NCBI GenBank assembly: GCA_029557215.1
Contig: JAKPQQ010000255.1
Coordinates: forward strand, 16 to 64,015
DNA from: Fibrobacterota bacterium
GTDB taxonomy: Bacteria > Fibrobacterota > Fibrobacteria > UBA5070
DNA: 64,000 bases
Reading direction: 5' to 3'
The notes under the pieces were generated by a model. The model did no database searches and was not told the DNA's origin. It saw nothing but the letters and a program-made list of their open reading frames with translations. Both the position numbers and the translations under genes were made by a program. Each line of letters opens with the position of its first letter. Position 1 is the first letter of the stretch. This document shows positions 1-64,000 of this stretch, piece after piece.

Positions 1-656
1 AAGTGCCGCCTGGACGGCGGGAGCGAATCCATCGCCTCGAGCGCCCGGATCGTCATTTCCCGTTTGAACTCGCGCAGCAGGGAGGCGGGCGCGCCCTCGG
101 CGGTCAGGAACGGGTCGGAGTGATGCCATTTTCCGTCGTCGTCGCGGACCACCAGGCCCAGCGATTCGAGCCGTTCCACCGACCGGCGCGCCTCGGAGGC
201 GGTGATGCGCGGCCTGACCAGCGCCGCCAGGCGGGAGTAGTCGCCGTTCCAGTCGGAATGGACCGCCAGTTCCCGGACGGCGACGTTGTACCAGTTCTCC
301 CAGAAGGGGAACTGGTGCGATGCCAGCGAGATCTTGCCGCTTTGCAGACGCAGCCGCTTGATCCGATCCAGCCAGGATTCGCGGTGTTCGACGGTGTCGG
401 ACTGGTTGAAGCGGATCAGGGCGTCCAGGAATTCGGCGGCGGCTCCCACGAGGCCGACCGCTTCGACAAGGCGCGGGATCGACGCGTCGCCCAGCCTGCG
501 GGATCCGCCCACGATCAGCGAACAGAATCCGGTGGATTTGAATCCGGCCTTCTGCGCGAACCATCGCCGGGAAAAGCTCGGGCGCAGCCTCTTTTCCTCC
601 TCGAAGTAGTCCTTGAGGAACTCCCGGTAGTTGTCGTATTCGAACAGCCTTCCCAC
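1..656 (-). CDS. TIGR02147/DUF4423-family putative HTH regulator, paralog A (3' end runs off the window)
   Basis: Not in the ORF track because it is open to the window edge. Hand translation of the minus strand from GTG at 656 gives VGRLFEYDNYREFLKDYFEEEKRLRPSFSRRWFAQKAGFKSTGF...SLLREFKREMTIRALEAMDSLPPSRRH. It is colinear with the 24553..25425 paralog and about 55% identical by eye. Alternative TTG start at 689. Track ORF 3..713 (+) is its antisense shadow. Confidence 0.7.
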   Translation of the reverse strand, partial: MGRLFEYDNYREFLKDYFEEEKRLRPSFSRRWFAQKAGFKSTGFCSLIVGGSRRLGDASIPRLVEAVGLVGAAAEFLDALIRFNQSDTVEHRESWLDRIKRLRLQSGKISLASHQFPFWENWYNVAVRELAVHSDWNGDYSRLAALVRPRITASEARRSVERLESLGLVVRDDDGKWHHSDPFLTAEGAPASLLREFKREMTIRALEAMDSLPPSRRH

Positions 657-880
657 CGCCTGGTTGCGGTCTTGGGATTGCCTGGCCAATGGGATGGGTC
701 TCCGGTTCGGTGATGCGATGTTGGTGCTCTGGCTGACGGTACATCCGCAGGAGCGGCTTCGCCAAGCGATTCATGGTCCCCCGCCCGGGACATCGCTTTC
801 CGGCGCTTTCCGGATCCGACGAAAGCCCCGGCTCCGGTGGGGAGCGGGGCGATCCGAAGGAACGGTTCGGACGCTTGGCG

Positions 881-2572
881 TCAGAAGCGGGTCAGCTTGA
901 GCGCCTGGTCGGCGCCTCGCACGAGAAGGAGACCCTTGGCGAGGGTGCGGAATTCCACTGGAGCGGATCCGGTGGTGGAGATGTTGCCGATCCGCCGACC
1001 GCCGGCATCGATCACTTCCAGATCCAGGATCCCGTTGGAGGTGATCACGAGGCCGTTGGGCGAAGAACGGACATCGAAGGCGCGTCGAAAGGCGGGGATG
1101 CGAGTCACACCCGCTGTTCCGCTGGTCGCCAGCTGCCAAGCGGAATAGTCGAGCGAATTGATGGAGGTGGACGAGGCGTTCGCACCCAGTCCTTTCGCGT
1201 CGGCGACTCTCCAGCGGATGCTATCCTCCACCGAGGCGGCGCGCGCGGCGATCGGGAGGCCGTCGATCCGGATTTCAGCGGATCGCGAGGTGGTGTAGAT
1301 GGAGGTGTCGATTCCTTCGCCCTCGACCTGCACGAAGAACGCCTTCGTCGATTCGGGAGCGGTCCAGTACAAGTACGCGGTTCCGGAGCCGATGATGCCC
1401 TTCTCGTTCGCGGGCTTGGTCGGATCGACGATGCCTTTCAGGTTGAAGGCGCGGAGTTCCTTGCCGCTGACATGCCAGAACGTGGAATCGCCGAAGTCGG
1501 CGCTCGTGGTCGCCTTGTTCAAGGTGAGCGTGCCGGCCGGGACCGGCAGGCGATATCCGTCCCAGTCGTAGAACGCCAGGATGCTGTCGCCTGCAAGGAG
1601 GCTCAGGCCTGAGGCCGATCTCGCCGTGAGCACCTGGTGCTGGTAGGCGACGGAGTCCTTGCCGAGCGAAGGCACCAGCATCGTGTCCTGTTCCAGCTTT
1701 CCGTCGACGACGCAGTTGTGGAGTGCCTGGCGGGTTGTGCGCGAAACATGGAGCCAGCACTTGCCGGTGCCGGAGGCGAGGTTGAATCCCCATTGCCATG
1801 CGCTTGAGTTGTCCGGTGAGCGGCCGAAGGAGGAATCGACGTGCTTGAGCCACCCCAGGTCTTCCACCGCGTAGGGGCTGTGCATGAATTTGACCTTCTT
1901 TCCCCACGAATTCCCGGCGAAGTCGAGAGTGGGCATGGTCGAACCCGTGGCGAGGTTGGTGGCCAACGAAACGTCGCTCCAAAGGAACCTGCCGCTGTCG
2001 GACTTGGACATGTTGACGGAAAGCGATGTTCCACCGGTCTGGTCGCGGTTCGCTCCGACGTGGAAAATCCCCTTGTCGCCGGCGAAGATCGCCAGGTTCT
2101 TCGAGATTCCGACGCCGACCAGGTTCGATTCTTCGCTGAATCCGTAGTTGGAATAGCCAGCTGCGACCTTCGCGAAGCCGAGCCCTTGGTACTTCGCCCA
2201 GCGCGATCCCGTCTCGAACGGGAATAGCGCCGTGTTCGAGGTCGCTTTCCAATCGACGAGCCAGAACGCCGTGTCGGATATGGTGTTGGCCAAGGCCAGG
2301 ATCCCGAGGCCGTCGCCCAGGTTGACGTATTTCGACATGCCCCAGGTCTGTCCGCCGCGTTTGGGGAGCGAGTCCACCACCCGCAGGTCCGATCCGTACA
2401 CGACCTTCTTCACGGTGTTGCCGGCCACGATGTAGGCGGTGTCGCCGTCGGCGGTCACGCTGGAGATCGCGCTCCCCGAAACGAGAAGCCGGGGATCGGA
2501 CAGTTCCACCGTGCGGTTCGGGGTGGACGAGGACAATGCCGCGGCGGCCAGGGATGCCAGTGGGGTGATCAT
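881..2572 (-). CDS. secreted protein of unknown function with C-terminal sorting-tail-like domain (cargo family 1, copy 1)
   Basis: Internal ATG at 2572 of track ORF 881..2902, preceded by AAGGAGAAG. The N-terminus MITPLASLAAAALSSS is signal-peptide-like. Shares DGDTAY and Y-x-LGDG-GIL blocks with the adjacent 2697..4025 product. The C-terminus ...LDLEVIDAGGRRIGNISTTG...LLLVRGADQALKLTRF resembles FlgD-Ig/T9SS-type tails. No catalytic domain recognised. Confidence 0.7.
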   Translation of the reverse strand: MITPLASLAAAALSSSTPNRTVELSDPRLLVSGSAISSVTADGDTAYIVAGNTVKKVVYGSDLRVVDSLPKRGGQTWGMSKYVNLGDGLGILALANTISDTAFWLVDWKATSNTALFPFETGSRWAKYQGLGFAKVAAGYSNYGFSEESNLVGVGISKNLAIFAGDKGIFHVGANRDQTGGTSLSVNMSKSDSGRFLWSDVSLATNLATGSTMPTLDFAGNSWGKKVKFMHSPYAVEDLGWLKHVDSSFGRSPDNSSAWQWGFNLASGTGKCWLHVSRTTRQALHNCVVDGKLEQDTMLVPSLGKDSVAYQHQVLTARSASGLSLLAGDSILAFYDWDGYRLPVPAGTLTLNKATTSADFGDSTFWHVSGKELRAFNLKGIVDPTKPANEKGIIGSGTAYLYWTAPESTKAFFVQVEGEGIDTSIYTTSRSAEIRIDGLPIAARAASVEDSIRWRVADAKGLGANASSTSINSLDYSAWQLATSGTAGVTRIPAFRRAFDVRSSPNGLVITSNGILDLEVIDAGGRRIGNISTTGSAPVEFRTLAKGLLLVRGADQALKLTRF

Positions 2573-2696
2573 GGATGCTTCTCCTTGGTTGAAGGTAATC
2601 CAACGATATCGCCGGCACGTTTCGCTGCGTGTCCCGCGCACCGGGCATTCCGTGGACAAAATGTCCGATGCGCACGCCCCGGTTCGTCCTTCGCGG

Positions 2697-4025
2697 TCAG
2701 CGCGGAACGAACAGCGACCGCGCGATGCCGCCGCATCGGACCAGGACCGGACGCCCTCCGGAAGTGACAAAATCCGACATGCCGGAAGCGCCGATCGCGA
2801 AGCGTCCGAGCCGTTGGCCGACCGCGTCGAACACGTCCACCTCCGCTCCTGGCGTTCCCGCCAGGCGAAGGATTCCAGGGGCGGCCGTGGCGCTCCAGCC
2901 ATCGATCTTGCGCGACGGCGCGACAGCCGAGGCTCCTTGCCTTGTGATCGGATAGGCTTTCAAGTCGGAGGATCCGGCCTGCCAGAGCGCCGTGTTCCCG
3001 AATGCGGTTCCCGGGAAGTAGCCTCCGGGGAGTGTCGCGACGGGCATCGGGAGGGAACCTGGTTCCCGGCCGAGCAGCACCTGGACGCCTTCGCCGGAGA
3101 CCAGGTGGAACCCGAATCCGGAACGGGTGGTTTCGAAGGGGGCTCCGTACGCGTGCGACGCCGGTCCGCGGTTGCCGGGCATCGGGAAGCCGCCCGAGAT
3201 GGACCATCCTGTCGGGGAGCTCGAGTTCCAGAGGTACATGACGGAATCCGCCCGTCCGATGCTCAGGACGTTCGCCGCGTCCAACCGCAGCGGAGCGGGG
3301 GTGTTCGGGACGGGGATGGCGACCGGATCCTTCGGGGGGGGAGGCAGGAGGATACCCTGGCGCTCGATGGATTCGAATCCCGAAACCGGGTCGATCGAGG
3401 ATCCGGGGATGTTCCAGACCTCCAGCGCGTCGGAGGATGACTTGGCGACGATTCCTGTCGAATCCATCGAGATCGCCTCCCAGTAGGGGTCGACAGGAAC
3501 GTTCTTCGGGCGCTTCAGGACCAGGCTGTCGCGTTCGCCGGTGGATTTTCTGGTGAACACCGAGGCCAGGAACAGGCCTTCGGTGCGCGCGATGGCGGCC
3601 GTCGAAGCCGAAAGCCGCACGCCTTGGATTGTCCGATTCGATGCATGCACGGGTCCCAGGGCGGGGAACGCCTTCCAGTGCCGATCTTTCCAATCGACCG
3701 CCAGGATCGTGCTGTCGTTGTCGGCGCTGCCCGGTGTGCTGTAGGCCGCGCTCAGGATCCCGAAGCCGTCTCCGAGGGCGACGTATCGGGTGCGATCCCA
3801 GCTCCGCGAAGTCGGGACGGGGATCGAATCCACGGTCCGGATCCGATTCCCGTCCAGGACCATCTTGCGGAGTTGTTTCCGGGTGCAGACATAGGCGGTG
3901 TCGCCGTCCGTGTCGACTCCGATGACCGTTCCGGAGAGGGATGTCGAGGCGGGCGAAAAAAGCTCGATCTGCGGGAGGGTGGAAGACGACGACGCGAGAA
4001 GCAGGGAGATGGATGCGGCGATCAT
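2697..4025 (-). CDS. secreted protein of unknown function with C-terminal sorting-tail-like domain (cargo family 1, copy 2)
   Basis: Internal ATG at 4025 of track ORF 2697..4238, preceded by AGGAGA. The N-terminus MIAASISLLLASSSS is signal-like. Tandem paralog of 881..2572 (VDTDGDTAYV, YVALGDGFGILSAAY). C-terminal tail is ...AEVDVFDAVGQRLGRFAIGASG...PVLVRCGGIARSLFVPR. Confidence 0.7.
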   Translation of the reverse strand: MIAASISLLLASSSSTLPQIELFSPASTSLSGTVIGVDTDGDTAYVCTRKQLRKMVLDGNRIRTVDSIPVPTSRSWDRTRYVALGDGFGILSAAYSTPGSADNDSTILAVDWKDRHWKAFPALGPVHASNRTIQGVRLSASTAAIARTEGLFLASVFTRKSTGERDSLVLKRPKNVPVDPYWEAISMDSTGIVAKSSSDALEVWNIPGSSIDPVSGFESIERQGILLPPPPKDPVAIPVPNTPAPLRLDAANVLSIGRADSVMYLWNSSSPTGWSISGGFPMPGNRGPASHAYGAPFETTRSGFGFHLVSGEGVQVLLGREPGSLPMPVATLPGGYFPGTAFGNTALWQAGSSDLKAYPITRQGASAVAPSRKIDGWSATAAPGILRLAGTPGAEVDVFDAVGQRLGRFAIGASGMSDFVTSGGRPVLVRCGGIARSLFVPR

Positions 4026-4253
4026 TGGGGAGTCTCCTGTGGATGATGGTCGGCGGCGGGCGCCTTGGAGGAAGGTTACGGGCGTCCGAGCCGTTATCCA
4101 TCGGGGTTCGCGGGCGATAGCGTTGCCAATTTGTCCCCGCGATCGATCGGGCGCCGACCGGATGCGGCGCGGATCGTGGTCAGAATGTCCACGGCGAATC
4201 GGTCCGGTCCGGTGACGGAACCCGGTGGAGAAAGCCATGTTCTAGGCGTACCC

Positions 4254-5087
4254 ATGGCCAGCGTCTACGCCCATACCGACTATCGCGCCTTCCTGCGCGA
4301 ATGGTTCTCCGAAGAAAAGGAGCGCCGTCCGGCGCTTTCCTACCGGTGGATGGGACAGAAACTGCTGATGGACGCGAGCCTCCTGGCCAAGATCTTCGGG
4401 GGCGAACGGCACCTTTCCGCCTCGCGCGTGCAGCCGGTCCTCGACATGGTCGGGCTGTCGGGCCTGGAAGCCGAGTACTTGCGGATCCTGGTCCAGTACG
4501 GCAAGTCCAAGAGCGCCAAGGAATCGCAGGTCTGCTTCGCCAAGCTCGCCGAACTGCGGCGCGTGGCGCCGGTCGCGGTCGACGATTCGCAGGCCGGCTA
4601 CTGGGATTCGTGGGTCAACGTGGCGGTGCGTTCCCTGGTCTCGTGCGGATCGTTCAAGGACGAATGGGAACGCATCGGGGCGCTGCTGCGTCCGCAGGTG
4701 TCGGGCGCGAAGGTCAAGGAAGCCGTGGCGACCCTGGCCCGGCTCGGGTTCGTGGAGAAGGATCAGGACGGATTCTGGCGCGTCCGCGAGCCGTTTTTGC
4801 GCGACGGCAAGGGGCCGCAGGTCCGGGCGTTGCGGCATTTCCACAGGCAGTCCCTGCTCCTGGCGGTGGAAGCCATCGAGAACGTCCCGGTGGACCGCCG
4901 CGACATTTCTTCGGTGACGGTGTCCATCCCGGAATCCGGCTACGCCGAGATCTCCGAGATGGTCAGGGATTTCCGGTCGCGGCTCCTGACCGCGGTTTCG
5001 CGGATGCGGGGGCCCGATCGCGTCTACCAGGTGAGCATCCAGGCGATTCCGCTCGCGTTGCCGCCGTCCGACGGCGCGGAGGGCTAA
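4254..5087 (+). CDS. TIGR02147/DUF4423-family putative HTH regulator, paralog B
   Basis: ATG at 4254 inside track ORF 4065..5087. MASVYAHTDYRAFLREWFSEEKERRP...SYRWMGQKLLMDASLLAKIFGGERHLS is an XRE-like HTH segment, followed by a long DUF4423-like body. About 70% identical by eye to paralog C (8495..9334) over the first 60 residues. Confidence 0.85.
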   Translation: MASVYAHTDYRAFLREWFSEEKERRPALSYRWMGQKLLMDASLLAKIFGGERHLSASRVQPVLDMVGLSGLEAEYLRILVQYGKSKSAKESQVCFAKLAELRRVAPVAVDDSQAGYWDSWVNVAVRSLVSCGSFKDEWERIGALLRPQVSGAKVKEAVATLARLGFVEKDQDGFWRVREPFLRDGKGPQVRALRHFHRQSLLLAVEAIENVPVDRRDISSVTVSIPESGYAEISEMVRDFRSRLLTAVSRMRGPDRVYQVSIQAIPLALPPSDGAEG

Positions 5088-5098
5088 CTTTGGCCGCG

Positions 5099-6634
5099 AT
5101 GTCGCCAGCCCTCAACGGTTCCAGGCTCCTCCGATTCCTGCTTCTTCCGGCGTTGGGCGCGGTGCTGGCCGCCTGCGGCGGTCCGGAGCGGATCGCCGGG
5201 AACAACGGGTCCACCACGGGAACCGAGGCGGGCAACGCGTTCACCGCCCGCGTGGTGCGCCTCGACGGCTCTCCCGCCGCGGGGGCCGTCGCGAAGGCGC
5301 GGAGGACGGAAAGCGTCGAAGACTCCTCGTCGTGGCCGTCGGGGATCGCCGACTCGGCCGGCCGCGTGCGGCTGGTGCTGGACACCGCCAGCGGCTGGAC
5401 CATCGAGTTCGCCGAACCCGGAAGTGCCATCCTGCGCCGGATCGCGCGGAAGTCGGATTCCGTCGTCGACGCGTCGGTGGTCCTGGTGCCGACCGCCGGC
5501 GTCGTCGGAAAGGTCCGCGGGGGCGTCCCCGGCGCGAAGATCGCCATCGCGGGCCTGGGCCGGACGGTCCCGCTGGACGCGGACACGATGTTCCGGTTCG
5601 AGGGGCTTCCATCGGACAGTCTGTTCCTCCTGCTCGTCGGCGCGGACGCCGGATGGAGCCTCGATCTCGCTCCGGGCACGACAAGATCCGTCGTGCTCGA
5701 CGCCCGGACCGGGAGCGTTCCCGCCGATCCGGAAATCGTCGTGCGATTCCCGCGCGGTCGGATCCAGCCGGGAGCCCTGCTTCCGCTCGAACTGGGAAGC
5801 CCCTCGGAATCCGACGCTTCGGCATCCTGGAACGACTACCGTCTCGTCGACGTCCAGGGCGCGATCGTTCCGACCCGTCTGGAAGGACGCGACGCGAAGA
5901 CCGGGATCAGCCGACTCTGGATCCGCGTTCCGGGGAACGCGACCGATTCCGGGTTCGTGTTGCGGGTGGTGCCCGCCGCCGCGGCGGGATCGGCCGGGTC
6001 GTCGCCCTTCGTCGGGTCGGGGATCGCGTCGGCGGTGCTGTTCGACACGATCTCCAACGGGAGCGCCCCCGATCTCGCGCGCCCCGGGGCCTGGCTCCAA
6101 GGGATCCATTCCCTTGCCGGATCGGCCTCCGATCCGGTGTTCGGCGGGGCAGCGTCCTTGTCGGCGAGCTTCGGGCCGGATCTTGTCGCATTGGATTCCA
6201 ACGCCTTCCCGACATCCGATGCCGGCGGGTTCGCCATGCGGTTCCGTCTTCTGGATCCGACGTTCGGCCGCCTGTGGTTGTTCCAGGCCGACGATTCGGG
6301 GGCGAGCCGTTTCGTGAGGGTCGGTTTGGGCGGCGGATGGCTTGTTCTCCAGGCCGGCGACCATCGCGATTCCGTCAAGATGTCTTCCGACGCCGCGTCC
6401 CATGTCCTGTCCGTGGCCAGGAGCGCCACGGCATGGACGGCGAGTTTCGACGGCGTCGCCACGTTGTCCGTCTCGATCGATTCCGTTTCGCGCGACACGA
6501 AATGGGCGCGTCGGGTGGTCGGGCGCGGCGCGGGCATCGCCATCCGGGAACTGTTCGTCTTCGATGGCGGATACCCCGATTTCCGCGCTGCCTCGCTCGC
6601 CGGAAGGATCGCGATCGAGCGCTCCTGGCGCTGA
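5099..6634 (+). CDS. lipoprotein: carboxypeptidase-regulatory-like repeats + DUF2341-like + LamG/concanavalin-like C-terminal domain (module B)
   Basis: ATG at 5099, or TTG at 5090 six nt after GGAGGG, inside track ORF 4301..6634 and 11 nt after the regulator stop. Lipobox LGAVLAAC. ARVVRLDGSPAAGAVAKARR...DSAGRVRLVL is CarboxypepD_reg-like. DYRLVDVQGAIVPTRLEG...ISRLWIRVPGNATDSGFVLRVVP matches the DUF2341 pattern. The C-terminal ~170 aa are LamG-like. Confidence 0.8.
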   Translation: MSPALNGSRLLRFLLLPALGAVLAACGGPERIAGNNGSTTGTEAGNAFTARVVRLDGSPAAGAVAKARRTESVEDSSSWPSGIADSAGRVRLVLDTASGWTIEFAEPGSAILRRIARKSDSVVDASVVLVPTAGVVGKVRGGVPGAKIAIAGLGRTVPLDADTMFRFEGLPSDSLFLLLVGADAGWSLDLAPGTTRSVVLDARTGSVPADPEIVVRFPRGRIQPGALLPLELGSPSESDASASWNDYRLVDVQGAIVPTRLEGRDAKTGISRLWIRVPGNATDSGFVLRVVPAAAAGSAGSSPFVGSGIASAVLFDTISNGSAPDLARPGAWLQGIHSLAGSASDPVFGGAASLSASFGPDLVALDSNAFPTSDAGGFAMRFRLLDPTFGRLWLFQADDSGASRFVRVGLGGGWLVLQAGDHRDSVKMSSDAASHVLSVARSATAWTASFDGVATLSVSIDSVSRDTKWARRVVGRGAGIAIRELFVFDGGYPDFRAASLAGRIAIERSWR

Positions 6635-6668
6635 TCCGCGGGCCATCATGGATCCGGCGAACGCGAAA

Positions 6669-6691
6669 CGGCCCTTCTTCTGGAAGGGCCG
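6669..6691. terminator. hairpin between convergent genes (putative bidirectional terminator)
   Basis: CGGCCCTTC-ttctg-GAAGGGCCG, a 9-bp perfect stem lying between the lipoprotein B stop (6634) and the BNR/CBM3 stop (6739). The minus-strand reading is followed by TTTCGCGTT. Confidence 0.4.
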
Positions 6692-6738
6692 TGCGATCGT
6701 TCGGGGAGAGATGTCGAAAACGACGGAACGCGGGAGGA

Positions 6739-8205
6739 TCAGCGCGCGAAGGCGCCCCAGACCTGCGATCCGTTCTGGTAGACAGCGATGTAGGGGTTGA
6801 GGGTCCAGTCGAGCGCCGATTGCAGGTACGAGAAATCGTTCGACTGGTCGAAATTCGACCAATCCGATTTGGCCACGCGCCCCTGGATTTCGCCCGAAAC
6901 CTGTCCGGCTCCGACCGTCGCGCTGGATGCGATGGTCAGATCCAGGGCCCGTTCAGCGTTGAGCGCGCCGATGGCGCGGGTCACGCTGTAGGGGCTGTAG
7001 TCCAGCGTGTAGGATTCCGTCGCGCTTCCTTCGCGCGCGTAGCGGTAGCGGAATTTGACGTTCTTGAGCTGGACGGGAACCGATCCCAGGTTGCGCAGGC
7101 GGATGTTGGGGTACAGCTGGTTGCCCACGACCTGGTTGTCGGAGTGCTTGTATTCGGCGACCACGTTCGAGCCCGACCAGCGGGCGGTCTTGAACCAGGT
7201 CGCGCCGTCGTCGTCGGAGCGGAACGCGCCGTATTCCGTGGTCGCGTACAACGTGCGGATCGCGCCGGTGCCGGGAGCGGTGGATACGCTGGAGACGATC
7301 GCGCCGAATCCGTTGCCGTAGGCGGGGATGTTGGGGTTGTGGATGGAGACCCAGAACTGCCCGCCGGTGCGCGTGGTCCAGACCGCCTTGTCGGTGCGGC
7401 CGCCGAACGAAACGTAGAAGGTCTTGCCGCTCGCGTCGCGGGAATCGATCGCGATGCTCGAAACCAGGTTCCGCGGCATGCCGCCCCAATGTCCGGAATC
7501 GATCCGGGTCCAGCTGGGCGTGCCGGCCTTGGCTCCGAACACCAGCCAGACTTCGCCGTTGGCCGTTCCCACGACGACGATGTCCGACACCGGGTTGACG
7601 GCGACGGCGCTGAGCGCCGAACCCGAGGGGGGCAGGAGCGGATCGTTGGCGGGCTGGACGGTGGTGAAGGTCGCGCCGAAGTCGGTGGAGTAGGCGACTC
7701 CTCCGCCGGTCGCGACGTACAGCGTGCCGTTCCTTGGATTCACGGAGGCGTTCCAGACGTCGCCGTAGGGCAGGTTCGAGGTGAGATCGGTCCAGCTCAG
7801 GCCGCCTCTCCCTTTCACGACGCGCCAGAATTTGCCACCCTGCTGCGTGCCGGCGAAGGACACGAACGCCGAATATTCGTCGTGCGTGTAGGTGGGGGCG
7901 ATGCTCGTGACGGCGAGGCCGGGGGCGGAATTCACGATCCCGCCGCGACCGTCTTCGGCCGAATCGAGCCTCGTCCAGGCGGGGCTCGCCACGCGGCCGC
8001 TCGTGGACAGGTAGACCTTGCCGTCGGTGTATCCCAGCCAGACCTGGTCCGGGTCCAGGCCCGATTGGCGGGTGGTGGAAGGAATCGCCGCGCCGGACTT
8101 CAGAGGCTCCCACGCGTCGATGGGAAGGGTCTGGGCTTGGGCTGCGGTCGCGGCCAGGGACAAGGTGCCGAGGGCGAGCCCCCGGCGCAGGGTGTTCTTG
8201 AACAT
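6739..8205 (-). CDS. secreted BNR/Asp-box beta-propeller protein with C-terminal CBM3-like cellulose-binding module
   Basis: Track ORF; AGGAGAAG lies upstream. Signal peptide MFKNTLRRGLALGTLSLAATAAQA. Asp-box motifs YSTDFGATF and RSDDDGATWF. The C-terminal ~150 aa carry CBM3 hallmarks: NIRLRNLGSVPVQLKNVKFRYRYAREG and GEIQGRVAKSDWSNFDQSNDFSY. Paralog of 25569..26981. Confidence 0.85.
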   Translation of the reverse strand: MFKNTLRRGLALGTLSLAATAAQAQTLPIDAWEPLKSGAAIPSTTRQSGLDPDQVWLGYTDGKVYLSTSGRVASPAWTRLDSAEDGRGGIVNSAPGLAVTSIAPTYTHDEYSAFVSFAGTQQGGKFWRVVKGRGGLSWTDLTSNLPYGDVWNASVNPRNGTLYVATGGGVAYSTDFGATFTTVQPANDPLLPPSGSALSAVAVNPVSDIVVVGTANGEVWLVFGAKAGTPSWTRIDSGHWGGMPRNLVSSIAIDSRDASGKTFYVSFGGRTDKAVWTTRTGGQFWVSIHNPNIPAYGNGFGAIVSSVSTAPGTGAIRTLYATTEYGAFRSDDDGATWFKTARWSGSNVVAEYKHSDNQVVGNQLYPNIRLRNLGSVPVQLKNVKFRYRYAREGSATESYTLDYSPYSVTRAIGALNAERALDLTIASSATVGAGQVSGEIQGRVAKSDWSNFDQSNDFSYLQSALDWTLNPYIAVYQNGSQVWGAFAR

Positions 8206-8494
8206 GGGCGTAGACTTCTCCTGGTGTTTGGTTCACCGGCGCCAACGGGGAATTCCGCCGCGCATTGACGAATATTGTCTATCCGGAGCCGTCCGCGAGG
8301 ACTTTCCGCACGGTCTCCCTTCCTTTGCGCTTTCTGGCGCTTTCCGGGATCGGGCCGTTCCCGCATGGACGGGAAACGCCGGATTCCGGCGGGTTGGCGG
8401 GAGGTTCCGGGGGCGCCAGGGGACATTTTGGCAACGGCGAACGCGATTTCCGGTGGACGGAACCCCTTCGCGAAAGCCATGTTCTTGGCATCCG

Positions 8495-9334
8495 ATGGCC
8501 AGCGTCTACGCCCACACCGACTACCGCAGGTTCCTGCGCGAATGGTACGCCGAAGAGAAGGCGAGGCGACCCCATCTGTCCTTCCGCTGGATCGAGCAGA
8601 AGACCGCCACGGACCACAGCCTCCTGTCCAAGATCTTCGCGGGGGAGCGCCACGTGTCGTCCACGCGGGTGCCGCAACTGGTGGATCTGGTGGGGTTGAG
8701 CGGGCTGGAGGCGGACTATTTCCGTCTGCTGGTGCAGTACGGAAAGGCCAAGAGCGCCAAGGAGGCGCAGCACTGCTTCGCCAAGCTCGCCGAACTCCGC
8801 CGGGTGGCTCCGGTGCCTCTGGAGGAAGCGCAGTCCGGATTCTGGGATTCGTGGGTGAACGTCGCGGTGCGGGCCCTCGTCGGCTGCGGAAGGTTTTCCG
8901 ACGGATTCGAAGAGATGGGCGCCTTGCTCCAGCCCCGGGTTCCCGGGGCGCAGGTCCGAAAGGCGCTGGCGACGCTGTCCGGACTCGGGTTCGTGGAACG
9001 CGACGGAGACGGATTCTGGCGCATCCGGGAGCCGTTCGTGAGGGGCGTGTCGGCCGCTCAGGGGCGGTCGTTGCGGCACTTCCACCGCCAGACCCTGCTG
9101 CTGGCCGCCGAATCGGTGGAGGGGCTGCCGCCCGCGCTGCGCGATCTTTCCTCCGTGACGGTCTCCATCCCCGCGTCCGGATACGACGAGATCCGCGAGA
9201 TCGTGAAGGATTTCCGGTCGCGCGTGCTCACGGCCGTTTCGCGCATGTCGGATCCCGACCGGGTCTACCAGGTGAGCGTCCAGATGGTGCCGCTGGCGCT
9301 CCCCAAGGGCGTCGAGCGGGGCGTCGGAGACTAG
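8495..9334 (+). CDS. TIGR02147/DUF4423-family putative HTH regulator, paralog C
   Basis: ATG at 8495 inside track ORF 8018..9334. Begins MASVYAHTDYRRFLREWYAEEKARRP... Colinear with paralog B, including long identical nucleotide runs such as TGCTTCGCCAAGCTCGCCGAACT. Confidence 0.85.
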   Translation: MASVYAHTDYRRFLREWYAEEKARRPHLSFRWIEQKTATDHSLLSKIFAGERHVSSTRVPQLVDLVGLSGLEADYFRLLVQYGKAKSAKEAQHCFAKLAELRRVAPVPLEEAQSGFWDSWVNVAVRALVGCGRFSDGFEEMGALLQPRVPGAQVRKALATLSGLGFVERDGDGFWRIREPFVRGVSAAQGRSLRHFHRQTLLLAAESVEGLPPALRDLSSVTVSIPASGYDEIREIVKDFRSRVLTAVSRMSDPDRVYQVSVQMVPLALPKGVERGVGD

Positions 9335-9341
9335 AATTGCC

Positions 9342-10862
9342 ATGATGACGCCCGCCTCGCCCTCCCGGTTCCGCCGTCTCCTCGCGTCCTTCGCCCTGGC
9401 GCTGGCTTCCTGCGGGGACGACCGGGTCGCGGGCGGGACTTCCGGCGCCGAAGCGGAGAACGCCGTGAGCGCCAGGATCCTGCTTCCGGACGGGACTCCC
9501 GCGAAAGGGGTGCCCGTGGTGGCGAGGCCGTCCGGAGCGTTGACGGATTCCGTCTGGGCGCGCGGCGTGACCGACGATTCCGGAGTGGTTTGGCTGCGGT
9601 TGCCCGCCGCGCGGGAGTGGACCCTGGAAGCCGAGACGGATTCCGTCGCGACCTTCGCGCGGGTGGATTCGGGGTATCGCGGCGATGTCGCCGTCGTGGC
9701 AGGGCTGGAGCGGAAGGCCGCGCTGTCCGGCCGGTTCGTCCCCACCGGGGCGTCCTCCTTCGAGCTGTTCGTGGCGGGCCTGGGGCGTTCCACGACGGTC
9801 GGACCGGACGGGACCTTCTTCCTGGACGGACTGCCCGCGGGCATCGTGGAAGTCCGTGCGGCCGATCATCCCGTCGGATGGTCCATAGAGCTGTCCGCGG
9901 GCGACACCACCCGGGTCTCGCTGGATCTTCTGGAAGCGGGAAAGACCGCGGGGTCCCCCGGGGCCCCCATGTTGATGGCCTACCAGTTGCCGGGGAACCG
10001 CTACGCCGGATTGCCGATGGCCGCCGAATTCACCTTGCCTCCGGGGTGGCCCGCCGACCGGTTGCGGTTCGTCGCGCTGTCCGGGGCGATCGTTCCTGTG
10101 CAGTTGGCGTCCTTCGATTCGGTTTCCCGCGCCATCCGCGTCTGGTTCGTTCCCGGTGCGGCCGAACATGCGGGGAGCCTGCGGGTCTCGCTCGATTCCG
10201 TTCCGGCGGGGACATCGAAAGGGCTTCCGTTCGCAGGACAGGATCTGGCGAAGGTGGTCCTGTTCTCGCTGCCGCCTTCGAAATCGGGCTCGAGCGACGC
10301 CTGGCTCGATCTCGTCTCTGGGAGGACGCAGGTGGGGAGTTCCACGGTCTCGTACGGTTCGGATTCCGGCATCGCCCTCGGGGCGGGGATCGTGTCGCGG
10401 GATGCCGCCTCGATGCTCGTCCTGGGCGGCGCGAACCTGCCGGATTCGCTCGCCTACGCTTCGGTCCGCTTGCGGGTTCAGGACGGCTGGGGCAGGCCCG
10501 TGCGGATCCTGGAGCTGCGGGACACGAGCGGCGTGCCGATGGCGAAGATCGCGCATGTTCCCGACAGCCTGGTCTTCGAGACGAGCCTGGGGCGCAAGGC
10601 CTTCCGCGTGACCGGCGATTCGGCGATCTGGCGCAGCTACGCCATTTCCCGGCGCGGTCCGAACTGGGAATTCTGGATCGACGGCGATTCGGCGACCTCG
10701 CTCCCGCGCGATCCCGCGCAGGTTCGCGGGGATCTGTTCGTCGCGGAAGGCGGACGGATCCGGCTTTCCGAACTGTTCCTGGGATCGGTCGAGCTTCCTT
10801 CGCTCAAGCTCCGCATGCTGGGCCTGAAGAGCTACACGAATTTCTATCCGGCGGTGCGCTGA
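9342..10862 (+). CDS. lipoprotein: carboxypeptidase-regulatory-like repeats + DUF2341-like + LamG-like domain (module C)
   Basis: Track ORF starting 7 nt after the regulator C stop. Lipobox FALALASC followed by GDDRVAGGTSGAEAENA. ARILLPDGTPAKGVPVVARP...TDDSGVVWL is CarboxypepD_reg-like. DRLRFVALSGAIVPVQLASFDSVSRAIRVWFVPGAAEHAGSLRVSL is DUF2341-like. Confidence 0.8.
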   Translation: MMTPASPSRFRRLLASFALALASCGDDRVAGGTSGAEAENAVSARILLPDGTPAKGVPVVARPSGALTDSVWARGVTDDSGVVWLRLPAAREWTLEAETDSVATFARVDSGYRGDVAVVAGLERKAALSGRFVPTGASSFELFVAGLGRSTTVGPDGTFFLDGLPAGIVEVRAADHPVGWSIELSAGDTTRVSLDLLEAGKTAGSPGAPMLMAYQLPGNRYAGLPMAAEFTLPPGWPADRLRFVALSGAIVPVQLASFDSVSRAIRVWFVPGAAEHAGSLRVSLDSVPAGTSKGLPFAGQDLAKVVLFSLPPSKSGSSDAWLDLVSGRTQVGSSTVSYGSDSGIALGAGIVSRDAASMLVLGGANLPDSLAYASVRLRVQDGWGRPVRILELRDTSGVPMAKIAHVPDSLVFETSLGRKAFRVTGDSAIWRSYAISRRGPNWEFWIDGDSATSLPRDPAQVRGDLFVAEGGRIRLSELFLGSVELPSLKLRMLGLKSYTNFYPAVR

Positions 10863-10988
10863 AAAACGATTCCGGAACACGCGCCAGGGGGCGTCACCCC
10901 CGCCGCGAAGGCGCGAACGCGCCGCAGCGGGAGATCGGGGGCGCGGACCCCTCGGCTGGGCTCGGGGCATCGCCCCGCAAGGATGGAC

Positions 10989-11019
10989 AAAAAACGCACC
11001 AGGCGGATCGCCTGGTGCG
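10989..11019 (-). terminator. rho-independent terminator downstream of pgm
   Basis: On the minus strand CGCACCAGGCG-atc-CGCCTGGTGCG forms an 11-bp perfect stem, followed by TTTTTT. It lies 85 nt past the pgm stop. Confidence 0.7.
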
Positions 11020-11103
11020 TCGGACGATTCGTCCCGAGGAGGCCGCGTGCCGAAGGCATGGCACCCGGCCGCGCCTGCAGGCGCGGGGCGCCCGTATCCC
11101 CGG

Positions 11104-12747
<1,644 letters not shown>

Positions 12748-12847
12748 GGATCGACCTTTCTGCGATGGACTGCTTGTACGATGAAAGAGTCCGTAAAAAT
12801 ACCTCTCCCTTGGCGGGAACGCCCGTGAGGGGTACGTTTGCCCAGAT

Positions 12848-13321
12848 ATGTCCAACGGAAGCATCCCGATCACTCGGGAAGGCTACGACAAGCTCGTGGC
12901 CGATCTGAAACTCTACAAGACCGTCGAACGGCCCGCGATCATCCTGGCCATCCAGGAGGCGCGCGCCCAGGGCGACCTTTCCGAAAACGCCGAATACGAC
13001 GCCGCCAAGGAAAAACAGGGCAAGATCGAAGACAAGATCTCCGAACTGGAAGACAAGATCGCCCGCGCCCACATCATCGAGGCCGACGCGTCGCAGTCCG
13101 AGACGGTGATCTTCGGCGCCACGGTGACGGTCCTGGACGCCGCCGTCGGCAAGACGCTGGAATACCAGCTGGTGGGGCCGGAGGATGTCGACGTCATGCG
13201 CAACCGCATTTCCATCCACAGTCCGATCGGCAAGGCCCTGGTCGGCAAGCGTCGCGGCGACACCGTGGAAGTCACCACTCCCCGCGGTGCGAAGAGCCTG
13301 ACGATCCAAGCGTTCCGCTGA
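12848..13321 (+). CDS. greA: transcription elongation factor GreA
   Basis: Track ORF of 157 aa. Contains ITREGYDKL...[20 protein letters not shown] and a C-terminal [17 protein letters not shown]. Confidence 0.9.
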
Positions 13322-14319
13322 TGCCGGCCGCGCTCGTCCTCATCCACGGCGACAACCCTCCCGAACGGGAGGCCGTGCTCGAGGTCGAGCTGGCCAAGGC
13401 ATTGGGTGGCGACACCACCACGATGGGCCGCCACCTGTTCCAGGGTTCGGAAACCGATGGACAGGATCTGTCTACCGCGCTCACGCCCAGCCTGTTCTCC
13501 GAAGCGGGAGCGGTGGTGGTGCAGGGGGTGGAGGAATGTTCCGCCGCCATCAACGAGATCCTGCTGAACGGAGCGCTCGGCGCGCTGGAAAGCGGCATCT
13601 CGGTGATCCTGGTGGGCGAGAAGGGTCCCAACCAGACCAGCAAGGCCGGCAAGGCCCTGATGAAGCTGGTCAAGGAAAAGGGGCGCGAGATCCCCTGCCC
13701 GGCCCCCAAGCTGCACGAGCTGCCCCGTTGGGTGGAACAGCGCTGCAAGTCCAGGTTCGGGCGCTCCATGGAAAAAGACGCCGCGGCGATCCTGGTCGAC
13801 CGCGCCGGGACCACCGACTACCGGAAGGTGGGCGAGGTGCTGTCGGACCTGGACCGGGAGCTGGAAAAGATCGACAGCCGCCTGGAAAAGGGCCAGAAAG
13901 TGACCGAAGCCCTGGTGGAGGAGCTGGTGGGCGACCGCCGGCCCGTATCGCTGCAGGATTTTTTGGACGCGCTGGCCCACCGCAAGCCCACCGAGATGGT
14001 AAGATCCCTGCTTCGCTTGCGCGAAGAGGGAATGCCGGGATTCCTGCTGGCCCAGACCGCATGGAGCGAATTCATGCAGCTGTTCCGGCTCCGGAAGGCC
14101 ATGGATCGCGGTGCCCGCGGCTCGGAAGCCGCCCGCGATCTCGGGATCAATTCCTTTGTTTTCCAGAAACGCGGCTTCGAGGCCGCGGCGCGCTCCCGGA
14201 GCGCGGAACGATGGTTGTCCGACATCGGTGTCCTGTGCAGGATCGAATCGCAGGACAAGCGCGGGCAGTACCAGAACGAATGGCTGCTCGAATTGGAGTT
14301 CCACCAGATCGCACGTTGA
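13321..14319 (+). CDS. holA: DNA polymerase III delta subunit-like protein
   Basis: The ATG overlaps the greA stop (TGATG). 332 aa. The size, the N-terminal LVLIHGDNPPERE block and the helical C-terminal region resemble HolA. Identified by eye only. Confidence 0.55.
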   Translation: MPAALVLIHGDNPPEREAVLEVELAKALGGDTTTMGRHLFQGSETDGQDLSTALTPSLFSEAGAVVVQGVEECSAAINEILLNGALGALESGISVILVGEKGPNQTSKAGKALMKLVKEKGREIPCPAPKLHELPRWVEQRCKSRFGRSMEKDAAAILVDRAGTTDYRKVGEVLSDLDRELEKIDSRLEKGQKVTEALVEELVGDRRPVSLQDFLDALAHRKPTEMVRSLLRLREEGMPGFLLAQTAWSEFMQLFRLRKAMDRGARGSEAARDLGINSFVFQKRGFEAAARSRSAERWLSDIGVLCRIESQDKRGQYQNEWLLELEFHQIAR

Positions 14320-14330
14320 GGAGCTGACTC

Positions 14331-15083
14331 ATGGCCGACATCGTCGAAACCCCACGGACCCCCACGGGCTGCGAAGGCTTGGACCGGATGCTGCGAGGCG
14401 GACTGGTGGACGGCTACTGCACGGTCGTGGAGGGGTCTCCCGGCACCGGCAAGACCACGCTGGGCCTGCAGTTCCTGGTGGAAGGCTGCCTGCGCGGCGA
14501 GCCAGGCATCGCGATCACCTTCGAGGAATTCCCCGAGCAGTACTACGACAACGCCGAACAGCTGGGCTGGGACCTGCGCAAGTTCGAGGAACAGGGGCTT
14601 CTCAAGATCCAGTTCTCGGATCCCATCTCGTTCCTGGAAGGCCTGCAGGACATCGACGGCCATGTCGCCGACCTGGTGGACGGCATGGGCGCCAAGCGGA
14701 TCCTGGTGGACAGCGTGAGCCATTTCGAGCGCCTCACGAACGATCCGGGCACGCTGCGCCGCATCGAGACGGATCTTGTCCACGCGCTCAAGCGCGAAGG
14801 ATTGACCTCCATCCTGCTCAAGGAGAACCCCCATGTGCTGGGCGGCTGGGACAAGGGCGACAACCGCGTGGCGTTCATCGCCGACGCGCTGATCCTCTTG
14901 CGCTACATCGAGCTGGAATCCGAGATCAAGCGCGGCCTGGTGATCCTCAAGATGCGCGGTTCCGACCACGACAAGGAGATCCGCCAGTACGTGATCAAGG
15001 AGAAGGGCCTGGTTCTGGGCGAGCCGTTCCAAGGCGTGGCGGGCCTGTTCGTGGGAACGGCGCGCGGCGCCGACAAGAACTGA
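14331..15083 (+). CDS. single-domain KaiC/RadA-like RecA-superfamily ATPase
   Basis: Track ORF; GAGGAG lies 7 nt upstream. Contains GCEGLDRMLRGGL, Walker A EGSPGTGKTTLGLQF, Walker B RILVDSV and ILKMRGSDHDKEIRQY. Confidence 0.8.
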   Translation: MADIVETPRTPTGCEGLDRMLRGGLVDGYCTVVEGSPGTGKTTLGLQFLVEGCLRGEPGIAITFEEFPEQYYDNAEQLGWDLRKFEEQGLLKIQFSDPISFLEGLQDIDGHVADLVDGMGAKRILVDSVSHFERLTNDPGTLRRIETDLVHALKREGLTSILLKENPHVLGGWDKGDNRVAFIADALILLRYIELESEIKRGLVILKMRGSDHDKEIRQYVIKEKGLVLGEPFQGVAGLFVGTARGADKN

Positions 15084-15109
15084 TCGACAACCCGGTTCCG
15101 GAGGTTCCC

Positions 15110-15697
15110 GTGCTCCAATCCAATCGCATCCTGGTGAAGGAACAGGTGGGCCTGCTCAAGCTCGCCGACCGCTACGACCTGTTCGACCCCGAATCGGGGC
15201 GTTCTCTGGGGCACTGCCAGGAAGTGCCTCCCTGGTATTCCTACGTGCTGCGGTTCGTGGTGAACAAGATCGCGACCCCCACCGTCGTGGAGGTGATTCC
15301 GGAAGGACGGACCCAGCCGCTGTTCCGGATCCGCCGTGGATTCCGGCTGCTGCGCGCCGTGGTGCAGGTGGAGGACGCCCTGGGGCGGCCCATCGGTACC
15401 CTGCGCAGCAAGATCCTGAGCTTCAAGATCGACATTTCGGTGCTGGACACCCAGGAGCGCCAGATCGCCCGGGTCACCGGCGACTGGAAGGGCTGGAACT
15501 TCAATCTGGCTTCGCCGAGCGGCGAGATCCTGGGGACCATCGCCAAGAAGTGGGCGGGCGTGGGCAGGGAGCTGTTCACCTCGGCCGACAACTACATGAT
15601 CGAGCTCGCCGAAGACAAGAGCGGCGACAACAAGGTCCGCACCATGCTCCTGGCCGCCGCCTTGGCGATCGACATCTGCTTCAAGGAAAAGGGCTGA
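15110..15697 (+). CDS. phospholipid scramblase / LURP-one-like family protein
   Basis: GTG at 15110, 5 nt after GGAGG, in frame within track ORF 14111..15697. Scramblase-family pattern: NRILVKEQVGLLKLADRYDLFD, IRRGFRLLRAVVQVEDALGRPIGTL, IAKKWAGVGRELFTSADNYMIEL, LLAAALAIDICFKE. Confidence 0.75.
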   Translation: MLQSNRILVKEQVGLLKLADRYDLFDPESGRSLGHCQEVPPWYSYVLRFVVNKIATPTVVEVIPEGRTQPLFRIRRGFRLLRAVVQVEDALGRPIGTLRSKILSFKIDISVLDTQERQIARVTGDWKGWNFNLASPSGEILGTIAKKWAGVGRELFTSADNYMIELAEDKSGDNKVRTMLLAAALAIDICFKEKG

Positions 15698-15749
15698 ATC
15701 TCGCACCCTTGCGAGGGATGGAAGCTGGATTATCTTTGGTGGCCCACCA

Positions 15750-15834
15750 GGAGAGGTGGCAGAGTGGTCGATTGCGGTAGACTCGAAATCTATTGTAGGG
15801 AAACCTACCGGGGGTTCGAATCCCTCCCTCTCCG
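15750..15834 (+). tRNA. tRNA-Ser (anticodon CGA)
   Basis: Hand-folded cloverleaf. Acceptor GGAGAGG/CCTCTCC; anticodon stem GTAGA/TCTAT with loop CTCGAAA; long variable arm GTAGG-GAAA-CCTAC; T arm GGGGG-TTCGAAT-CCCTC; discriminator G. CCA is not encoded. Confidence 0.85.
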
Positions 15835-15963
15835 TTTGTCGCGACGCAGGTCGTGACCAAGGTGCCAGGGCCCGCGCGGCATCGCGCGGCTGAACCCCGC
15901 CAGGCCCGGAAGGGAGCAACGGTGTGTCGATTGCGGTGGGCGCCGCGGTAACCCTGGTTTCTC

Positions 15964-16003
15964 GAAGGCCTCGGATCCAAGATCCGGGGCCTTCGCGTTT
16001 CTT
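15964..16003 (+). terminator. putative rho-independent terminator
   Basis: GAAGGCCTCGGATC-caa-GATCCGGGGCCTTC (14-bp stem, one mismatch) followed by GCGTTTCTT. It lies 130 nt downstream of tRNA-Ser. Confidence 0.5.
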
Positions 16004-16022
16004 GCCCTGGCGACGCCCGGAC

Positions 16023-16061
16023 AAAAAGAAAACGCGCCCCGGGAGTTGTTCCCGAAGCGCG
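16023..16061 (-). terminator. putative terminator downstream of the SDR gene
   Basis: On the minus strand CGCGCTTCGGG-aacaact-CCCGGGGCGCG (two mismatches) is followed by TTTTCTTTTT. It lies just past the SDR stop at 16088. Confidence 0.5.
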
Positions 16062-16087
16062 CCCAAGAGTTCGACGGAATCTGTCTG

Positions 16088-16798
16088 TCAGATCTTGGCG
16101 TCGCGCAGAAGCTGCGCGCAGAAGAACTGCGCCTGCGCCGCGTCGTCGGCGAGCATGACGGGAACCATGGCGCCGGGCAGGACCGTTTCCGGCGCGTTGT
16201 CGGCGTTGGGGCCTCCCAGGTCGGTGCGCAACCAGCCCGGATCCATGCGGGACACGACGATCTTGGTGCCCTTGAGAAGCGCGCCCAGGTCGTCGGTCCA
16301 CTTGTCCAGGGCCCACTTGGAGGCGCCGTAGGCGGCCAGCTGCCAGGTCTTGTCGATGCCCGAGGTCACATTCACGATGCGGCCCCAGCCCTTGGCCTGG
16401 ATGCTGGGCAACAGCAGGGTGGTCAGGCGCATGGGAGCGAAGATGTTGATCTGGAACACGCGGGCCCAGTCGGACATGTCCTGCTTGGAGATGTCTTCGG
16501 TCCAGGTGCTCATCACGGCCGCGTTGTTGTAGAGGATGTCCACGCCGCCCGCGGCCAGCACTTCGGCGGCCAGGCGATCGACCTGCGCGGGATCGTGGAG
16601 TTCGGCGGCGAACGCCTTGCCGTCGGATCCGGCGGCGCGAACGAGCGCGAGGGTGGCTTCGGCGGCCTGGATCGTGCGGCCGTGCACGAACACGCGGCAA
16701 CCCTGCTGGGCCAGCGCTTCGGCGACGAGCTTGCCCACGCCGCGGCTGGAGCCGGTGACGAGAGCCGTCTTTCCTTCGAGTTTCTTCATGGGAGCCAT
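16088..16798 (-). CDS. short-chain dehydrogenase/reductase (SDR) family oxidoreductase
   Basis: Track ORF. Has TGSSRGVG (TGxxxGxG), NNAA and YGASK (YxxxK). Alternative ATG at 16789. Confidence 0.85.
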   Translation of the reverse strand: MAPMKKLEGKTALVTGSSRGVGKLVAEALAQQGCRVFVHGRTIQAAEATLALVRAAGSDGKAFAAELHDPAQVDRLAAEVLAAGGVDILYNNAAVMSTWTEDISKQDMSDWARVFQINIFAPMRLTTLLLPSIQAKGWGRIVNVTSGIDKTWQLAAYGASKWALDKWTDDLGALLKGTKIVVSRMDPGWLRTDLGGPNADNAPETVLPGAMVPVMLADDAAQAQFFCAQLLRDAKI

Positions 16799-16932
16799 CC
16801 TTGTCCGAGTGAATCTGGTGATCTGGAGATCGTTGCGGATGCGATGTGCATTGGTCGCGAAGCAGGGGCGGAGAGTTCACAAAACCAATGGCGAAGGGTG
16901 TTTCAAGGGAGCCACACGATCGCGCGCGAACG

Positions 16933-16961
16933 AAAAAGGCCACCCCCGAAGAGGGGTGGCC
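16933..16961 (-). terminator. rho-independent terminator downstream of tRNA-Gly
   Basis: On the minus strand GGCCACCCC-tcttcg-GGGGTGGCC is followed by TTTTT. Confidence 0.6.
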
Positions 16962-17037
16962 TTGCGTTCGATGCAAACCGTTCCTCTCCTCGGCTCCCGC
17001 CCTGGTAGGGCGGGTGAGGGGTGGGTTGGATCTGCGA

Positions 17038-18239
<1,202 letters not shown>

Positions 18240-18266
18240 TCTTCCTGTCCTAGGACGAGGATCCGA

Positions 18267-18305
18267 CGCCTCGGAGGTTGACCGCCTCCGGGGCGTTTCT
18301 TTTTC
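18267..18305 (+). terminator. rho-independent terminator downstream of ilvC
   Basis: ACGCCTCGGAGG-ttgaccg-CCTCCGGGGCGT followed by TTCTTTTTC. Confidence 0.7.
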
Positions 18306-18554
18306 GTGAAACCGGATTCATGGTCGTCGAACGATGGCGGTCCGGTGGGAATGCCGCGGAAGCGCACCTGGAGATCGCGGGGAGTGTCCATTGACGCGGC
18401 TCCCCCGAGGATGGTCAAATGGAGGCCGGGTCCGTTCTTGCCGGTCCGTCGGCGCATCCCACGAGGATCTTCCCGTGACATCTCCATTGCCAACGTTCTG
18501 TACGCAATCCCCCGTCGCGCTCCATGTGTCCGCGCCTTCCGAACGCGTTCGGCC

Positions 18555-18965
18555 ATGAAGTACATCAAGGAGCATGTCCCGACCGTGGTCCTGGCCGACG
18601 ACGAGACCCACATCCGCATGATGATGCGGGTCGTGCTGGCCCGGGCCGGATTCCAGATCCTGGCCGAAGCGTCCAACGGAAACGAGGCGGTGGAGCGTTG
18701 CCGGGAGTCCAAGCCCGACATCGTCCTGCTGGACATCAACATGCCCGTCCTCAACGGGGACGAGGCGTTGCGGAAGATCGTTTCCGACAATCCGGGGGTC
18801 GTGGTCATCATGCTGACCTCGGTGTCGGACAGCTTGACCGTGAGCCGTTGCATCGAGCTCGGCGCGGCCAACTACCTGCGCAAGGACACGCCGGTCCAGG
18901 AGATCGCCGCAAGGGTCCTCCAGACCTGGAAGGACAGCCACACCGAGCCGGGAGGCGCCGAGTGA
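18555..18965 (+). CDS. stand-alone CheY-like response-regulator receiver protein
   Basis: ATG at 18555 inside track ORF 18306..18965; 136 aa. Acidic pair LADDE, phospho-acceptor context IVLLDINMP, MLTS and YLRKD. Confidence 0.85.
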   Translation: MKYIKEHVPTVVLADDETHIRMMMRVVLARAGFQILAEASNGNEAVERCRESKPDIVLLDINMPVLNGDEALRKIVSDNPGVVVIMLTSVSDSLTVSRCIELGAANYLRKDTPVQEIAARVLQTWKDSHTEPGGAE

Positions 18966-19129
18966 GGGAACGAATTCCCCTGGAGAAGCTCCTGCTGGAG
19001 ATCGTCGACGACGAGTTCGCCGAGGCCCCGGCCAGGTCCAGGCAGGTTTCGCAGGACGAGATCGGCGAAATGGTCGCGCGCAAGCGGGCCGAGCGCAAGC
19101 CAAGGACCGGCGATGACTCCGAATCCTGA
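18962..19129 (+). CDS. hypothetical 55-aa charged protein bridging the receiver and ATPase genes
   Basis: GTG at 18962 overlaps the receiver stop (GTGA), and the ORF ends 17 nt inside the ATPase gene. Translation: VRERIPLEKLLLEIVDDEFAEAPARSRQVSQDEIGEMVARKRAERKPRTGDDSES. GC3-rich codons are consistent with coding. No homolog recognised. Confidence 0.35.
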   Translation: MRERIPLEKLLLEIVDDEFAEAPARSRQVSQDEIGEMVARKRAERKPRTGDDSES

Positions 19130-20807
19130 ATTCTGGAAGCTCCTGATCGCGTCCGAGCGGCTCTCCCGCGAGGAGATCGAGCCCGTGTTCCGGGAATCGG
19201 GCGGCGACGCGTTCGAAGGACTGCGGAGGCTGGTCAAGGAGTATCCGCACGACAAAGACAAATATTGTCGACTCTGGGGCGATTCCATCGGGTTCGGGAC
19301 CGTGGATCTGGACACCACCCTGTTCGCGTCGGATCTGGTGGCGAGGCTCCCGGTGGAGATCGCGCGCCGGGTCCAGGCGATCCCGTTGTACGAGTTCGGC
19401 GGGACCGTCACGGTCGCCTGCGCCGATCCCCTTGACAAGCCCGGCCTGCAGGAGGTCTCGGCGCAGTTCAGGCAGCCGGTGAGCCCGGTGTTCGCGTGGC
19501 CCGACGACATCGGCGCGTCGATCGAGATCCACTACCAGTCGGAGGACGAGGTCCAGGACAGGATCCGTCGTTTCCTGGAAAAGCCGTTCTTCCGGGACGG
19601 CCAGGCGGTGACGCTGGAACAGCTCCAGCAGAGCGCCGGCGACCAGGCGGTGGTGGAGTTCGTCCACGCGATCCTGCTGCTGGCCGCCAAGCGCCGCGCC
19701 AGCGACATCCACATCGAACCCGGCGAGACCAAGGTCCGCATCCGGTTCCGGATCGACGGCGTGCTCAAGCCGGTCGCGAGCGTCTCTTCGCAGGTGCATC
19801 TCGCGCTGGTCTCGCGGCTCAAGATCCTGGCCAACCTGGACATCATCGAGAAGCGCAAGCCCCAGGACGGGCGCCTGTCCCTGGAGCTGCCTGGACGGAA
19901 CCTGGATTTCCGGTTCTCGAGCGTGCCGTCCATCTACGGCGAAAAGATCGTGCTGCGCATCCTGGGCCAGATCCAGAAGGTGTCGATCCCTTCGCTGGAG
20001 AACCTGACCCTGTCGCTGCGCCAGAAGAAGTCGTTGGAAAAGGTCATCTCGCATCCCAACGGGGTGTTCCTGCTCACCGGACCGACCGGATCGGGAAAGA
20101 CGACCACGCTCTACGCGATGCTCAAGGAGCTCAATCGCGACGGCGTGAACATCATGACCATCGAGGACCCGGTGGAGTACCGGCTGGGCGGGATCAACCA
20201 GATCCAGGTGAACCACGCGGTGGACCTGGATTTCGCGACCGCGCTGCGCAGCTTCCTGCGGCAGGATCCCGACGTGATCCTGGTCGGCGAGATCCGCGAC
20301 CGGGAGACCGCCCGGATCGCCCTGCAGGCCGCCTTGACGGGGCATCTGGTGCTGTCCACCTTGCACGCCAACAGCGCCATCCACGCCGTGACCCGTCTGC
20401 TGGACTTCGGGATCGAGCCCTATCTGGTGGGGCCCGCGCTGATCGGGACCATGGGGCAGCGTCTGGTGCGTCGGATCTGCGACCGGTGCAAGGAGTCGTA
20501 CGCGCCGCCGCGCGAGCTGCTCGACGAGCTGTTCGAATGGGACGGGAACGCCGATGTCAGGTTCTGGCGCGGAGCGGGGTGCCCGGCGTGCGCGGGAACC
20601 GGCTACGCGGGACGGATCGGCATCCACGAGACGTTCCTCCTGGACGACGGGGTCCGCGAGATGATTTCGCGCGGTGCGCCGCATTCCGAGGTGGAGATCG
20701 CGGCGCGCCGATCGGGATTCGTGGGACTGCGGTGGGACGGCATGAAGAAGGTCCTGCGGGGTTGGACCACCCTGGAAGAGCTGGACCGGGTCGCGCTGGA
20801 CGACTGA
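19113..20807 (+). CDS. GspE/PilB-family secretion/pilus assembly ATPase
   Basis: Track ORF of 564 aa. N-terminal T2SSE_N-like domain, Walker A GPTGSGKTTTLYA, Asp box, Walker B ILVGEIRD, His box LSTLHAN, and a tetracysteine CDRC...CPAC. Confidence 0.9.
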   Translation: MTPNPEFWKLLIASERLSREEIEPVFRESGGDAFEGLRRLVKEYPHDKDKYCRLWGDSIGFGTVDLDTTLFASDLVARLPVEIARRVQAIPLYEFGGTVTVACADPLDKPGLQEVSAQFRQPVSPVFAWPDDIGASIEIHYQSEDEVQDRIRRFLEKPFFRDGQAVTLEQLQQSAGDQAVVEFVHAILLLAAKRRASDIHIEPGETKVRIRFRIDGVLKPVASVSSQVHLALVSRLKILANLDIIEKRKPQDGRLSLELPGRNLDFRFSSVPSIYGEKIVLRILGQIQKVSIPSLENLTLSLRQKKSLEKVISHPNGVFLLTGPTGSGKTTTLYAMLKELNRDGVNIMTIEDPVEYRLGGINQIQVNHAVDLDFATALRSFLRQDPDVILVGEIRDRETARIALQAALTGHLVLSTLHANSAIHAVTRLLDFGIEPYLVGPALIGTMGQRLVRRICDRCKESYAPPRELLDELFEWDGNADVRFWRGAGCPACAGTGYAGRIGIHETFLLDDGVREMISRGAPHSEVEIAARRSGFVGLRWDGMKKVLRGWTTLEELDRVALDD

Positions 20808-20901
20808 CCGATCGGCGAGGCGCGATGGACTGGCGAAAGCCGATTCCACTGCGGCGGAGCCCCCGGCGGCGTTATCTTCCGGCGACAACGGAGGTGCATC
20901 G

Positions 20902-21732
20902 ATGATCCTGTCCCTCTTGCTGGGCGTTGCCGGTGCGGCGGCCTCCCAGCCGCAGAAGATCGTGGGATACTACCCGTCTTGGGGGATCTACCAGGGGTTC
21001 ACCTGGAAGCAGGTCGACTACACCCAGGTGACCCACGTCGCGTGGTCGTTCGCGATGGTCGACAGCTCCACAGGGGCGTTGATCGGCCCGGGGGATCGCA
21101 GGGAATCGGACGACCTCGACTCGCTGGTGAAGGCGGCGCACGCCCACGGCGTGAAGGTCCTCGTGTCCTTGGGTGGTGCCACGGGTTCCGGCGCGACCTA
21201 TTCGGGGAGCGCGACGTATTCGGACTACCGCTCGATCGTCGCGGACCTTCCGACCTGGATGCGCCATTGGGACGACACCGCCAAGGCGAACTGGGCCACG
21301 ACGCCGGACGGCGGATACGTCACGTGGGACGATCCGCGGACCGCGGCCATGAAGGCCCGCTGGGCCAAGGAGAACGGCTACGCGGGCGCGATCGTGTGGG
21401 AACTGTCGCAGGATCACGCCGGCGGTGGGAACCACCCGATCATGGACAGCCTGGCGAAGGTCCTGCTGGGCGATCCGGTCGCGGTCGCGTCGCGCGTCCC
21501 GAAGGGCGATGGAATCCGTCAAGCCGGGGGCGAGGTCGTCCTCGATCTCGCGGACGGCGAATCCGGGACGCTGGAGCTGGTCGACCCTCTGGGGCGGGTG
21601 CTCCGCTCGACGAACGGGCGTGGGGCCGCGCTGCGGATCGGGTTGGACGGAATTCGTCCGGGGGTGGTCCTGGCGCGGACGGACCGGGGGCCGCGAACCA
21701 TGGTCCTGGTGGTCGGGGTGCCGAGCCGGTAA
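20902..21732 (+). CDS. GH18-like protein lacking the catalytic core, with C-terminal sorting-tail-like domain
   Basis: Track ORF; ACGGAGGTG lies upstream. Short signal MILSLLLGVAGAAAS. GH18 blocks present: KIVGYYPSWG, VTHVAWSFA, VKVLVSLGG and YAGAIVWELSQDH. No DxxDxDxE strand lies between them. Tail: EVVLDLADGESGTLELVDPLGRVLRS...VVLARTD. Confidence 0.7.
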   Translation: MILSLLLGVAGAAASQPQKIVGYYPSWGIYQGFTWKQVDYTQVTHVAWSFAMVDSSTGALIGPGDRRESDDLDSLVKAAHAHGVKVLVSLGGATGSGATYSGSATYSDYRSIVADLPTWMRHWDDTAKANWATTPDGGYVTWDDPRTAAMKARWAKENGYAGAIVWELSQDHAGGGNHPIMDSLAKVLLGDPVAVASRVPKGDGIRQAGGEVVLDLADGESGTLELVDPLGRVLRSTNGRGAALRIGLDGIRPGVVLARTDRGPRTMVLVVGVPSR

Positions 21733-21738
21733 GGCGGG

Positions 21739-24486
21739 TCAGCGCGTACGCCGGATCCCGATCCAGGACGGAACCGCCTGGAGATTGAACCGTTCCAGGG
21801 TCAGCCGTTCGGGCGACCACGCTCCACGCGCGATCCGCAGCTGACCGACCCGGCCTTCGAAGCCGGGGCGTGCCGAGATACCACCGATGTGGAAGGTGAG
21901 GGTGGGTCCTGAAACCGATCCGGGGTGCGAGAACCTGGAGATCGTGCCGGTGGCGTCGTCGACGAAGCTCGCCGTGGTGGATGTCGGGGTCCGGGCGAGG
22001 GCGAGTCCGAACGGCCGGCGCGCGGGAATGCGCGGCCCCGACGGACCCGATACGGTCTCCGAGTTGACGGATTCCGACATGACCGGGGCGTGGAACAGGC
22101 GAGGCGTCCGGGGGGACGAGGTGTCGGCGACGCTGCCGAGCGACACTTGTTCCGATCCGTCGTAGAATCCCGCCAGTGACGCCTGGGGAGGGATGGAATC
22201 CAGGTCCCAGATTCCGACGGCCGTGCAGGAATCCTCCTTGGGGATCAGGTCGTAGAGGGTGGTTTGCAGGTTCTGGGAGGAAGACAGCTCCATGGTGCGA
22301 CCCCACGGCCCCGGGGTGGAAGCGACGGGGACGGGGTTCAGGAACGGGCGCAGCTTGGCGGGTTGTCCGGTCGCGGGATCCAGCGGCGACAGCGCGGATG
22401 TCCCGGTGGCGGGATCGAACACGGCGTGCCAATGCCTCGCGAGGAAGACGGAATCCGGCGAATGCCGTGGCGTTTTGGTCGCGGCCGGATTCCCTTGCCG
22501 CCAGCTCCACGACACCGTCCCGCCGGACGGGAGGGAATCGGCGAGGATCCAGGCCTCGGCACGGCCGGTGGGGGCGTCCCAGAGCTGGACCCAGAACGGC
22601 ACGGAACCACCGGTGGAATCGAAGAACCGCAAGTCGTCGCCGTTTCCGGAACCCAGGGAGAAATCGACCATTCCGTCGAGCACGACGCGAACGGGGATCG
22701 GCCCGGGAGCGGAGGGAAGCTCGGGGACCCGCAGTTCCACGGTGCCCGCTCGCGCCCAGGAGTCGGCATCTTCGATCGCGTCGGAGCGGACCTGGAGCAT
22801 GGTCGGGGTCGCCGAAGCCGATGCCTGGACTTCCCAGGATTGTCCCAGGAGGCGCGATTCGCCCAGGTGGCGGAGGGCGATCCGGTAGGTGCCTTGCGGC
22901 AGGGTGTCGAACAGGATCGGGGCATCGGGCGCGACGGGTCCCAGGCGGCGGCCGGTCCCCAGGAGCAGGACATCGAAACCTCCCGCGCTCCAGGTCGTCG
23001 TGGCTTCGGGAGGGAGCGCGATCCGCAGCGAAAGGACTCCGTCGCGCGGAAGGAGCCTGGCCGTCGCGGGCAGATCCTGTCCGGCGTCCCAGGGCACGCT
23101 GGCCGCCTGGGCGCCGGAGGAGTCCCGGATTTCCAGTCGAAGGCGCCGGTCGGGGAACGTCGCGATCGCGCACTCGCCCGACCCGTTGGCGCGCCCCGAC
23201 ATCGCGAAACCTTCGGAACCGGGGGATTCGGATCCGACGACGACGCGCGCCGACGCGGCGGGGGAATCGCCGGCGGTGGCGGTCCGCAGGATCGTCCACC
23301 GGGTGGCGGAATCGGGAAGGTCGGCGGCGGCTCGCAGGATCCTGGCCGGGGCCGATGCCGCGTCGGTGTCGACGGAATCCGTTGCCAGAGGGGTCGCGTC
23401 GCGGCCCAGGTAGGAGACGTTCCAGCGACCCGCCGGAAGCGGACGCGATGTCCAGCCGCCGTCGTCGTCGGGGCGGAGCGTCCAGGGCGTGCCTTCGATC
23501 CGGATGCGGAGGGACGCAAGGTCCCAGGACCCTCCGCTGGACACGACGGGAAGCAACGCTCCCTGGATCGCCGTCTGTTTGGCCAGGCGGATGGTGTCGG
23601 GAATCCCGGCGACGGGATCCAGGGCAAGGAGCGCTCCGCCGCCACGGCCGTCGTCCAAGGTCAGGAACGCGGCGGAAGCCAGGGATGGCCTGGCGCAGAG
23701 TCCCGAGTCGTCGGAGACCAAGGTGTCGAGCGCCTTGCCGGAATCCGTCCACAGGACCGCCAGGGTCCGCACGGGGGTGCCGGTTCCGGAAAGCACCCGG
23801 AACGCGGGCGGTGCGGATGGATCGGCGGCCAGGACGGTATCCAGCCGGGCGGTGTCGCGGGATTCCACGTCGCAGGAATCCAGCGCCAGGACGGGGCGGG
23901 ACCGTCCGTCCAGGAGGACGGGCGCGAACGTCCCGGGAGGAAGCGAATCGAGCCTCCAGCGTCCGAGACTGTCGAGATCCGCCTGGCGCCCGAGCCCGGG
24001 AACGACGACCTTCCAGTCGCGGAAGGATCCGCCGTCGGCGGATCGGACGGTTCCGGCGAGCGATCCCCACGGCATGGCCCGCAGATCGCGGAGCGTTCCG
24101 GATTCCAGCCAGGAACGCTGCACCACCAGCCAGGCGCCGACGGAATCCGTCGGGACGTCCGCCGTCAGCACAAGGCGCTGGTCCGCGGGGCGCGGCGGGA
24201 ACGAATAGGCTCCGTCGGAATCCGTCAATGCGGTCCAGGTGGAATCGGTCGACCCGGGAATCCACGTGTCGGGTCGCAGGTGGACGACCGCTCCCGGCAC
24301 GGGACGCGATCGCGCGTCCACGACCCTGCCCGAGAGCTCGTTGGGAACGTCGGAACCGCCGCCCAATCGGAGGTCTCCGCATCCGTTGGCCAGCCACAGC
24401 AGCGCGCAACACGCGACCTTGGACGCGGTCGCCCATCGCGATCGTCCGGAATGGGCTGTGCTGCGGGTGCTGTTCCGTGCGGACAT
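21739..24486 (-). CDS. large lipoprotein: multiple carboxypeptidase-regulatory-like repeats + DUF2341 + LamG-like domain (module D)
   Basis: Track ORF of 915 aa. N-terminus KVACCALLWLANGCGDLRLGGGSD is a lipobox-like, less canonical sequence. Repeats of the type SGRVVDARSRPVPGAVVHLRP...TDSDGAYSF. Clear DUF2341 pattern: PIPVRVVLDGMVDFSLGSGNGDDLRFFDSTGGSVPFWVQLWDAPTGRAEAWILADSLPSGGTVSWSWRQGNPAA. LamG-like end: FEGRVGQLRIARGAWSPERLTLERFNLQ. Confidence 0.8.
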   Translation of the reverse strand: MSARNSTRSTAHSGRSRWATASKVACCALLWLANGCGDLRLGGGSDVPNELSGRVVDARSRPVPGAVVHLRPDTWIPGSTDSTWTALTDSDGAYSFPPRPADQRLVLTADVPTDSVGAWLVVQRSWLESGTLRDLRAMPWGSLAGTVRSADGGSFRDWKVVVPGLGRQADLDSLGRWRLDSLPPGTFAPVLLDGRSRPVLALDSCDVESRDTARLDTVLAADPSAPPAFRVLSGTGTPVRTLAVLWTDSGKALDTLVSDDSGLCARPSLASAAFLTLDDGRGGGALLALDPVAGIPDTIRLAKQTAIQGALLPVVSSGGSWDLASLRIRIEGTPWTLRPDDDGGWTSRPLPAGRWNVSYLGRDATPLATDSVDTDAASAPARILRAAADLPDSATRWTILRTATAGDSPAASARVVVGSESPGSEGFAMSGRANGSGECAIATFPDRRLRLEIRDSSGAQAASVPWDAGQDLPATARLLPRDGVLSLRIALPPEATTTWSAGGFDVLLLGTGRRLGPVAPDAPILFDTLPQGTYRIALRHLGESRLLGQSWEVQASASATPTMLQVRSDAIEDADSWARAGTVELRVPELPSAPGPIPVRVVLDGMVDFSLGSGNGDDLRFFDSTGGSVPFWVQLWDAPTGRAEAWILADSLPSGGTVSWSWRQGNPAATKTPRHSPDSVFLARHWHAVFDPATGTSALSPLDPATGQPAKLRPFLNPVPVASTPGPWGRTMELSSSQNLQTTLYDLIPKEDSCTAVGIWDLDSIPPQASLAGFYDGSEQVSLGSVADTSSPRTPRLFHAPVMSESVNSETVSGPSGPRIPARRPFGLALARTPTSTTASFVDDATGTISRFSHPGSVSGPTLTFHIGGISARPGFEGRVGQLRIARGAWSPERLTLERFNLQAVPSWIGIRRTR

Positions 24487-24552
24487 CGTTCCTTTCCCGG
24501 ATGCCTTGGGTTGGTCGGGGAAAGATAAGGTCGCTCCGCGCCGCGGCGTGCC

Positions 24553-25425
24553 TCAATTCCCCGAAGGTCTTCCCTTCTTGACGATTTCCGTCGACACGGG
24601 GAACACCTGGAAGTTCGCCTGGTAGACCTCCTGGGCGTCGTCGTCGGACGCGATCCGGAGGATCTCCTCGCGCAGGGCGTCGATCATTCCCGACAATTTC
24701 CGGAACGACTCGCGGCTCATCGAGAGCGTGCAGGTGGAAAAATGCCTTCGCGACGGCGGGAGGTCGTCCATGGCCTGGAGCGATTTCAGCACCATCTCGC
24801 GCTTGAACTCCCGCAGGAGCGACGAGGGCGCTCCGGATGCGGAAAGCACCGGACTCGATTGCGCGTAGGAGCCGTCGGGATCGCGGCGCAGGAGCCCCAT
24901 CTCCAGCAGGCGCTCGACGGAATGCCGGGCCTTCTCGCCCGAGATCGGAGGGCGGACGGCGGCTCCGAGCGCGGCCCAGTCGCCGCGCCAGTCCATGTGG
25001 ACCGCGAGCTCGCGGACCACGACGTGGTGCCATTCCTCCCAGTACGGGAACTGGCTGGCCAGGGTGCGGCGGAATTCGCGGGACTTGCGCAGCCGCTTGA
25101 CCTCCTGGAAGGTCCGCTCGCGCTCCTCGAGCGTGCAGGCCTGGTTGAACCTCGCGAGCGCCTCCAGGAACCGCGCGTGCCGACCGGCCAGACCGATCGC
25201 TCCCGCCAGTTTCTGCAACGGCGCCTCGCCCAGCCTCCGCTTTCCGGAAAGCACGAGGCTCAGCGAACCGGTGGACGAAAACCCCAGGCGGGACGCGAAA
25301 GCGCGTTGCGAGAATCCCGGCTTGCGCCGTTTCTCCTCTTCGATGAAATCGGCAAGAAAGCGACGGAAGCTGTCGTATTCGAACAGCTTCCCGATCGATT
25401 CGGCCTTGCCGGTTTTTCTGTCCAA
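24553..25425 (-). CDS. TIGR02147/DUF4423-family putative HTH regulator, paralog D
   Basis: 3' part of track ORF 24553..26184. The sequence ...SIGKLFEYDSFRRFLADFIEEEKRRKPGFSQRAFASRLGFSSTGSLSLVLSGKRRLG... is colinear with paralog A. No ATG or GTG lies near the conserved N-terminus, so I place the start at the in-frame TTG at 25425. The start is uncertain. Confidence 0.75.
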   Translation of the reverse strand: MDRKTGKAESIGKLFEYDSFRRFLADFIEEEKRRKPGFSQRAFASRLGFSSTGSLSLVLSGKRRLGEAPLQKLAGAIGLAGRHARFLEALARFNQACTLEERERTFQEVKRLRKSREFRRTLASQFPYWEEWHHVVVRELAVHMDWRGDWAALGAAVRPPISGEKARHSVERLLEMGLLRRDPDGSYAQSSPVLSASGAPSSLLREFKREMVLKSLQAMDDLPPSRRHFSTCTLSMSRESFRKLSGMIDALREEILRIASDDDAQEVYQANFQVFPVSTEIVKKGRPSGN

Positions 25426-25523
25426 GTCGGATTCTCCGTCGTGGACGCGATCGGATCCCGCGTCGCACCGCAAGGGAGGATACGCACGCGGGACCGATCC
25501 GCAAAGGGGAAATGGCAGGAAAG

Positions 25524-25555
25524 GCCCGGCGCCTCCGAGGACAAGGCGCCGGGCG
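25524..25555 (-). terminator. hairpin between the BNR/CBM3 gene and regulator D
   Basis: GCCCGGCGCC-11 nt-GGCGCCGGGC, a 10-bp perfect stem 14 nt past the 25569 stop. Followed on the minus strand by CTTTCC, which is a weak U tract. Confidence 0.4.
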
Positions 25556-25568
25556 ACCTGCAGAGGGG

Positions 25569-26981
25569 TCAGCGGCGGGCGAAGCCCCAGACCTGGGTTC
25601 CACCGATGAACATGGGGAAGTAGGGGTTGTAGGTCCAGTTGGGATCCTCCACGAACGAGAAGTCGTTGTACTGCCCGAAGTAGGAGTTGTCCAGCTTGCC
25701 CAGCGCGCCGACGATCTCGGGGGATGTGCCGCCGACGGGGATCTGGACATCGGAATCCACCGTGATGTTGACGCGGCGTTCCGTGCCCAGGTTGGCGATG
25801 GTCGCCGAGACGTAGTAGCCGGAGGGCTGGTAGAGCGGGTAGTAGGTGGAGTTGGCGACGCCTTCGTGGGTGTAGCGGTAGCTCAGCAGGGCGTGGTTCA
25901 GGCGCACCGGGACCGAGCCCATGTTCTTGAACCGGATCGAATGCTTGATGGGCCGCACCAGCGCGCTGGTGTCGTGGCTCCTGTATTCCAGGGCGATGTT
26001 GCGCCCCGACCAGCGGGGCGTGCGGAACCAGGTCGTTCCGTTGTCGTCGGAACGGTACATCTCCCAGGAGGTGGTCGCGTACAGCGAGGTCGCGGACGGA
26101 GCGGCGGGTACCGCGACGGATGCGAAGGCCAGTCCTTCGTCGCCGATGGCGTACCAGGATTGTCCGCCGTTGCGCGTCGCCCACAGGGCGCGGCCCGCAC
26201 CGTCGCCGAAGGCGGCGTAGAAGGTCTTGCCGCTGGCGTCGCGCGAATCGATGGCGATGCCGGTGACCATTCTTTCAGGCAGGGCGGCCTTGCCCTGGAC
26301 CGTGCTGACCTTGTGCCAGCTGGGAACCTTGCCGGCCGCGACGCCGAACCCGATCCAGACTTCGCCGCTGGTCATGCCGACAACAACCGTTTCGGTGCCG
26401 GGCTTGGTGGCGACCGCCGCGACGGCGCCCGTGGCGCCCGCTGGACGGTAAGGGTCGTTGGCCGGAGCCGTGGTCGTGAAGGTGGCGCCACCGTCGGTGG
26501 AGTAGCGGACCCCGATCGAAGAAGTGACGTACACGGTGCCGTTGATCTGGTTGGCCGAAACGTTCCAGGCTTCGGTGATGCCGAGGTCCCGCCAGGAGGT
26601 GGTGCCCTTGTTGCAGCCGACCTTCCAGAGCTTGCCCTGGTACTTGTTGCCCATGAACGCGACGTAGCCCGTGAGTCCGTCGTAGTTCTTGACGGTGGCG
26701 ATCGCGGTGACGGGGAGGTTGGGCGCGACGTTCACCACGGTGCCGCCGGGATTGACCGCCGAGTCCAGGCGCATCCAGCTGTTGCTGGAAAGCTTGGCGT
26801 AGACGCGGCCATCCGAATAGCCGATCCAGTGTTCGCTGGTGGTGTGGTTGGCCTGCTGCGCGGCCGTGGGAATGGAGGTTCCGTTCTTGACCGGCTCCCA
26901 GGTGTCGATCGCGGCGGCGAGCGATGCGCCGGCGATGGCGGCCGTCGCGAGGAGGATCCGCGGGGTGCGTGCGTTGTTCAT
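25569..26981 (-). CDS. secreted BNR/Asp-box beta-propeller protein with C-terminal CBM3-like module (paralog)
   Basis: ATG at 26981 (GGAAGGA upstream; alternative ATG at 27002) inside track ORF 25569..27215. Signal MNNARTPRILLATAAIAGASLAAA. Asp boxes YSTDGGATF and RSDDNGTTWF. CBM3-like IRFKNMGSVPVRLNHALLSYRYTHEG. Confidence 0.85.
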   Translation of the reverse strand: MNNARTPRILLATAAIAGASLAAAIDTWEPVKNGTSIPTAAQQANHTTSEHWIGYSDGRVYAKLSSNSWMRLDSAVNPGGTVVNVAPNLPVTAIATVKNYDGLTGYVAFMGNKYQGKLWKVGCNKGTTSWRDLGITEAWNVSANQINGTVYVTSSIGVRYSTDGGATFTTTAPANDPYRPAGATGAVAAVATKPGTETVVVGMTSGEVWIGFGVAAGKVPSWHKVSTVQGKAALPERMVTGIAIDSRDASGKTFYAAFGDGAGRALWATRNGGQSWYAIGDEGLAFASVAVPAAPSATSLYATTSWEMYRSDDNGTTWFRTPRWSGRNIALEYRSHDTSALVRPIKHSIRFKNMGSVPVRLNHALLSYRYTHEGVANSTYYPLYQPSGYYVSATIANLGTERRVNITVDSDVQIPVGGTSPEIVGALGKLDNSYFGQYNDFSFVEDPNWTYNPYFPMFIGGTQVWGFARR

Positions 26982-27302
26982 TTCCGTTCCTTCCGTTTTC
27001 ATGTCGGGAATTGTCCTTGTTCCGAGGCCGGAGTCCCGATCGGCTTGGTCGTCGATGCGAGCGTTCCGGCTGAAGACAAATTTCGGCGAAACGGAGGTGG
27101 AAAGGAGCGCGGAACGGCGAGGACGGAAGGAAAACGCTTGCTGGCGCTTGCTACGGCGGACTCGGTTCAATCCATGTCGCGAGGGAACGGGATTCGGCCG
27201 ACCGGAATCGAACAAAGGGGATCGCCATTCGGCGATGGGCGGTCGGGCGAATGTGGATGCGCGGATCCCGGCGCGACGATGCGCCGGATGCCGGGGGCGG
27301 GG

Positions 27303-27599
27303 TCAGCCGTTGTCTTCGAAGACCAGCGTGTGCTTGCCCAGGTGGATCTCGTCGCCGTTCTGCAGCAGGGTGGCCTGCACGCGACGGCTTCCCATGTAGG
27401 TGCCGTTGAGGCTGTTGAGGTCTTCCAGCACGAAGTGGCTCGCCGAAGGATCGCCGTCGATGCGCAGATGGGTGCGCGAGACGCCGGGATTGTCGAGCAC
27501 GATCGTGTTCGTCTTCAGACGGCCCACGGTCACCGTGCCCGGAGGCAGCTGGACCTGGGAGATCTGTTTGTCGTTTTCAAGGACGTACAAGGAAGCCAT
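27303..27599 (-). CDS. stand-alone FHA-domain protein (98 aa)
   Basis: Only the 3' end of track ORF 27303..30788 is credible. From the ATG at 27599: MASLYVLENDKQISQVQLPPGTVTVGRLKTNTIVLDNPGVSRTHLRIDG...LEDLNSLNGTYMGSRRV...GDEIHLGKHTLVF, a canonical FHA pattern. Confidence 0.85.
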   Translation of the reverse strand: MASLYVLENDKQISQVQLPPGTVTVGRLKTNTIVLDNPGVSRTHLRIDGDPSASHFVLEDLNSLNGTYMGSRRVQATLLQNGDEIHLGKHTLVFEDNG

Positions 27600-27652
27600 A
27601 AGTCGAAGTGAATCATAGCATTCCGTCGACGCGTGGGTGTATCTTTCCGCGC

Positions 27653-28552
27653 ATGAAGTTTGGTCGGATCGTGGCGATCCTGGTGGCGTTGCTCGCCCTG
27701 GCCGGTATCGGTGGCGGGGCATGGTACTGGCATGCGCAGAATTCAACGGGCGCGAGGCCTTCTTCGCACGTGTCGACCGAAAGCGACTCGGTGCTCGCCG
27801 CGCGCGCCTTGACGCTTTCCGACAGCCTGCAGATCCTGGACCTCGCGATCCGCACGGCGCAGCAGACGGATTCCGAACCGCCGCTGGACCTGATCCGCCA
27901 GCAGAACGATCTCTGGTCCCGCTACACCTGGGCGCGCTCGCGCCTGTCGGACGCCATCGACGCCAAGACGGATTCCGGCACGCAGACCGCCCGGTCCCCT
28001 CTGGCCGACGCCGCGGGCCTGGGGAGCGCATTGGGGAGCTTGGCGATCTACCTCTGGATCGTGGCGGGCCTGGCGGTGCTGGCCGTGGCCGTGCTCGCCT
28101 GGTGGATCCTGGGACGGCGCTCGCCCAAGGAAAGCCCTGCGCCCCTGACCGAGCCGACCATGACCCGGGTGGATCGCAACGTGCGGATGCCGATTCCCGG
28201 AGGGCCGGGCGCGGGCCGCAACGTGCCGCTTCCCCGCGAGGCCACCTTCTCCCAGATGCGCGCCGCGCGATTGACCACCGAGATCGACGACGAGGTCGCC
28301 CAACGGCCTTCGCGCGCTCCCGAACCCGAACCGGTTCCCGCCGCCCCGATGCCCAAGACCGGGCGCCATGCCTGGGAAAACACCGTGTCGCAGCCTTCCA
28401 ACAACATGCCCTCGCCCGCCGAGCCCACGGTGGTCCAGGACTACGTGGTTTCGATGGCCAAGCGAGGCCGCACCAGTTCGGAGATCGCCCGCCGGTTGCG
28501 CATCCCCCAGGATCAGGTCGATCTGATCCTGAAGCTGCGCCGCAACGGTTGA
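27653..28552 (+). CDS. two-TM membrane protein with Pro-rich linker and C-terminal HTH-like tail
   Basis: ATG at 27653 inside track ORF 27608..28552. TM1 is IVAILVALLALAGIGGGAWYW; TM2 is LGSLAIYLWIVAGLAVLAVAVLAWWIL. The tail VVSMAKRGRTSSEIARRLRIPQDQVDLILKLRR resembles the C-terminal motif of DUF2802-type proteins found in flagellar loci (by eye). Confidence 0.6.
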   Translation: MKFGRIVAILVALLALAGIGGGAWYWHAQNSTGARPSSHVSTESDSVLAARALTLSDSLQILDLAIRTAQQTDSEPPLDLIRQQNDLWSRYTWARSRLSDAIDAKTDSGTQTARSPLADAAGLGSALGSLAIYLWIVAGLAVLAVAVLAWWILGRRSPKESPAPLTEPTMTRVDRNVRMPIPGGPGAGRNVPLPREATFSQMRAARLTTEIDDEVAQRPSRAPEPEPVPAAPMPKTGRHAWENTVSQPSNNMPSPAEPTVVQDYVVSMAKRGRTSSEIARRLRIPQDQVDLILKLRRNG

Positions 28553-28662
28553 GTTCGCCGGGCGCCGTCTCCCTTGCCCAACGGCCTAGCGGCCGGCGAG
28601 GGGCGGTCGGAATCGGCCAGGGAACATCGGGCAAGGACTCGAACCGGTAGGGAGGTGGCCGC

Positions 28663-30390
28663 GTGGAGATTCTGCCAGGTTCGACGAAATCCGGTGCATC
28701 CTCGCCCGAACGCCCGCTGGAAGGGCGGATCGAATCGGTGGAGGATGGCGTCGCCACCGTGCGGATCTCCGCGTCCAAGGTGGTGAGCGCCGTGCTGGAA
28801 TCGGGGATGGACGTGGGCGCCAAGGTCGCCTTGTTCGTCGGGGCCGACGGAAGATGGACGGTGCGCTCCACCGCGCAGGTGGCCACCGACGCCCAGGCCA
28901 GGATGCTGAAGCTCCTGATGGAAAGCCTGCCCTCGATGGTGGGCGGGAAGGATGCCCAGGCCGTGGCGAGAAGCCTCGCCCGCGGGGATTTCGAGGCGGC
29001 GCGCAGGCAGGTCGCCGGAATCTGGCAGGAGGTCCGCGGCGAATCGCCGGACCGGCTCGAACCCGAACTCGGGGCGTGGCTGGAACGCGGGATGCCCGCG
29101 TTGCTTTCGCGCGAAGGCGAAGCGCCCGTGGTGCGGGGCGGTGCCGTGGCCTTGACGCTGGGGGCGGCCGGGAAGAGCGAGGGGGAATACTCCGCCTGGA
29201 TCGCGGGGCGGTCGGCCACGCTGCTCGGGCCGCCGGACTTGCCGCAAGGTCCCAAAGGTCTTTGGCAGACCCGACAGATTCCGGGTGGGGGTGCCGTCTG
29301 GGCGCCGGTGCCGCAGACCAGGCTGGAACCGCCGTCGCGTGCGCTTCCCGAGCGGATCGCGCCCACCACCGAAGGCGCGAGAGCGCTGCTGGATTGGGCC
29401 GGAGTGGATCCGACTCCGGAAGCGGAGGAATCGCTGGGACGGTTCCTGGAAAGCGTCGCGCGCGAATTCGCGGATGCCGATCGCGCGACATCGGAACAGG
29501 GTCGCCCCGGACCGGCGACGGGGGAGGCTCCGGCTCGCGCGGTCTCCGGCAAGGCTTCGGAGGCGGCGCCCCCCGGGGCCGCACCGATCCTGGTGGCCGC
29601 CAAGGCGTTTCCCGATCTGCCGCAATCGGTGGCGCAGCGGGCCTTGGTGGCTTGGAGCCTGGAGCTCGCCGACGAACCGACCGCCAAGCGCGCGATCCTG
29701 GGCGATCTGCCGAAGCTTCCCGAAATGGTGGAACGGCTCGCAAGGCTGCTCCGGGACGCTCCCGAGGTCGATCCGGTCCTGGCGACGGCGGTGCGCGACT
29801 GGACCGGGGCGCATCGGATCGACCCGCAGGGGATCGGGGAGCATCGACAGAATCCGGCATCGCGCGAGGCGATCGCCCGGGCCGTGTTCGAGGCGCTGGC
29901 CCGGACCTCCGACACCCCGGAACAGGCGCCGTTGCGGGAGGCGTTGCGCCAGACGGCTTCGGCCCTGGTGCAGGAGTCGCTGGAACCTCCGCGCGACCGT
30001 TCGCACGAGGCGCCACCGGGGATGTTCCACGCGCGAGCCGGCGATGGCCGCCTGGAAGAGGGGCGGATCGTGGTCCACGACCGCCGCTCGCGCAAGGGGA
30101 ACGATGCGGACGGTTCCGGCCACCACTTCGTGGAGATCGAGATGCGGCCCGGCGAACTGGGGTTCGTGAAGGCTCGGCTGGACCTGCGGGGCAAGGTGCT
30201 GACGACAAGGCTGGAGGCCAAGGATCCGGCCACGGGGGCTCTGCTGGAAGCCCACGCGCCGGAGCTGCGCGAGGCCTTCCGGAAGATCGGTCTGGAACCG
30301 AGCCGGATCGACGTGGAGCGCCCGGCCGCGGCGCGCGGCGCGATACCGCGCAAGCCGGGAGGCGGGACGGCGTTGGACCTGCGGGCGTGA
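28663..30390 (+). CDS. FliK-like protein with C-terminal Flg_hook domain
   Basis: GTG at 28663, 7 nt after GGAGG. The C-terminal HHFVEIEMRPGELGFVKARLDLRGKVLTTRLEAKDPATGALLEAHAPELREAFRKIGLEPSRIDVE matches the flagellar hook-length control (Flg_hook) pattern. The long middle region is Ala/Pro/Glu-rich. Confidence 0.7.
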   Translation: MEILPGSTKSGASSPERPLEGRIESVEDGVATVRISASKVVSAVLESGMDVGAKVALFVGADGRWTVRSTAQVATDAQARMLKLLMESLPSMVGGKDAQAVARSLARGDFEAARRQVAGIWQEVRGESPDRLEPELGAWLERGMPALLSREGEAPVVRGGAVALTLGAAGKSEGEYSAWIAGRSATLLGPPDLPQGPKGLWQTRQIPGGGAVWAPVPQTRLEPPSRALPERIAPTTEGARALLDWAGVDPTPEAEESLGRFLESVAREFADADRATSEQGRPGPATGEAPARAVSGKASEAAPPGAAPILVAAKAFPDLPQSVAQRALVAWSLELADEPTAKRAILGDLPKLPEMVERLARLLRDAPEVDPVLATAVRDWTGAHRIDPQGIGEHRQNPASREAIARAVFEALARTSDTPEQAPLREALRQTASALVQESLEPPRDRSHEAPPGMFHARAGDGRLEEGRIVVHDRRSRKGNDADGSGHHFVEIEMRPGELGFVKARLDLRGKVLTTRLEAKDPATGALLEAHAPELREAFRKIGLEPSRIDVERPAAARGAIPRKPGGGTALDLRA

Positions 30391-31205
30391 TGGAGACGAG
30401 GATGGAACAGGACGAGACGGCGGTCCCTGCGACCGTGGCAGGCAAAAAATGGCGGATGCGCGTGAGCTACGACGGAAGGCCGTTCCTGGGGTGGCAGCGC
30501 CAGGAACAGGGGCTCACCGTCCAGGAAGCGCTGGAGACAGCCTTGCGCACCACGCTGCGCCACGCGGTGGTGGTGGAAGGCGCCGGGCGCACCGACACCG
30601 GCGTCCACGCGCGCGGGCAGGTGGTGCATTTCCGGTCGGACTCGGTGCGCGACCCCTATCGGACGTCGGCGAGCTTGAACGCCCTGCTTCCCGACGGCGC
30701 GGCGGTGCGCGACCTGTGCGAAGCGCCGGAGGACTTTTCCGCCCGGTATTCCGCCCGCTGGCGGGAATACTGCTACAGGATCCGCCACGCCCGCGATCCG
30801 CTAGCCGCCTGCAACGTCTGGTACCCCAGGCGCAGATTCCGGGTGGACAAGATCGCCGAGGTCCTTCCGTGGTTCGAGGGACGCCACGATTTCAAGGCGT
30901 TCTGCATTCCGCGCGACGACGGGCGGCACACGATGTGCGAGCTTCTGCTGGCGCGCGCGGTGGAAACCCCCGACGGCGTGGATCTGTGGATCCGAGGCGA
31001 CCGGTTCCTGCACCGGATGGTGCGGTCCATCGTGGGGTTCTGCATGGACGTGTCGCGCGGGAGCATGGGGCGCGCCGAGTTCGAGCGCATGATCGGCGGC
31101 GAACGGGTGGAACCCCGCTTCTGGGCACCGCCCGACGGTCTCACGCTGGAAAGGGTGGGCTACGAAGGTTGGACGGAACCGGTCCAGCGAGGCCAGCCGG
31201 GTTGA
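30390..31205 (+). CDS. truA: tRNA pseudouridine(38-40) synthase TruA
   Basis: The ATG overlaps the upstream stop (TGATG). Contains RMRVSYDGRPFLGWQRQ, GAGRTDTGVHARGQVVHF and FLHRMVRSIVG. Confidence 0.85.
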   Translation: METRMEQDETAVPATVAGKKWRMRVSYDGRPFLGWQRQEQGLTVQEALETALRTTLRHAVVVEGAGRTDTGVHARGQVVHFRSDSVRDPYRTSASLNALLPDGAAVRDLCEAPEDFSARYSARWREYCYRIRHARDPLAACNVWYPRRRFRVDKIAEVLPWFEGRHDFKAFCIPRDDGRHTMCELLLARAVETPDGVDLWIRGDRFLHRMVRSIVGFCMDVSRGSMGRAEFERMIGGERVEPRFWAPPDGLTLERVGYEGWTEPVQRGQPG

Positions 31206-31254
31206 CTTCGGGAGCGCTTGCCTGGGTGAGCCTCGATTTTGGAATTTTGGGATC

Positions 31255-32457
31255 ATGTCTGATGAATTCTCCTGGAGTCGGACCATGACACGCACCGCCA
31301 CCTTCCTTTCCATCGCCGTGAGCCTGCTAGCCGGGATCGGGATCGGCGCGACGGCGAAATCCGTCGCGTCTCCCGAACCGACGGAATCCGTGCAGCCTCG
31401 CCGGCTTGCCGTGGCCGAGGCCGACGGTCTGGCCACGCACCAGCGGGAATCCGCGCTTGTGCGCGCCACCCAGGCCGCGTCGCCCTCGGTGGTGGGGATC
31501 GCCGTCACCAGCAAGGAGCTGGTGCGCAGCCGCTACCGCGATCCGTTCTTCGAGCTGTTCTACGGCGAGCCCCCGCCCCAGGTGCGCCAGGCGCAAAGCT
31601 GGGGGTCGGGCGTGGTGGTGGATTCCAAGGGACATGTCATCACCAACTACCACGTGGTGGAAGGCGCGCTGGAGAGCGATCTGCCGGCGGAGGTCCAGGT
31701 GACGCTTCCCGACGGACGCAGCTTCGCCGCCAAACTCCTGGGCGGCGACAAGGACAACGATCTCGCGGTCCTGAAGATCGACGCGAAGGATCTGCCCGTC
31801 GCCGCGATCGCGGCTGGCCAGCCGACCATCGGCGAGTGGGCCCTGGCGATCGGCAACCCCTACGGCTACCTGATCGACGACCCGCGTCCCACCGTGACGG
31901 TGGGGGTGGTGTCGGCGGTGGATCGCTCGTTCACGCCGCGGTCGGGCGTGGCGCTCCGCCATGTGATCCAGACCGATGCCGCGATCAATCCCGGCAACTC
32001 GGGAGGGGCGTTGGTGAATTCCATCGGCGAGGTGATCGGCATCAACACGTTCATCTTCACGGGAGGGGGCCAGAGCCAGGGATCGATCGGGCTCGGGTTC
32101 GCGATCCCGATCCAGCGGGCCATGCGCATCGTCGACGAGATCGTGGAGTTCGGGAGGGTGCGCGACTTCACCACGGGTCTCGCGACCGACCCTTCCGCGG
32201 CCGCGGCGTTGGGGCTGCGCAGGGGCGACGGGGTGCTGGTCAGCGAAGTGGAGCGCGGATCCCCCGGCGACAAATCGGGCATCCAGCCCGGCGACATCAT
32301 CATCGGGCTGGACGGCAAGAAGGTCTCGGACCTGGAGGAAGTGCGTTCCATTCTCCGGCTCTTCCGCGTCGGGGACAGCGTACCTTTGCGGATCAAGCGA
32401 GCCCAGAAGGAACTGGACATCAAGCTCGTCCTGGAAGAACAGAAGAAACGACGCTGA
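31255..32457 (+). CDS. HtrA/DegP-family serine protease with PDZ domain
   Basis: Track ORF with an N-terminal TM/signal segment. Contains GSGVVVDSKGHVITNYHVV, DNDLAVLKI, TDAAINPGNSGGALVN and a PDZ domain (GDKSGIQPGDIIIGLDG). Confidence 0.9.
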   Translation: MSDEFSWSRTMTRTATFLSIAVSLLAGIGIGATAKSVASPEPTESVQPRRLAVAEADGLATHQRESALVRATQAASPSVVGIAVTSKELVRSRYRDPFFELFYGEPPPQVRQAQSWGSGVVVDSKGHVITNYHVVEGALESDLPAEVQVTLPDGRSFAAKLLGGDKDNDLAVLKIDAKDLPVAAIAAGQPTIGEWALAIGNPYGYLIDDPRPTVTVGVVSAVDRSFTPRSGVALRHVIQTDAAINPGNSGGALVNSIGEVIGINTFIFTGGGQSQGSIGLGFAIPIQRAMRIVDEIVEFGRVRDFTTGLATDPSAAAALGLRRGDGVLVSEVERGSPGDKSGIQPGDIIIGLDGKKVSDLEEVRSILRLFRVGDSVPLRIKRAQKELDIKLVLEEQKKRR

Positions 32458-32498
32458 GCGGAACCGAAGGGCCCCAGGCCCTCCGGACGGGAGCAGAC

Positions 32499-34988
32499 TT
32501 GCAGCACAAGAAATGGTTCGAGACCAATCGCCACGACCTCACCAAGGGAGGGCTCTGGCTGCGGGGCGACGAACCGCACCGCATGACGGAATCCGACTGG
32601 GACGGCAGGAGCTTCAGGGTGTTGCTGTCCCGGTTGTCGACATGGAACGACACTCTGGAATCGTTCACCCACCGGCTTCTGCATTCCATGCTCCAGGAGA
32701 CCGAAGGCGTGTTCGCGGACCTCGCGTGGGTCCCGCCGCACCACGACGGCGAGGTCATGACCGGCGCCGGAGTGCCGTGGCTTCTGGGCAGCGCGACCAA
32801 GCGGGGGGTGGAGGACTTCGATTGCCTGGCGTTCTCCAACGCGCTGGTACAGGAGATCCTGAACGTTCCGGAAATGCTCCGGCGTTCGGGGATTCCGCTT
32901 TCGCGCAGGGAACGCATGGCGCGAGCCGATCTTCCTCTGGTGATCCTGGGCGGCGCCAACGCGCTGTACACGTCGGCCTTGTTCGGCGACGATCCGATGG
33001 TCGACGGGATCTTCGTGGGCGAAGAACCCGAGATCATCCAGTCGATCTTCGCAAAGCTCGCCGAGGCCAAGCGCAACCACGCCTCCAAGCAGGAGATGGT
33101 TTCCGCCCTGCTGGACGTGCCGGGGTTCTTCGTGCCCGATTCGGCCAAGCCGAAGGTCAAGAAGTTCCATGCCAGCCGCCCCGACCTGAATCGATTCAAG
33201 ACGCGCGAGCCGCTGGTCGCCGCCGAGGGCGTGGCGGGAACCGCGAGCTTGCAGATCTCGGAAGGTTGTCCCTATTTCTGTTCGTTCTGCGCGGAAAGCT
33301 GGTCGCGCAAGCCCTATCGAGAAGTGTCGTTGGAAGACGCCCGTCGCGATGCATTGGAGCTCAAGCGCGAGCTGGGGCTTTCCAAGATCGACCTGTACAG
33401 CTTCAACTTCAACACCTACGAACACGTGCGTCCTCTGGTGGCCGGATTGCTGGAAGACTTCGACGCGGTGGGCCTCAAGTCGCAGCGGTTCGACGCCATC
33501 GCCCACGACCACGGGTTCGCGAGGCTCCTGAAGATCGCCGACAAGACGTCCATCACCTGCGGACTGGAGGGCATCTCGCCGCGCATGCGGAAGTTCCTCC
33601 AGAAGGACCTTTCGGAAGACGAACTCTACCGCTCCCTCGCCGCGATCTTCCGCGAGCGCCAGCGCGAGATCAAGGTGTTCCTGATCGCCACGGGCCGCGA
33701 AGAGGAAGAAGACTACGCCGAATTCCGCGTGTTCCTCAAGCGCCTGCGCGAACTCTGGGAGCGCGGCGCGTCCAGGCCTCGCATCGTCTTTTCCGCGACG
33801 CCTCTGGTGCGCTTCCCGTGGACTCCGCTGGAGTTCGACCGGATGCCCGACCCCAAGGAGTTGTCGCGCAAGGTGGGGTTCATCAAGGCGGCGGCGGTGT
33901 CGGCGGGATTCGAATACCGCGGTTCGGCGGGAATCGAAGAGGCATGGGTTTCCCAGGTGCTGGTGCGCTCCCGCGACGGTCGCGCGATGGAGGCGGCCAT
34001 GGCCGCGCAGGAAAAGACGAGATTCGTCTTCCGGGACGCCGTCACCGAGGAATACTACCAGGCGCTGCGCGTCGAACTGGCCGAACGCCACGGCGATCCC
34101 GACGCTTTCACGGCCGGGATCGATGCCGACGCTCCCGATGACGCGCCCTGGGCCGAGCTGGATCCGGGAGTGTCCCGCCGGTTCCTGGTCCGGGAATGGA
34201 AGCGTTGCCTGGAGTTCGACCAGACCCCGGTGTGCCTGGGTTGGGTGGACGAACCGGGCAAGTGCCAAGCCTGCGGAGCCTGCACGCCTCCCGAGCGCGA
34301 GGCGATCACCCACGCGAGAACGGAACCGACACAGGATCTGGAGGCGCTGGACCGGCGCCTGAAACGCCTTCGCGAGACGGAATCCGTCGTTGCGGTGCGG
34401 GTGGATCTTTCCGACGCCTGCATCGGGCTGCCCATGGACGCGATCCACGCCTGGCACGCCAGGGTGTGGATGAAGGCGCTGGGGATCGTGCGGGAGTACC
34501 GCAGGCACATGCCCCACGGAAGCGCCGACGACGGCCCCGATTGCCTGGCGGCGGGGCTGGAAACGCTCAACCCGGTCTTCTGGTTCGATGCGGCCGAGCG
34601 CGTGCGCGAAGCCCTGCAGGACGAATCGATCCTGGTTCGGGTGAACGAATGGTTCGCGCCCTACGGCGAGGTGGTCGGCCCTGCCCGGCAGGATGCGGCA
34701 AGCGGGGAATGGGAACTTCGCTGGTGCGCCGCTCCCGACCTGTCGGGTTGGCTCGCCTCGCGCGGGCTCAAGCACACGATGCGTCGCGACGGCGGCGCGC
34801 GCGTGTTCGATCTCCCGAAGGAGTCGCTCAGGAAGAAGATCGTCCTGTCCCTGCGTTGCCAGGAATTGTCAAACGGTTCCTGGCTGGTCCGCTTCGCGAC
34901 CGGCGAAAAGTTCTCCGCCAAGGATTTCCTGCGAGGGGTCTGCCCCGGCCCGGAATGGGTCTACGCCAGGCTGCGCCGGGTGTCGTAG
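32499..34988 (+). CDS. radical SAM protein fused to a DUF2344-like C-terminal domain (TIGR03960/TIGR03936-type)
   Basis: 3' part of track ORF 31836..34988. Contains CPYFCSFC (CxxxCxxC) after a B12-binding-like N-terminal region. I propose the start at the in-frame TTG at 32499 (GGGAG upstream); alternative ATG at 32583. Confidence 0.75.
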   Translation: MQHKKWFETNRHDLTKGGLWLRGDEPHRMTESDWDGRSFRVLLSRLSTWNDTLESFTHRLLHSMLQETEGVFADLAWVPPHHDGEVMTGAGVPWLLGSATKRGVEDFDCLAFSNALVQEILNVPEMLRRSGIPLSRRERMARADLPLVILGGANALYTSALFGDDPMVDGIFVGEEPEIIQSIFAKLAEAKRNHASKQEMVSALLDVPGFFVPDSAKPKVKKFHASRPDLNRFKTREPLVAAEGVAGTASLQISEGCPYFCSFCAESWSRKPYREVSLEDARRDALELKRELGLSKIDLYSFNFNTYEHVRPLVAGLLEDFDAVGLKSQRFDAIAHDHGFARLLKIADKTSITCGLEGISPRMRKFLQKDLSEDELYRSLAAIFRERQREIKVFLIATGREEEEDYAEFRVFLKRLRELWERGASRPRIVFSATPLVRFPWTPLEFDRMPDPKELSRKVGFIKAAAVSAGFEYRGSAGIEEAWVSQVLVRSRDGRAMEAAMAAQEKTRFVFRDAVTEEYYQALRVELAERHGDPDAFTAGIDADAPDDAPWAELDPGVSRRFLVREWKRCLEFDQTPVCLGWVDEPGKCQACGACTPPEREAITHARTEPTQDLEALDRRLKRLRETESVVAVRVDLSDACIGLPMDAIHAWHARVWMKALGIVREYRRHMPHGSADDGPDCLAAGLETLNPVFWFDAAERVREALQDESILVRVNEWFAPYGEVVGPARQDAASGEWELRWCAAPDLSGWLASRGLKHTMRRDGGARVFDLPKESLRKKIVLSLRCQELSNGSWLVRFATGEKFSAKDFLRGVCPGPEWVYARLRRVS

Positions 34989-35020
34989 ACAAGACCGCCG
35001 CCCTGGCGCGATGCCGTTCC

Positions 35021-35042
35021 GGGGCGATTCGTGAATCGCCCC
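35021..35042. terminator. palindromic hairpin between convergent genes
   Basis: GGGGCGATTC-gt-GAATCGCCCC lies between the radical SAM stop (34988) and the cysE stop (35075). There is no U tract. Confidence 0.3.
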
Positions 35043-35074
35043 TACGCCGGGGATCGCATGGCGGCGGGTGCCGA

Positions 35075-35878
35075 TCAGATGTCGGTGTCGTCCTCGATCT
35101 CCTGGTCCATGGCAAGGCCCGGTTCCTGGGCGCGGGGGCGGCCCACCACGCGTGCGGGAACGCCCACGACGGTGCAATGGGCTGGGACGTCGGAGAGCAC
35201 CACGCTGCCCGCGCCGACCTTGGAACCGTCGCCGATGTGGACGTTGCCCAGGACCTTCACGCCGGCTCCCAGAAGGACGCCGTTGCCGACCTTGGGGTGG
35301 CGATCGCCGGTCTGCTTGCCGGTGCCGCCCAAGGTCACGCCGTGGAGCATGGATACGTCGTTTCCGATCACGGCGGTTTCGCCCACCACCACGCCGGTGG
35401 CGTGGTCGATCAGGATGCCCGATCCGATGCGCGCCGCCGGGTGGAAGTCCACCCCGTAGACGAGCGTGATGCGCCCCTGCAGGTGGAACGCGAGATCCTT
35501 GCGGCCCTGGTTCCAAAGGTGGTGGGAGATGCGGTAGGCCTGGAGCGACTGGAATCCCTTGAAGTGCAGGAAGGGAACGGCCATCGACGGGGCGGCGGGA
35601 TCTCGTTCGATCACCGCCGACAGATCCCGTCGTGCGGCCGCGCCGATGGACGGGGTGGACAGGATGGGATGGAACAGCCTGTGCAGGTCGACCGCGGGCA
35701 CCGCCGGTTCGGCCAGGCGTCCGGCCAGGATGGTCGCCAGCGAGTCTTCGAATCCGTCGCGATCGAGGATGCAGGAACGGACGAGCGGCGCCAGGAGTTC
35801 TTCGTTGGCCAACAGGACGCCCGCTTCCTGGCGGAGTCGGGTCCAGATGGAGTCTTCCGAATGGGTTGGCGTGCTCAT
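35075..35878 (-). CDS. cysE: serine O-acetyltransferase
   Basis: ATG at 35878 inside track ORF 35075..36016. SATase N-terminal helical domain plus hexapeptide repeats: GIDIHPAARIG-like VDFHPAARIGSGILIDHATGVVVGETAVIGNDVSMLHGVTLGGTG. Confidence 0.9.
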   Translation of the reverse strand: MSTPTHSEDSIWTRLRQEAGVLLANEELLAPLVRSCILDRDGFEDSLATILAGRLAEPAVPAVDLHRLFHPILSTPSIGAAARRDLSAVIERDPAAPSMAVPFLHFKGFQSLQAYRISHHLWNQGRKDLAFHLQGRITLVYGVDFHPAARIGSGILIDHATGVVVGETAVIGNDVSMLHGVTLGGTGKQTGDRHPKVGNGVLLGAGVKVLGNVHIGDGSKVGAGSVVLSDVPAHCTVVGVPARVVGRPRAQEPGLAMDQEIEDDTDI

Positions 35879-35928
35879 GGTTTGTCCAAAATGGAAATTC
35901 CCCGCCGTTTCGCGGCTCCGGGGCTTGT

Positions 35929-36252
35929 TCATTTTTTGGCGACCAGGTCGACCAGTTCCCGGAGGACGGTTTCCTTGCGCGCGGGCTCGCCCGATTCGAA
36001 CGCCTCGTCCACGCACGACCGCAGGTGGGCTTCCAGCAACGCTCCGGAAGCCGACTTGAGGGATTCCCGGACCGCCTGGATCTGCGACAGGACGTCGACG
36101 CAGTAGCGGCCTTCGGAAACCATCCTGCGGATTCCGCGGATCTGGCCCTCGATCCGCGCGAGTCGCTTGTCGACGGCCTGGGCGAGCTCCGGGTCCTGCA
36201 GGGCGCCGATGGCGTGGTGGCAGGCCGGGGCGGAAGACTTGCGCGGGTTCAT
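35929..36252 (-). CDS. csoR: CsoR-family copper-sensing transcriptional repressor
   Basis: 107 aa; the ATG overlaps the copA stop (ATGA). Contains RLARIEGQIRGIRRMV and a C...H-x3-C ligand set (YCVDV ... EAHLRSC). Confidence 0.85.
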   Translation of the reverse strand: MNPRKSSAPACHHAIGALQDPELAQAVDKRLARIEGQIRGIRRMVSEGRYCVDVLSQIQAVRESLKSASGALLEAHLRSCVDEAFESGEPARKETVLRELVDLVAKK

Positions 36253-38504
36253 TTCGCCCTCGGTCGCCAGGCCAGAAGTCTCAGGCTGTTGAGCATCACG
36301 GTGACCGAAGAGACGGACATCGCCGCGCCGGCGAGGGTGGGCGACAGGAGCGTTCCTCCCAGCGGCCAGAGCACCCCGGCGGCGACCGGGATCAGGAGCG
36401 CGTTGTATCCGAACGCCCATGCCAGATTCTGACGGATGATGGCGCGGGTGCGCCGCCCCAGGTCGATCGCGGCCTGGGCCAGGCGCGGGTCGTCGGGGCC
36501 GATCGCGCCCATGGCGCAGTCGAACGCCACGGCGGTCCCCGCCGAGATCGCCAACGACGCGTCGGCTCGCGTCAGGGCCGGAGCGTCGTTCACTCCGTCG
36601 CCGACCATGAGCACCTTCCGGCCCTGGCCTTGGAGTTCCTTGATCCGCTCCGACTTGGATTCGGGAGTGGCCCGCGAACGCCAGGATCGGATCCCGAGCG
36701 TTTGCGCGACCTGCGCCACGGCGGCTTGGCCGTCGCCGGACAGGATCTCGGTCTGGATCCCGGCGCGATCCAGGGCCTGGATCGCCGCATGCGATTCGGG
36801 CCGAGGTGGGTCGGATAGGAACAGCATCCCGAGGATGTTGCCGTTGACTTCCACTCCCACCGCGGTTTCGCCGGGCTGGGAAGGGTCGGTGGTGCCCAGC
36901 CAGTCGGGAGCGCCCACCTTGATGCGCGTTGCGTCGGTCCTGGCCTCCACGCCTTTTCCCGGCAAAGTGACGGTTTCCGGAAGCGTCTTCCAGGCGCAGC
37001 CGCGCGCACGGGCGGCCTCCACGATGGGGCGCGCGAGAGGATGCGACGAACCGTCCTCCAGCGACGCGGCGAGTGTCAGGATCTGTTCGATCGCGAGGCC
37101 TTCGGTGAGCGTCCAACGCACCAGCCTCGGTCGGCCTTCGGTGAGCGTCCCCGTCTTGTCGAAGACCACGGTGTCGCAATCGGCGAGCGCTTCCAGGGCG
37201 CGCGCGTCGCGCAGCAGGATTCCGTGCCGCGCCGCCCGTCCCACGGCGACCATGATCGCCGACGGCACCGCCAGCCCCAAGGCGCAGGGGCAGGCCACCA
37301 CCAGGATGGACACCGCCACCAGGAAGGCTCGGGGGCCCGCGGGAACGGATCCGAACGCCCACCAGGCGAGTCCCGCCAATAGAGCGAAGCCGATCACGGC
37401 GGGCGCGAACCGCGCGCTGATCCGATCGGCCAATTCCTGCACGGGCGCCTTGGAACCTTGGGCCTGTTCCACGAGCCGGGCGACCCGCGCGAGGTGGGTG
37501 GCGTCGCCCGCCTGCTCGACCACGAATTCGATGGGGGTCGGGCCGTTGACGGATCCTGCCTTGACCGGATCGCCCACCCCCGCCTCGCGCGGCAGGCTCT
37601 CGCCGGTGAGGTGGCTTTCGTCGAAGCTTCCGGTCCCCATCGCGATCGTGCCGTCGGCGGGAACGCGTTCGTGCGGGAGAACGCGGACGCGGTCGCCGGG
37701 CATCAGCAGGCGCGAATCCAGTTCCACGCAGTTTCCGTCGCGCACCACCCAGGCCATGCGCGGGAGCAATCGGGCCAAGGTCCCCAGCGCTTCGCGGGCG
37801 TGTCGTTTGGAACGGTCTTCCAGCCACTTCCCGAACAGCACGAACCCAAGCACTCCGGACACGGATTCGAAGTACACGTGCGCGGCCATGCCGTGTGCGG
37901 CGAACCATCCGGGAGCGAGCGTCGCCAACGCCGAAAGCCCGAAGGCGGCACCGGTGCCGGTGGCCACCAGCGTGTTCATGTCGGGCGAACGCGCGATGGC
38001 GGCCTTCGCGCCGCGCACGAAGAATCCGGGCGCCCACCAGAGCACGACGGGAAGATGCAGGAACAGCAGGATCCAACGGAGCGTGCCGTGCGGGATCTTC
38101 CAGAGCGAGGGAATCTTGCGATGGAGCCATTCGGCGCCGGGCATCGCGAGCTTGTGCAGCAGGTCGCCGTCGTGGTGGGATCCCATGAGCGGCGCGCCCA
38201 GGATCATGGCCACCGCGAAGACGGAAAGTGTCGCCGCGAAGGGAAGCCAGTCGGGGAGCGCTGCGGTCGGATGGGCTTCGGTCTCGGACGGGACGTCGTA
38301 GCCCAGTGATCGGATCGCGGTGGCGATGTCGGATTCGGGGATGTCCTTGGCCAGGCCGAGGATGGCCGATTCGCCGGCGAAATTCACCGCCACCGATTCG
38401 ACGCCGTCCAGTTTCTTCAGGCCGCGCTCGATCCGCATCGAGCAGGCGGCGCAGGTCATGCCGGAAATACGGACATGGCGCCGCGACAGAGGAACATCGC
38501 TCAC
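36249..38504 (-). CDS. copA: copper-translocating P1B-type ATPase
   Basis: GTG start overlaps the copZ stop (GTGA). HMA domain GMTCAACSMRIE, CPC in the TM region, DKTGTLT and GDGVNDAPAL. Confidence 0.92.
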   Translation of the reverse strand: MSDVPLSRRHVRISGMTCAACSMRIERGLKKLDGVESVAVNFAGESAILGLAKDIPESDIATAIRSLGYDVPSETEAHPTAALPDWLPFAATLSVFAVAMILGAPLMGSHHDGDLLHKLAMPGAEWLHRKIPSLWKIPHGTLRWILLFLHLPVVLWWAPGFFVRGAKAAIARSPDMNTLVATGTGAAFGLSALATLAPGWFAAHGMAAHVYFESVSGVLGFVLFGKWLEDRSKRHAREALGTLARLLPRMAWVVRDGNCVELDSRLLMPGDRVRVLPHERVPADGTIAMGTGSFDESHLTGESLPREAGVGDPVKAGSVNGPTPIEFVVEQAGDATHLARVARLVEQAQGSKAPVQELADRISARFAPAVIGFALLAGLAWWAFGSVPAGPRAFLVAVSILVVACPCALGLAVPSAIMVAVGRAARHGILLRDARALEALADCDTVVFDKTGTLTEGRPRLVRWTLTEGLAIEQILTLAASLEDGSSHPLARPIVEAARARGCAWKTLPETVTLPGKGVEARTDATRIKVGAPDWLGTTDPSQPGETAVGVEVNGNILGMLFLSDPPRPESHAAIQALDRAGIQTEILSGDGQAAVAQVAQTLGIRSWRSRATPESKSERIKELQGQGRKVLMVGDGVNDAPALTRADASLAISAGTAVAFDCAMGAIGPDDPRLAQAAIDLGRRTRAIIRQNLAWAFGYNALLIPVAAGVLWPLGGTLLSPTLAGAAMSVSSVTVMLNSLRLLAWRPRAK

Positions 38505-38707
38505 GGACGCACGACCTTGTAGCCTTCGTCTTCCACGGCCTTCGCGATCGCCTCCGACGAGGTCTTGTCCTCATCGTAGGAGACCTTGGCCGACCCGACC
38601 GCCACCTCCAGCGAAACCACGCCGGGAATGGCGGAAACCGCGCGTTGCACGGCCTTCACGCAATGGCCGCAGTTCATGCCCTGGATGGAAATCGTCTCTT
38701 CCTTCAT
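38501..38707 (-). CDS. copZ: copper chaperone (heavy-metal-associated domain)
   Basis: Track ORF of 68 aa containing GMNCGHCVKAV. Confidence 0.85.
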   Translation of the reverse strand: MKEETISIQGMNCGHCVKAVQRAVSAIPGVVSLEVAVGSAKVSYDEDKTSSEAIAKAVEDEGYKVVRP

Positions 38708-38752
38708 TGTGCCCGCCTTAGTTGGGATGGGTGAACTCGCAAAACAACATAC

Positions 38753-38769
38753 ATACCCTGGGGGGGTAT
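38753..38769. promoter_or_regulatory. candidate CsoR operator (GC-tract inverted repeat)
   Basis: ATACCC-tgggg-GGGTAT lies 46 nt upstream of the copZ ATG, in a locally AT-richer divergent intergenic region shared with the TonB-dependent receptor gene. It resembles known CsoR sites (TACCC...GGGTA type). Confidence 0.55.
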
Positions 38770-38943
38770 ATTGTGTGCTTTTGGAAACCCATCTTCACGG
38801 CAGCGGTTTTGTTGCGATTTCTATGACGCTCCCTTGACAATCCAAAGACGCATGTAGGAGGATCATCCTCGAGTCCGGAAGAAACAATTCCAACCCACTG
38901 CTTCTTCGGAAGCTTCCGGCGACGAACACTGAAAGGGGATGAA

Positions 38944-41427
38944 ATGAAACGCATCCGATCGACCAAAACCACGATGCTGCTGGCCGCGCTCCTGACGGCC
39001 GGAGCGGTCAACGCCAACGCGCCTGCGGGAGACGACATGCTTTCGCTGGAGGCGCTGTTGAGCATCAAGCTCCAGACGGGATCGTTCCTGGAGCTGGATC
39101 TGGCGAAGTCGCCGCTGTCCATGACGGTGATCTCCAAGGAGAAGGTGGGGCTTTCGGGAGCCCGGAACCTCAGCGAACTCCTGGAGGTCTACGTGCCAGG
39201 ATTCCAGTACATGTACAACAAGTGGAACGGCGTCCTGTGGGGCATGCGAGGCGTGGCCAACGACCGCAACACCAAGTTCATCGTGCTGGTCAACGGCCAC
39301 AAGATGAACACCGAGGCGCGCGACGGATTCTTCCAGGAAACATCCATGGGGCTCTTCGGCGACGTGGAACGCATCGAAGTCCTTCGCGGGCCTGCGGGCC
39401 TGGTGTACGGTTCGGGTGCGATCGCGGGAATCGTCAACATCGTCACCCGCACGGCGGACAAGAACGGGTCGGAAATCGTCGCGCGCGCCGGAACCTGGAG
39501 CAACCACGGGAACATGTACACTTCGGTGCAGGGAACCGTCTTCGGCAAGATGGCCGAAGGGCAGAGCCTCGTGGCGACGGCCGGATGGGAAAGCTCCAAC
39601 GGCGTGGGGAACGGGGTGTCCCGCATCTACGGAAACGGTTCCTGGCCGTTTCCCAGCGGCTTGAAAACCTCTCGGATGGGCGACGGAGTGCCTGTCGACG
39701 GTAGTGCGCATGCCGTGCCGTTGAACTGGAAGGGCGCGGTCGATTTCGACGTGAACGGGCTGCGCCTGTACGCTAGGGCGACCCACTCCGTCCAGGAAGC
39801 CGGAGGGTTCTTCATCAAGGACCCGTGGCCGGGCGTGATGGGGGCTCCTGCCGCCACCGACGGCGACGCTCTGATCGACGGTCGCAACGTGCCCGCCACC
39901 GATCCGTTCTGGTCGGGGACCGAATCCTGGAACACGTCCCGCAGGGAATACGTGGCCGACAACATCCTGGTCGACGCCCGATACGAGATTCCGATCGGAG
40001 AAAACGACCTGAAGCTCCATGCGGGGTTCGACGGCAATACCGCCAGGATCCAGCGCGAGATGCGCCCCGGCTACGAAGCCAACGCGGAATCGAACGAACG
40101 GAATTCCTTCCTTGAAGAAACCTTCGGCGAGCGCCGCTACACCTTGGGTGCCACCTTCCTGTTCAAGACGATCGAAAAGCTGCAATTGGCGGTCGGTGCC
40201 GAGCAGCGTTTCGACGACATCGGCGACGATTTGTCGGGAAGGAACTCCCAGCAGGAGAAGGCCACCCACAAGATCGTGTCGGACATCCTGTATTCCAACA
40301 CGGCGGTGTTCACCGAAGGTTGGTACGACGTCATGCCGCACCTTGGTGTGGATTTCGGTCTGCGCTGGGACGGGCACACGCGCACCATCGACAACGGCGG
40401 CACGCTCAACGGCAAGCTCGCGGGCGTCTACGAGGTGGTGCCGGGGCACACGGTCAAGCTGATCTTCCAGAGTTCGTCGAACAACGGATCGGCCGACAAC
40501 TATGAATACAACCGCAACAACTTCAACGACGCCGGAGTCCCCTACGTGGCTCCGCACTTCGAAAAGCCGACCGAGCCGCCCGGAGGGAACTCCAACGTCA
40601 TCTACGGCGTGACCACCGAGCAGTTGCACGAACTCAAACCCGAGAAGATCTATTCGTTCGAGCTCACCAGCAGCCACGATCTCGGCAGCGGGGTCTCCGT
40701 GGCTCCGTCGGTGTCCTACAACATGGTGCGCGACCTGTTCGCTTGGAACCAGACCATGTTCCGCGTCGTGAACGTGGGCGAGTACAACCACCTGGACGCG
40801 GATCTGCAGGTGGATTGGACCAGCAAGTTCGTCGATGTCGGAGCCAACCATGCGATGCAGATGATCGTGAACACCGACGTGGACGAGCAGGCCGAGACCT
40901 TCACTTCGCAAGGCGTCGACAAGACCAAGGCGGGCTGGTACGATTCCACCGCTCTCAGCGGCGGGGGGTGGACCTACTACCCCGTGATCAACGGAACCGT
41001 GTCCTCCACGGTGAATCCAGTCAAGGAGCAGATTTCGGCCGACGGATCCAATTTCCTGAGCCTGAACACCCATGTTTCCAAGATGTGGGTGAACGTGAAG
41101 CCGCTCTCCTGGCTCACCGTGCACACCGATGTGCGCGTCTTCTGGGGGATGTGGGGCAGGGATTCCATCTACAACGCCGACGAGAAGCTCGGGTACAACT
41201 ACCTGAGCATCCAGACCGACCCGAGCGTGAAGTGGAACCTGAGCGCCCACGCCAGGCTTCCCGATGGCTGGGAGATCGGCGTGTACGGATACGACCTGCT
41301 GGGCGAGACCAAGGGCGGTCTGGCCACCCACGCGATCCGCTGGCAGCAAATGGGCGACGCCGGGCAGCGCGACCTGTACGCGGTGGACCTGCGCAGCTAC
41401 GCGATCGACGTGAAGAAGTCGTTCTGA
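38944..41427 (+). CDS. TonB-dependent receptor-like outer-membrane protein
   Basis: Track ORF; AAAGGGGA lies upstream. Signal MKRIRSTKTTMLLAALLTAGAVNA. Plug-domain motifs VISKEKVGLSGARNLSELLE and VERIEVLRGPAGLVYGSGAIAGIVNIVTR. Long beta-barrel region ending ...YAIDVKKSF. Confidence 0.8.
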   Translation: MKRIRSTKTTMLLAALLTAGAVNANAPAGDDMLSLEALLSIKLQTGSFLELDLAKSPLSMTVISKEKVGLSGARNLSELLEVYVPGFQYMYNKWNGVLWGMRGVANDRNTKFIVLVNGHKMNTEARDGFFQETSMGLFGDVERIEVLRGPAGLVYGSGAIAGIVNIVTRTADKNGSEIVARAGTWSNHGNMYTSVQGTVFGKMAEGQSLVATAGWESSNGVGNGVSRIYGNGSWPFPSGLKTSRMGDGVPVDGSAHAVPLNWKGAVDFDVNGLRLYARATHSVQEAGGFFIKDPWPGVMGAPAATDGDALIDGRNVPATDPFWSGTESWNTSRREYVADNILVDARYEIPIGENDLKLHAGFDGNTARIQREMRPGYEANAESNERNSFLEETFGERRYTLGATFLFKTIEKLQLAVGAEQRFDDIGDDLSGRNSQQEKATHKIVSDILYSNTAVFTEGWYDVMPHLGVDFGLRWDGHTRTIDNGGTLNGKLAGVYEVVPGHTVKLIFQSSSNNGSADNYEYNRNNFNDAGVPYVAPHFEKPTEPPGGNSNVIYGVTTEQLHELKPEKIYSFELTSSHDLGSGVSVAPSVSYNMVRDLFAWNQTMFRVVNVGEYNHLDADLQVDWTSKFVDVGANHAMQMIVNTDVDEQAETFTSQGVDKTKAGWYDSTALSGGGWTYYPVINGTVSSTVNPVKEQISADGSNFLSLNTHVSKMWVNVKPLSWLTVHTDVRVFWGMWGRDSIYNADEKLGYNYLSIQTDPSVKWNLSAHARLPDGWEIGVYGYDLLGETKGGLATHAIRWQQMGDAGQRDLYAVDLRSYAIDVKKSF

Positions 41428-41483
41428 TCTCCTGATCACGTAGATCGGCCGGTTGTCAAAATCCGGCCGCACCTGAATCGAAG

Positions 41484-41514
41484 CCCTCGTCGCGGATCCG
41501 CGGCGGGGGTTTTT
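41484..41514 (+). terminator. rho-independent terminator downstream of the TonB-dependent receptor
   Basis: CCCTCGTCGCGGATCCGCGGCGGGGG, a palindrome-centred stem with G-U pairs, followed by TTTTT. It abuts the HAD gene stop. Confidence 0.6.
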
Positions 41515-42122
41515 CAGTTCGCCAGGATTCCGTGCCTTCGCAGCGCTTCCTGCGCTCCGGCCACGCCCTGGACGCGTTCGGCGCGCATTCCCGCTGCGCG
41601 GGCGCCTTCGCAGTTCACCTCGTTGTCGTCCAGGAACAGGATGCGTCCGGGCGCGACGCCCCAGCGGTTGGCGACTTCGCTGAACGCCCGGGCATCCGGT
41701 TTGCACAACCCGAGCAGGTGGCTCGGGAAATTGGCCTCGAAGACCTCTTCCGCCTTCTGGTGGCGCTGCATGATGGGCCAGTGCAAGACGTTGGAATTGG
41801 AAAAGCTCGCGACCCGGAATCCCGCTTCGCGAACGCGGGACACCAGGTCCGCCGCGCCTTCGAACGGTCCGGCGGGCCATTCCAGGAAGCCTTCGAGGAA
41901 CACGTCGGGATCCACATGGATCCCCAGTTCGTCCACCACGTGCGACGCGAAGGTCTTCGCCTCGACGCATCCCGTCTCGAACAGGCGCACCGATTCGGCC
42001 GACAGCCAGCGGTGCCAGAATTCGGACGCGGGGATTTCTCCGTGCGTCCAAGATTCCACCTGCGACGCCGCCGAGACGGTTTCCAGCACGCCTCCCAGAT
42101 CGAACAGTACGGCTTCGATCAT
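41514..42122 (-). CDS. HAD-superfamily hydrolase
   Basis: 202 aa; the ATG overlaps the cysG stop (ATGA). Motif I VLFDLGGVL, SNSN, K (CKPD) and motif IV LFLDDNEVN. Confidence 0.8.
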   Translation of the reverse strand: MIEAVLFDLGGVLETVSAASQVESWTHGEIPASEFWHRWLSAESVRLFETGCVEAKTFASHVVDELGIHVDPDVFLEGFLEWPAGPFEGAADLVSRVREAGFRVASFSNSNVLHWPIMQRHQKAEEVFEANFPSHLLGLCKPDARAFSEVANRWGVAPGRILFLDDNEVNCEGARAAGMRAERVQGVAGAQEALRRHGILAN

Positions 42123-43558
42123 CCCGCGAGGCCTCCGCGCCCCAGCGTGTGCAGGCGCGCGGCGTCGGGCGCGTGTTGGGCGGCCCAACCCACGACCTTG
42201 CCCACGACCACCATCATGGGCGAGGCCAATCCAGCGCGCGCCAGGTCCTGGTCGATCTTGTCCAACGTGGAGAACACGCCGGCTTCGTCCGGAGTGGTGC
42301 CGGCGTGGATGGCGGCGCAGGGGGTGGACGGATCCCATCCGGCTTCCAGGAAGCGCAACCGCACCGATTCCAGCGAGTGCAACGGCATCATCACGATCAC
42401 CGTTTCCACGTCGGGGATGCGCGCCACCGTGCCGTCGGCGTGGAATCCCGACACCACCGCGAAGCTGCGCGAAAGGCCGCGGTGGGTGATGGGGATCCCG
42501 TGCCAGGCGGGAACGGCGAGGCTCGCCGAAACGCCAGGTACGATCTCCACGGGGATTCCGGCGGCTTCGCAGGCTTCGATCTCTTCGCCGCCGCGTCCGA
42601 ACACGAACGAGTCGCCGCCTTTCAGGCGCACCACCAGGTGTCCCGCGTTGGCCAACTCCACGATCAGGGCGTTGATGTCTTCCTGGCCGTGCGACTTGCC
42701 GAATCCCGTCTTGCCCACCGGATGCAGCTCGCAAGAGGTCGGGACCGCCTTCAGCAGTTCGTCGGGAACCAGGCGGTCGTGGACCAGGGCGGTGGCCCGC
42801 CCCAGGATCTTGAGGCCCAGGCGCGTCACGAGGTCCGGATGTCCGGGGCCTGCGCCCACCAGGACCACGCGGCCCTTGCGCGCCGCGGGCGCGGCGACGG
42901 AATCCGTCTTGGCGATCTCGGCGTCGGCTAGCGATCGGATCCTGGATTCGCAGGCGGCGGCGCCGTCGCGCTTCAGGAGTTCCAGCAGATCGGAAGCCGG
43001 GAGGGTCTTCCAGAAACGTTCGCGGTCGGCGTTGGCCATCCTGGGCTTGTACTCTTCGCGCAGCCGGGCGAACAGGTCGACCAGTTCGGAAAACCCGTCG
43101 GAAAGCCAATCCTGGAACTCGCGTCGGGCCAGGGATGCCAGACTGGGGGCGCCACCACGGGTGGATACCGCCACCTGCGACCGACCGACCCGAGCCACCG
43201 CGGCGGCTTGCCAGTCGCACAGCGGGGGCACGTCGGTCACGTTGCACAGGATGCCGCGCTGCGAGCAGATCGCGTAGATGGCGCGGTTCACGTCGGGATC
43301 GGATGTCGCGGCGACCACCAGCCGGCAACCCGATTCGTCGCCGGGGAGCCACGGACGTTCGATTTTCTGGAACGAACCTTCCAGGGCGGCGAATTCGGGA
43401 TGGAACTCCGGGGAGACCACCTTGAGGCGGGCTCCGCATTCCAGGAATTCGCGGGATTTGCGGATTCCAACGGCCCCCGCCCCGACCACCAGCACAGGGC
43501 GGTCGGAGAGGTCCAGGAAGATCGGATGCAGCGGTGGTCGTTCGTCGGTTCCGTTCAT
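42119..43558 (-). CDS. cysG: siroheme synthase (precorrin-2 dehydrogenase/ferrochelatase + uroporphyrinogen-III C-methyltransferase)
   Basis: ATG at 43558 inside track ORF 42119..43591. N-terminal VLVVGAGAVG Rossmann fold; C-terminal VVLVGAGPGHPDLVT, RLKGGDSFVFGRGGEE and VPGVSA. Confidence 0.85.
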   Translation of the reverse strand: MNGTDERPPLHPIFLDLSDRPVLVVGAGAVGIRKSREFLECGARLKVVSPEFHPEFAALEGSFQKIERPWLPGDESGCRLVVAATSDPDVNRAIYAICSQRGILCNVTDVPPLCDWQAAAVARVGRSQVAVSTRGGAPSLASLARREFQDWLSDGFSELVDLFARLREEYKPRMANADRERFWKTLPASDLLELLKRDGAAACESRIRSLADAEIAKTDSVAAPAARKGRVVLVGAGPGHPDLVTRLGLKILGRATALVHDRLVPDELLKAVPTSCELHPVGKTGFGKSHGQEDINALIVELANAGHLVVRLKGGDSFVFGRGGEEIEACEAAGIPVEIVPGVSASLAVPAWHGIPITHRGLSRSFAVVSGFHADGTVARIPDVETVIVMMPLHSLESVRLRFLEAGWDPSTPCAAIHAGTTPDEAGVFSTLDKIDQDLARAGLASPMMVVVGKVVGWAAQHAPDAARLHTLGRGGLAG

Positions 43559-43658
43559 CGGAACCAATTTAGTCCGGAGAGGCCGACACATCCGCGTCGC
43601 GTCCTGGCCTTGGAACCCGTTTGCAGGGTCGCGAGGCCAAGATGCGTGCGGAGCGGAC

Positions 43659-43925
43659 CTACCCGATCAGATCCATCAGCTCACCCGCCATGTTGTTCTG
43701 CACCTTGAGCGCCTTGAGGTTGTAGCTGCCGGCCAGCTTGTCGGTCTTCATGCCCACCACGTCGCGAACGGGATCGGAGCCGGACGCGTTCGGCTTGTCG
43801 GCGGCGGCCTCCTGGCTCCACCTGGAAATGTTGCGCGCCCGCGATTCCAGCGACGTTTCCGCCTTCTGGTAGCCCTGGAGGCTGGCGTCCCAGCCCGACA
43901 TGCCGCTACGGATTTCCATTCCCAT
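43659..43925 (-). CDS. hypothetical 88-aa protein with flagellar-rod-like terminal motifs
   Basis: 3' end of track ORF 43659..44984. Sequence: MGMEIRSGMSGWDASLQGYQKAETSLESRARNISR...DPVRDVVGMKTDKLAGSYNLKALKVQNNMAGELMDLIG. The N- and C-termini loosely resemble the conserved ends of FlgB/FlgC-type rod proteins. Weak call made by eye. Confidence 0.4.
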   Translation of the reverse strand: MGMEIRSGMSGWDASLQGYQKAETSLESRARNISRWSQEAAADKPNASGSDPVRDVVGMKTDKLAGSYNLKALKVQNNMAGELMDLIG

Positions 43926-43966
43926 AGCGTACCTTCTTGGAGGGCACTCACGCAACAGGGAAATGC

Positions 43967-45262
43967 ATGCTTCTTCCGACGTTTCTGGGAATCCTTGCGG
44001 GCGCGGCGGCGACGACGCCGATCTCCGTGCCGCGCGTGCTGGGCCAGTGGAAGATCGGAATCTGGATGGAGCGCCGCGCGGACCTGGATTCCTCCCGCAT
44101 GCGTCGGTGGGCCGATTCCACCGTGCAGGATTTTTCGGCGCGATTGGCGCCGACCGCTTCGGCCAGGCTCGAGCGGTTCGTGGTCGTCGATCCGGGAGCG
44201 CTGCCCTTGGCCGGCGGCGATGCGCGCCACCATCCCGATCTGAGGGCCTCCGATCTGGACGCGATCTGGGGGGTGCCGGTGGCCGACGGCGTGGCGGCAT
44301 CGACCTCGCGTCGGGCCATGCGGGCGTGGCTTTCCGCGAGAGGTTGCCCCGACGAACGGAACCTGGCTGTGGGGTGGGACATGTTCCTGCTTCCGCAGGA
44401 TCCGTACAATCGACCCGACACCAGCAAGTGGTCCCGGGGTGGTCTGTACGCCAAGCTGCCGTCGTGGAGCATGCTTCCCGATTCGGGCTTGGATCCCGCG
44501 TGCCGGCGCATCCTGCACCTGCGCCGCGAAGGCGGCTTGGAACTGTATTCGGCGCCCAAGCTCCAGCGGGGATTGCGCGAGATCCTGCCGACGCACCTGG
44601 CGGTGGGTGTGCTTGATGACGGAAATCGTCCTGTGGAAGGGGCCGTGCTGGAAATCTGGAGGGGCCGTCCGGATTCCCGGCGTTCCTTCGCCTCGCGTCT
44701 GGAGGGCCGTCCCGACACCCTGGTGTCGGACTCCAGCGGATTGTTCCCGTTGCGCGACGGACGGTCGTGGTTTTCCCGCGATTCGCTCGTTTTCGGCCCG
44801 GGCGGTTCCAACGCCATCTCCTACTGGAGGCTGCGTTCGGGCCGCAAGGTGGTCGAAGGATGGATGGACGCGGTCGATCTCGCGAACCTGCCGCGGCGCG
44901 AAGGCTGGGCCGAGCTCTACTGGAGGCTTCCGAGCGGTTCCAGCCAGGCGTGGAAGAAAGCCTTGCAAAATTGGCCCAGGCCATGGGTGGCGGCCGAGGT
45001 CGATTCCACCGGATTGCTGACGTTGGGACTGTCGGTTCCTGTCGAGACGGATTTCGTGCTCAAGGTCGTCGACGCCCGGGGACGCGAACACCTGCGCACC
45101 CGCCCCATCCGGCTCGGGCGCGGGGTGCACGAAAAGAGCCTTCGCCTGGATCTCGCCCCCGGCTGGTGGGATGTCCGCCTGGACACCCCGGTCGACCGGT
45201 TCCAGCTGCGGGTGATGATCCCGGCGGCGGCGCCCACCGAAGTGGTCACCACCTCGAGATGA
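43967..45262 (+). CDS. secreted hypothetical protein with possible C-terminal sorting-tail-like domain
   Basis: ATG at 43967 inside track ORF 43937..45262. Signal MLLPTFLGILAGAAA. One CarboxypepD_reg-like stretch (DDGNRPVEGAVLEIWRG). C-terminus TDFVLKVVDARGREHLRTRP...WWDVRLDTP. No other domain recognised. Confidence 0.6.
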   Translation: MLLPTFLGILAGAAATTPISVPRVLGQWKIGIWMERRADLDSSRMRRWADSTVQDFSARLAPTASARLERFVVVDPGALPLAGGDARHHPDLRASDLDAIWGVPVADGVAASTSRRAMRAWLSARGCPDERNLAVGWDMFLLPQDPYNRPDTSKWSRGGLYAKLPSWSMLPDSGLDPACRRILHLRREGGLELYSAPKLQRGLREILPTHLAVGVLDDGNRPVEGAVLEIWRGRPDSRRSFASRLEGRPDTLVSDSSGLFPLRDGRSWFSRDSLVFGPGGSNAISYWRLRSGRKVVEGWMDAVDLANLPRREGWAELYWRLPSGSSQAWKKALQNWPRPWVAAEVDSTGLLTLGLSVPVETDFVLKVVDARGREHLRTRPIRLGRGVHEKSLRLDLAPGWWDVRLDTPVDRFQLRVMIPAAAPTEVVTTSR

Positions 45263-47741
45263 CGCTGACCAGTCCGGCGGTGAAGGGGATCACCAGGGCG
45301 ACGATCTTGCCCCAGGGGATGTCCAGAGGGCGGCGGCTGGCGGGCGCGACGGCGGTGGTGTCGGTCCCCACCAGCTTGCGAGCCGTCCAGGGTGCGATTT
45401 CGCGCAGGCGCTGGGCGTCGTTGCGGGCCTCGCGGGTGGTCATTTCCGACACCACCTTCCCGGTGCGCAGATCGGTCAGTTTGGCCGACACGCGCCATCC
45501 CGATCCGTCCCTGGCCACCGCGGACGTGACCATGAACGAGGCGCCGGTGCGGCAGCGCAGGGCGGCATGGCAGGCGGAATCGCAGCCCTTGCCTTTCCAG
45601 GGCGAGTAGACGGAATCCGACGCGGCCCAGGGAAGCACCTGGTAGTGGCCGTCGCGCACGAGCACGCCGCGCATCGAATCCAGGAAGATGTTCTGGAGGG
45701 TGTCGATCACGTCGCTCCATTCGGGCTCGATCAGGGCGAGTCCCGCCTCCAGGGTGTCCAGCGGAACGCACTGGTCGCAGCGCTCGGCCTTCGGGACCAA
45801 CGCGTCCAGGACGCGCTCCGGAAGATGCGCCAGCGCTTCGATGGGGTTCCCCGTGTCGGACTGGTGGGTGGAATCGACCACGAGGTCCGTGGCGGATTCC
45901 GTCACCCAGGCGGAAAGCCTCCAGGAGGAATCCTCGGCGCGGGAGAGCCGGGTCCAGACCACATGCTTGGCGCCGCGCGAGGCGGCGATGGAATCCATGC
46001 AGCGAAGGCCCGTGCAGGGCAGGGAATCGGGGAACGAAACCGTCTTGCCCAGCCTGCGCGAGACCATGGTTCCCACCAGGTTGTCGTTCAGGAGCTTGGC
46101 GAGATTGAGGTCGCCGATCTGGTCGGTGGTCGGCGGGAACGCCCATCCGGTGTTGGCCACCAGCGCGGAATCCTCCGAACAGGGGCTTTCGCATCCGCGG
46201 GCGGAGGGGTGCGAAGCCTCCAGGAGCTTGCGCGCGAACCAGTCGAACACGCGAGGACGCCAGCCGCCCCGCGAGAGCCGGATCGAATCGATCAGGGAAT
46301 CGCCGCGGGCGTCGCGGAAGGTCGCCGAGAGATTCCACATCGAGTCGGATCCGTCCAGGTTCGCCACGACGACGCGATCGATCCCGGCGGGCGGTGGAGC
46401 CGTGGAGCCGAGCGAGTCTTTGGTCGTGTCGACGGGAATGGTGGGGACGAACTGGCTGCCCGCATGGTGCGCGAAGGCGTCGGAGATCCGGGTCTCCAGG
46501 AGCTTCGCGGCTTGGGCGTCGGCGGAGTCGGACGCGATCGCGCGCAGCGACCAGACGAGTTTCGCGCGGTTCGGGTTGGCCCGACCGCAGAAGGAACGGC
46601 AATTGGCGGGCGCGGGAACCAGGATCGACGTCGCCTTGGCGGCGAGGGCTTCCAGGGAGGGGGCCGTCACGAGGAACGAATCGGAACGTGCGCTGTCGAC
46701 GGTGCCGAGCACGACGATGCCCAGGCGCCAGTTGGAATCGATCAGACGGGAAATGTCGAGCCGCAGGATCTTCGCCACGCCGGTGGCGGCGGAAAGGGAA
46801 TCCAGGCACTTGCGGTCGGGGCATCGGATGCCTGCGGGCAGCGCGAAGGCCATGGCGCGACCGGTCCTGGTATATTCCGCCGCGAAGTGCCCCAGGAGCC
46901 TGTCGCCGAGGGTGGAATCGGTCGTGTGGTGGGTCGGGGTTTCGTAGCCCCAGACCACACCGGCCTGCGAAAGCGAATCGGCACGGCACGCGGCCTCCAT
47001 CGGACTGGGATGGAGCAGGCTCGTCGTGCGTTTCACGAGATCGTCGAAGGGCTTTGGCGTGCTCGCCGAGGTCGCGACGAAGCTCGAATCCAATTTGCGT
47101 CCGGTGGGAAGTTCGAAGAGCCAACTGGAAAGCTTCCAGCCCGAATCCGCGGTGCGGTACAGCGCCTGGTACAACAGTCTCCCGGCTCCCGAGCCGAGTC
47201 CGTTCTTCCAGGAACAGTCGAAGCCGGAACAGGTGTCGCGCACGCCGCGATCGGCCATCCACAGGTCGCCGGTACGCATGAGTTGGACCCGGGACTTCTG
47301 CAGGATCTGGTCGGCCGCGTCCGCATTTCCGGTGAAGTTTCGCGGTTTGGCCACATACCAGGTGCGCGCGGCGCGATCGAGGGAGTCCACCCTCCGCAAA
47401 GAATCGACGCGCCGCAGGGAATCGATGCGGGCGATCGAATCGCGCACGTGGAGGGAGTCCGCGACGCGGACCGAATCGACACGGCGGATGGAGTCGCGTT
47501 TCAGGGAATCCAGCCGCATGGCGGATTCCGCCTTGCGCAGGGAGTCGGCGACCCGGATCGAATCCTTCTTCCAGGCCTTCGTGCCCTTCTTGGGCTTGGC
47601 CACGGGTTTGGCGGTCTTGACCTTGGCGGTCTTGACAGCCGTTTTCGCCGATGTCGCCGGAGCGGTCGGTGCTTGGACGGGCCATGCCAACGCGGCGAGG
47701 ACGACAAGTGCAACAGGTATCCGAAGGCGAGGGAACTTCAT
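45246..47741 (-). CDS. large signal-peptide protein with Lys-rich and RVDSL tandem repeats, about five Cys-pair modules and a C-terminal TM anchor
   Basis: Track ORF of 831 aa. Signal MKFPRLRIPVALVVLAALAWPVQA. Then a KTAVKTAKVKTAKPVAKPKK segment and a DS-repeat block. Repeated modules each carry a CxxC to Cx4C pair and end in a W[RK]L[SG] strand (GWKLSSWLFELPTGRKL, NWRLGIVVLG, SWRLSAWVTE, GWRVSAKLTDLRTGKVV). The C-terminal IVALVIPFTAGLVSVISRW is a hydrophobic helix. Confidence 0.75.
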   Translation of the reverse strand: MKFPRLRIPVALVVLAALAWPVQAPTAPATSAKTAVKTAKVKTAKPVAKPKKGTKAWKKDSIRVADSLRKAESAMRLDSLKRDSIRRVDSVRVADSLHVRDSIARIDSLRRVDSLRRVDSLDRAARTWYVAKPRNFTGNADAADQILQKSRVQLMRTGDLWMADRGVRDTCSGFDCSWKNGLGSGAGRLLYQALYRTADSGWKLSSWLFELPTGRKLDSSFVATSASTPKPFDDLVKRTTSLLHPSPMEAACRADSLSQAGVVWGYETPTHHTTDSTLGDRLLGHFAAEYTRTGRAMAFALPAGIRCPDRKCLDSLSAATGVAKILRLDISRLIDSNWRLGIVVLGTVDSARSDSFLVTAPSLEALAAKATSILVPAPANCRSFCGRANPNRAKLVWSLRAIASDSADAQAAKLLETRISDAFAHHAGSQFVPTIPVDTTKDSLGSTAPPPAGIDRVVVANLDGSDSMWNLSATFRDARGDSLIDSIRLSRGGWRPRVFDWFARKLLEASHPSARGCESPCSEDSALVANTGWAFPPTTDQIGDLNLAKLLNDNLVGTMVSRRLGKTVSFPDSLPCTGLRCMDSIAASRGAKHVVWTRLSRAEDSSWRLSAWVTESATDLVVDSTHQSDTGNPIEALAHLPERVLDALVPKAERCDQCVPLDTLEAGLALIEPEWSDVIDTLQNIFLDSMRGVLVRDGHYQVLPWAASDSVYSPWKGKGCDSACHAALRCRTGASFMVTSAVARDGSGWRVSAKLTDLRTGKVVSEMTTREARNDAQRLREIAPWTARKLVGTDTTAVAPASRRPLDIPWGKIVALVIPFTAGLVSVISRW
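47376..47564 (-). repeat. in-frame 15-nt-period tandem repeat encoding (R/K)xDS(L/I/V) pentapeptides
   Basis: Encodes DSIRVADSLRKAESAMRLDSLKRDSIRRVDSVRVADSLHVRDSIARIDSLRRVDSLRRVDSLD. GAATCGA and GGAGTC motifs recur every 15 nt on the plus strand. Confidence 0.8.
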
Positions 47742-47863
47742 TTGGGTGTTCTCCGTGCAAGTGCTGGTGGCCAGAGGATACCTTTCGATCCGGTCGCGTG
47801 TCGAGCCAAATCCGATGCGTTCCCGGAAATCGACGCGCGAGGGCTACCATTGCGAACCATACC

Positions 47864-48637
47864 ATGAAACTCTGGGCATTGTCCGATCCGCACCTGACCC
47901 TGGCGACCCCTTCGAAGGCCATGCACGTCTTCGGGGAGGTCTGGCGCGACCACGAAGCGCGGATCGCGGCGGCTTGGAGTCGTTCGGTGGGCCCGCAGGA
48001 CGTGGTGTTGGTCCCTGGCGACATTTCCTGGGCGTCCCGTCTGGAGGACGCCTTGACCGATCTGGAATTCCTGCACCGGCTCCCGGGCACCAAGGTGATC
48101 CTGGAAGGCAACCACGAACGCTGGTGGCAGTCGATCGTCGAAGTCCGCGACGAGCTGCCTCCGAGCATCAAGGCGGTTTCCGCCGACCATGTGGAGGTGG
48201 GCGACTGGTTGGTGTTCGGCACGCGCCTGTGGGAGCACGAGGAGGTCGCCGTGGACGATCTGATCGCCTGGAACCGCATGTCCGACAAGCGCCCGGACAC
48301 CCGCACCCAAGCCGACCGCGAGCGCAACGAGAAGATCTACGCGCGCGAGCTGGGTCGATTGGAACGCTGCATCAAGGCGTTGCCCGCCCGACCTTGGCTC
48401 AAGCGCGTGTGCATGACGCACTACCCTCCCATCGGACGGGATCTGGTTCCGACCCGGGCGAGCAGGCTCGTGGAATCGAGTGGGGCCGCGATCTGCGCGT
48501 TCGGGCATCTGCACAGCATCAAGCCCGAACACCATCCACCCCAGGGTGACCTCATGGGTGTCGCGGGAGATGTGCGCTATGTCCTGGCCAGTTGCGACTA
48601 CCGGAACATGGAGCCGGTGCTTCTGGACGAATCCTGA
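47864..48637 (+). CDS. metallophosphoesterase (calcineurin-like)
   Basis: ATG at 47864 inside track ORF 47651..48637. Contains [28 protein letters not shown] and FGHLH. Confidence 0.8.
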
Positions 48638-48708
48638 ATCTCCGGCCCTGGATTTCTCCGGCGACGAAGTGGTATCCTGCGGAGGAACTTTTTGACGGAG
48701 AATCCCGC

Positions 48709-50781
48709 ATGTCGATCATTCGCAAGACGCTGGGAAGCATACAGGGCCGTCTCGTCGCGACGACGGTGGCTGTCGGTGTCCTGGCCTTCGGGCTCACGGC
48801 GTTCTACTCCATCTTCAAGATGGGGAACATCCAGGAGACGGCTCTGGAAACCCAGATCCGCAGCCAGTCGCAGGCGAGCGCACATGCCACCGAAGCTTCG
48901 CTGGAACGGCAGCTCGGGTTCGTCAGATCCCTCGCGCGATCGCTGGAAGGGATCGCGACGCTTCCCGATCGGGAGAAACGGCGGATCCTGGAGGCGATGG
49001 TGAAATCCGCCGCCAAGGAGGAAAACGTCGCCGCCGTCTATGCGAATTTCGAGCATGGATTGTTCTTCGGGCCCAAGGAAGGAACTCCGGGTCGCAAGCA
49101 GGGTGCGTGTTACTTCAAGGACGGGGCGGGGGCCGTGGTCGCGTTGCCATCCGGGTACGATGCCGCGATCGATTCGTCCGCGGCCTGGTATTGGAATTCG
49201 CTGCGCGAGGGACGCGAAAGCCTGGTCGAACCCTACCGCTACGCCTATCTGCCCGGGATGGACTCGATGCTGATGGTATCCATCACGGTTCCGGTCCTGG
49301 TGGGAGGGCGCGTGGTCGGCGTGGCCGGGATCGACGTCACGCTGGATCGGCTGCAGAAATTGACTTCGACCATCCAGCCGACTCCGGGATCCTACGCGAT
49401 CCTGGTGTCCAACGCCGCGGTCCGCGCGGCCCATCCCAAGAGCGAACTTCTCCTGAAGCCGTTGGGCGACGACATGCCTCCGCCCGATCGCGACGCGTTG
49501 CTCGATTCCATCCGCCAAGGACGTCCGGTGACGGTCGACAAGGTCGCCAAGGGCACGGGCAAGATGAGTCGCATCCAGTATTCGCCGGTGGGCGTCGGAG
49601 AAACCGGGAAACCCTGGTCGCTGGGGTTGGTCGTGCCGATCGACGATCTTCGGGAGCCTTCGCGATCGGCCCGGCGCGACATCCTGGTTTCCACCTTCCT
49701 GGGTGTCGGGTTCCTCGCCTTGCTTCTGGGGTGGCTCGCCGCCAAACTGCTCAAACCCCTGGAACACACCGCGGGCCTGATGCGGGACATGGCCGAGGGC
49801 GACGGCGATCTGACCCGTTGCGTGACGGAAACCGGCATCCGCGAGACCGATCGGCTTGCCGGCGAATTCAACCGGTTCGCCGAAGTCACGCGCGTCATGG
49901 TGGCCAACGTGGTCGAACGGACCCGGCCTCTGGGGGAGGCGTCCAGCGGACTGCAGTCGGTGGCGCGGGAACTCGACAGGAGTTCCGAGCGGGTATCCCA
50001 GCGCGCCCAGACGGTGGGGCTCGCGGCGCAGGCCATGAGCCACGACGCGCAGACGGCGTTCGGCGAGGTGGAACAGTCCGGTTCCAGCCTGGAGCGGATC
50101 GCGGCGGCGGTGGAAGAGATGAACGCGAGCATCGGCGAGGTGGCCAACGGAGCGAGCCTTTCGCGGGTCACCGGGGTGGAGGCCTTGGGAGCCGCCGAGC
50201 AGGCCGCCAAGTTCGTGGGCGATCTCGCGAACGCGTCGGCGGAAATCGAACAGGTGATCGAGATCATCGTGGAGATTTCCGAACAGACCAAGCTGCTGGC
50301 GCTGAACGCGACCATCGAGGCGGCGCGTGCCGGTGAAGCCGGAAAAGGGTTCGCGGTGGTGGCCGGCGAAGTCAAGGAGTTGGCCAAGGGAACGGCCGAG
50401 GCGACCGAGGACATCCGCACGCGGGTGGATCGGATGCGCCAGGCCACCGGGATGGCGGTCGAACGGATCGCGGAAATCCGCCACGTGATCCAGAAATCGT
50501 CGGACATGCAGACATCCATCGCGGCGTCTGTGGAACAGCAGTCTTCGGCCACCCGGGAAATCGCCTCCAGTCTGGCGGAAGTGGTGGCGGGAGTGCGCAC
50601 CGTGCGCAACAACCTGCGCGCGGTGGTGGACGGCACGAGATCGGTCAGCTCGGAAATGGGCGAAGTCACCAGCGTGAGCGCGGATCTTCGCGCCGAAGCA
50701 TTGAAGGTCAGGGAAGCTTCGGACCACATGGCGGCGATGGCGGACGCGGTCGGCGGTCTGCTGGGGCGCTTCAAGGTCTGA
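48709..50781 (+). CDS. methyl-accepting chemotaxis protein with Cache-like sensor domain
   Basis: ATG at 48709 inside track ORF 48592..50781. Order: TM1, a periplasmic Cache-like region, TM2, HAMP, then the conserved signalling hairpin [38 protein letters not shown]. Confidence 0.9.
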
Positions 50782-50866
50782 CGCTCGGCTTCTCCTCCGG
50801 CCATTCCGCCGGGGAATGGCGTCCATGAGCGCGATGCGCGATCCGTTCCGGCCCGTGGTTGGCTAG

Positions 50867-52009
<1,143 letters not shown>

Positions 52010-52037
52010 GCCGGATTCCGTCCAATCCGGACAAGAA

Positions 52038-52070
52038 GGCCCGCCCCGGGAATCCCGGAGCGGGCCTCTT
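52038..52070. terminator. hairpin between convergent leuB and lipoprotein genes
   Basis: GGCCCGCCCCGGG-aat-CCCGGAGCGGGCC (one mismatch) followed by TCTTCATATT. Confidence 0.45.
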
Positions 52071-52101
52071 CATATTGGAAATGGGAAGCACGCCCGCAGG
52101 A

Positions 52102-52578
52102 TCAGAAGGTGCGCTTGGCTTCCCAGGTGGAGATGGTCGTGAACGTCTCCCTGTCCACGACGGATCCGGAAATGGCGGTGATCAGGTGTTTCGCGCTGTC
52201 GGTCAATTTTCCGGTCAGGACGATTTGGTTCGTTTCGTCGATGAGGCGGAGATTCAGGAAATTCCCGGCGTCGGACTGGACCTTCTGGAGTCGACCGGAA
52301 TAATCCTTCGATCCCCCTTTGGACCAGTCGATGGTGGCGACGACGGAGTCGTCGATCTGGAAGAACGTACCCGAACCGGAGTCCGAAGGCGACTTGATGC
52401 TCCAGATCCCGTGGACAATGGCGGAAGACTTGGCCAGACGGTCGTTGTAGTACGTGGTGTCGTGGATCCGGGTCGTGTCGTGGACGTAGACGGTTTCCGG
52501 CGCGGTGGATCCGTCGCAACCACCCAGCAGCGCGGTGGATGCGATGGTCGTGGTGAGCAGCACGGCGAGCTTCTTCAT
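52102..52578 (-). CDS. small lipoprotein of unknown function
   Basis: Track ORF of 158 aa. MKKLAVLLTTTIASTALLGGC is a signal peptide plus lipobox. No domain recognised. Confidence 0.7.
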   Translation of the reverse strand: MKKLAVLLTTTIASTALLGGCDGSTAPETVYVHDTTRIHDTTYYNDRLAKSSAIVHGIWSIKSPSDSGSGTFFQIDDSVVATIDWSKGGSKDYSGRLQKVQSDAGNFLNLRLIDETNQIVLTGKLTDSAKHLITAISGSVVDRETFTTISTWEAKRTF

Positions 52579-52692
52579 GGATTCGTTCTCCTGGAGCGTT
52601 GGCGCGAACGAGGCGTTTGGAAGAAACTTACACCGTACGATGCCCGGGCGCGCCGCGCCGGTCGAGGAATCCGGCGCGGCGCGTGATCTACG

Positions 52693-54978
52693 TCACAGGA
52701 TGGAGGCGCTCTGTACGGTGCGGACCACGCCGACGCGCAGTTCCACGTAGAGCATGCCGCGAGCGGCGCCCGATGGGGCCTTCCAGTCGATCGTCTTCAG
52801 CGACCTGAGTTCGCTGGCGTTCCAGCGCGCCAGGACCCGTCCATGGATGTCGCGGACCACGACTTCGGCTGTTTCGTCCAGTCCATCCGGAAGGCGGATG
52901 CTCAAGCCGCGTCCACCGATCAGGCTGAGCACCTTGAAGCCGGCGATGTTCGCCTTGGAGCGGACGCTCGCGGGCGGGTCTTCCGGTTCGGTCGGCTCGG
53001 TGCCGTCGCCGAGATCCGTTCCGAAGATTTCCGAGGCCAGCAGGAAGGGGACGCCGCGGTCGCGGTAGCGTTCCTGGAGCGTGGCCCCAAGGCTGTCGGA
53101 AGGAAGCGCCAGCAGCGAATGGGTGGCGTCGACGAACCCGAAGACGTTGCCGACCGATCGCGTGCGCCAGGATTCGGACCAGTGGCGACGCGATCCGCCC
53201 CAAAGCCGAGGGATGGAGCTGTCGGCGGGAAGCTCGATCCAGTTGTCGGCGGGTTCTTCTGCGGTGCGGACCAGGTTGCCGTTCTCGTCGTAGAGCTTCC
53301 AGGACAATTTCCGGTCCCAAGCCGAGCGGGCGTGTCCGTTGAATTCGATCAGGGAGTTGGCGCCGGCGCCGGTCTCCAGTCCCGTCACGGCGTCGATGGA
53401 AAATTCGCGTTCTCCAGCTGTGAATTCCAGGTTCCAGGTGACCCGGGTGAGCGGCACCGGGAACGGAAGCCAGTTGTCGATCCGGCGATCGGCCGGGAGT
53501 TGGTGTTCGGCGACCAGCGAGGGGAGGTCGGCGCCGGGCCAATGGGCCCCGTAACCGTCGTTCCAGGACCAGGCGCTCCAGGAACTGGCGGTCAGACCTT
53601 CGGGCCATGCGGGAAGCGCGACGGAAGGATCGGGGATGTCGGCGGAAGGCCCGCAGGAAACGAACGCGATGTGGCGGACCACGCCGCTGTCGGCGCTGTA
53701 CATGCTGAAGGCGATTTCAAGCGCCGAGGCCAGGCGTTTGGCGCCTTCCTTGCGGATCTTGGAGGCGTCGCCGGTCGAACCCGTGGATCCGTAGGGCGGT
53801 GCGTCGTAGCGCGCCAGGATGGTGTCGGCATTGAGCGATCCCAGGTACTCCTGCATCAGGGCGAAGGTGTCGGTTCCCCATTTGGACAGTGCGAACCGCT
53901 TGAGCTTGCGGGAATCGCCTTCGTCGGACAGCAGTCCCACGCGGACCAGGCTGGAGGCCCGACCGAGCTGCGAGGTGGCCGACAACAGCTGGCCGGCCTG
54001 TTCCAGCATCTGGTAGCCGCTGCTGGAGACCTGTTCGCCCCATCCGTAGTCCAGCACGAAGCCGTTCGGGGAGTTCCACTTCCACACGACCAGGATCTCC
54101 TGGCGCAGGTGGGAATTGGACAGGAGAGAGTCGGGAAGTTTGCCCTTGTACATCACGTACCCGCCTTTCCAGGCTCCCGAATCGTGGCTTGTGGCCAGCG
54201 CGATCGATCCCTTCTGGGGGAGGACGACGGAAAACGGCGCATGGTAGACCGGCGTCGGATCCCACCAGGGGGACGATTGCACCGCCGGGTAGTCCACGAG
54301 CTTGGTGGTGCTGGAAAACGGGGTGAGCATGCCGTCGCGTTCCAGCCGCAGCGCGGTTCCGCCCTGGTTTTCGATGTCCAGCTCGTACTGGCCGGGGTGT
54401 CCGGCGGCTTCCTGGGCGAAGGCCGACCCGACAGGAATCGTCCATCCGTCGCCGTTGGATTGCAGCGGGACCATGTAGCGGATGCGCATGCGCCGGGAAC
54501 CGTTCCATTCCACCGGGTAGAGCTTCATGGTGTAGTTGTCGCCGGTCTTTTCGATCAGCAGGGGGTCGCGGGGCTGCGGGATGGGGGCCGTGTTGCGGTC
54601 CACCACGGCTTCGTATTCGGCGGATGCCTGGCTGGCGGATTTGAGCTTCGCCTTGAGGAGGGGGCCGCCGTTCCACAGCAGGGCTCCGGTCACCACCGAG
54701 CCTTCGGGGAGATTGAACTGGCCCGCGATCTCCCAGGTGGAAAGGTTGTCGGTCGGCACGGCGCTTCCCGTGGATGCCTGGGTGCCGAGCACGATCTCTT
54801 CTTCCACGTCGACCCACCCCTGGTGGACGGTGGCGCGGACCGCGTGGTCGTGGATCCGCACGTCGTGGCGCAGCTGCCATCCCTGGGTGGATTGGCTTCG
54901 CAAGTAGGCTTGGGCGGGCAGCGCGAGGCCCGCGATGGCCGCCGCGAGGGCGATGTGGGTCGATGTTGGTCTGGACAT
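52693..54978 (-). CDS. secreted VIT-domain-like protein with C-terminal sorting-tail-like domain (copy 1)
   Basis: ATG at 54978 inside track ORF 52693..55203. Signal MSRPTSTHIALAAAIAGLALPAQA. VIT-like N-terminus: VRIHDHAVRATVHQGWVDVEEEIVLG...FNLPEGSVVTGALLWNG...AEYEAVV. Tail: LSIRLPDGLDETAEVVVRDIHGRVLARW...GMLYVELRVG. Paralog of 57919..60144. Confidence 0.8.
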   Translation of the reverse strand: MSRPTSTHIALAAAIAGLALPAQAYLRSQSTQGWQLRHDVRIHDHAVRATVHQGWVDVEEEIVLGTQASTGSAVPTDNLSTWEIAGQFNLPEGSVVTGALLWNGGPLLKAKLKSASQASAEYEAVVDRNTAPIPQPRDPLLIEKTGDNYTMKLYPVEWNGSRRMRIRYMVPLQSNGDGWTIPVGSAFAQEAAGHPGQYELDIENQGGTALRLERDGMLTPFSSTTKLVDYPAVQSSPWWDPTPVYHAPFSVVLPQKGSIALATSHDSGAWKGGYVMYKGKLPDSLLSNSHLRQEILVVWKWNSPNGFVLDYGWGEQVSSSGYQMLEQAGQLLSATSQLGRASSLVRVGLLSDEGDSRKLKRFALSKWGTDTFALMQEYLGSLNADTILARYDAPPYGSTGSTGDASKIRKEGAKRLASALEIAFSMYSADSGVVRHIAFVSCGPSADIPDPSVALPAWPEGLTASSWSAWSWNDGYGAHWPGADLPSLVAEHQLPADRRIDNWLPFPVPLTRVTWNLEFTAGEREFSIDAVTGLETGAGANSLIEFNGHARSAWDRKLSWKLYDENGNLVRTAEEPADNWIELPADSSIPRLWGGSRRHWSESWRTRSVGNVFGFVDATHSLLALPSDSLGATLQERYRDRGVPFLLASEIFGTDLGDGTEPTEPEDPPASVRSKANIAGFKVLSLIGGRGLSIRLPDGLDETAEVVVRDIHGRVLARWNASELRSLKTIDWKAPSGAARGMLYVELRVGVVRTVQSASIL

Positions 54979-55296
54979 TGGGGCGTGTCCTTTCGTGGGT
55001 GGTTGGATGGTTGGTTCTGGTTGCCTTGCCGAGCGTAGCGCGACAGTTTCTGTGCAATCGAATGTACGGCGGGAACCGGAGGAAGAGTGTTCTACCAATT
55101 GTGCACACACGACCGCCGGAGGCTTGGAACGTGGGCCCGACTTCGTGCCACCCCCGTCGCGCAACACGGTGGAATCGGCGAATGCGGGTGTGATGTCGGT
55201 CACGGAGGCTCTTTCGTACGTACCGGGTTTGTTCTATGGATCATGCCCAGTTTCCGGATGCGATCCAGGCCTTGGGCGAGGTAACTTTGTGGGAAG

Positions 55297-56184
55297 ATGG
55301 ACGGGACCCCAACGATCTTCGCCTACACCGACTACCGGAAGTACCTGGTGGACTGGATGGACGCGAAACAGGCGATCGAACGCAAGTTCAACCGCAGCGA
55401 GATGCATCGCCGCCTGGGATTGCCCAACACGCGCAGCTACCTGTCGGATGTCCTGTCGGGCAAGGACGTGAGCGCCACCTTCGTGGAACGGTTCGTGACC
55501 GCGCTGGAACTGTCCGGCGAAGAGGCGAGGTTCTTCCGGGTGCTGGTGCGGTTCAACCAGTCCACCTCCCCGGAGGAACGCGAACTGGCCTTCGACCAGC
55601 TGGTCTCGCTCAACCGGACGCCGCGCACGGTGCTGGATCCGCGCCATTACCGGTACTACCGCAACTGGTGGAACGGCGCGGTGCGCGCGCTCCTGGCCAT
55701 CCACGACATCGGCGACGAGCCCCGCAAACTTGCCAATCTGGTGCAGCCAGCCATCACCGAGGCGCAGGCCAAGGAAAGCCTGGCCCTCCTGAAGGAACTC
55801 GAGCTGGTGGCCAAGGACGAACGCGGGTTCTGGAAGCCCACGCAGCACACGCTGACCACAGGCGAAGGCGCGCGGGGAGAGCTCGTGCGCCAACTGCAGG
55901 TCCAGCAGCTGGGTCTGGTACAGACCGCGGCCATGAGGCCGGGCCACCAGGGTCAGGTGGTGGCGACCAACACCATCTCCGTTTCCGACAATGGATTGGA
56001 GATGATCCGCAAGCGCCTGGAGCGGTTCCGGTCCGAGATCCGATCGATCGTCCACAAGGATTCCGAACCCGCAAGCCGGGTGCACCTGGTGAGCCTTGCG
56101 ATCGTCCCTCTGACACGCGACATGCGGACCGACACGCCGGACGCGGCCTCGCAAAAGAAGTCCACCGTCAAGGACGCGGCGTGA
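55297..56184 (+). CDS. TIGR02147/DUF4423-family putative HTH regulator, paralog E
   Basis: Track ORF. An in-frame TAA five codons upstream makes this ATG the first possible start. Begins MDGTPTIFAYTDYRKYLVDWMDAKQAIERKFNRSEMHRRLGLPNTRSYLSDVLSGKDVS... Most divergent of the five paralogs. Confidence 0.85.
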   Translation: MDGTPTIFAYTDYRKYLVDWMDAKQAIERKFNRSEMHRRLGLPNTRSYLSDVLSGKDVSATFVERFVTALELSGEEARFFRVLVRFNQSTSPEERELAFDQLVSLNRTPRTVLDPRHYRYYRNWWNGAVRALLAIHDIGDEPRKLANLVQPAITEAQAKESLALLKELELVAKDERGFWKPTQHTLTTGEGARGELVRQLQVQQLGLVQTAAMRPGHQGQVVATNTISVSDNGLEMIRKRLERFRSEIRSIVHKDSEPASRVHLVSLAIVPLTRDMRTDTPDAASQKKSTVKDAA

Positions 56185-57866
56185 AGCGCGGGACAAAAAT
56201 TGGATTCTGGCTCGCGATGGCGGCGTGGTTCCTTGCCGCCTGCGACGACCGGATCGCCGGCGGCACCAACGACGAAACCCACACCGAAGTCGCCGCGCGG
56301 TTCTACGAACCCGACGGGCGGACGGCTGCCGTGGACGCGGTGGTCCAGGTGGTCCCGCACGACGGCACCGTGGTGGCCGCGACCGGACGCATCGACGGCG
56401 AAGGCCGCCCCGTGGTCGCTCCTGTGCCCGATGGCCTCTACAAGGTCTCGGTCGCCAAGGCCGGCAACGTGGTGTACGTCGATTCGGTTCCGGCTTCCGG
56501 CGGCAGGCTGGTGCTGGCATCCGACGACACCCTGGCCGTGGCAGGTTCGCTCGCGGGCGTGGTGGCGATGCAGCCCGACCACGATCCCGCAACGGTGACC
56601 GTGAACGTGCTGGGCACCGACATCTGGACCAACGTGGGCTCGGATGGCAAATTCCGCCTGGATGGCCTGGGCGCAGGGCGGTTCCGCCTACGGTTCCTTT
56701 CCACGCTTGACAACTACACCACCACCTACCTGGTCGCGCAGGTTTCCGACGGTCCGTCGACCTCCCTTCCCGACACGGTCCGGATGGTCTACACGGGCAT
56801 TCCCGTGGTGACGGGGCTTTCGGTGCGCAACGATTCCCTCACGGGGGACCAGATCCTGTCCTGGAACCGGGTCTCGTACCGGGGGCTGCAGGACTACGTC
56901 GTCTACCGCGACACCATCGACGCCCTCGCGCCGACGCGGGTGCGCTTCGCCACGGTGTCCGACACGACCTGGCGCGACACCACCGCCTCGAGGCGGTTCG
57001 CGATCGCGAAATGGAAGTACCGCGTGGTGGTGGAGACCATGGGCGGCGACACCGGCAAATGGTACGGGTACGCCGCAGGTACGTCGGTGCCGCGCGAGCT
57101 GTCGCGTCTGGATCGAGGATCCTGGAAGGATGTCGGTCGCGCCTGGGGCGGCGAATGGTCGGATCTCGGGGGCGGGATGACGGAAATCGTCACCACCGCG
57201 GGGGCGTCGTCGGTCGTGGTCGGGGTCCGTTCCTCGGTCGACGGGCTTCTGTGGGATTCCAGCGCGGTCCAGCTTCCGGCGCGCAAGTCGGGGCAGGAGG
57301 TCGCCTGGATCGCGGGAACCGGCGCCGGCAGGATCTGGTGCTTGGGACGCAGCCTTCTGGGCGACGGGATCGATGTCCGCTGGAGCCTGGACGGCAGGGA
57401 TTGGAACGCCTCCACCTTGCCCGACAGCCTCTGGCCCACTCTCGCGCTGGGCGGCCTGCGATGGATCGGGACCCGTGATCGCGCCGCCGTCGAGGCACCC
57501 GACGGGACCGCGCTGGTGTTCCACGACGGTTCCTGGTCCAAGACGCATCTGCCGGTCGGAGTGGTCGGGGCCGACGACAGCGCGCTGTACGCCACGGGGG
57601 GCGGCTTCCATCTGTTGTCCCTCGCGTGGTCGGATCGAAGCCGGATCCTCTCCGACCTAGGCATTCCTCCCTTCTCTTCGGCCTCGCGCGTCGTGCGCTG
57701 GAACGGCACCTTCGCGGCGCTCGCCGATGGCCGCCTGTGGATCCGCGATCCGTCCGGGTGGACGCTCCGGAGCCCGGTCGGATTGAACCGCCTGGCCGTC
57801 CTTGGCGACCGACTCCTTGTCGCCGACTCGCTCGGTCTGCTCCGAACCTACACGGAAGCTCCATAG
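56181..57866 (+). CDS. lipoprotein: carboxypeptidase-regulatory-like repeats + FN3-like + Asp-box propeller-like region (module E)
   Basis: GTG at 56181 overlaps the regulator stop (GTGA); AAGGA lies 6 nt upstream. In frame within track ORF 55236..57866. Lipobox WFLAAC followed by DDRIAGGTNDETHTE. FN3-like LSVRNDSLTGDQILSWNRVSYRGLQDYVVYRD. Asp-box-like SSVDGLLWDS and WSLDGRDWNAS. Confidence 0.8.
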   Translation: MKRGTKIGFWLAMAAWFLAACDDRIAGGTNDETHTEVAARFYEPDGRTAAVDAVVQVVPHDGTVVAATGRIDGEGRPVVAPVPDGLYKVSVAKAGNVVYVDSVPASGGRLVLASDDTLAVAGSLAGVVAMQPDHDPATVTVNVLGTDIWTNVGSDGKFRLDGLGAGRFRLRFLSTLDNYTTTYLVAQVSDGPSTSLPDTVRMVYTGIPVVTGLSVRNDSLTGDQILSWNRVSYRGLQDYVVYRDTIDALAPTRVRFATVSDTTWRDTTASRRFAIAKWKYRVVVETMGGDTGKWYGYAAGTSVPRELSRLDRGSWKDVGRAWGGEWSDLGGGMTEIVTTAGASSVVVGVRSSVDGLLWDSSAVQLPARKSGQEVAWIAGTGAGRIWCLGRSLLGDGIDVRWSLDGRDWNASTLPDSLWPTLALGGLRWIGTRDRAAVEAPDGTALVFHDGSWSKTHLPVGVVGADDSALYATGGGFHLLSLAWSDRSRILSDLGIPPFSSASRVVRWNGTFAALADGRLWIRDPSGWTLRSPVGLNRLAVLGDRLLVADSLGLLRTYTEAP

Positions 57867-57918
57867 GATGCCCGCAAGCTTCAGATCCACGCTCCGCCTT
57901 CGCAAGGAGAACATCGCC

Positions 57919-60144
57919 ATGCCTGGAACCGCCCGAATCGCCCTTCTGCTCCTTCTGGGCGTCGCGGCTCCCCGCGCGGAAGTGGCGACCGCGTCGCTGG
58001 TCGCGTCGGATTCCGTCAAGGCAGGGGCCGCCGTCAACCTTCTTTCCAGCAAGGTGCGGGTCGCCGTCGGTGCCCAATGGGTCGACGTGGAAGAGGATGC
58101 CGAACTCCAGGTCGCTGCGGGGACGAGCACGGCCGCCAGGGTGTACCAGGTGGGCGGCACGTTCACGCTTCCGGCGCGTGCGCAGATCACGGGGTGCCTC
58201 TTCTGGCGCGGCGATTCGATCATGAAGGGCAAGCTTCGCGTCCACGCCAAGGCGGTGCAGCAGTATTCCCAGATCGTCAACGACACGTCGGATTTCAGCA
58301 AGGACCCGCTTCTCATCGAGCACGTGAGTGGCGACACCTACCGGCTGCGCGCCTATCCGTTCCTGCCGGGCGAGTTCCGCAAGATCCGCATCCGCTACAT
58401 CGCGCCCGTGGTTTCGGAAAACGGCGAGGTGTCGGTGCTTCCCGTCTTCGCGAAGGTGTCCGGGAACCGTCCGTCGAGCTGGACATTGGCGGTGCGTGGG
58501 AACGCCACGGGGCTCAAGCTCAAGCGCGACGAGAGCGTCTGGGCGCTGGGTTCCCCTTCCATCCAGAGCTTCGAATTCCCCGCATCCGGCTCCGCCCGCC
58601 TGGTCTGGAACGGGAGCGCATCCCTGGGTGCCGAGCGCGCCGTCTTCGACCGGATCCAGTCCGGCCCCTGGATGGGCGATTTCGTCATGTACACCGGCAA
58701 GATCCCCGACAGCCTGGCCCGCAGGGTGGAGATCCGCTCCGAGACCGTGATCCTCTGGCGCTGGATCCGTCCCGAAGGGTTCTCCGAGCCTTGCGGCGAC
58801 GACACCTGCCTGAGCGCCGACGGACAAACGGCCGCGAACCAGGCGGGTCTGATCCGCGACCTGGCCGAATGGATCGTCGCCGAAGGCAACAAGGTGGCGC
58901 TGGTGGCGGATCTGTCCCGCGACGAACCTCCGATCCTCAAGCCGATGGGCGATTCGGCGAGTTCCGAATACCGGAATCTGTCCAACTGGGTGGATGCCGC
59001 CCGGGAACCCTATGTGAAGTGGCGCACCGCTTCGCTCGCGGGTGTTCCCGGAATGGACTTGGAGAACAATCGAGCCCGTTTCGCCCGCGATCTGAAGCTG
59101 GCCGGAGCGATGTTCTCCACCGACACGTCCGTCGTCAAGCATGTCCTGGTCGTGACGGTGGGGCCCAATCCCACCGGCGCCGACTACGCGCTGCCCGCGA
59201 TCGACAGCGGTCTTCCGGAGGGCGTTTCGGTGGCGAGCACCCTGTTTTCCGGCAAGGATTCCAGCTTCGACGCCAGCCGGATGGCATGGGTGTCCAACGG
59301 CTACGCGCGAGCCTCCTGGCCGGGTGTGGATCTTCGCGCGCTGGAATCCGACCGTACCGGACGCCGGATCGGATGGATCAACGGGGTGAGGATCCCGCGA
59401 TCCCGCAACTACGCCGCCGCCACGATCTCGATCGCTTCGGCCAACGGAACGATCTCCGCGCATCCGATCATCACCAAGAACGGCAACGGGAGCTGGTTCG
59501 CGTCCCTGAACGTCCACGACCAGTCCCTGGGCAAGACCCTTCGCTGGTTGGTCGCCGACGAGAACGGCGATTCGATCGTGGGATGGACCTCCAGCCCGAC
59601 TTGGACGGAATTCGTCGACGACTCGGTGGTGCCGCGTCTTTGGGCCGCTTCGCCGCTGCGCGAGACGACGCTCCGGGGGTTCCAGTCGGATTCCGTCTTC
59701 GGGGCCAAGTTCGGCTACGTGGATTCCAGGTTTTCGCTGTTGGCGCTCCCTTCCGATTTCGTGTCGCCCGAGGAAGCCGTGGCGCTGCGGGACAGCGGCG
59801 TGCCGTTCCTGCGCGATCCGGAGATCTTCCTCGATTCCACCGCTTACAAGAGCGCGACGCGGACAAGGCTTCGTCCCAGGATCAGACCCGGGGAGCTGCG
59901 TTTGAACGCCTTCGCCGTCGGTCGTGGCCGGATCCGGATCGAGTTCCCTGGCGAGCGGCCCCGCCGCGTCCAGATCCTGGATGTCCAAGGCCGCCTGGTC
60001 CGCGAATGGACCGCCGAGGAGATCGCGGGCAGGACCCACCTGGAATGGAGCCTCGCGGGAGGCGCGTGGTCGCGTGGTGGTGTTCTGCTGGTCAGGCTCG
60101 TGGGAGCTTCGGGAGCGCGCTCCGCGCCGGTCGCCCTGCCCTGA
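57919..60144 (+). CDS. secreted VIT-domain-like protein with C-terminal sorting-tail-like domain (copy 2)
   Basis: ATG at 57919, 8 nt after AAGGAGA, inside track ORF 57802..60144. Signal MPGTARIALLLLLGVAAPRA. VIT-like VRVAVGAQWVDVEEDAELQV...FTLPARAQITGCLFWRG. Tail: RIRIEFPGERPRRVQILDVQGRLVREW...GVLLVRLVG. Confidence 0.8.
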   Translation: MPGTARIALLLLLGVAAPRAEVATASLVASDSVKAGAAVNLLSSKVRVAVGAQWVDVEEDAELQVAAGTSTAARVYQVGGTFTLPARAQITGCLFWRGDSIMKGKLRVHAKAVQQYSQIVNDTSDFSKDPLLIEHVSGDTYRLRAYPFLPGEFRKIRIRYIAPVVSENGEVSVLPVFAKVSGNRPSSWTLAVRGNATGLKLKRDESVWALGSPSIQSFEFPASGSARLVWNGSASLGAERAVFDRIQSGPWMGDFVMYTGKIPDSLARRVEIRSETVILWRWIRPEGFSEPCGDDTCLSADGQTAANQAGLIRDLAEWIVAEGNKVALVADLSRDEPPILKPMGDSASSEYRNLSNWVDAAREPYVKWRTASLAGVPGMDLENNRARFARDLKLAGAMFSTDTSVVKHVLVVTVGPNPTGADYALPAIDSGLPEGVSVASTLFSGKDSSFDASRMAWVSNGYARASWPGVDLRALESDRTGRRIGWINGVRIPRSRNYAAATISIASANGTISAHPIITKNGNGSWFASLNVHDQSLGKTLRWLVADENGDSIVGWTSSPTWTEFVDDSVVPRLWAASPLRETTLRGFQSDSVFGAKFGYVDSRFSLLALPSDFVSPEEAVALRDSGVPFLRDPEIFLDSTAYKSATRTRLRPRIRPGELRLNAFAVGRGRIRIEFPGERPRRVQILDVQGRLVREWTAEEIAGRTHLEWSLAGGAWSRGGVLLVRLVGASGARSAPVALP

Positions 60145-60146
60145 TT

Positions 60147-60169
60147 CCGGGCGCGGACGGCCGCGCCGG
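60147..60169. terminator. GC hairpin between convergent genes
   Basis: CCGGGCGCGG-acgg-CCGCGCCGG (one bulge), flanked by TT and AAA. It lies in the 32-nt gap between the stops at 60144 and 60177. Confidence 0.35.
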
Positions 60170-60176
60170 AAATCCG

Positions 60177-62711
60177 CTACGGAGCTTCGCGGGCGATTGA
60201 CGTCCCCTGTTCGGATGGTTCCCGGATTGGCGACGATTTCTGACGGCCCATGTGGAACGCGAAGAGGTTGCCTTGGGCGATCGATTCGAGCGGCGACAGG
60301 CGCGTCAGGGCGTCCTCCCAGGCATCCACGGGAATGCGGTCGAACGGATCGAGCGTGGAAAGCGCCCCGAGCATCGCCGCGTTGGCGTTGCGCGGCGCGA
60401 ATTCCGACGCCTTGAGGGAAATCGTGCGGAATCCCCGGGTGGATTCCCGGATGGAGTCCATTCCGGGGTACTGCTCGATCGCGCATCCCAGCGGGAGGAT
60501 GGCCTGGTCGTTGAGCACGATGGCTCCATCGGGTTTGAGCAGACCCAGGAATTCGGGGCGGAGGACTTCGCTCCGTTCCATGACCACGAGGATGTCGACG
60601 GATCCCGTCGCGAACACCGGCGAATGGACGTCGCCGCAGGCGAAGGTGGAACACACCGTGCCGCCCTTCTGCGCCATGCCGTGGACTTCTCCCTTCACGA
60701 TGTTCCGATCGAAGTCCCGGGAGGACTGGACCACCTGGGCGAGGACCTTGCCCAGGAACAGGTTGCCTTGGCCACCCACTCCGCAGACCGCGACACGGAC
60801 GGCGGGAGGAAGCGGTTCGCTCGTTTCGGAGTTCGAATCCGAGGCTGGGGCGATCGGCCCGGAGGTCGGGCGGCTCGCCGATTTGGCATCGTGGCGCGCC
60901 ACCGAGATCGCTTGCACCGGGCAGGCGGCGACGCACAGTTCGGCGCCTTCGCCGCATCGCGTGCACAATCCGTTGAACACGGGCGTCTCGCCGGGAGCCG
61001 TATCGATGCCGGGGCAGACGTCGCAGGCTCCGCACAGCAAGCACAGGTCCTCGTCCACGGAGAGTGTGGTGCCTTTCTTCGCGGTCCTGTCGGCGACCTC
61101 GATGCAGGCTCCTTCCAGGACCACCGTGCGGAACGATCCGGTCTCCGCATCGCGCAGGGCGGCCTCGATCGCGTGTTCCACGGCTTGGCGGTCGTAGGCG
61201 TCCACCCGTTCGGAGCGGGCGCCTTCTGCGTCCAGGGACGCGACCAGGTCGAACGGCGCCTTGCCGGATTCCGTCGTGCGCGAGGTCGGCGAGGCCTGGG
61301 CCCCGGTCATGGCGATGGCGCGGTTGTCCAGGACCACCTTCACGCCGGGAATCCGACGGAAGACGGCGTTGCGGGTGGCGTCCATGCCGGAGTGGCATTC
61401 GCTGGAGTCGCCGATCAGGCTGATGCAACGGGCCGCCATGGCCGGCTCCGACAGCACGAATCCCTGGCGCATGGATTCCGAGGCTCCCATGCAGAGGTTC
61501 AAGTCGAGCGCGCCCTGGAAATGCAGCAGCGTGGAGCATCCGATGTCGCCGAACACGAGTTCCACCTTGCCTTGGCGCTTCAGGGACTGGATCGCGAGGC
61601 TCGCCGCCTTGTACGGGCATCCGGGGCAGATGGACGGAGGACGCTTGGGGGCTCGGACGCCGGGATGCGAGATGGGCGTCTCGGGGGGGCGTCCCAAGGT
61701 TCCGTCCAACGCGGCGCCGACTTCGTCGGGAGTCCAATTCGTGAGGGTGGGATCCTTTTCCTTGCCCTGGAGCGCGATCCCGGCCTGGGCCAGCGCGCCT
61801 TCCACGAAACGTTCGCCGTCTTCGAACAGGTAGACGTTCTTGAATTTCGACACGAAGGTGCGGATGCGCTCCAACGGGAGAGGATGGACGATCCCGAGAC
61901 TCAACAACGGCGCGCGAAGCTTCCGGAGCGCCAAGGTTTCGCGCACCACCAGCGCGGCTTCGCCGGTGGCCACGATCCCGAACTCGCCGATCCCGGGGAG
62001 TTCGTCCACCAGCGGGCTCGATTCCGCCCATTGCGCGATATCCGGGATCCTGCGCACGACCCCGTGCCGGAACGCTCGGAGCGCGTCTTGCGGGAGCAGG
62101 ACATGGCCTTGGGCGGCGGCGCTCGGCGATGGAGCCACGGTGCGTGTTTCTTCGATCGCCACCACGCCCTCCGCATGGCAGAGAACCGAGGAGCACAGGA
62201 TCGCCACCGGCGTCTGGAAGCGCCGGCTCATGTCCGCGGCGATGCGCGGGGCCCGGTACAGGTCCTGGTGGTCGCGGGGTTCGACCACGGGAATCCGCAG
62301 CGACGACAGGAAATGACGCGAATCGACCAGATACTGCGTGCTCGACGGGGCGTGGTCGGTCGCGACGAACAGGACCAAGGCTCCCGTGAAGGCGCTGGAG
62401 GAAGCCGCGGATGCCACGACGTCGGCCGCCTGGAACAAGCCGGGGACCTTCATGGTCGCGATCGCGTCGCGCCCCGCGATGGCGTGGCCCATGGCGACGC
62501 CCACGGCCACGGCTTCGTTGACCGACCATCCCGCGAGAATGCGATCGGGAGCCTCCAGCATCGCTTCCATCGCTTCGGTGCTGGGGGTGCCCGGGTATCC
62601 GTTGGCGGCGTGGATTCCCGCGTGCAGCGCTCCGAGCGCGAAGGCCGTGTTGCCCTGGAGGACGCGGCGGGCGCCTACCGGAGTCGGGTAGAGATCGTTC
62701 AGGTTCGGCAT
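60177..62711 (-). CDS. indolepyruvate/2-oxoacid:ferredoxin oxidoreductase, fused alpha (IorA-like) and beta (IorB-like) modules
   Basis: ATG at 62711 inside track ORF 60177..63566. IorA-like N-terminus: GNTAFALGALHAGIHAANGYPGTPSTE. TPP region: CPGCPY...GDIGC. 2x[4Fe-4S] region: CLLCGACDVCPG...CTRCGEGAELCVAACP. A Ser/Pro linker, then IorB-like VAVCGVGGQGNLFLGKVLA. Confidence 0.85.
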   Translation of the reverse strand: MPNLNDLYPTPVGARRVLQGNTAFALGALHAGIHAANGYPGTPSTEAMEAMLEAPDRILAGWSVNEAVAVGVAMGHAIAGRDAIATMKVPGLFQAADVVASAASSSAFTGALVLFVATDHAPSSTQYLVDSRHFLSSLRIPVVEPRDHQDLYRAPRIAADMSRRFQTPVAILCSSVLCHAEGVVAIEETRTVAPSPSAAAQGHVLLPQDALRAFRHGVVRRIPDIAQWAESSPLVDELPGIGEFGIVATGEAALVVRETLALRKLRAPLLSLGIVHPLPLERIRTFVSKFKNVYLFEDGERFVEGALAQAGIALQGKEKDPTLTNWTPDEVGAALDGTLGRPPETPISHPGVRAPKRPPSICPGCPYKAASLAIQSLKRQGKVELVFGDIGCSTLLHFQGALDLNLCMGASESMRQGFVLSEPAMAARCISLIGDSSECHSGMDATRNAVFRRIPGVKVVLDNRAIAMTGAQASPTSRTTESGKAPFDLVASLDAEGARSERVDAYDRQAVEHAIEAALRDAETGSFRTVVLEGACIEVADRTAKKGTTLSVDEDLCLLCGACDVCPGIDTAPGETPVFNGLCTRCGEGAELCVAACPVQAISVARHDAKSASRPTSGPIAPASDSNSETSEPLPPAVRVAVCGVGGQGNLFLGKVLAQVVQSSRDFDRNIVKGEVHGMAQKGGTVCSTFACGDVHSPVFATGSVDILVVMERSEVLRPEFLGLLKPDGAIVLNDQAILPLGCAIEQYPGMDSIRESTRGFRTISLKASEFAPRNANAAMLGALSTLDPFDRIPVDAWEDALTRLSPLESIAQGNLFAFHMGRQKSSPIREPSEQGTSIAREAP

Positions 62712-62746
62712 GGTCGATTTCTGGTTCGGGAGGTCGGGGGGGAGAA

Positions 62747-63814
62747 TCAGTATTCGAAGACGAATCCGCCGCCGCTGGCCCCGGCGCCGTGCCCCATCAT
62801 CAGGACTTTCATGCCGAGGCGGAGCTTGCCGCTGGAGATCGCTTCGTGGAGGTTCAGCGGGACCATGGCGGCCACCGTGTTCCCGTACTTGTGGAAGCAA
62901 CTGCAGCTCTTGTCTTCCGGGATTCCCAGCAGATCGAGCTGGGCCTTCCAGGAGAGGGTCGTCTGGTCGCTGGTCAGGAAGAAATCGATGTCGGAAATCG
63001 ACAAGCCCGCCTGTTCCAGCAGGCGGCTGGATACGATCCGACAGGAATCGACGATGGATTGGTGGATGGCGGGGCCGTTCGGCATGGCCAGATTGAACAG
63101 ATCCGGAGCGAGCGGTCGGCCTTCGGCGAAGAAGGCGGTCCCGAAAGGGATGTAGGCGAACTCTCCGATGGAACTGTCGGTGTAGAAGTAGCGCGCCTGG
63201 AACTTGCGTTCTTCGCTGCGCCCGTAGAGCGCGGCCGCGAACCCGTCGCCGTTCAGGAAGATGGTGCGCGTGTCCTTCAGGACCTTGGCGTCGCCGCCGA
63301 TCCCGCCGCGATCCCCCGCGACGACCAGCACGTGTTCGTCGCCGGCGTCGATGCAGTCGAGCGCCAGGGCTGTCGCGTGCAGGAATCCGCTGCAGGCCAC
63401 CGACACGTCCATCGCGGGGATCCCTTTGCGCACCCCAAGGCCTTCCAGCACGCGCAGCGACGTCGCGGGCACGGCCTGGTCGCCGACCAGGCGGGCGTAG
63501 ACGATGCGGTCGATCCGTTCGGCGGGGACTCCGGCGTTGTCCAGGCACATCTTCGCGGCGGCGCACAGGTAGTCGGATGGGCGTTTTCCCGCCGGAATGT
63601 GGCGACGCTCCTTGATGCCGATGGAGAACTGCACCGCGCGATCCGACGCGATCAGCTTGAACTGGTCGATGATGTCCTGGTTGGTGACCACCACTTCGGG
63701 GATCCCGACACCGGTTCCCAGGAGGCGTCCGTGGCGGGTCGTGGTCCAGCGGCGCGACGGAGGGTAGCGCAGGCTGGATCCGATCATCGTCTCCGATGCC
63801 GGATTCCGTCCCAT
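62747..63814 (-). CDS. KAS III (FabH)-like protein with atypical active-site box
   Basis: Track ORF; alternative ATG at 63787. Contains MDVSVACSGFLHA (nucleophile Cys), LNGDGFAAAL and HKYGNTVAAMVP (Asn box). The PHQAN His box of FabH aligns without gaps to TSDQT. Confidence 0.8.
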   Translation of the reverse strand: MGRNPASETMIGSSLRYPPSRRWTTTRHGRLLGTGVGIPEVVVTNQDIIDQFKLIASDRAVQFSIGIKERRHIPAGKRPSDYLCAAAKMCLDNAGVPAERIDRIVYARLVGDQAVPATSLRVLEGLGVRKGIPAMDVSVACSGFLHATALALDCIDAGDEHVLVVAGDRGGIGGDAKVLKDTRTIFLNGDGFAAALYGRSEERKFQARYFYTDSSIGEFAYIPFGTAFFAEGRPLAPDLFNLAMPNGPAIHQSIVDSCRIVSSRLLEQAGLSISDIDFFLTSDQTTLSWKAQLDLLGIPEDKSCSCFHKYGNTVAAMVPLNLHEAISSGKLRLGMKVLMMGHGAGASGGGFVFEY

Positions 63815-63831
63815 CGGTCGCGTCGCGGCGT

Positions 63832-64000
63832 TCAGTTGGCCATCTCCCGCTGGATGTTGCGGACCATGTTCCCGATCACCATGTTGTCCTCGGTGGGCGA
63901 CATCATGCCGATCCCGAAGGCTTCGGAGAACTTGAATCCGAGTTCCACCAGGGCCAGGGAGTCGGCGCCGATGTCGTTCACGACGTGGCTTTCGGGCGTG
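63832..64000 (-). CDS. acyl carrier protein (5' end beyond the window)
   Basis: Hand translation of the minus strand gives ...TPESHVVNDIGADSLALVELGFKFSEAFGIGMMSPTEDNMVIGNMVRNIQREMAN, stopping at 63832..63834. The DSL phosphopantetheine attachment motif is present. Confidence 0.8.
   Translation of the reverse strand, partial: TPESHVVNDIGADSLALVELGFKFSEAFGIGMMSPTEDNMVIGNMVRNIQREMAN

Follow-up and report, generated by a model that had tools for sequence, protein, structure and literature searches.

The pairing of a TIGR02147/DUF4423 regulator gene with a downstream lipoprotein gene is a genuine module that is widespread and uncharacterised. A lipoprotein gene lies downstream of 75 of the 77 evaluable TIGR02147 genes in our census, and five such regulators occur in the 64-kb window (the whole stretch of DNA analysed here), which is DNA of an uncultured high-GC Fibrobacteria genome. 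No description of the cassette was found in the searchable literature, nor is a function of TIGR02147/DUF4423 described there, in line with the preliminary description of this DNA.

Regulators and partner lipoproteins in the window

Five regulators (A to E) and the partners of four of them (LB to LE) are located as follows.

1..656, minus strand: A, TIGR02147/DUF4423 regulator truncated at its C-terminus by the window edge; its partner would be found outside the window
4254..5087, plus strand: B, TIGR02147/DUF4423 regulator, 277 aa (TIGR02147 211.7 bits, DUF4423 101.3 bits)
8495..9334, plus strand: C, TIGR02147/DUF4423 regulator, 279 aa (TIGR02147 208.1 bits, DUF4423 87.8 bits)
24553..25425, minus strand: D, TIGR02147/DUF4423 regulator (DUF4423 97.6 bits)
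55297..56184, plus strand: E, TIGR02147/DUF4423 regulator, 295 aa (DUF4423 69.3 bits)
5099..6634, plus strand: LB, lipoprotein partner of B, 511 aa, lipobox LAAC, Cys26; alternative ATG at 5090
9342..10862, plus strand: LC, lipoprotein partner of C, 506 aa, lipobox LASC, Cys24
21739..24486, minus strand: LD, lipoprotein partner of D, 915 aa (CarboxypepD_reg 59.4 bits, DUF2341 33.3 bits)
56181..57866, plus strand: LE, lipoprotein partner of E, 561 aa, lipobox LAAC, Cys21

A, B and C, previously assigned to this family at the same coordinates, all exceed the cutoffs used (50 bits for NCBIfam TIGR02147 and 30 bits for Pfam DUF4423), with A reaching 178.5 bits over model positions 3-219 of 272 and 45.9 bits, respectively. 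The count of five modules in the window also holds, D and E being confirmed as DUF4423 paralogs. The start codon of D is uncertain, and TTG at 25425 is proposed. B and C share 68% identity overall and exactly 70% across residues 1-60, where about 70% had been estimated, and A and D form a second subfamily as proposed, with 55.5% mutual identity versus 25-32% to the other paralogs.

In each of B, C, D and E, profile search places a sub-threshold HTH_31 or HTH_3 match (HTH_31 in E) at one and the same N-terminal position. The AF2 model of B (pLDDT 89) contains a five-helix HTH at 10-84 and a winged helix at 138-180, and its weak Foldseek matches are mostly MarR/IclR/ArsR/MecI winged-helix or HigA-type HTH DNA binders. 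In the model the regulator combines an XRE-like HTH with a winged helix; it has neither a signal peptide nor a transmembrane segment. Because the whole-chain fold has no significant Foldseek match in the PDB (best E 0.027), its probable DNA-binding role is drawn at the level of domains.

The same-strand gaps from regulator to lipobox gene are +11 nt for B, +7 nt for C, +66 nt for D and -4 nt for E, where the GTG start of LE overlaps the TGA stop of E. The spacings first reported for B and C were confirmed together with the signal peptide and lipobox Cys of LB and LC; the lipobox of LD (LANGC) is non-canonical and fails a strict PROSITE-type rule. LB and LC had also been credited with one architecture of lipobox, carboxypeptidase-regulatory-like repeats, DUF2341 and LamG, of which the lipobox stands. 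DUF2341 and Laminin_G were found in neither by Pfam (E<=0.01), and CarboxypepD_reg is absent from LB, which has no Pfam match, and sub-threshold in LC (29.8 bits vs a cutoff of 32.3). Among the window partners, Pfam detects DUF2341 only in LD. CarboxypepD_reg is sub-threshold in LE, whose likeness to LC is N-terminal only (E 7.6e-5).

LB and LC share 28% identity along their entire length (E 4e-27) and have only the N-terminal module in common with LD: hhalign matches LB 41-182 to LD 44-194 (E 4.3e-9), and the family alignment spans a short motif, described below, and two beta-sandwiches. In the AF2 model of LB, which is of modest quality (mean pLDDT 67, built from 11 sequences), residues 47-200 form two confident beta-sandwiches, and confidence is lower in the C-terminal part. 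Among the Foldseek matches of this model are pilin-type Ig domains and, with E values between 1e-7 and 1e-5, the LNS domain of neurexin and the LG domain of laminin. These matches and the C-terminal prediction (pLDDT 50-80) suggest a LamG/ConA-like fold for that part. A syntenic ortholog of LC, then a phosphoglucomutase gene, occurs in two other loci (L001 and L002) as in the window.

Generality of the pairing and the constant partner core

The census drew 88 unique TIGR02147 genes from genome and metagenome collections, covering high-GC Fibrobacteria, low-GC metagenome lineages, a Halobacteriovoraceae MAG (L023) and an unclassified bacterium (L025). Among the 75 pairs, 74 were scored automatically, the next ORF encoding a signal peptide plus Cys, and one (L061, gap 565 nt) was added by inspection. 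The gap is -4 nt in 23 of the 74 pairs, another overlap in 13, and +1 to +15 nt in 31. The low-GC regulators are 19-26% identical to B, the partners range from 159 to 917 aa, and no third gene family within 5 kb recurs in more than six loci of the sample. This count, the check that the preliminary description had named, extends the adjacency beyond local duplication; the module is therefore real and widespread.

The fixed part of the partner is its N-terminal module, in which beta-sandwiches of CarboxypepD_reg type follow the lipobox and a short conserved motif, and the C-terminal modules vary. CarboxypepD_reg-type domains occur in 45 of 57 partners, DUF2341 in just nine and Laminin_G_3 in six, so that the fixed DUF4423-DUF2341 pairing proposed earlier is not borne out. 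The motif downstream of the Cys reads AGG-T/S-x-G-T/S-E-A/T-G-N, with GSETDT in low-GC lineages, and takes these forms in the window.

5219..5236, plus strand: G-T-E-A-G-N in LB, residues 41-46
9444..9461, plus strand: G-A-E-A-E-N in LC
24340..24360, minus strand: variant GGSDVPN in LD
56262..56285, plus strand: variant GTNDETHT in LE

In the six-frame translation of about 325 kb the strict motif occurs 17 times, each 38-316 nt past a TIGR02147 stop. A regular expression finds it in 11 of 15 regulator-adjacent lipobox ORFs, the remaining four carrying near-variants by eye, and in 0 of 21 lipobox ORFs of the sampled DNA that do not adjoin a regulator. Its codons vary synonymously between copies, so the constraint acts on the protein. 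The motif, which has an acidic residue, lies in a disordered tether 5-15 residues past the Cys, a putative lipid anchor, and immediately before the strand that opens the first sandwich. It is also present in the Halobacteriovoraceae locus and in one partner (L079) with a signal peptide and no Cys.

Candidate operators and neighbouring secreted-protein genes

Palindromic sites lie upstream of B, C and the secreted-protein gene S563.

4176..4192: perfect 17-bp palindrome GTGGTCA-GAA-TGTCCAC, candidate operator, centre 70 nt 5' of the B ATG
4122..4138: distal copy upstream of B, GTTGCCAATTTGTCCCC, 2 mismatches
8419..8435: palindrome-like site GGGGACATTTTGGCAAC, 2 mismatches, centre 68 nt 5' of the C ATG
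2652..2668: B/C-type palindrome-like site GTGGACAAAATGTCCGA, 2 mismatches, centre 88 nt 5' of the S563 start

Across the loci, 25 of 26 matches to GTGGNCANNNTGNCCAC with 0-1 mismatch sit 63-124 nt 5' of B/C-type regulator starts, usually paired, and the two-site spacing of 26-32 bp is kept in orthologous loci of this type. The window alone gives a marginal enrichment (8 matches vs 2.9 expected; 2 of 100 shuffles reached 8). In a distant low-GC subfamily the palindrome is another one, GTCCTA-N7-TAGGAC, whose centre lies 45-66 nt 5' of the start in 17 loci, and no comparable palindrome was found in the A/D and E subfamilies. At the sequence level, two regulator subfamilies thus have distinct conserved palindromes at fixed positions 5' of their own genes. 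These phylogenetic footprints suggest that the regulators may bind the palindromes and regulate themselves, although another factor could use the sites. The single site at 2652..2668 is a candidate for cross-regulation.

The modules stand beside secreted-protein genes, as had been described, and these neighbours are conserved in the closest relatives.

881..2572, minus strand: S563, secreted, unrecognised family, 5' of A in the same orientation
2697..4025, minus strand: S442, secreted, paralog of S563, divergent from B
6739..8205, minus strand: BNR1, secreted protein with CBM3, transcribed away from C and towards LB
25569..27215, minus strand: BNR2, a BNR1 paralog lying 5' of D in the same orientation; its start codon is uncertain
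52693..55203, minus strand: VIT1, VIT-domain secreted protein, divergent from E (VIT 25.8 bits, cutoff 26.5)
57919..60144, plus strand: VIT2, paralog of VIT1, directly 3' of LE

S563 and S442 were rightly called paralogs of an unrecognised family (36% identity over 94 aa, E 1.6e-12; no Pfam or NCBIfam match). S563 homologs adjoin a C-type cassette in L001, L004 and L005, and an S442 ortholog (448 aa) is divergent from a C-type regulator in L001, L003 and L004. For BNR1, described as a BNR-propeller/CBM3 protein, CBM_3 is supported (29.5 bits, cutoff 22.4) and the propeller assignment is weak, the one related match being sub-threshold F510_1955 glycosylhydrolase (38.9 bits vs a cutoff of 175). 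BNR1 is 42% identical to BNR2, in which a BNR match is sub-threshold, and has orthologs with 53% identity in L001 and L004; L001 also repeats the order of the D locus (CBM3 protein, regulator, 917-aa lipoprotein). VIT1 and VIT2 are 29% identical over 750 aa. The VIT2 ORF opens at 57802, and the Met preceding the signal peptide is the likely start. Of the proposed analogy to polysaccharide-utilisation loci, only the logic of one regulator per surface-protein locus remains; those loci have a SusC/SusD pair, and none is present here.

A proposed working of the cassette and its alternatives

On balance, we lean slightly towards the cassette being a self-contained operon that controls its own expression and encodes a dedicated regulator together with a lipoprotein that is exported and probably binds a ligand. 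The first gene would encode a cytoplasmic DNA-binding TIGR02147 regulator whose N-terminal XRE/Cro-type helix-turn-helix is followed by a winged helix in the centre and by helices at the C-terminus; it would probably bind as a dimer to palindromic operators just 5' of the promoter of its own gene. For the B/C subfamily these operators would be two copies of GTGGACA-N3-TGTCCAC, 26-32 bp apart, in a region common to the divergent secreted-protein gene. By binding there, the regulator would control itself and the downstream gene, which would be translationally coupled to it through the 4-nt overlap or a gap of at most 15 nt. The partner would be exported via Sec and signal peptidase II and held by its N-terminal Cys, its constant part forming a flexible motif-bearing tether and one or two transthyretin-like (CarboxypepD_reg) beta-sandwiches, and its variable part a putative ligand-binding module (a ConA/LamG-like or DUF2341 domain, a beta-helix, or a propeller of Kelch or BNR type). 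Family assignment, the general adjacency, the specific motif, the predicted folds and the conserved palindromes are what the data show; binding of the regulator to the palindromes, autoregulation, joint transcription, lipid attachment of the partner, its location, its ligand binding and the kind of signal are inferred.

Simple autoregulation leaves unexplained why motif conservation is confined to regulator-linked lipoproteins. Coupled sensing or feedback, which we consider fairly unlikely, would have the TIGR02147 protein (for example, on an unexported precursor) or an unlinked envelope component recognise the post-lipobox peptide, so that lipoprotein export or ligand occupancy would set transcription. 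The motif is the sole strongly conserved partner feature and is found only next to regulators, the 4-nt overlap seen in 23 of the 74 pairs implies tight translational coupling, and the lectin-like or propeller C-terminal modules are typical of extracytoplasmic sensors. However, the sensing system suggested in the preliminary description found no link between the two proteins: the regulator would have to act without a signal peptide or transmembrane segment, and no conserved membrane-spanning or third component lies nearby. The motif may also be structural, since it directly precedes the first beta-strand, and if the whole N-terminal module descends from one ancestor, the motif would likewise be restricted to cassettes. 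It is unlikely, too, that the motif serves as a sorting or tethering signal for lineage-specific surface export, with the regulator merely a usual neighbour. Fibrobacterota and Bacteroidota belong to the FCB group, and in Bacteroidota a short acidic signal after the Cys leads to surface exposure; the position of the motif in the tether and its acidic residue would fit such an analogue. Yet a general signal would not be regulator-restricted (0 of 21 other lipobox ORFs), and the motif also occurs in the Halobacteriovoraceae locus and the Cys-less L079 partner.

It is highly improbable that the adjacency in the window reflects only local tandem duplication of one ancestral pair without wider function. 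B and C, and LB and LC, are recent paralogs 4 kb apart with paralogous neighbours, but the census contradicts this reading, its pairs lying on unrelated contigs, including another phylum, with regulators 19-30% identical to B; the D/LD and E/LE partners have also diverged. Equally hard to credit is a role in anti-phage defence or as a toxin-antitoxin-like pair, in which an XRE/HigA-like HTH protein would be coupled to the downstream gene. The N-terminal domain of the regulator resembles HigA-type antitoxins (weak Foldseek matches 6jpi and 3trb), and the cassette genes overlap and are preceded by a palindromic candidate operator. However, PADLOC gives no match for B, D, E or their partners, the L023 regulator has none by tblastn of a plasmid collection, and the partner, rather than being a toxin, is exported as a lipoprotein whose domains are of adhesin or lectin type.

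Many of these cassettes are present in the genome, every one with a regulator of its own. If they are autoregulated operons, they would therefore act as individually switched units displaying different envelope binding proteins.

Regulators and partner lipoproteins in the window

The window has a G+C content of about 66%, and its proteins have their nearest relatives in MAGs of uncultured Fibrobacteres/Fibrobacteria. A phmmer search over all six-frame ORFs identified five members of the TIGR02147/DUF4423 family, and no more, in the window. The NCBIfam TIGR02147 scores (curated cutoff 50 bits) cover the regulators A, B, and C, and D and E were assigned by Pfam DUF4423 (PF14394, curated cutoff 30 bits) and by phmmer against A and B (E values of 1e-28 to 1e-78). 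The regulators and the partner lipoproteins of four of them (LB, LC, LD, and LE) are as follows.

Regulators and partner lipoproteins in the window
1–656, minus strand: regulator A, cut by the window edge; TIGR02147 178.5 bits, DUF4423 45.9 bits
4254–5087: regulator B; TIGR02147 211.7 bits, DUF4423 101.3 bits
5099–6634: lipoprotein LB, starting 11 nt past B; lipobox LAAC, Cys26
8495–9334: regulator C; TIGR02147 208.1 bits, DUF4423 87.8 bits
9342–10862: lipoprotein LC, starting 7 nt past C; lipobox LASC, Cys24
21739–24486, minus strand: lipoprotein LD, 915 aa, 66 nt past D; LANGC, Cys36, non-canonical
24553–25425, minus strand: regulator D; DUF4423 97.6 bits
55297–56184: regulator E; DUF4423 69.3 bits
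56181–57866: lipoprotein LE, 561 aa, its GTG start overlapping the TGA stop of E; lipobox LAAC, Cys21

The preliminary description had recognized A, B, and C as TIGR02147/DUF4423 genes at these positions, placed LB and LC 11 and 7 nt behind B and C, and counted five modules. The HMM searches and coordinates bear this out: A, B, and C score 178–212 bits for TIGR02147, all five regulators exceed the DUF4423 cutoff, and phmmer adds D and E. The kinship it had proposed also holds, with B and C sharing 68% identity (70% across residues 1–60), A and D forming a second subfamily (55.5% identity), and E standing apart from both. The family received its name two decades ago, for paralogs in Fibrobacter, and is very large, with 17,513 clusters at 50% identity (E ≤ 1e-3) from Fibrobacterota, Bdellovibrionota, and other lineages. 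Full-text searches of the literature for TIGR02147, DUF4423, PF14394, and related identifiers returned no assigned function, and the family is mentioned once, in passing, for Bd3700, which is up-regulated when Bdellovibrio grows in prey (PMC12546842).

The AF2 model of B (pLDDT 89) consists of a five-helix bundle (residues 10–84), a helix–helix–hairpin winged-helix unit (138–180), and long C-terminal helices. Foldseek found no matching PDB structure at E ≤ 1e-3, and most of its weak matches are to winged-helix regulators of the MarR/IclR/ArsR/MecI types and to HigA-type HTH proteins, the latter with E values of 0.6–0.8 and target-normalised TM-scores of 0.52–0.61. The HTH_31/HTH_3 matches of B, C, D, and E always fall at about residues 25–78 and score 16.6–21.3 bits, under the cutoffs of 23–27. 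Sequence-profile searches of the PDB with the regulator and with LB gave nothing significant, C.BclI (E 0.069) being the regulator match below significance, and neither a signal peptide nor a membrane segment was found in the regulator. A DNA-binding transcription factor is thus a reasonable reading of the predicted fold, at the domain level only.

The partners were predicted by pattern as lipoproteins with a signal peptide ending in [LVI][ASTVI][GAS]C and the Cys at about 15–35; LB, LC, and LE pass the PROSITE PS51257-like rule and LD passes the relaxed rule only. Aligned from end to end, LB and LC share 28% identity (E 4e-27). The BLAST likeness of LC to LD and LE is confined to the N-terminus, and LB has a weak N-terminal match to LD. 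By hhalign, the first ~140 mature residues are common to the LB/LC and LD families (E 4.3e-9), with no homology extending into the DUF2341 region. LD carries DUF2341 (33.3 bits) and CarboxypepD_reg (59.4 bits). In LB and LC, DUF2341 (PF10102, cutoff 23.4 bits) has no Pfam match at E ≤ 0.01, nor have Laminin G (PF13385) and its relatives; CarboxypepD_reg (PF13620, cutoff 32.3) stays below threshold in LC (29.8 bits) and LE (21.7 bits) and is absent from LB. The architecture formerly attributed to both LB and LC therefore keeps its lipobox and loses Pfam support for DUF2341 and LamG, with the carboxypeptidase-regulatory part sub-threshold in LC and missing in LB. No NCBIfam model covers the partners. 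The AF2 model of LB (mean pLDDT 67) contains two confident beta-sandwiches (residues 47–200, pLDDT 83–93) that are homologous to those of LD by the hhalign comparison, and its C-terminal part (pLDDT 50–80) matches neurexin LNS, laminin LG4-5, and CBM40 domains by Foldseek (E 1e-7 to 1e-5, probability 1.0); pilin-type Ig domains are also matched.

Pairing across genomes and the post-lipobox peptide

Related loci were collected by an alignment scan of GTDB species genomes with the B/C orthogroup (25 loci), look-ups of distant homologs (6 further loci), and a metagenome scan with a low-GC subfamily 19–26% identical to B (49 loci). A family HMM over all loci and the window gave 88 unique TIGR02147 genes, of which 77 were evaluable, with their 3′ end complete and 150 nt or more of sequence beyond it. 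A same-strand ORF that encodes a signal peptide with a lipobox-type Cys follows in 74 of the 77, and one more locus (L061) also has the partner behind a 565-nt gap, bringing the total to 75/77. The gaps are mostly short or negative: 23 pairs have a gap of −4 nt, 13 overlap by some other length, and 31 lie +1 to +15 nt apart. One exception (L074, 1145–3025) has a regulator with a C-terminal extension of ~60 aa followed by an unrelated cytoplasmic-looking gene; in the other (L079/L080, 4352–5236), the partner signal peptide lacks the Cys and a GGVEGGN-type motif is retained. The pairing is also present in a Halobacteriovoraceae MAG (L023) and an unclassified bacterium (L025), so local duplication cannot explain it. 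The claim that DUF4423 genes are preferentially followed by lipoprotein genes thus survived the refutation test proposed with it, and the pairing is real and more general than could be known from the window.

The partners range from 159 to 917 aa, and their recognizable domains vary.

Pfam domains in 57 complete partners (E ≤ 1e-3 for CarboxypepD_reg)
CarboxypepD_reg: 45/57
DUF2341: 9/57
Laminin_G_3: 6/57
Kelch propeller: 5/57
Sortilin-Vps10: 2/57
BNR: 2/57

The fixed pairing of DUF4423 with DUF2341 that had been proposed does not hold at nine carriers in 57. The constant feature, which the preliminary description had missed, is a short peptide 5–15 residues past the lipobox Cys. It reads [VI]-A-G-G-[TS]-x-G-[TS]-E-[AT]-G-N-[AP] in high-GC Fibrobacteria, G-T-x-S-E-T-D-T in low-GC lineages, and C-G-T-E-T-G-N-P in Halobacteriovoraceae, with diverged variants in LD (GGSDVPN) and LE (GTNDETHT). 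Its copies in the B and C cassettes are as follows.

Post-lipobox motif in LB and LC
5219–5236: motif in LB
9444–9461: motif in LC

In the six-frame translation of ~325 kb, the strict motif occurs 17 times, each time just 3′ of a TIGR02147 gene. As a regular expression, it is found in 11/15 adjacent lipobox ORFs (the other four have near-variants by eye) and in 0/21 non-adjacent lipobox ORFs of the sampled DNA. The codons of the motif vary synonymously, so the constraint acts on the protein. The LB model puts the motif where the disordered tether ends, immediately ahead of the first beta-strand. Bacteroidota-type O-glycosylation (D-S/T-A/I/L/V/M/T) was considered as an explanation and dropped because only some low-GC variants (SETDTA) fit.

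Proteins of this kind may already be listed elsewhere. The envelope proteome of F. succinogenes S85 includes lipoproteins that have a 'carboxypeptidase regulatory-like domain' and are lower on cellulose than on glucose (PMC6851124). Four of them (FSU_2817, FSU_1088, FSU_2134, and FSU_0627; PMC6851124, Table 3) were filed under peptidoglycan turnover on the domain name, and they may belong instead to the TIGR02147-partner family.

Candidate operators, promoters, and gene neighbourhood

Alignment of the upstream regions revealed a 17-bp palindrome, GTGGACA-N3-TGTCCAC, ahead of B, C, and their orthologs.

B/C-type palindromes in the window
4122–4138: degenerate palindrome
4176–4192: perfect palindrome
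8419–8435: degenerate palindrome
2652–2668: palindrome-like site of the B/C type with 2 mismatches, 88 nt upstream of the secreted-protein gene S563, at the head of the S563–A run

A count restricted to the window shows marginal enrichment, with 8 matches where 2.9 are expected. Of the 26 matches in the loci that have 0–1 mismatch, 25 lie 63–124 nt upstream of the starts of B/C-type regulators, and the palindromes are usually paired, 26–32 bp apart. The low-GC subfamily (L029–L053) has another palindrome, GTCCTA-N7-TAGGAC, centred 45–66 nt upstream of the start in 17 loci; it stands ~22 nt ahead of a TATAAT box that ends 8–10 nt before the ATG. Different palindromes at the same place in two subfamilies fit autoregulation by the encoded protein, as judged from the upstream sequences. 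The site at 2652–2668 hints that B or C might cross-regulate another cassette. Upstream of A, D, E, and their orthologs, inspection found no shared palindrome, only locus-specific hairpins.

A scan of 1–11200 for sigma-70 promoters and terminators gave nothing above shuffled expectation; a strong hairpin lies at 10993–11021 (minus strand) between LC and a phosphoglucomutase gene. Promoter-like boxes occur ~8–10 nt before the regulator start codons of E and in the upstream regions of L035–L053. The box of E (55282–55289) is TAACTTTG, a Bacteroidota-type TAnnTTTG -7 element, and that of the low-GC loci is TATAAT or TATTAT, with the right half of the low-GC palindrome extending to the −35 position of the putative promoter. 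Boxes so close to the start codon suggest that the regulator mRNAs may be leaderless or near-leaderless.

Clustering of the ORFs within 5 kb of the cassettes found no third gene family in more than six sampled loci, so the unit consists of two genes. The cassettes of the window and of its closest relatives sit among paralogous secreted proteins. S442 and S563 form a family without recognised identity, and the S442 type is divergent from a B/C-type regulator, with the candidate operator region in common. BNR1 and BNR2 carry CBM3, and BNR2 is placed upstream of D, in an order shared with the related locus L001. VIT1 (52693–55203, minus strand) is divergent from E and VIT2 (57919–60144, plus strand) is directly 3′ of LE; these paralogs of ~800 aa each are 29% identical over 750 aa, with VIT matches just under the Pfam cutoff. 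T9SS sorting domains were sought on the neighbouring secreted proteins and rejected, with no TIGR04183/PF18962 match above threshold. For Por_Secre_tail in the C-terminal 95 residues of S563, S442, VIT1, VIT2, GH18, and U444, the only match was to S563 (E 0.15, 12 bits against a cutoff of 23).

Several other genes of the window deserve mention. A 98-aa FHA-domain protein (27303–27599, minus strand; FHA 68 bits) heads the same-strand run FHA, BNR2, D, LD and is missing from the syntenic region of L001; as a phospho-threonine reader beside a cassette, it might represent a regulatory link. A short GH18-like protein (20902–21732, plus strand) matches Glyco_hydro_18 at 74 bits in two stretches covering part of the catalytic domain only, and its ORF is convergent with LD, ending 7 nt from the LD 3′ end. 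Two large ORFs, 43928–45262 (plus strand, 444 aa) and 45246–47843 (minus strand, 865 aa), have coding-like GC3, but neither matches a Pfam model or has a paralog in the window. Three features are of the motility/chemotaxis type.

Motility/chemotaxis-type features
18282–20807: response regulator beside a T2SS/T4P-type ATPase (T2SSE 433 bits)
28651–30390: FliK-like hook-length protein (Flg_hook 49 bits)
48550–50781: dCache/HAMP chemoreceptor

By their domain content, they suggest motility and chemotaxis functions in this Fibrobacteria MAG; cultured Fibrobacterota are usually described as non-flagellated.

Relation to known systems and readings of the cassette

The polysaccharide-utilisation loci (PULs) of Bacteroidota, a related phylum, combine SusC/SusD and surface glycan-binding lipoproteins with regulators such as SusR, hybrid two-component systems, and ECF-sigma/anti-sigma pairs. 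The cassettes resemble them in that each locus has its own dedicated regulator, that a genome carries many paralogous loci, that the proteins have a predicted lipid anchor, Ig-like spacers, and lectin-like distal domains, and that secreted CBM3 proteins adjoin. In contrast to PULs, they comprise two genes and lack SusC/SusD and any systematically linked glycoside hydrolase, and their regulator, a small predicted HTH protein of the cytoplasm, has neither a sensor nor a membrane domain. Pfam searches found no Plug, TonB_dep_Rec, or SusD among the genes of 1–10862 or beside D and E, and the sole TonB-dependent receptor of the window (Plug, 38827–41427) is far from the cassettes. The loose PUL analogy drawn earlier thus stands for one regulator per surface-lipoprotein locus, with SusC/SusD absent as stated, and for nothing beyond that.

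The regulators resemble autoregulated XRE/Cro and MarR factors in their predicted five-helix HTH plus winged helix, their first position in the operon, and the palindromes directly upstream of their own gene. They differ in that all Pfam HTH matches are sub-threshold, that two HTH-type domains are joined to a DUF4423 C-terminal region without a significant PDB counterpart, and that the XRE/Cro and MarR families have no obligatory lipoprotein partner. The lipoprotein export signal of Bacteroidota is likewise a short acidic peptide in a disordered tether, soon past the lipidated Cys, but it is of the K/S-D/E-D/E type, whereas the cassette motif (G-T/S-E-A/T-G-N or SETDT) sits 5–15 residues past the Cys and is limited to regulator-linked lipoproteins in the sample. 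The polysaccharide sensors RsgI/SigI of clostridia and the lipoprotein sensors RcsF/NlpE also tie an extracytoplasmic carbohydrate-binding or envelope-sensing module genetically to a transcription factor, but they have a membrane-spanning anti-sigma factor or a sensor kinase, and none occurs in or near the cassettes. LD, 9/57 partners with DUF2341, and 6/57 with Laminin_G_3 recall the DUF2341/LamG proteins linked to MotA/TolQ/ExbB-type channels; however, no ExbB/TolQ adjoins the cassettes, and most partners, including LB and LC, have no detectable DUF2341. A toxin–antitoxin or anti-phage defence module is unlikely: PADLOC gave no match for B, LB, D, LD, E, or LE (E ≤ 0.01), and tblastn with the Halobacteriovoraceae regulator gave none in the plasmid collection. 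The cassette belongs to the 'regulator plus target' theme, as a variant not described in the literature searched.

The best-supported model is an autoregulated two-gene operon of a dedicated regulator and a lipid-anchored envelope protein, the latter presumably made through translational coupling to the regulator gene. The envelope protein would combine a conserved tether-plus-sandwich base with an exchangeable binding head, and a genome would hold many such units. Retention of the motif in the partners only can be read in three ways: it may serve structure or sorting, having been inherited with the module, it may be recognised by an unlinked envelope factor, or it may be recognised by the regulator itself as a feedback device. 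In the last case, the regulator and the post-lipobox peptide would form a two-component feedback device without a membrane transducer, in which the motif lets the regulator sense whether its own lipoprotein has been exported, or detect a processed fragment of it, and each cassette tunes or mutually excludes the expression of one envelope binding protein. We regard this full scheme as improbable; if true, it would link the display of surface proteins to transcription in a new manner, across >17,000 protein clusters. The dedicated sensing/regulation system suggested in the preliminary description found no evidence on the sensing side, the regulator having no membrane segment and no third component being conserved.

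With TIGR02147 seen as a predicted two-domain HTH protein, nearly always translationally coupled to a motif-bearing lipoprotein and with subfamily palindromes upstream, the family becomes directly testable, and an annotation rule is offered for thousands of 'hypothetical lipoproteins'. To our knowledge, Fibrobacterota degrade cellulose without cellulosomes or PULs, and a repertoire of envelope binding proteins under individual control would matter for substrate recognition in this phylum.
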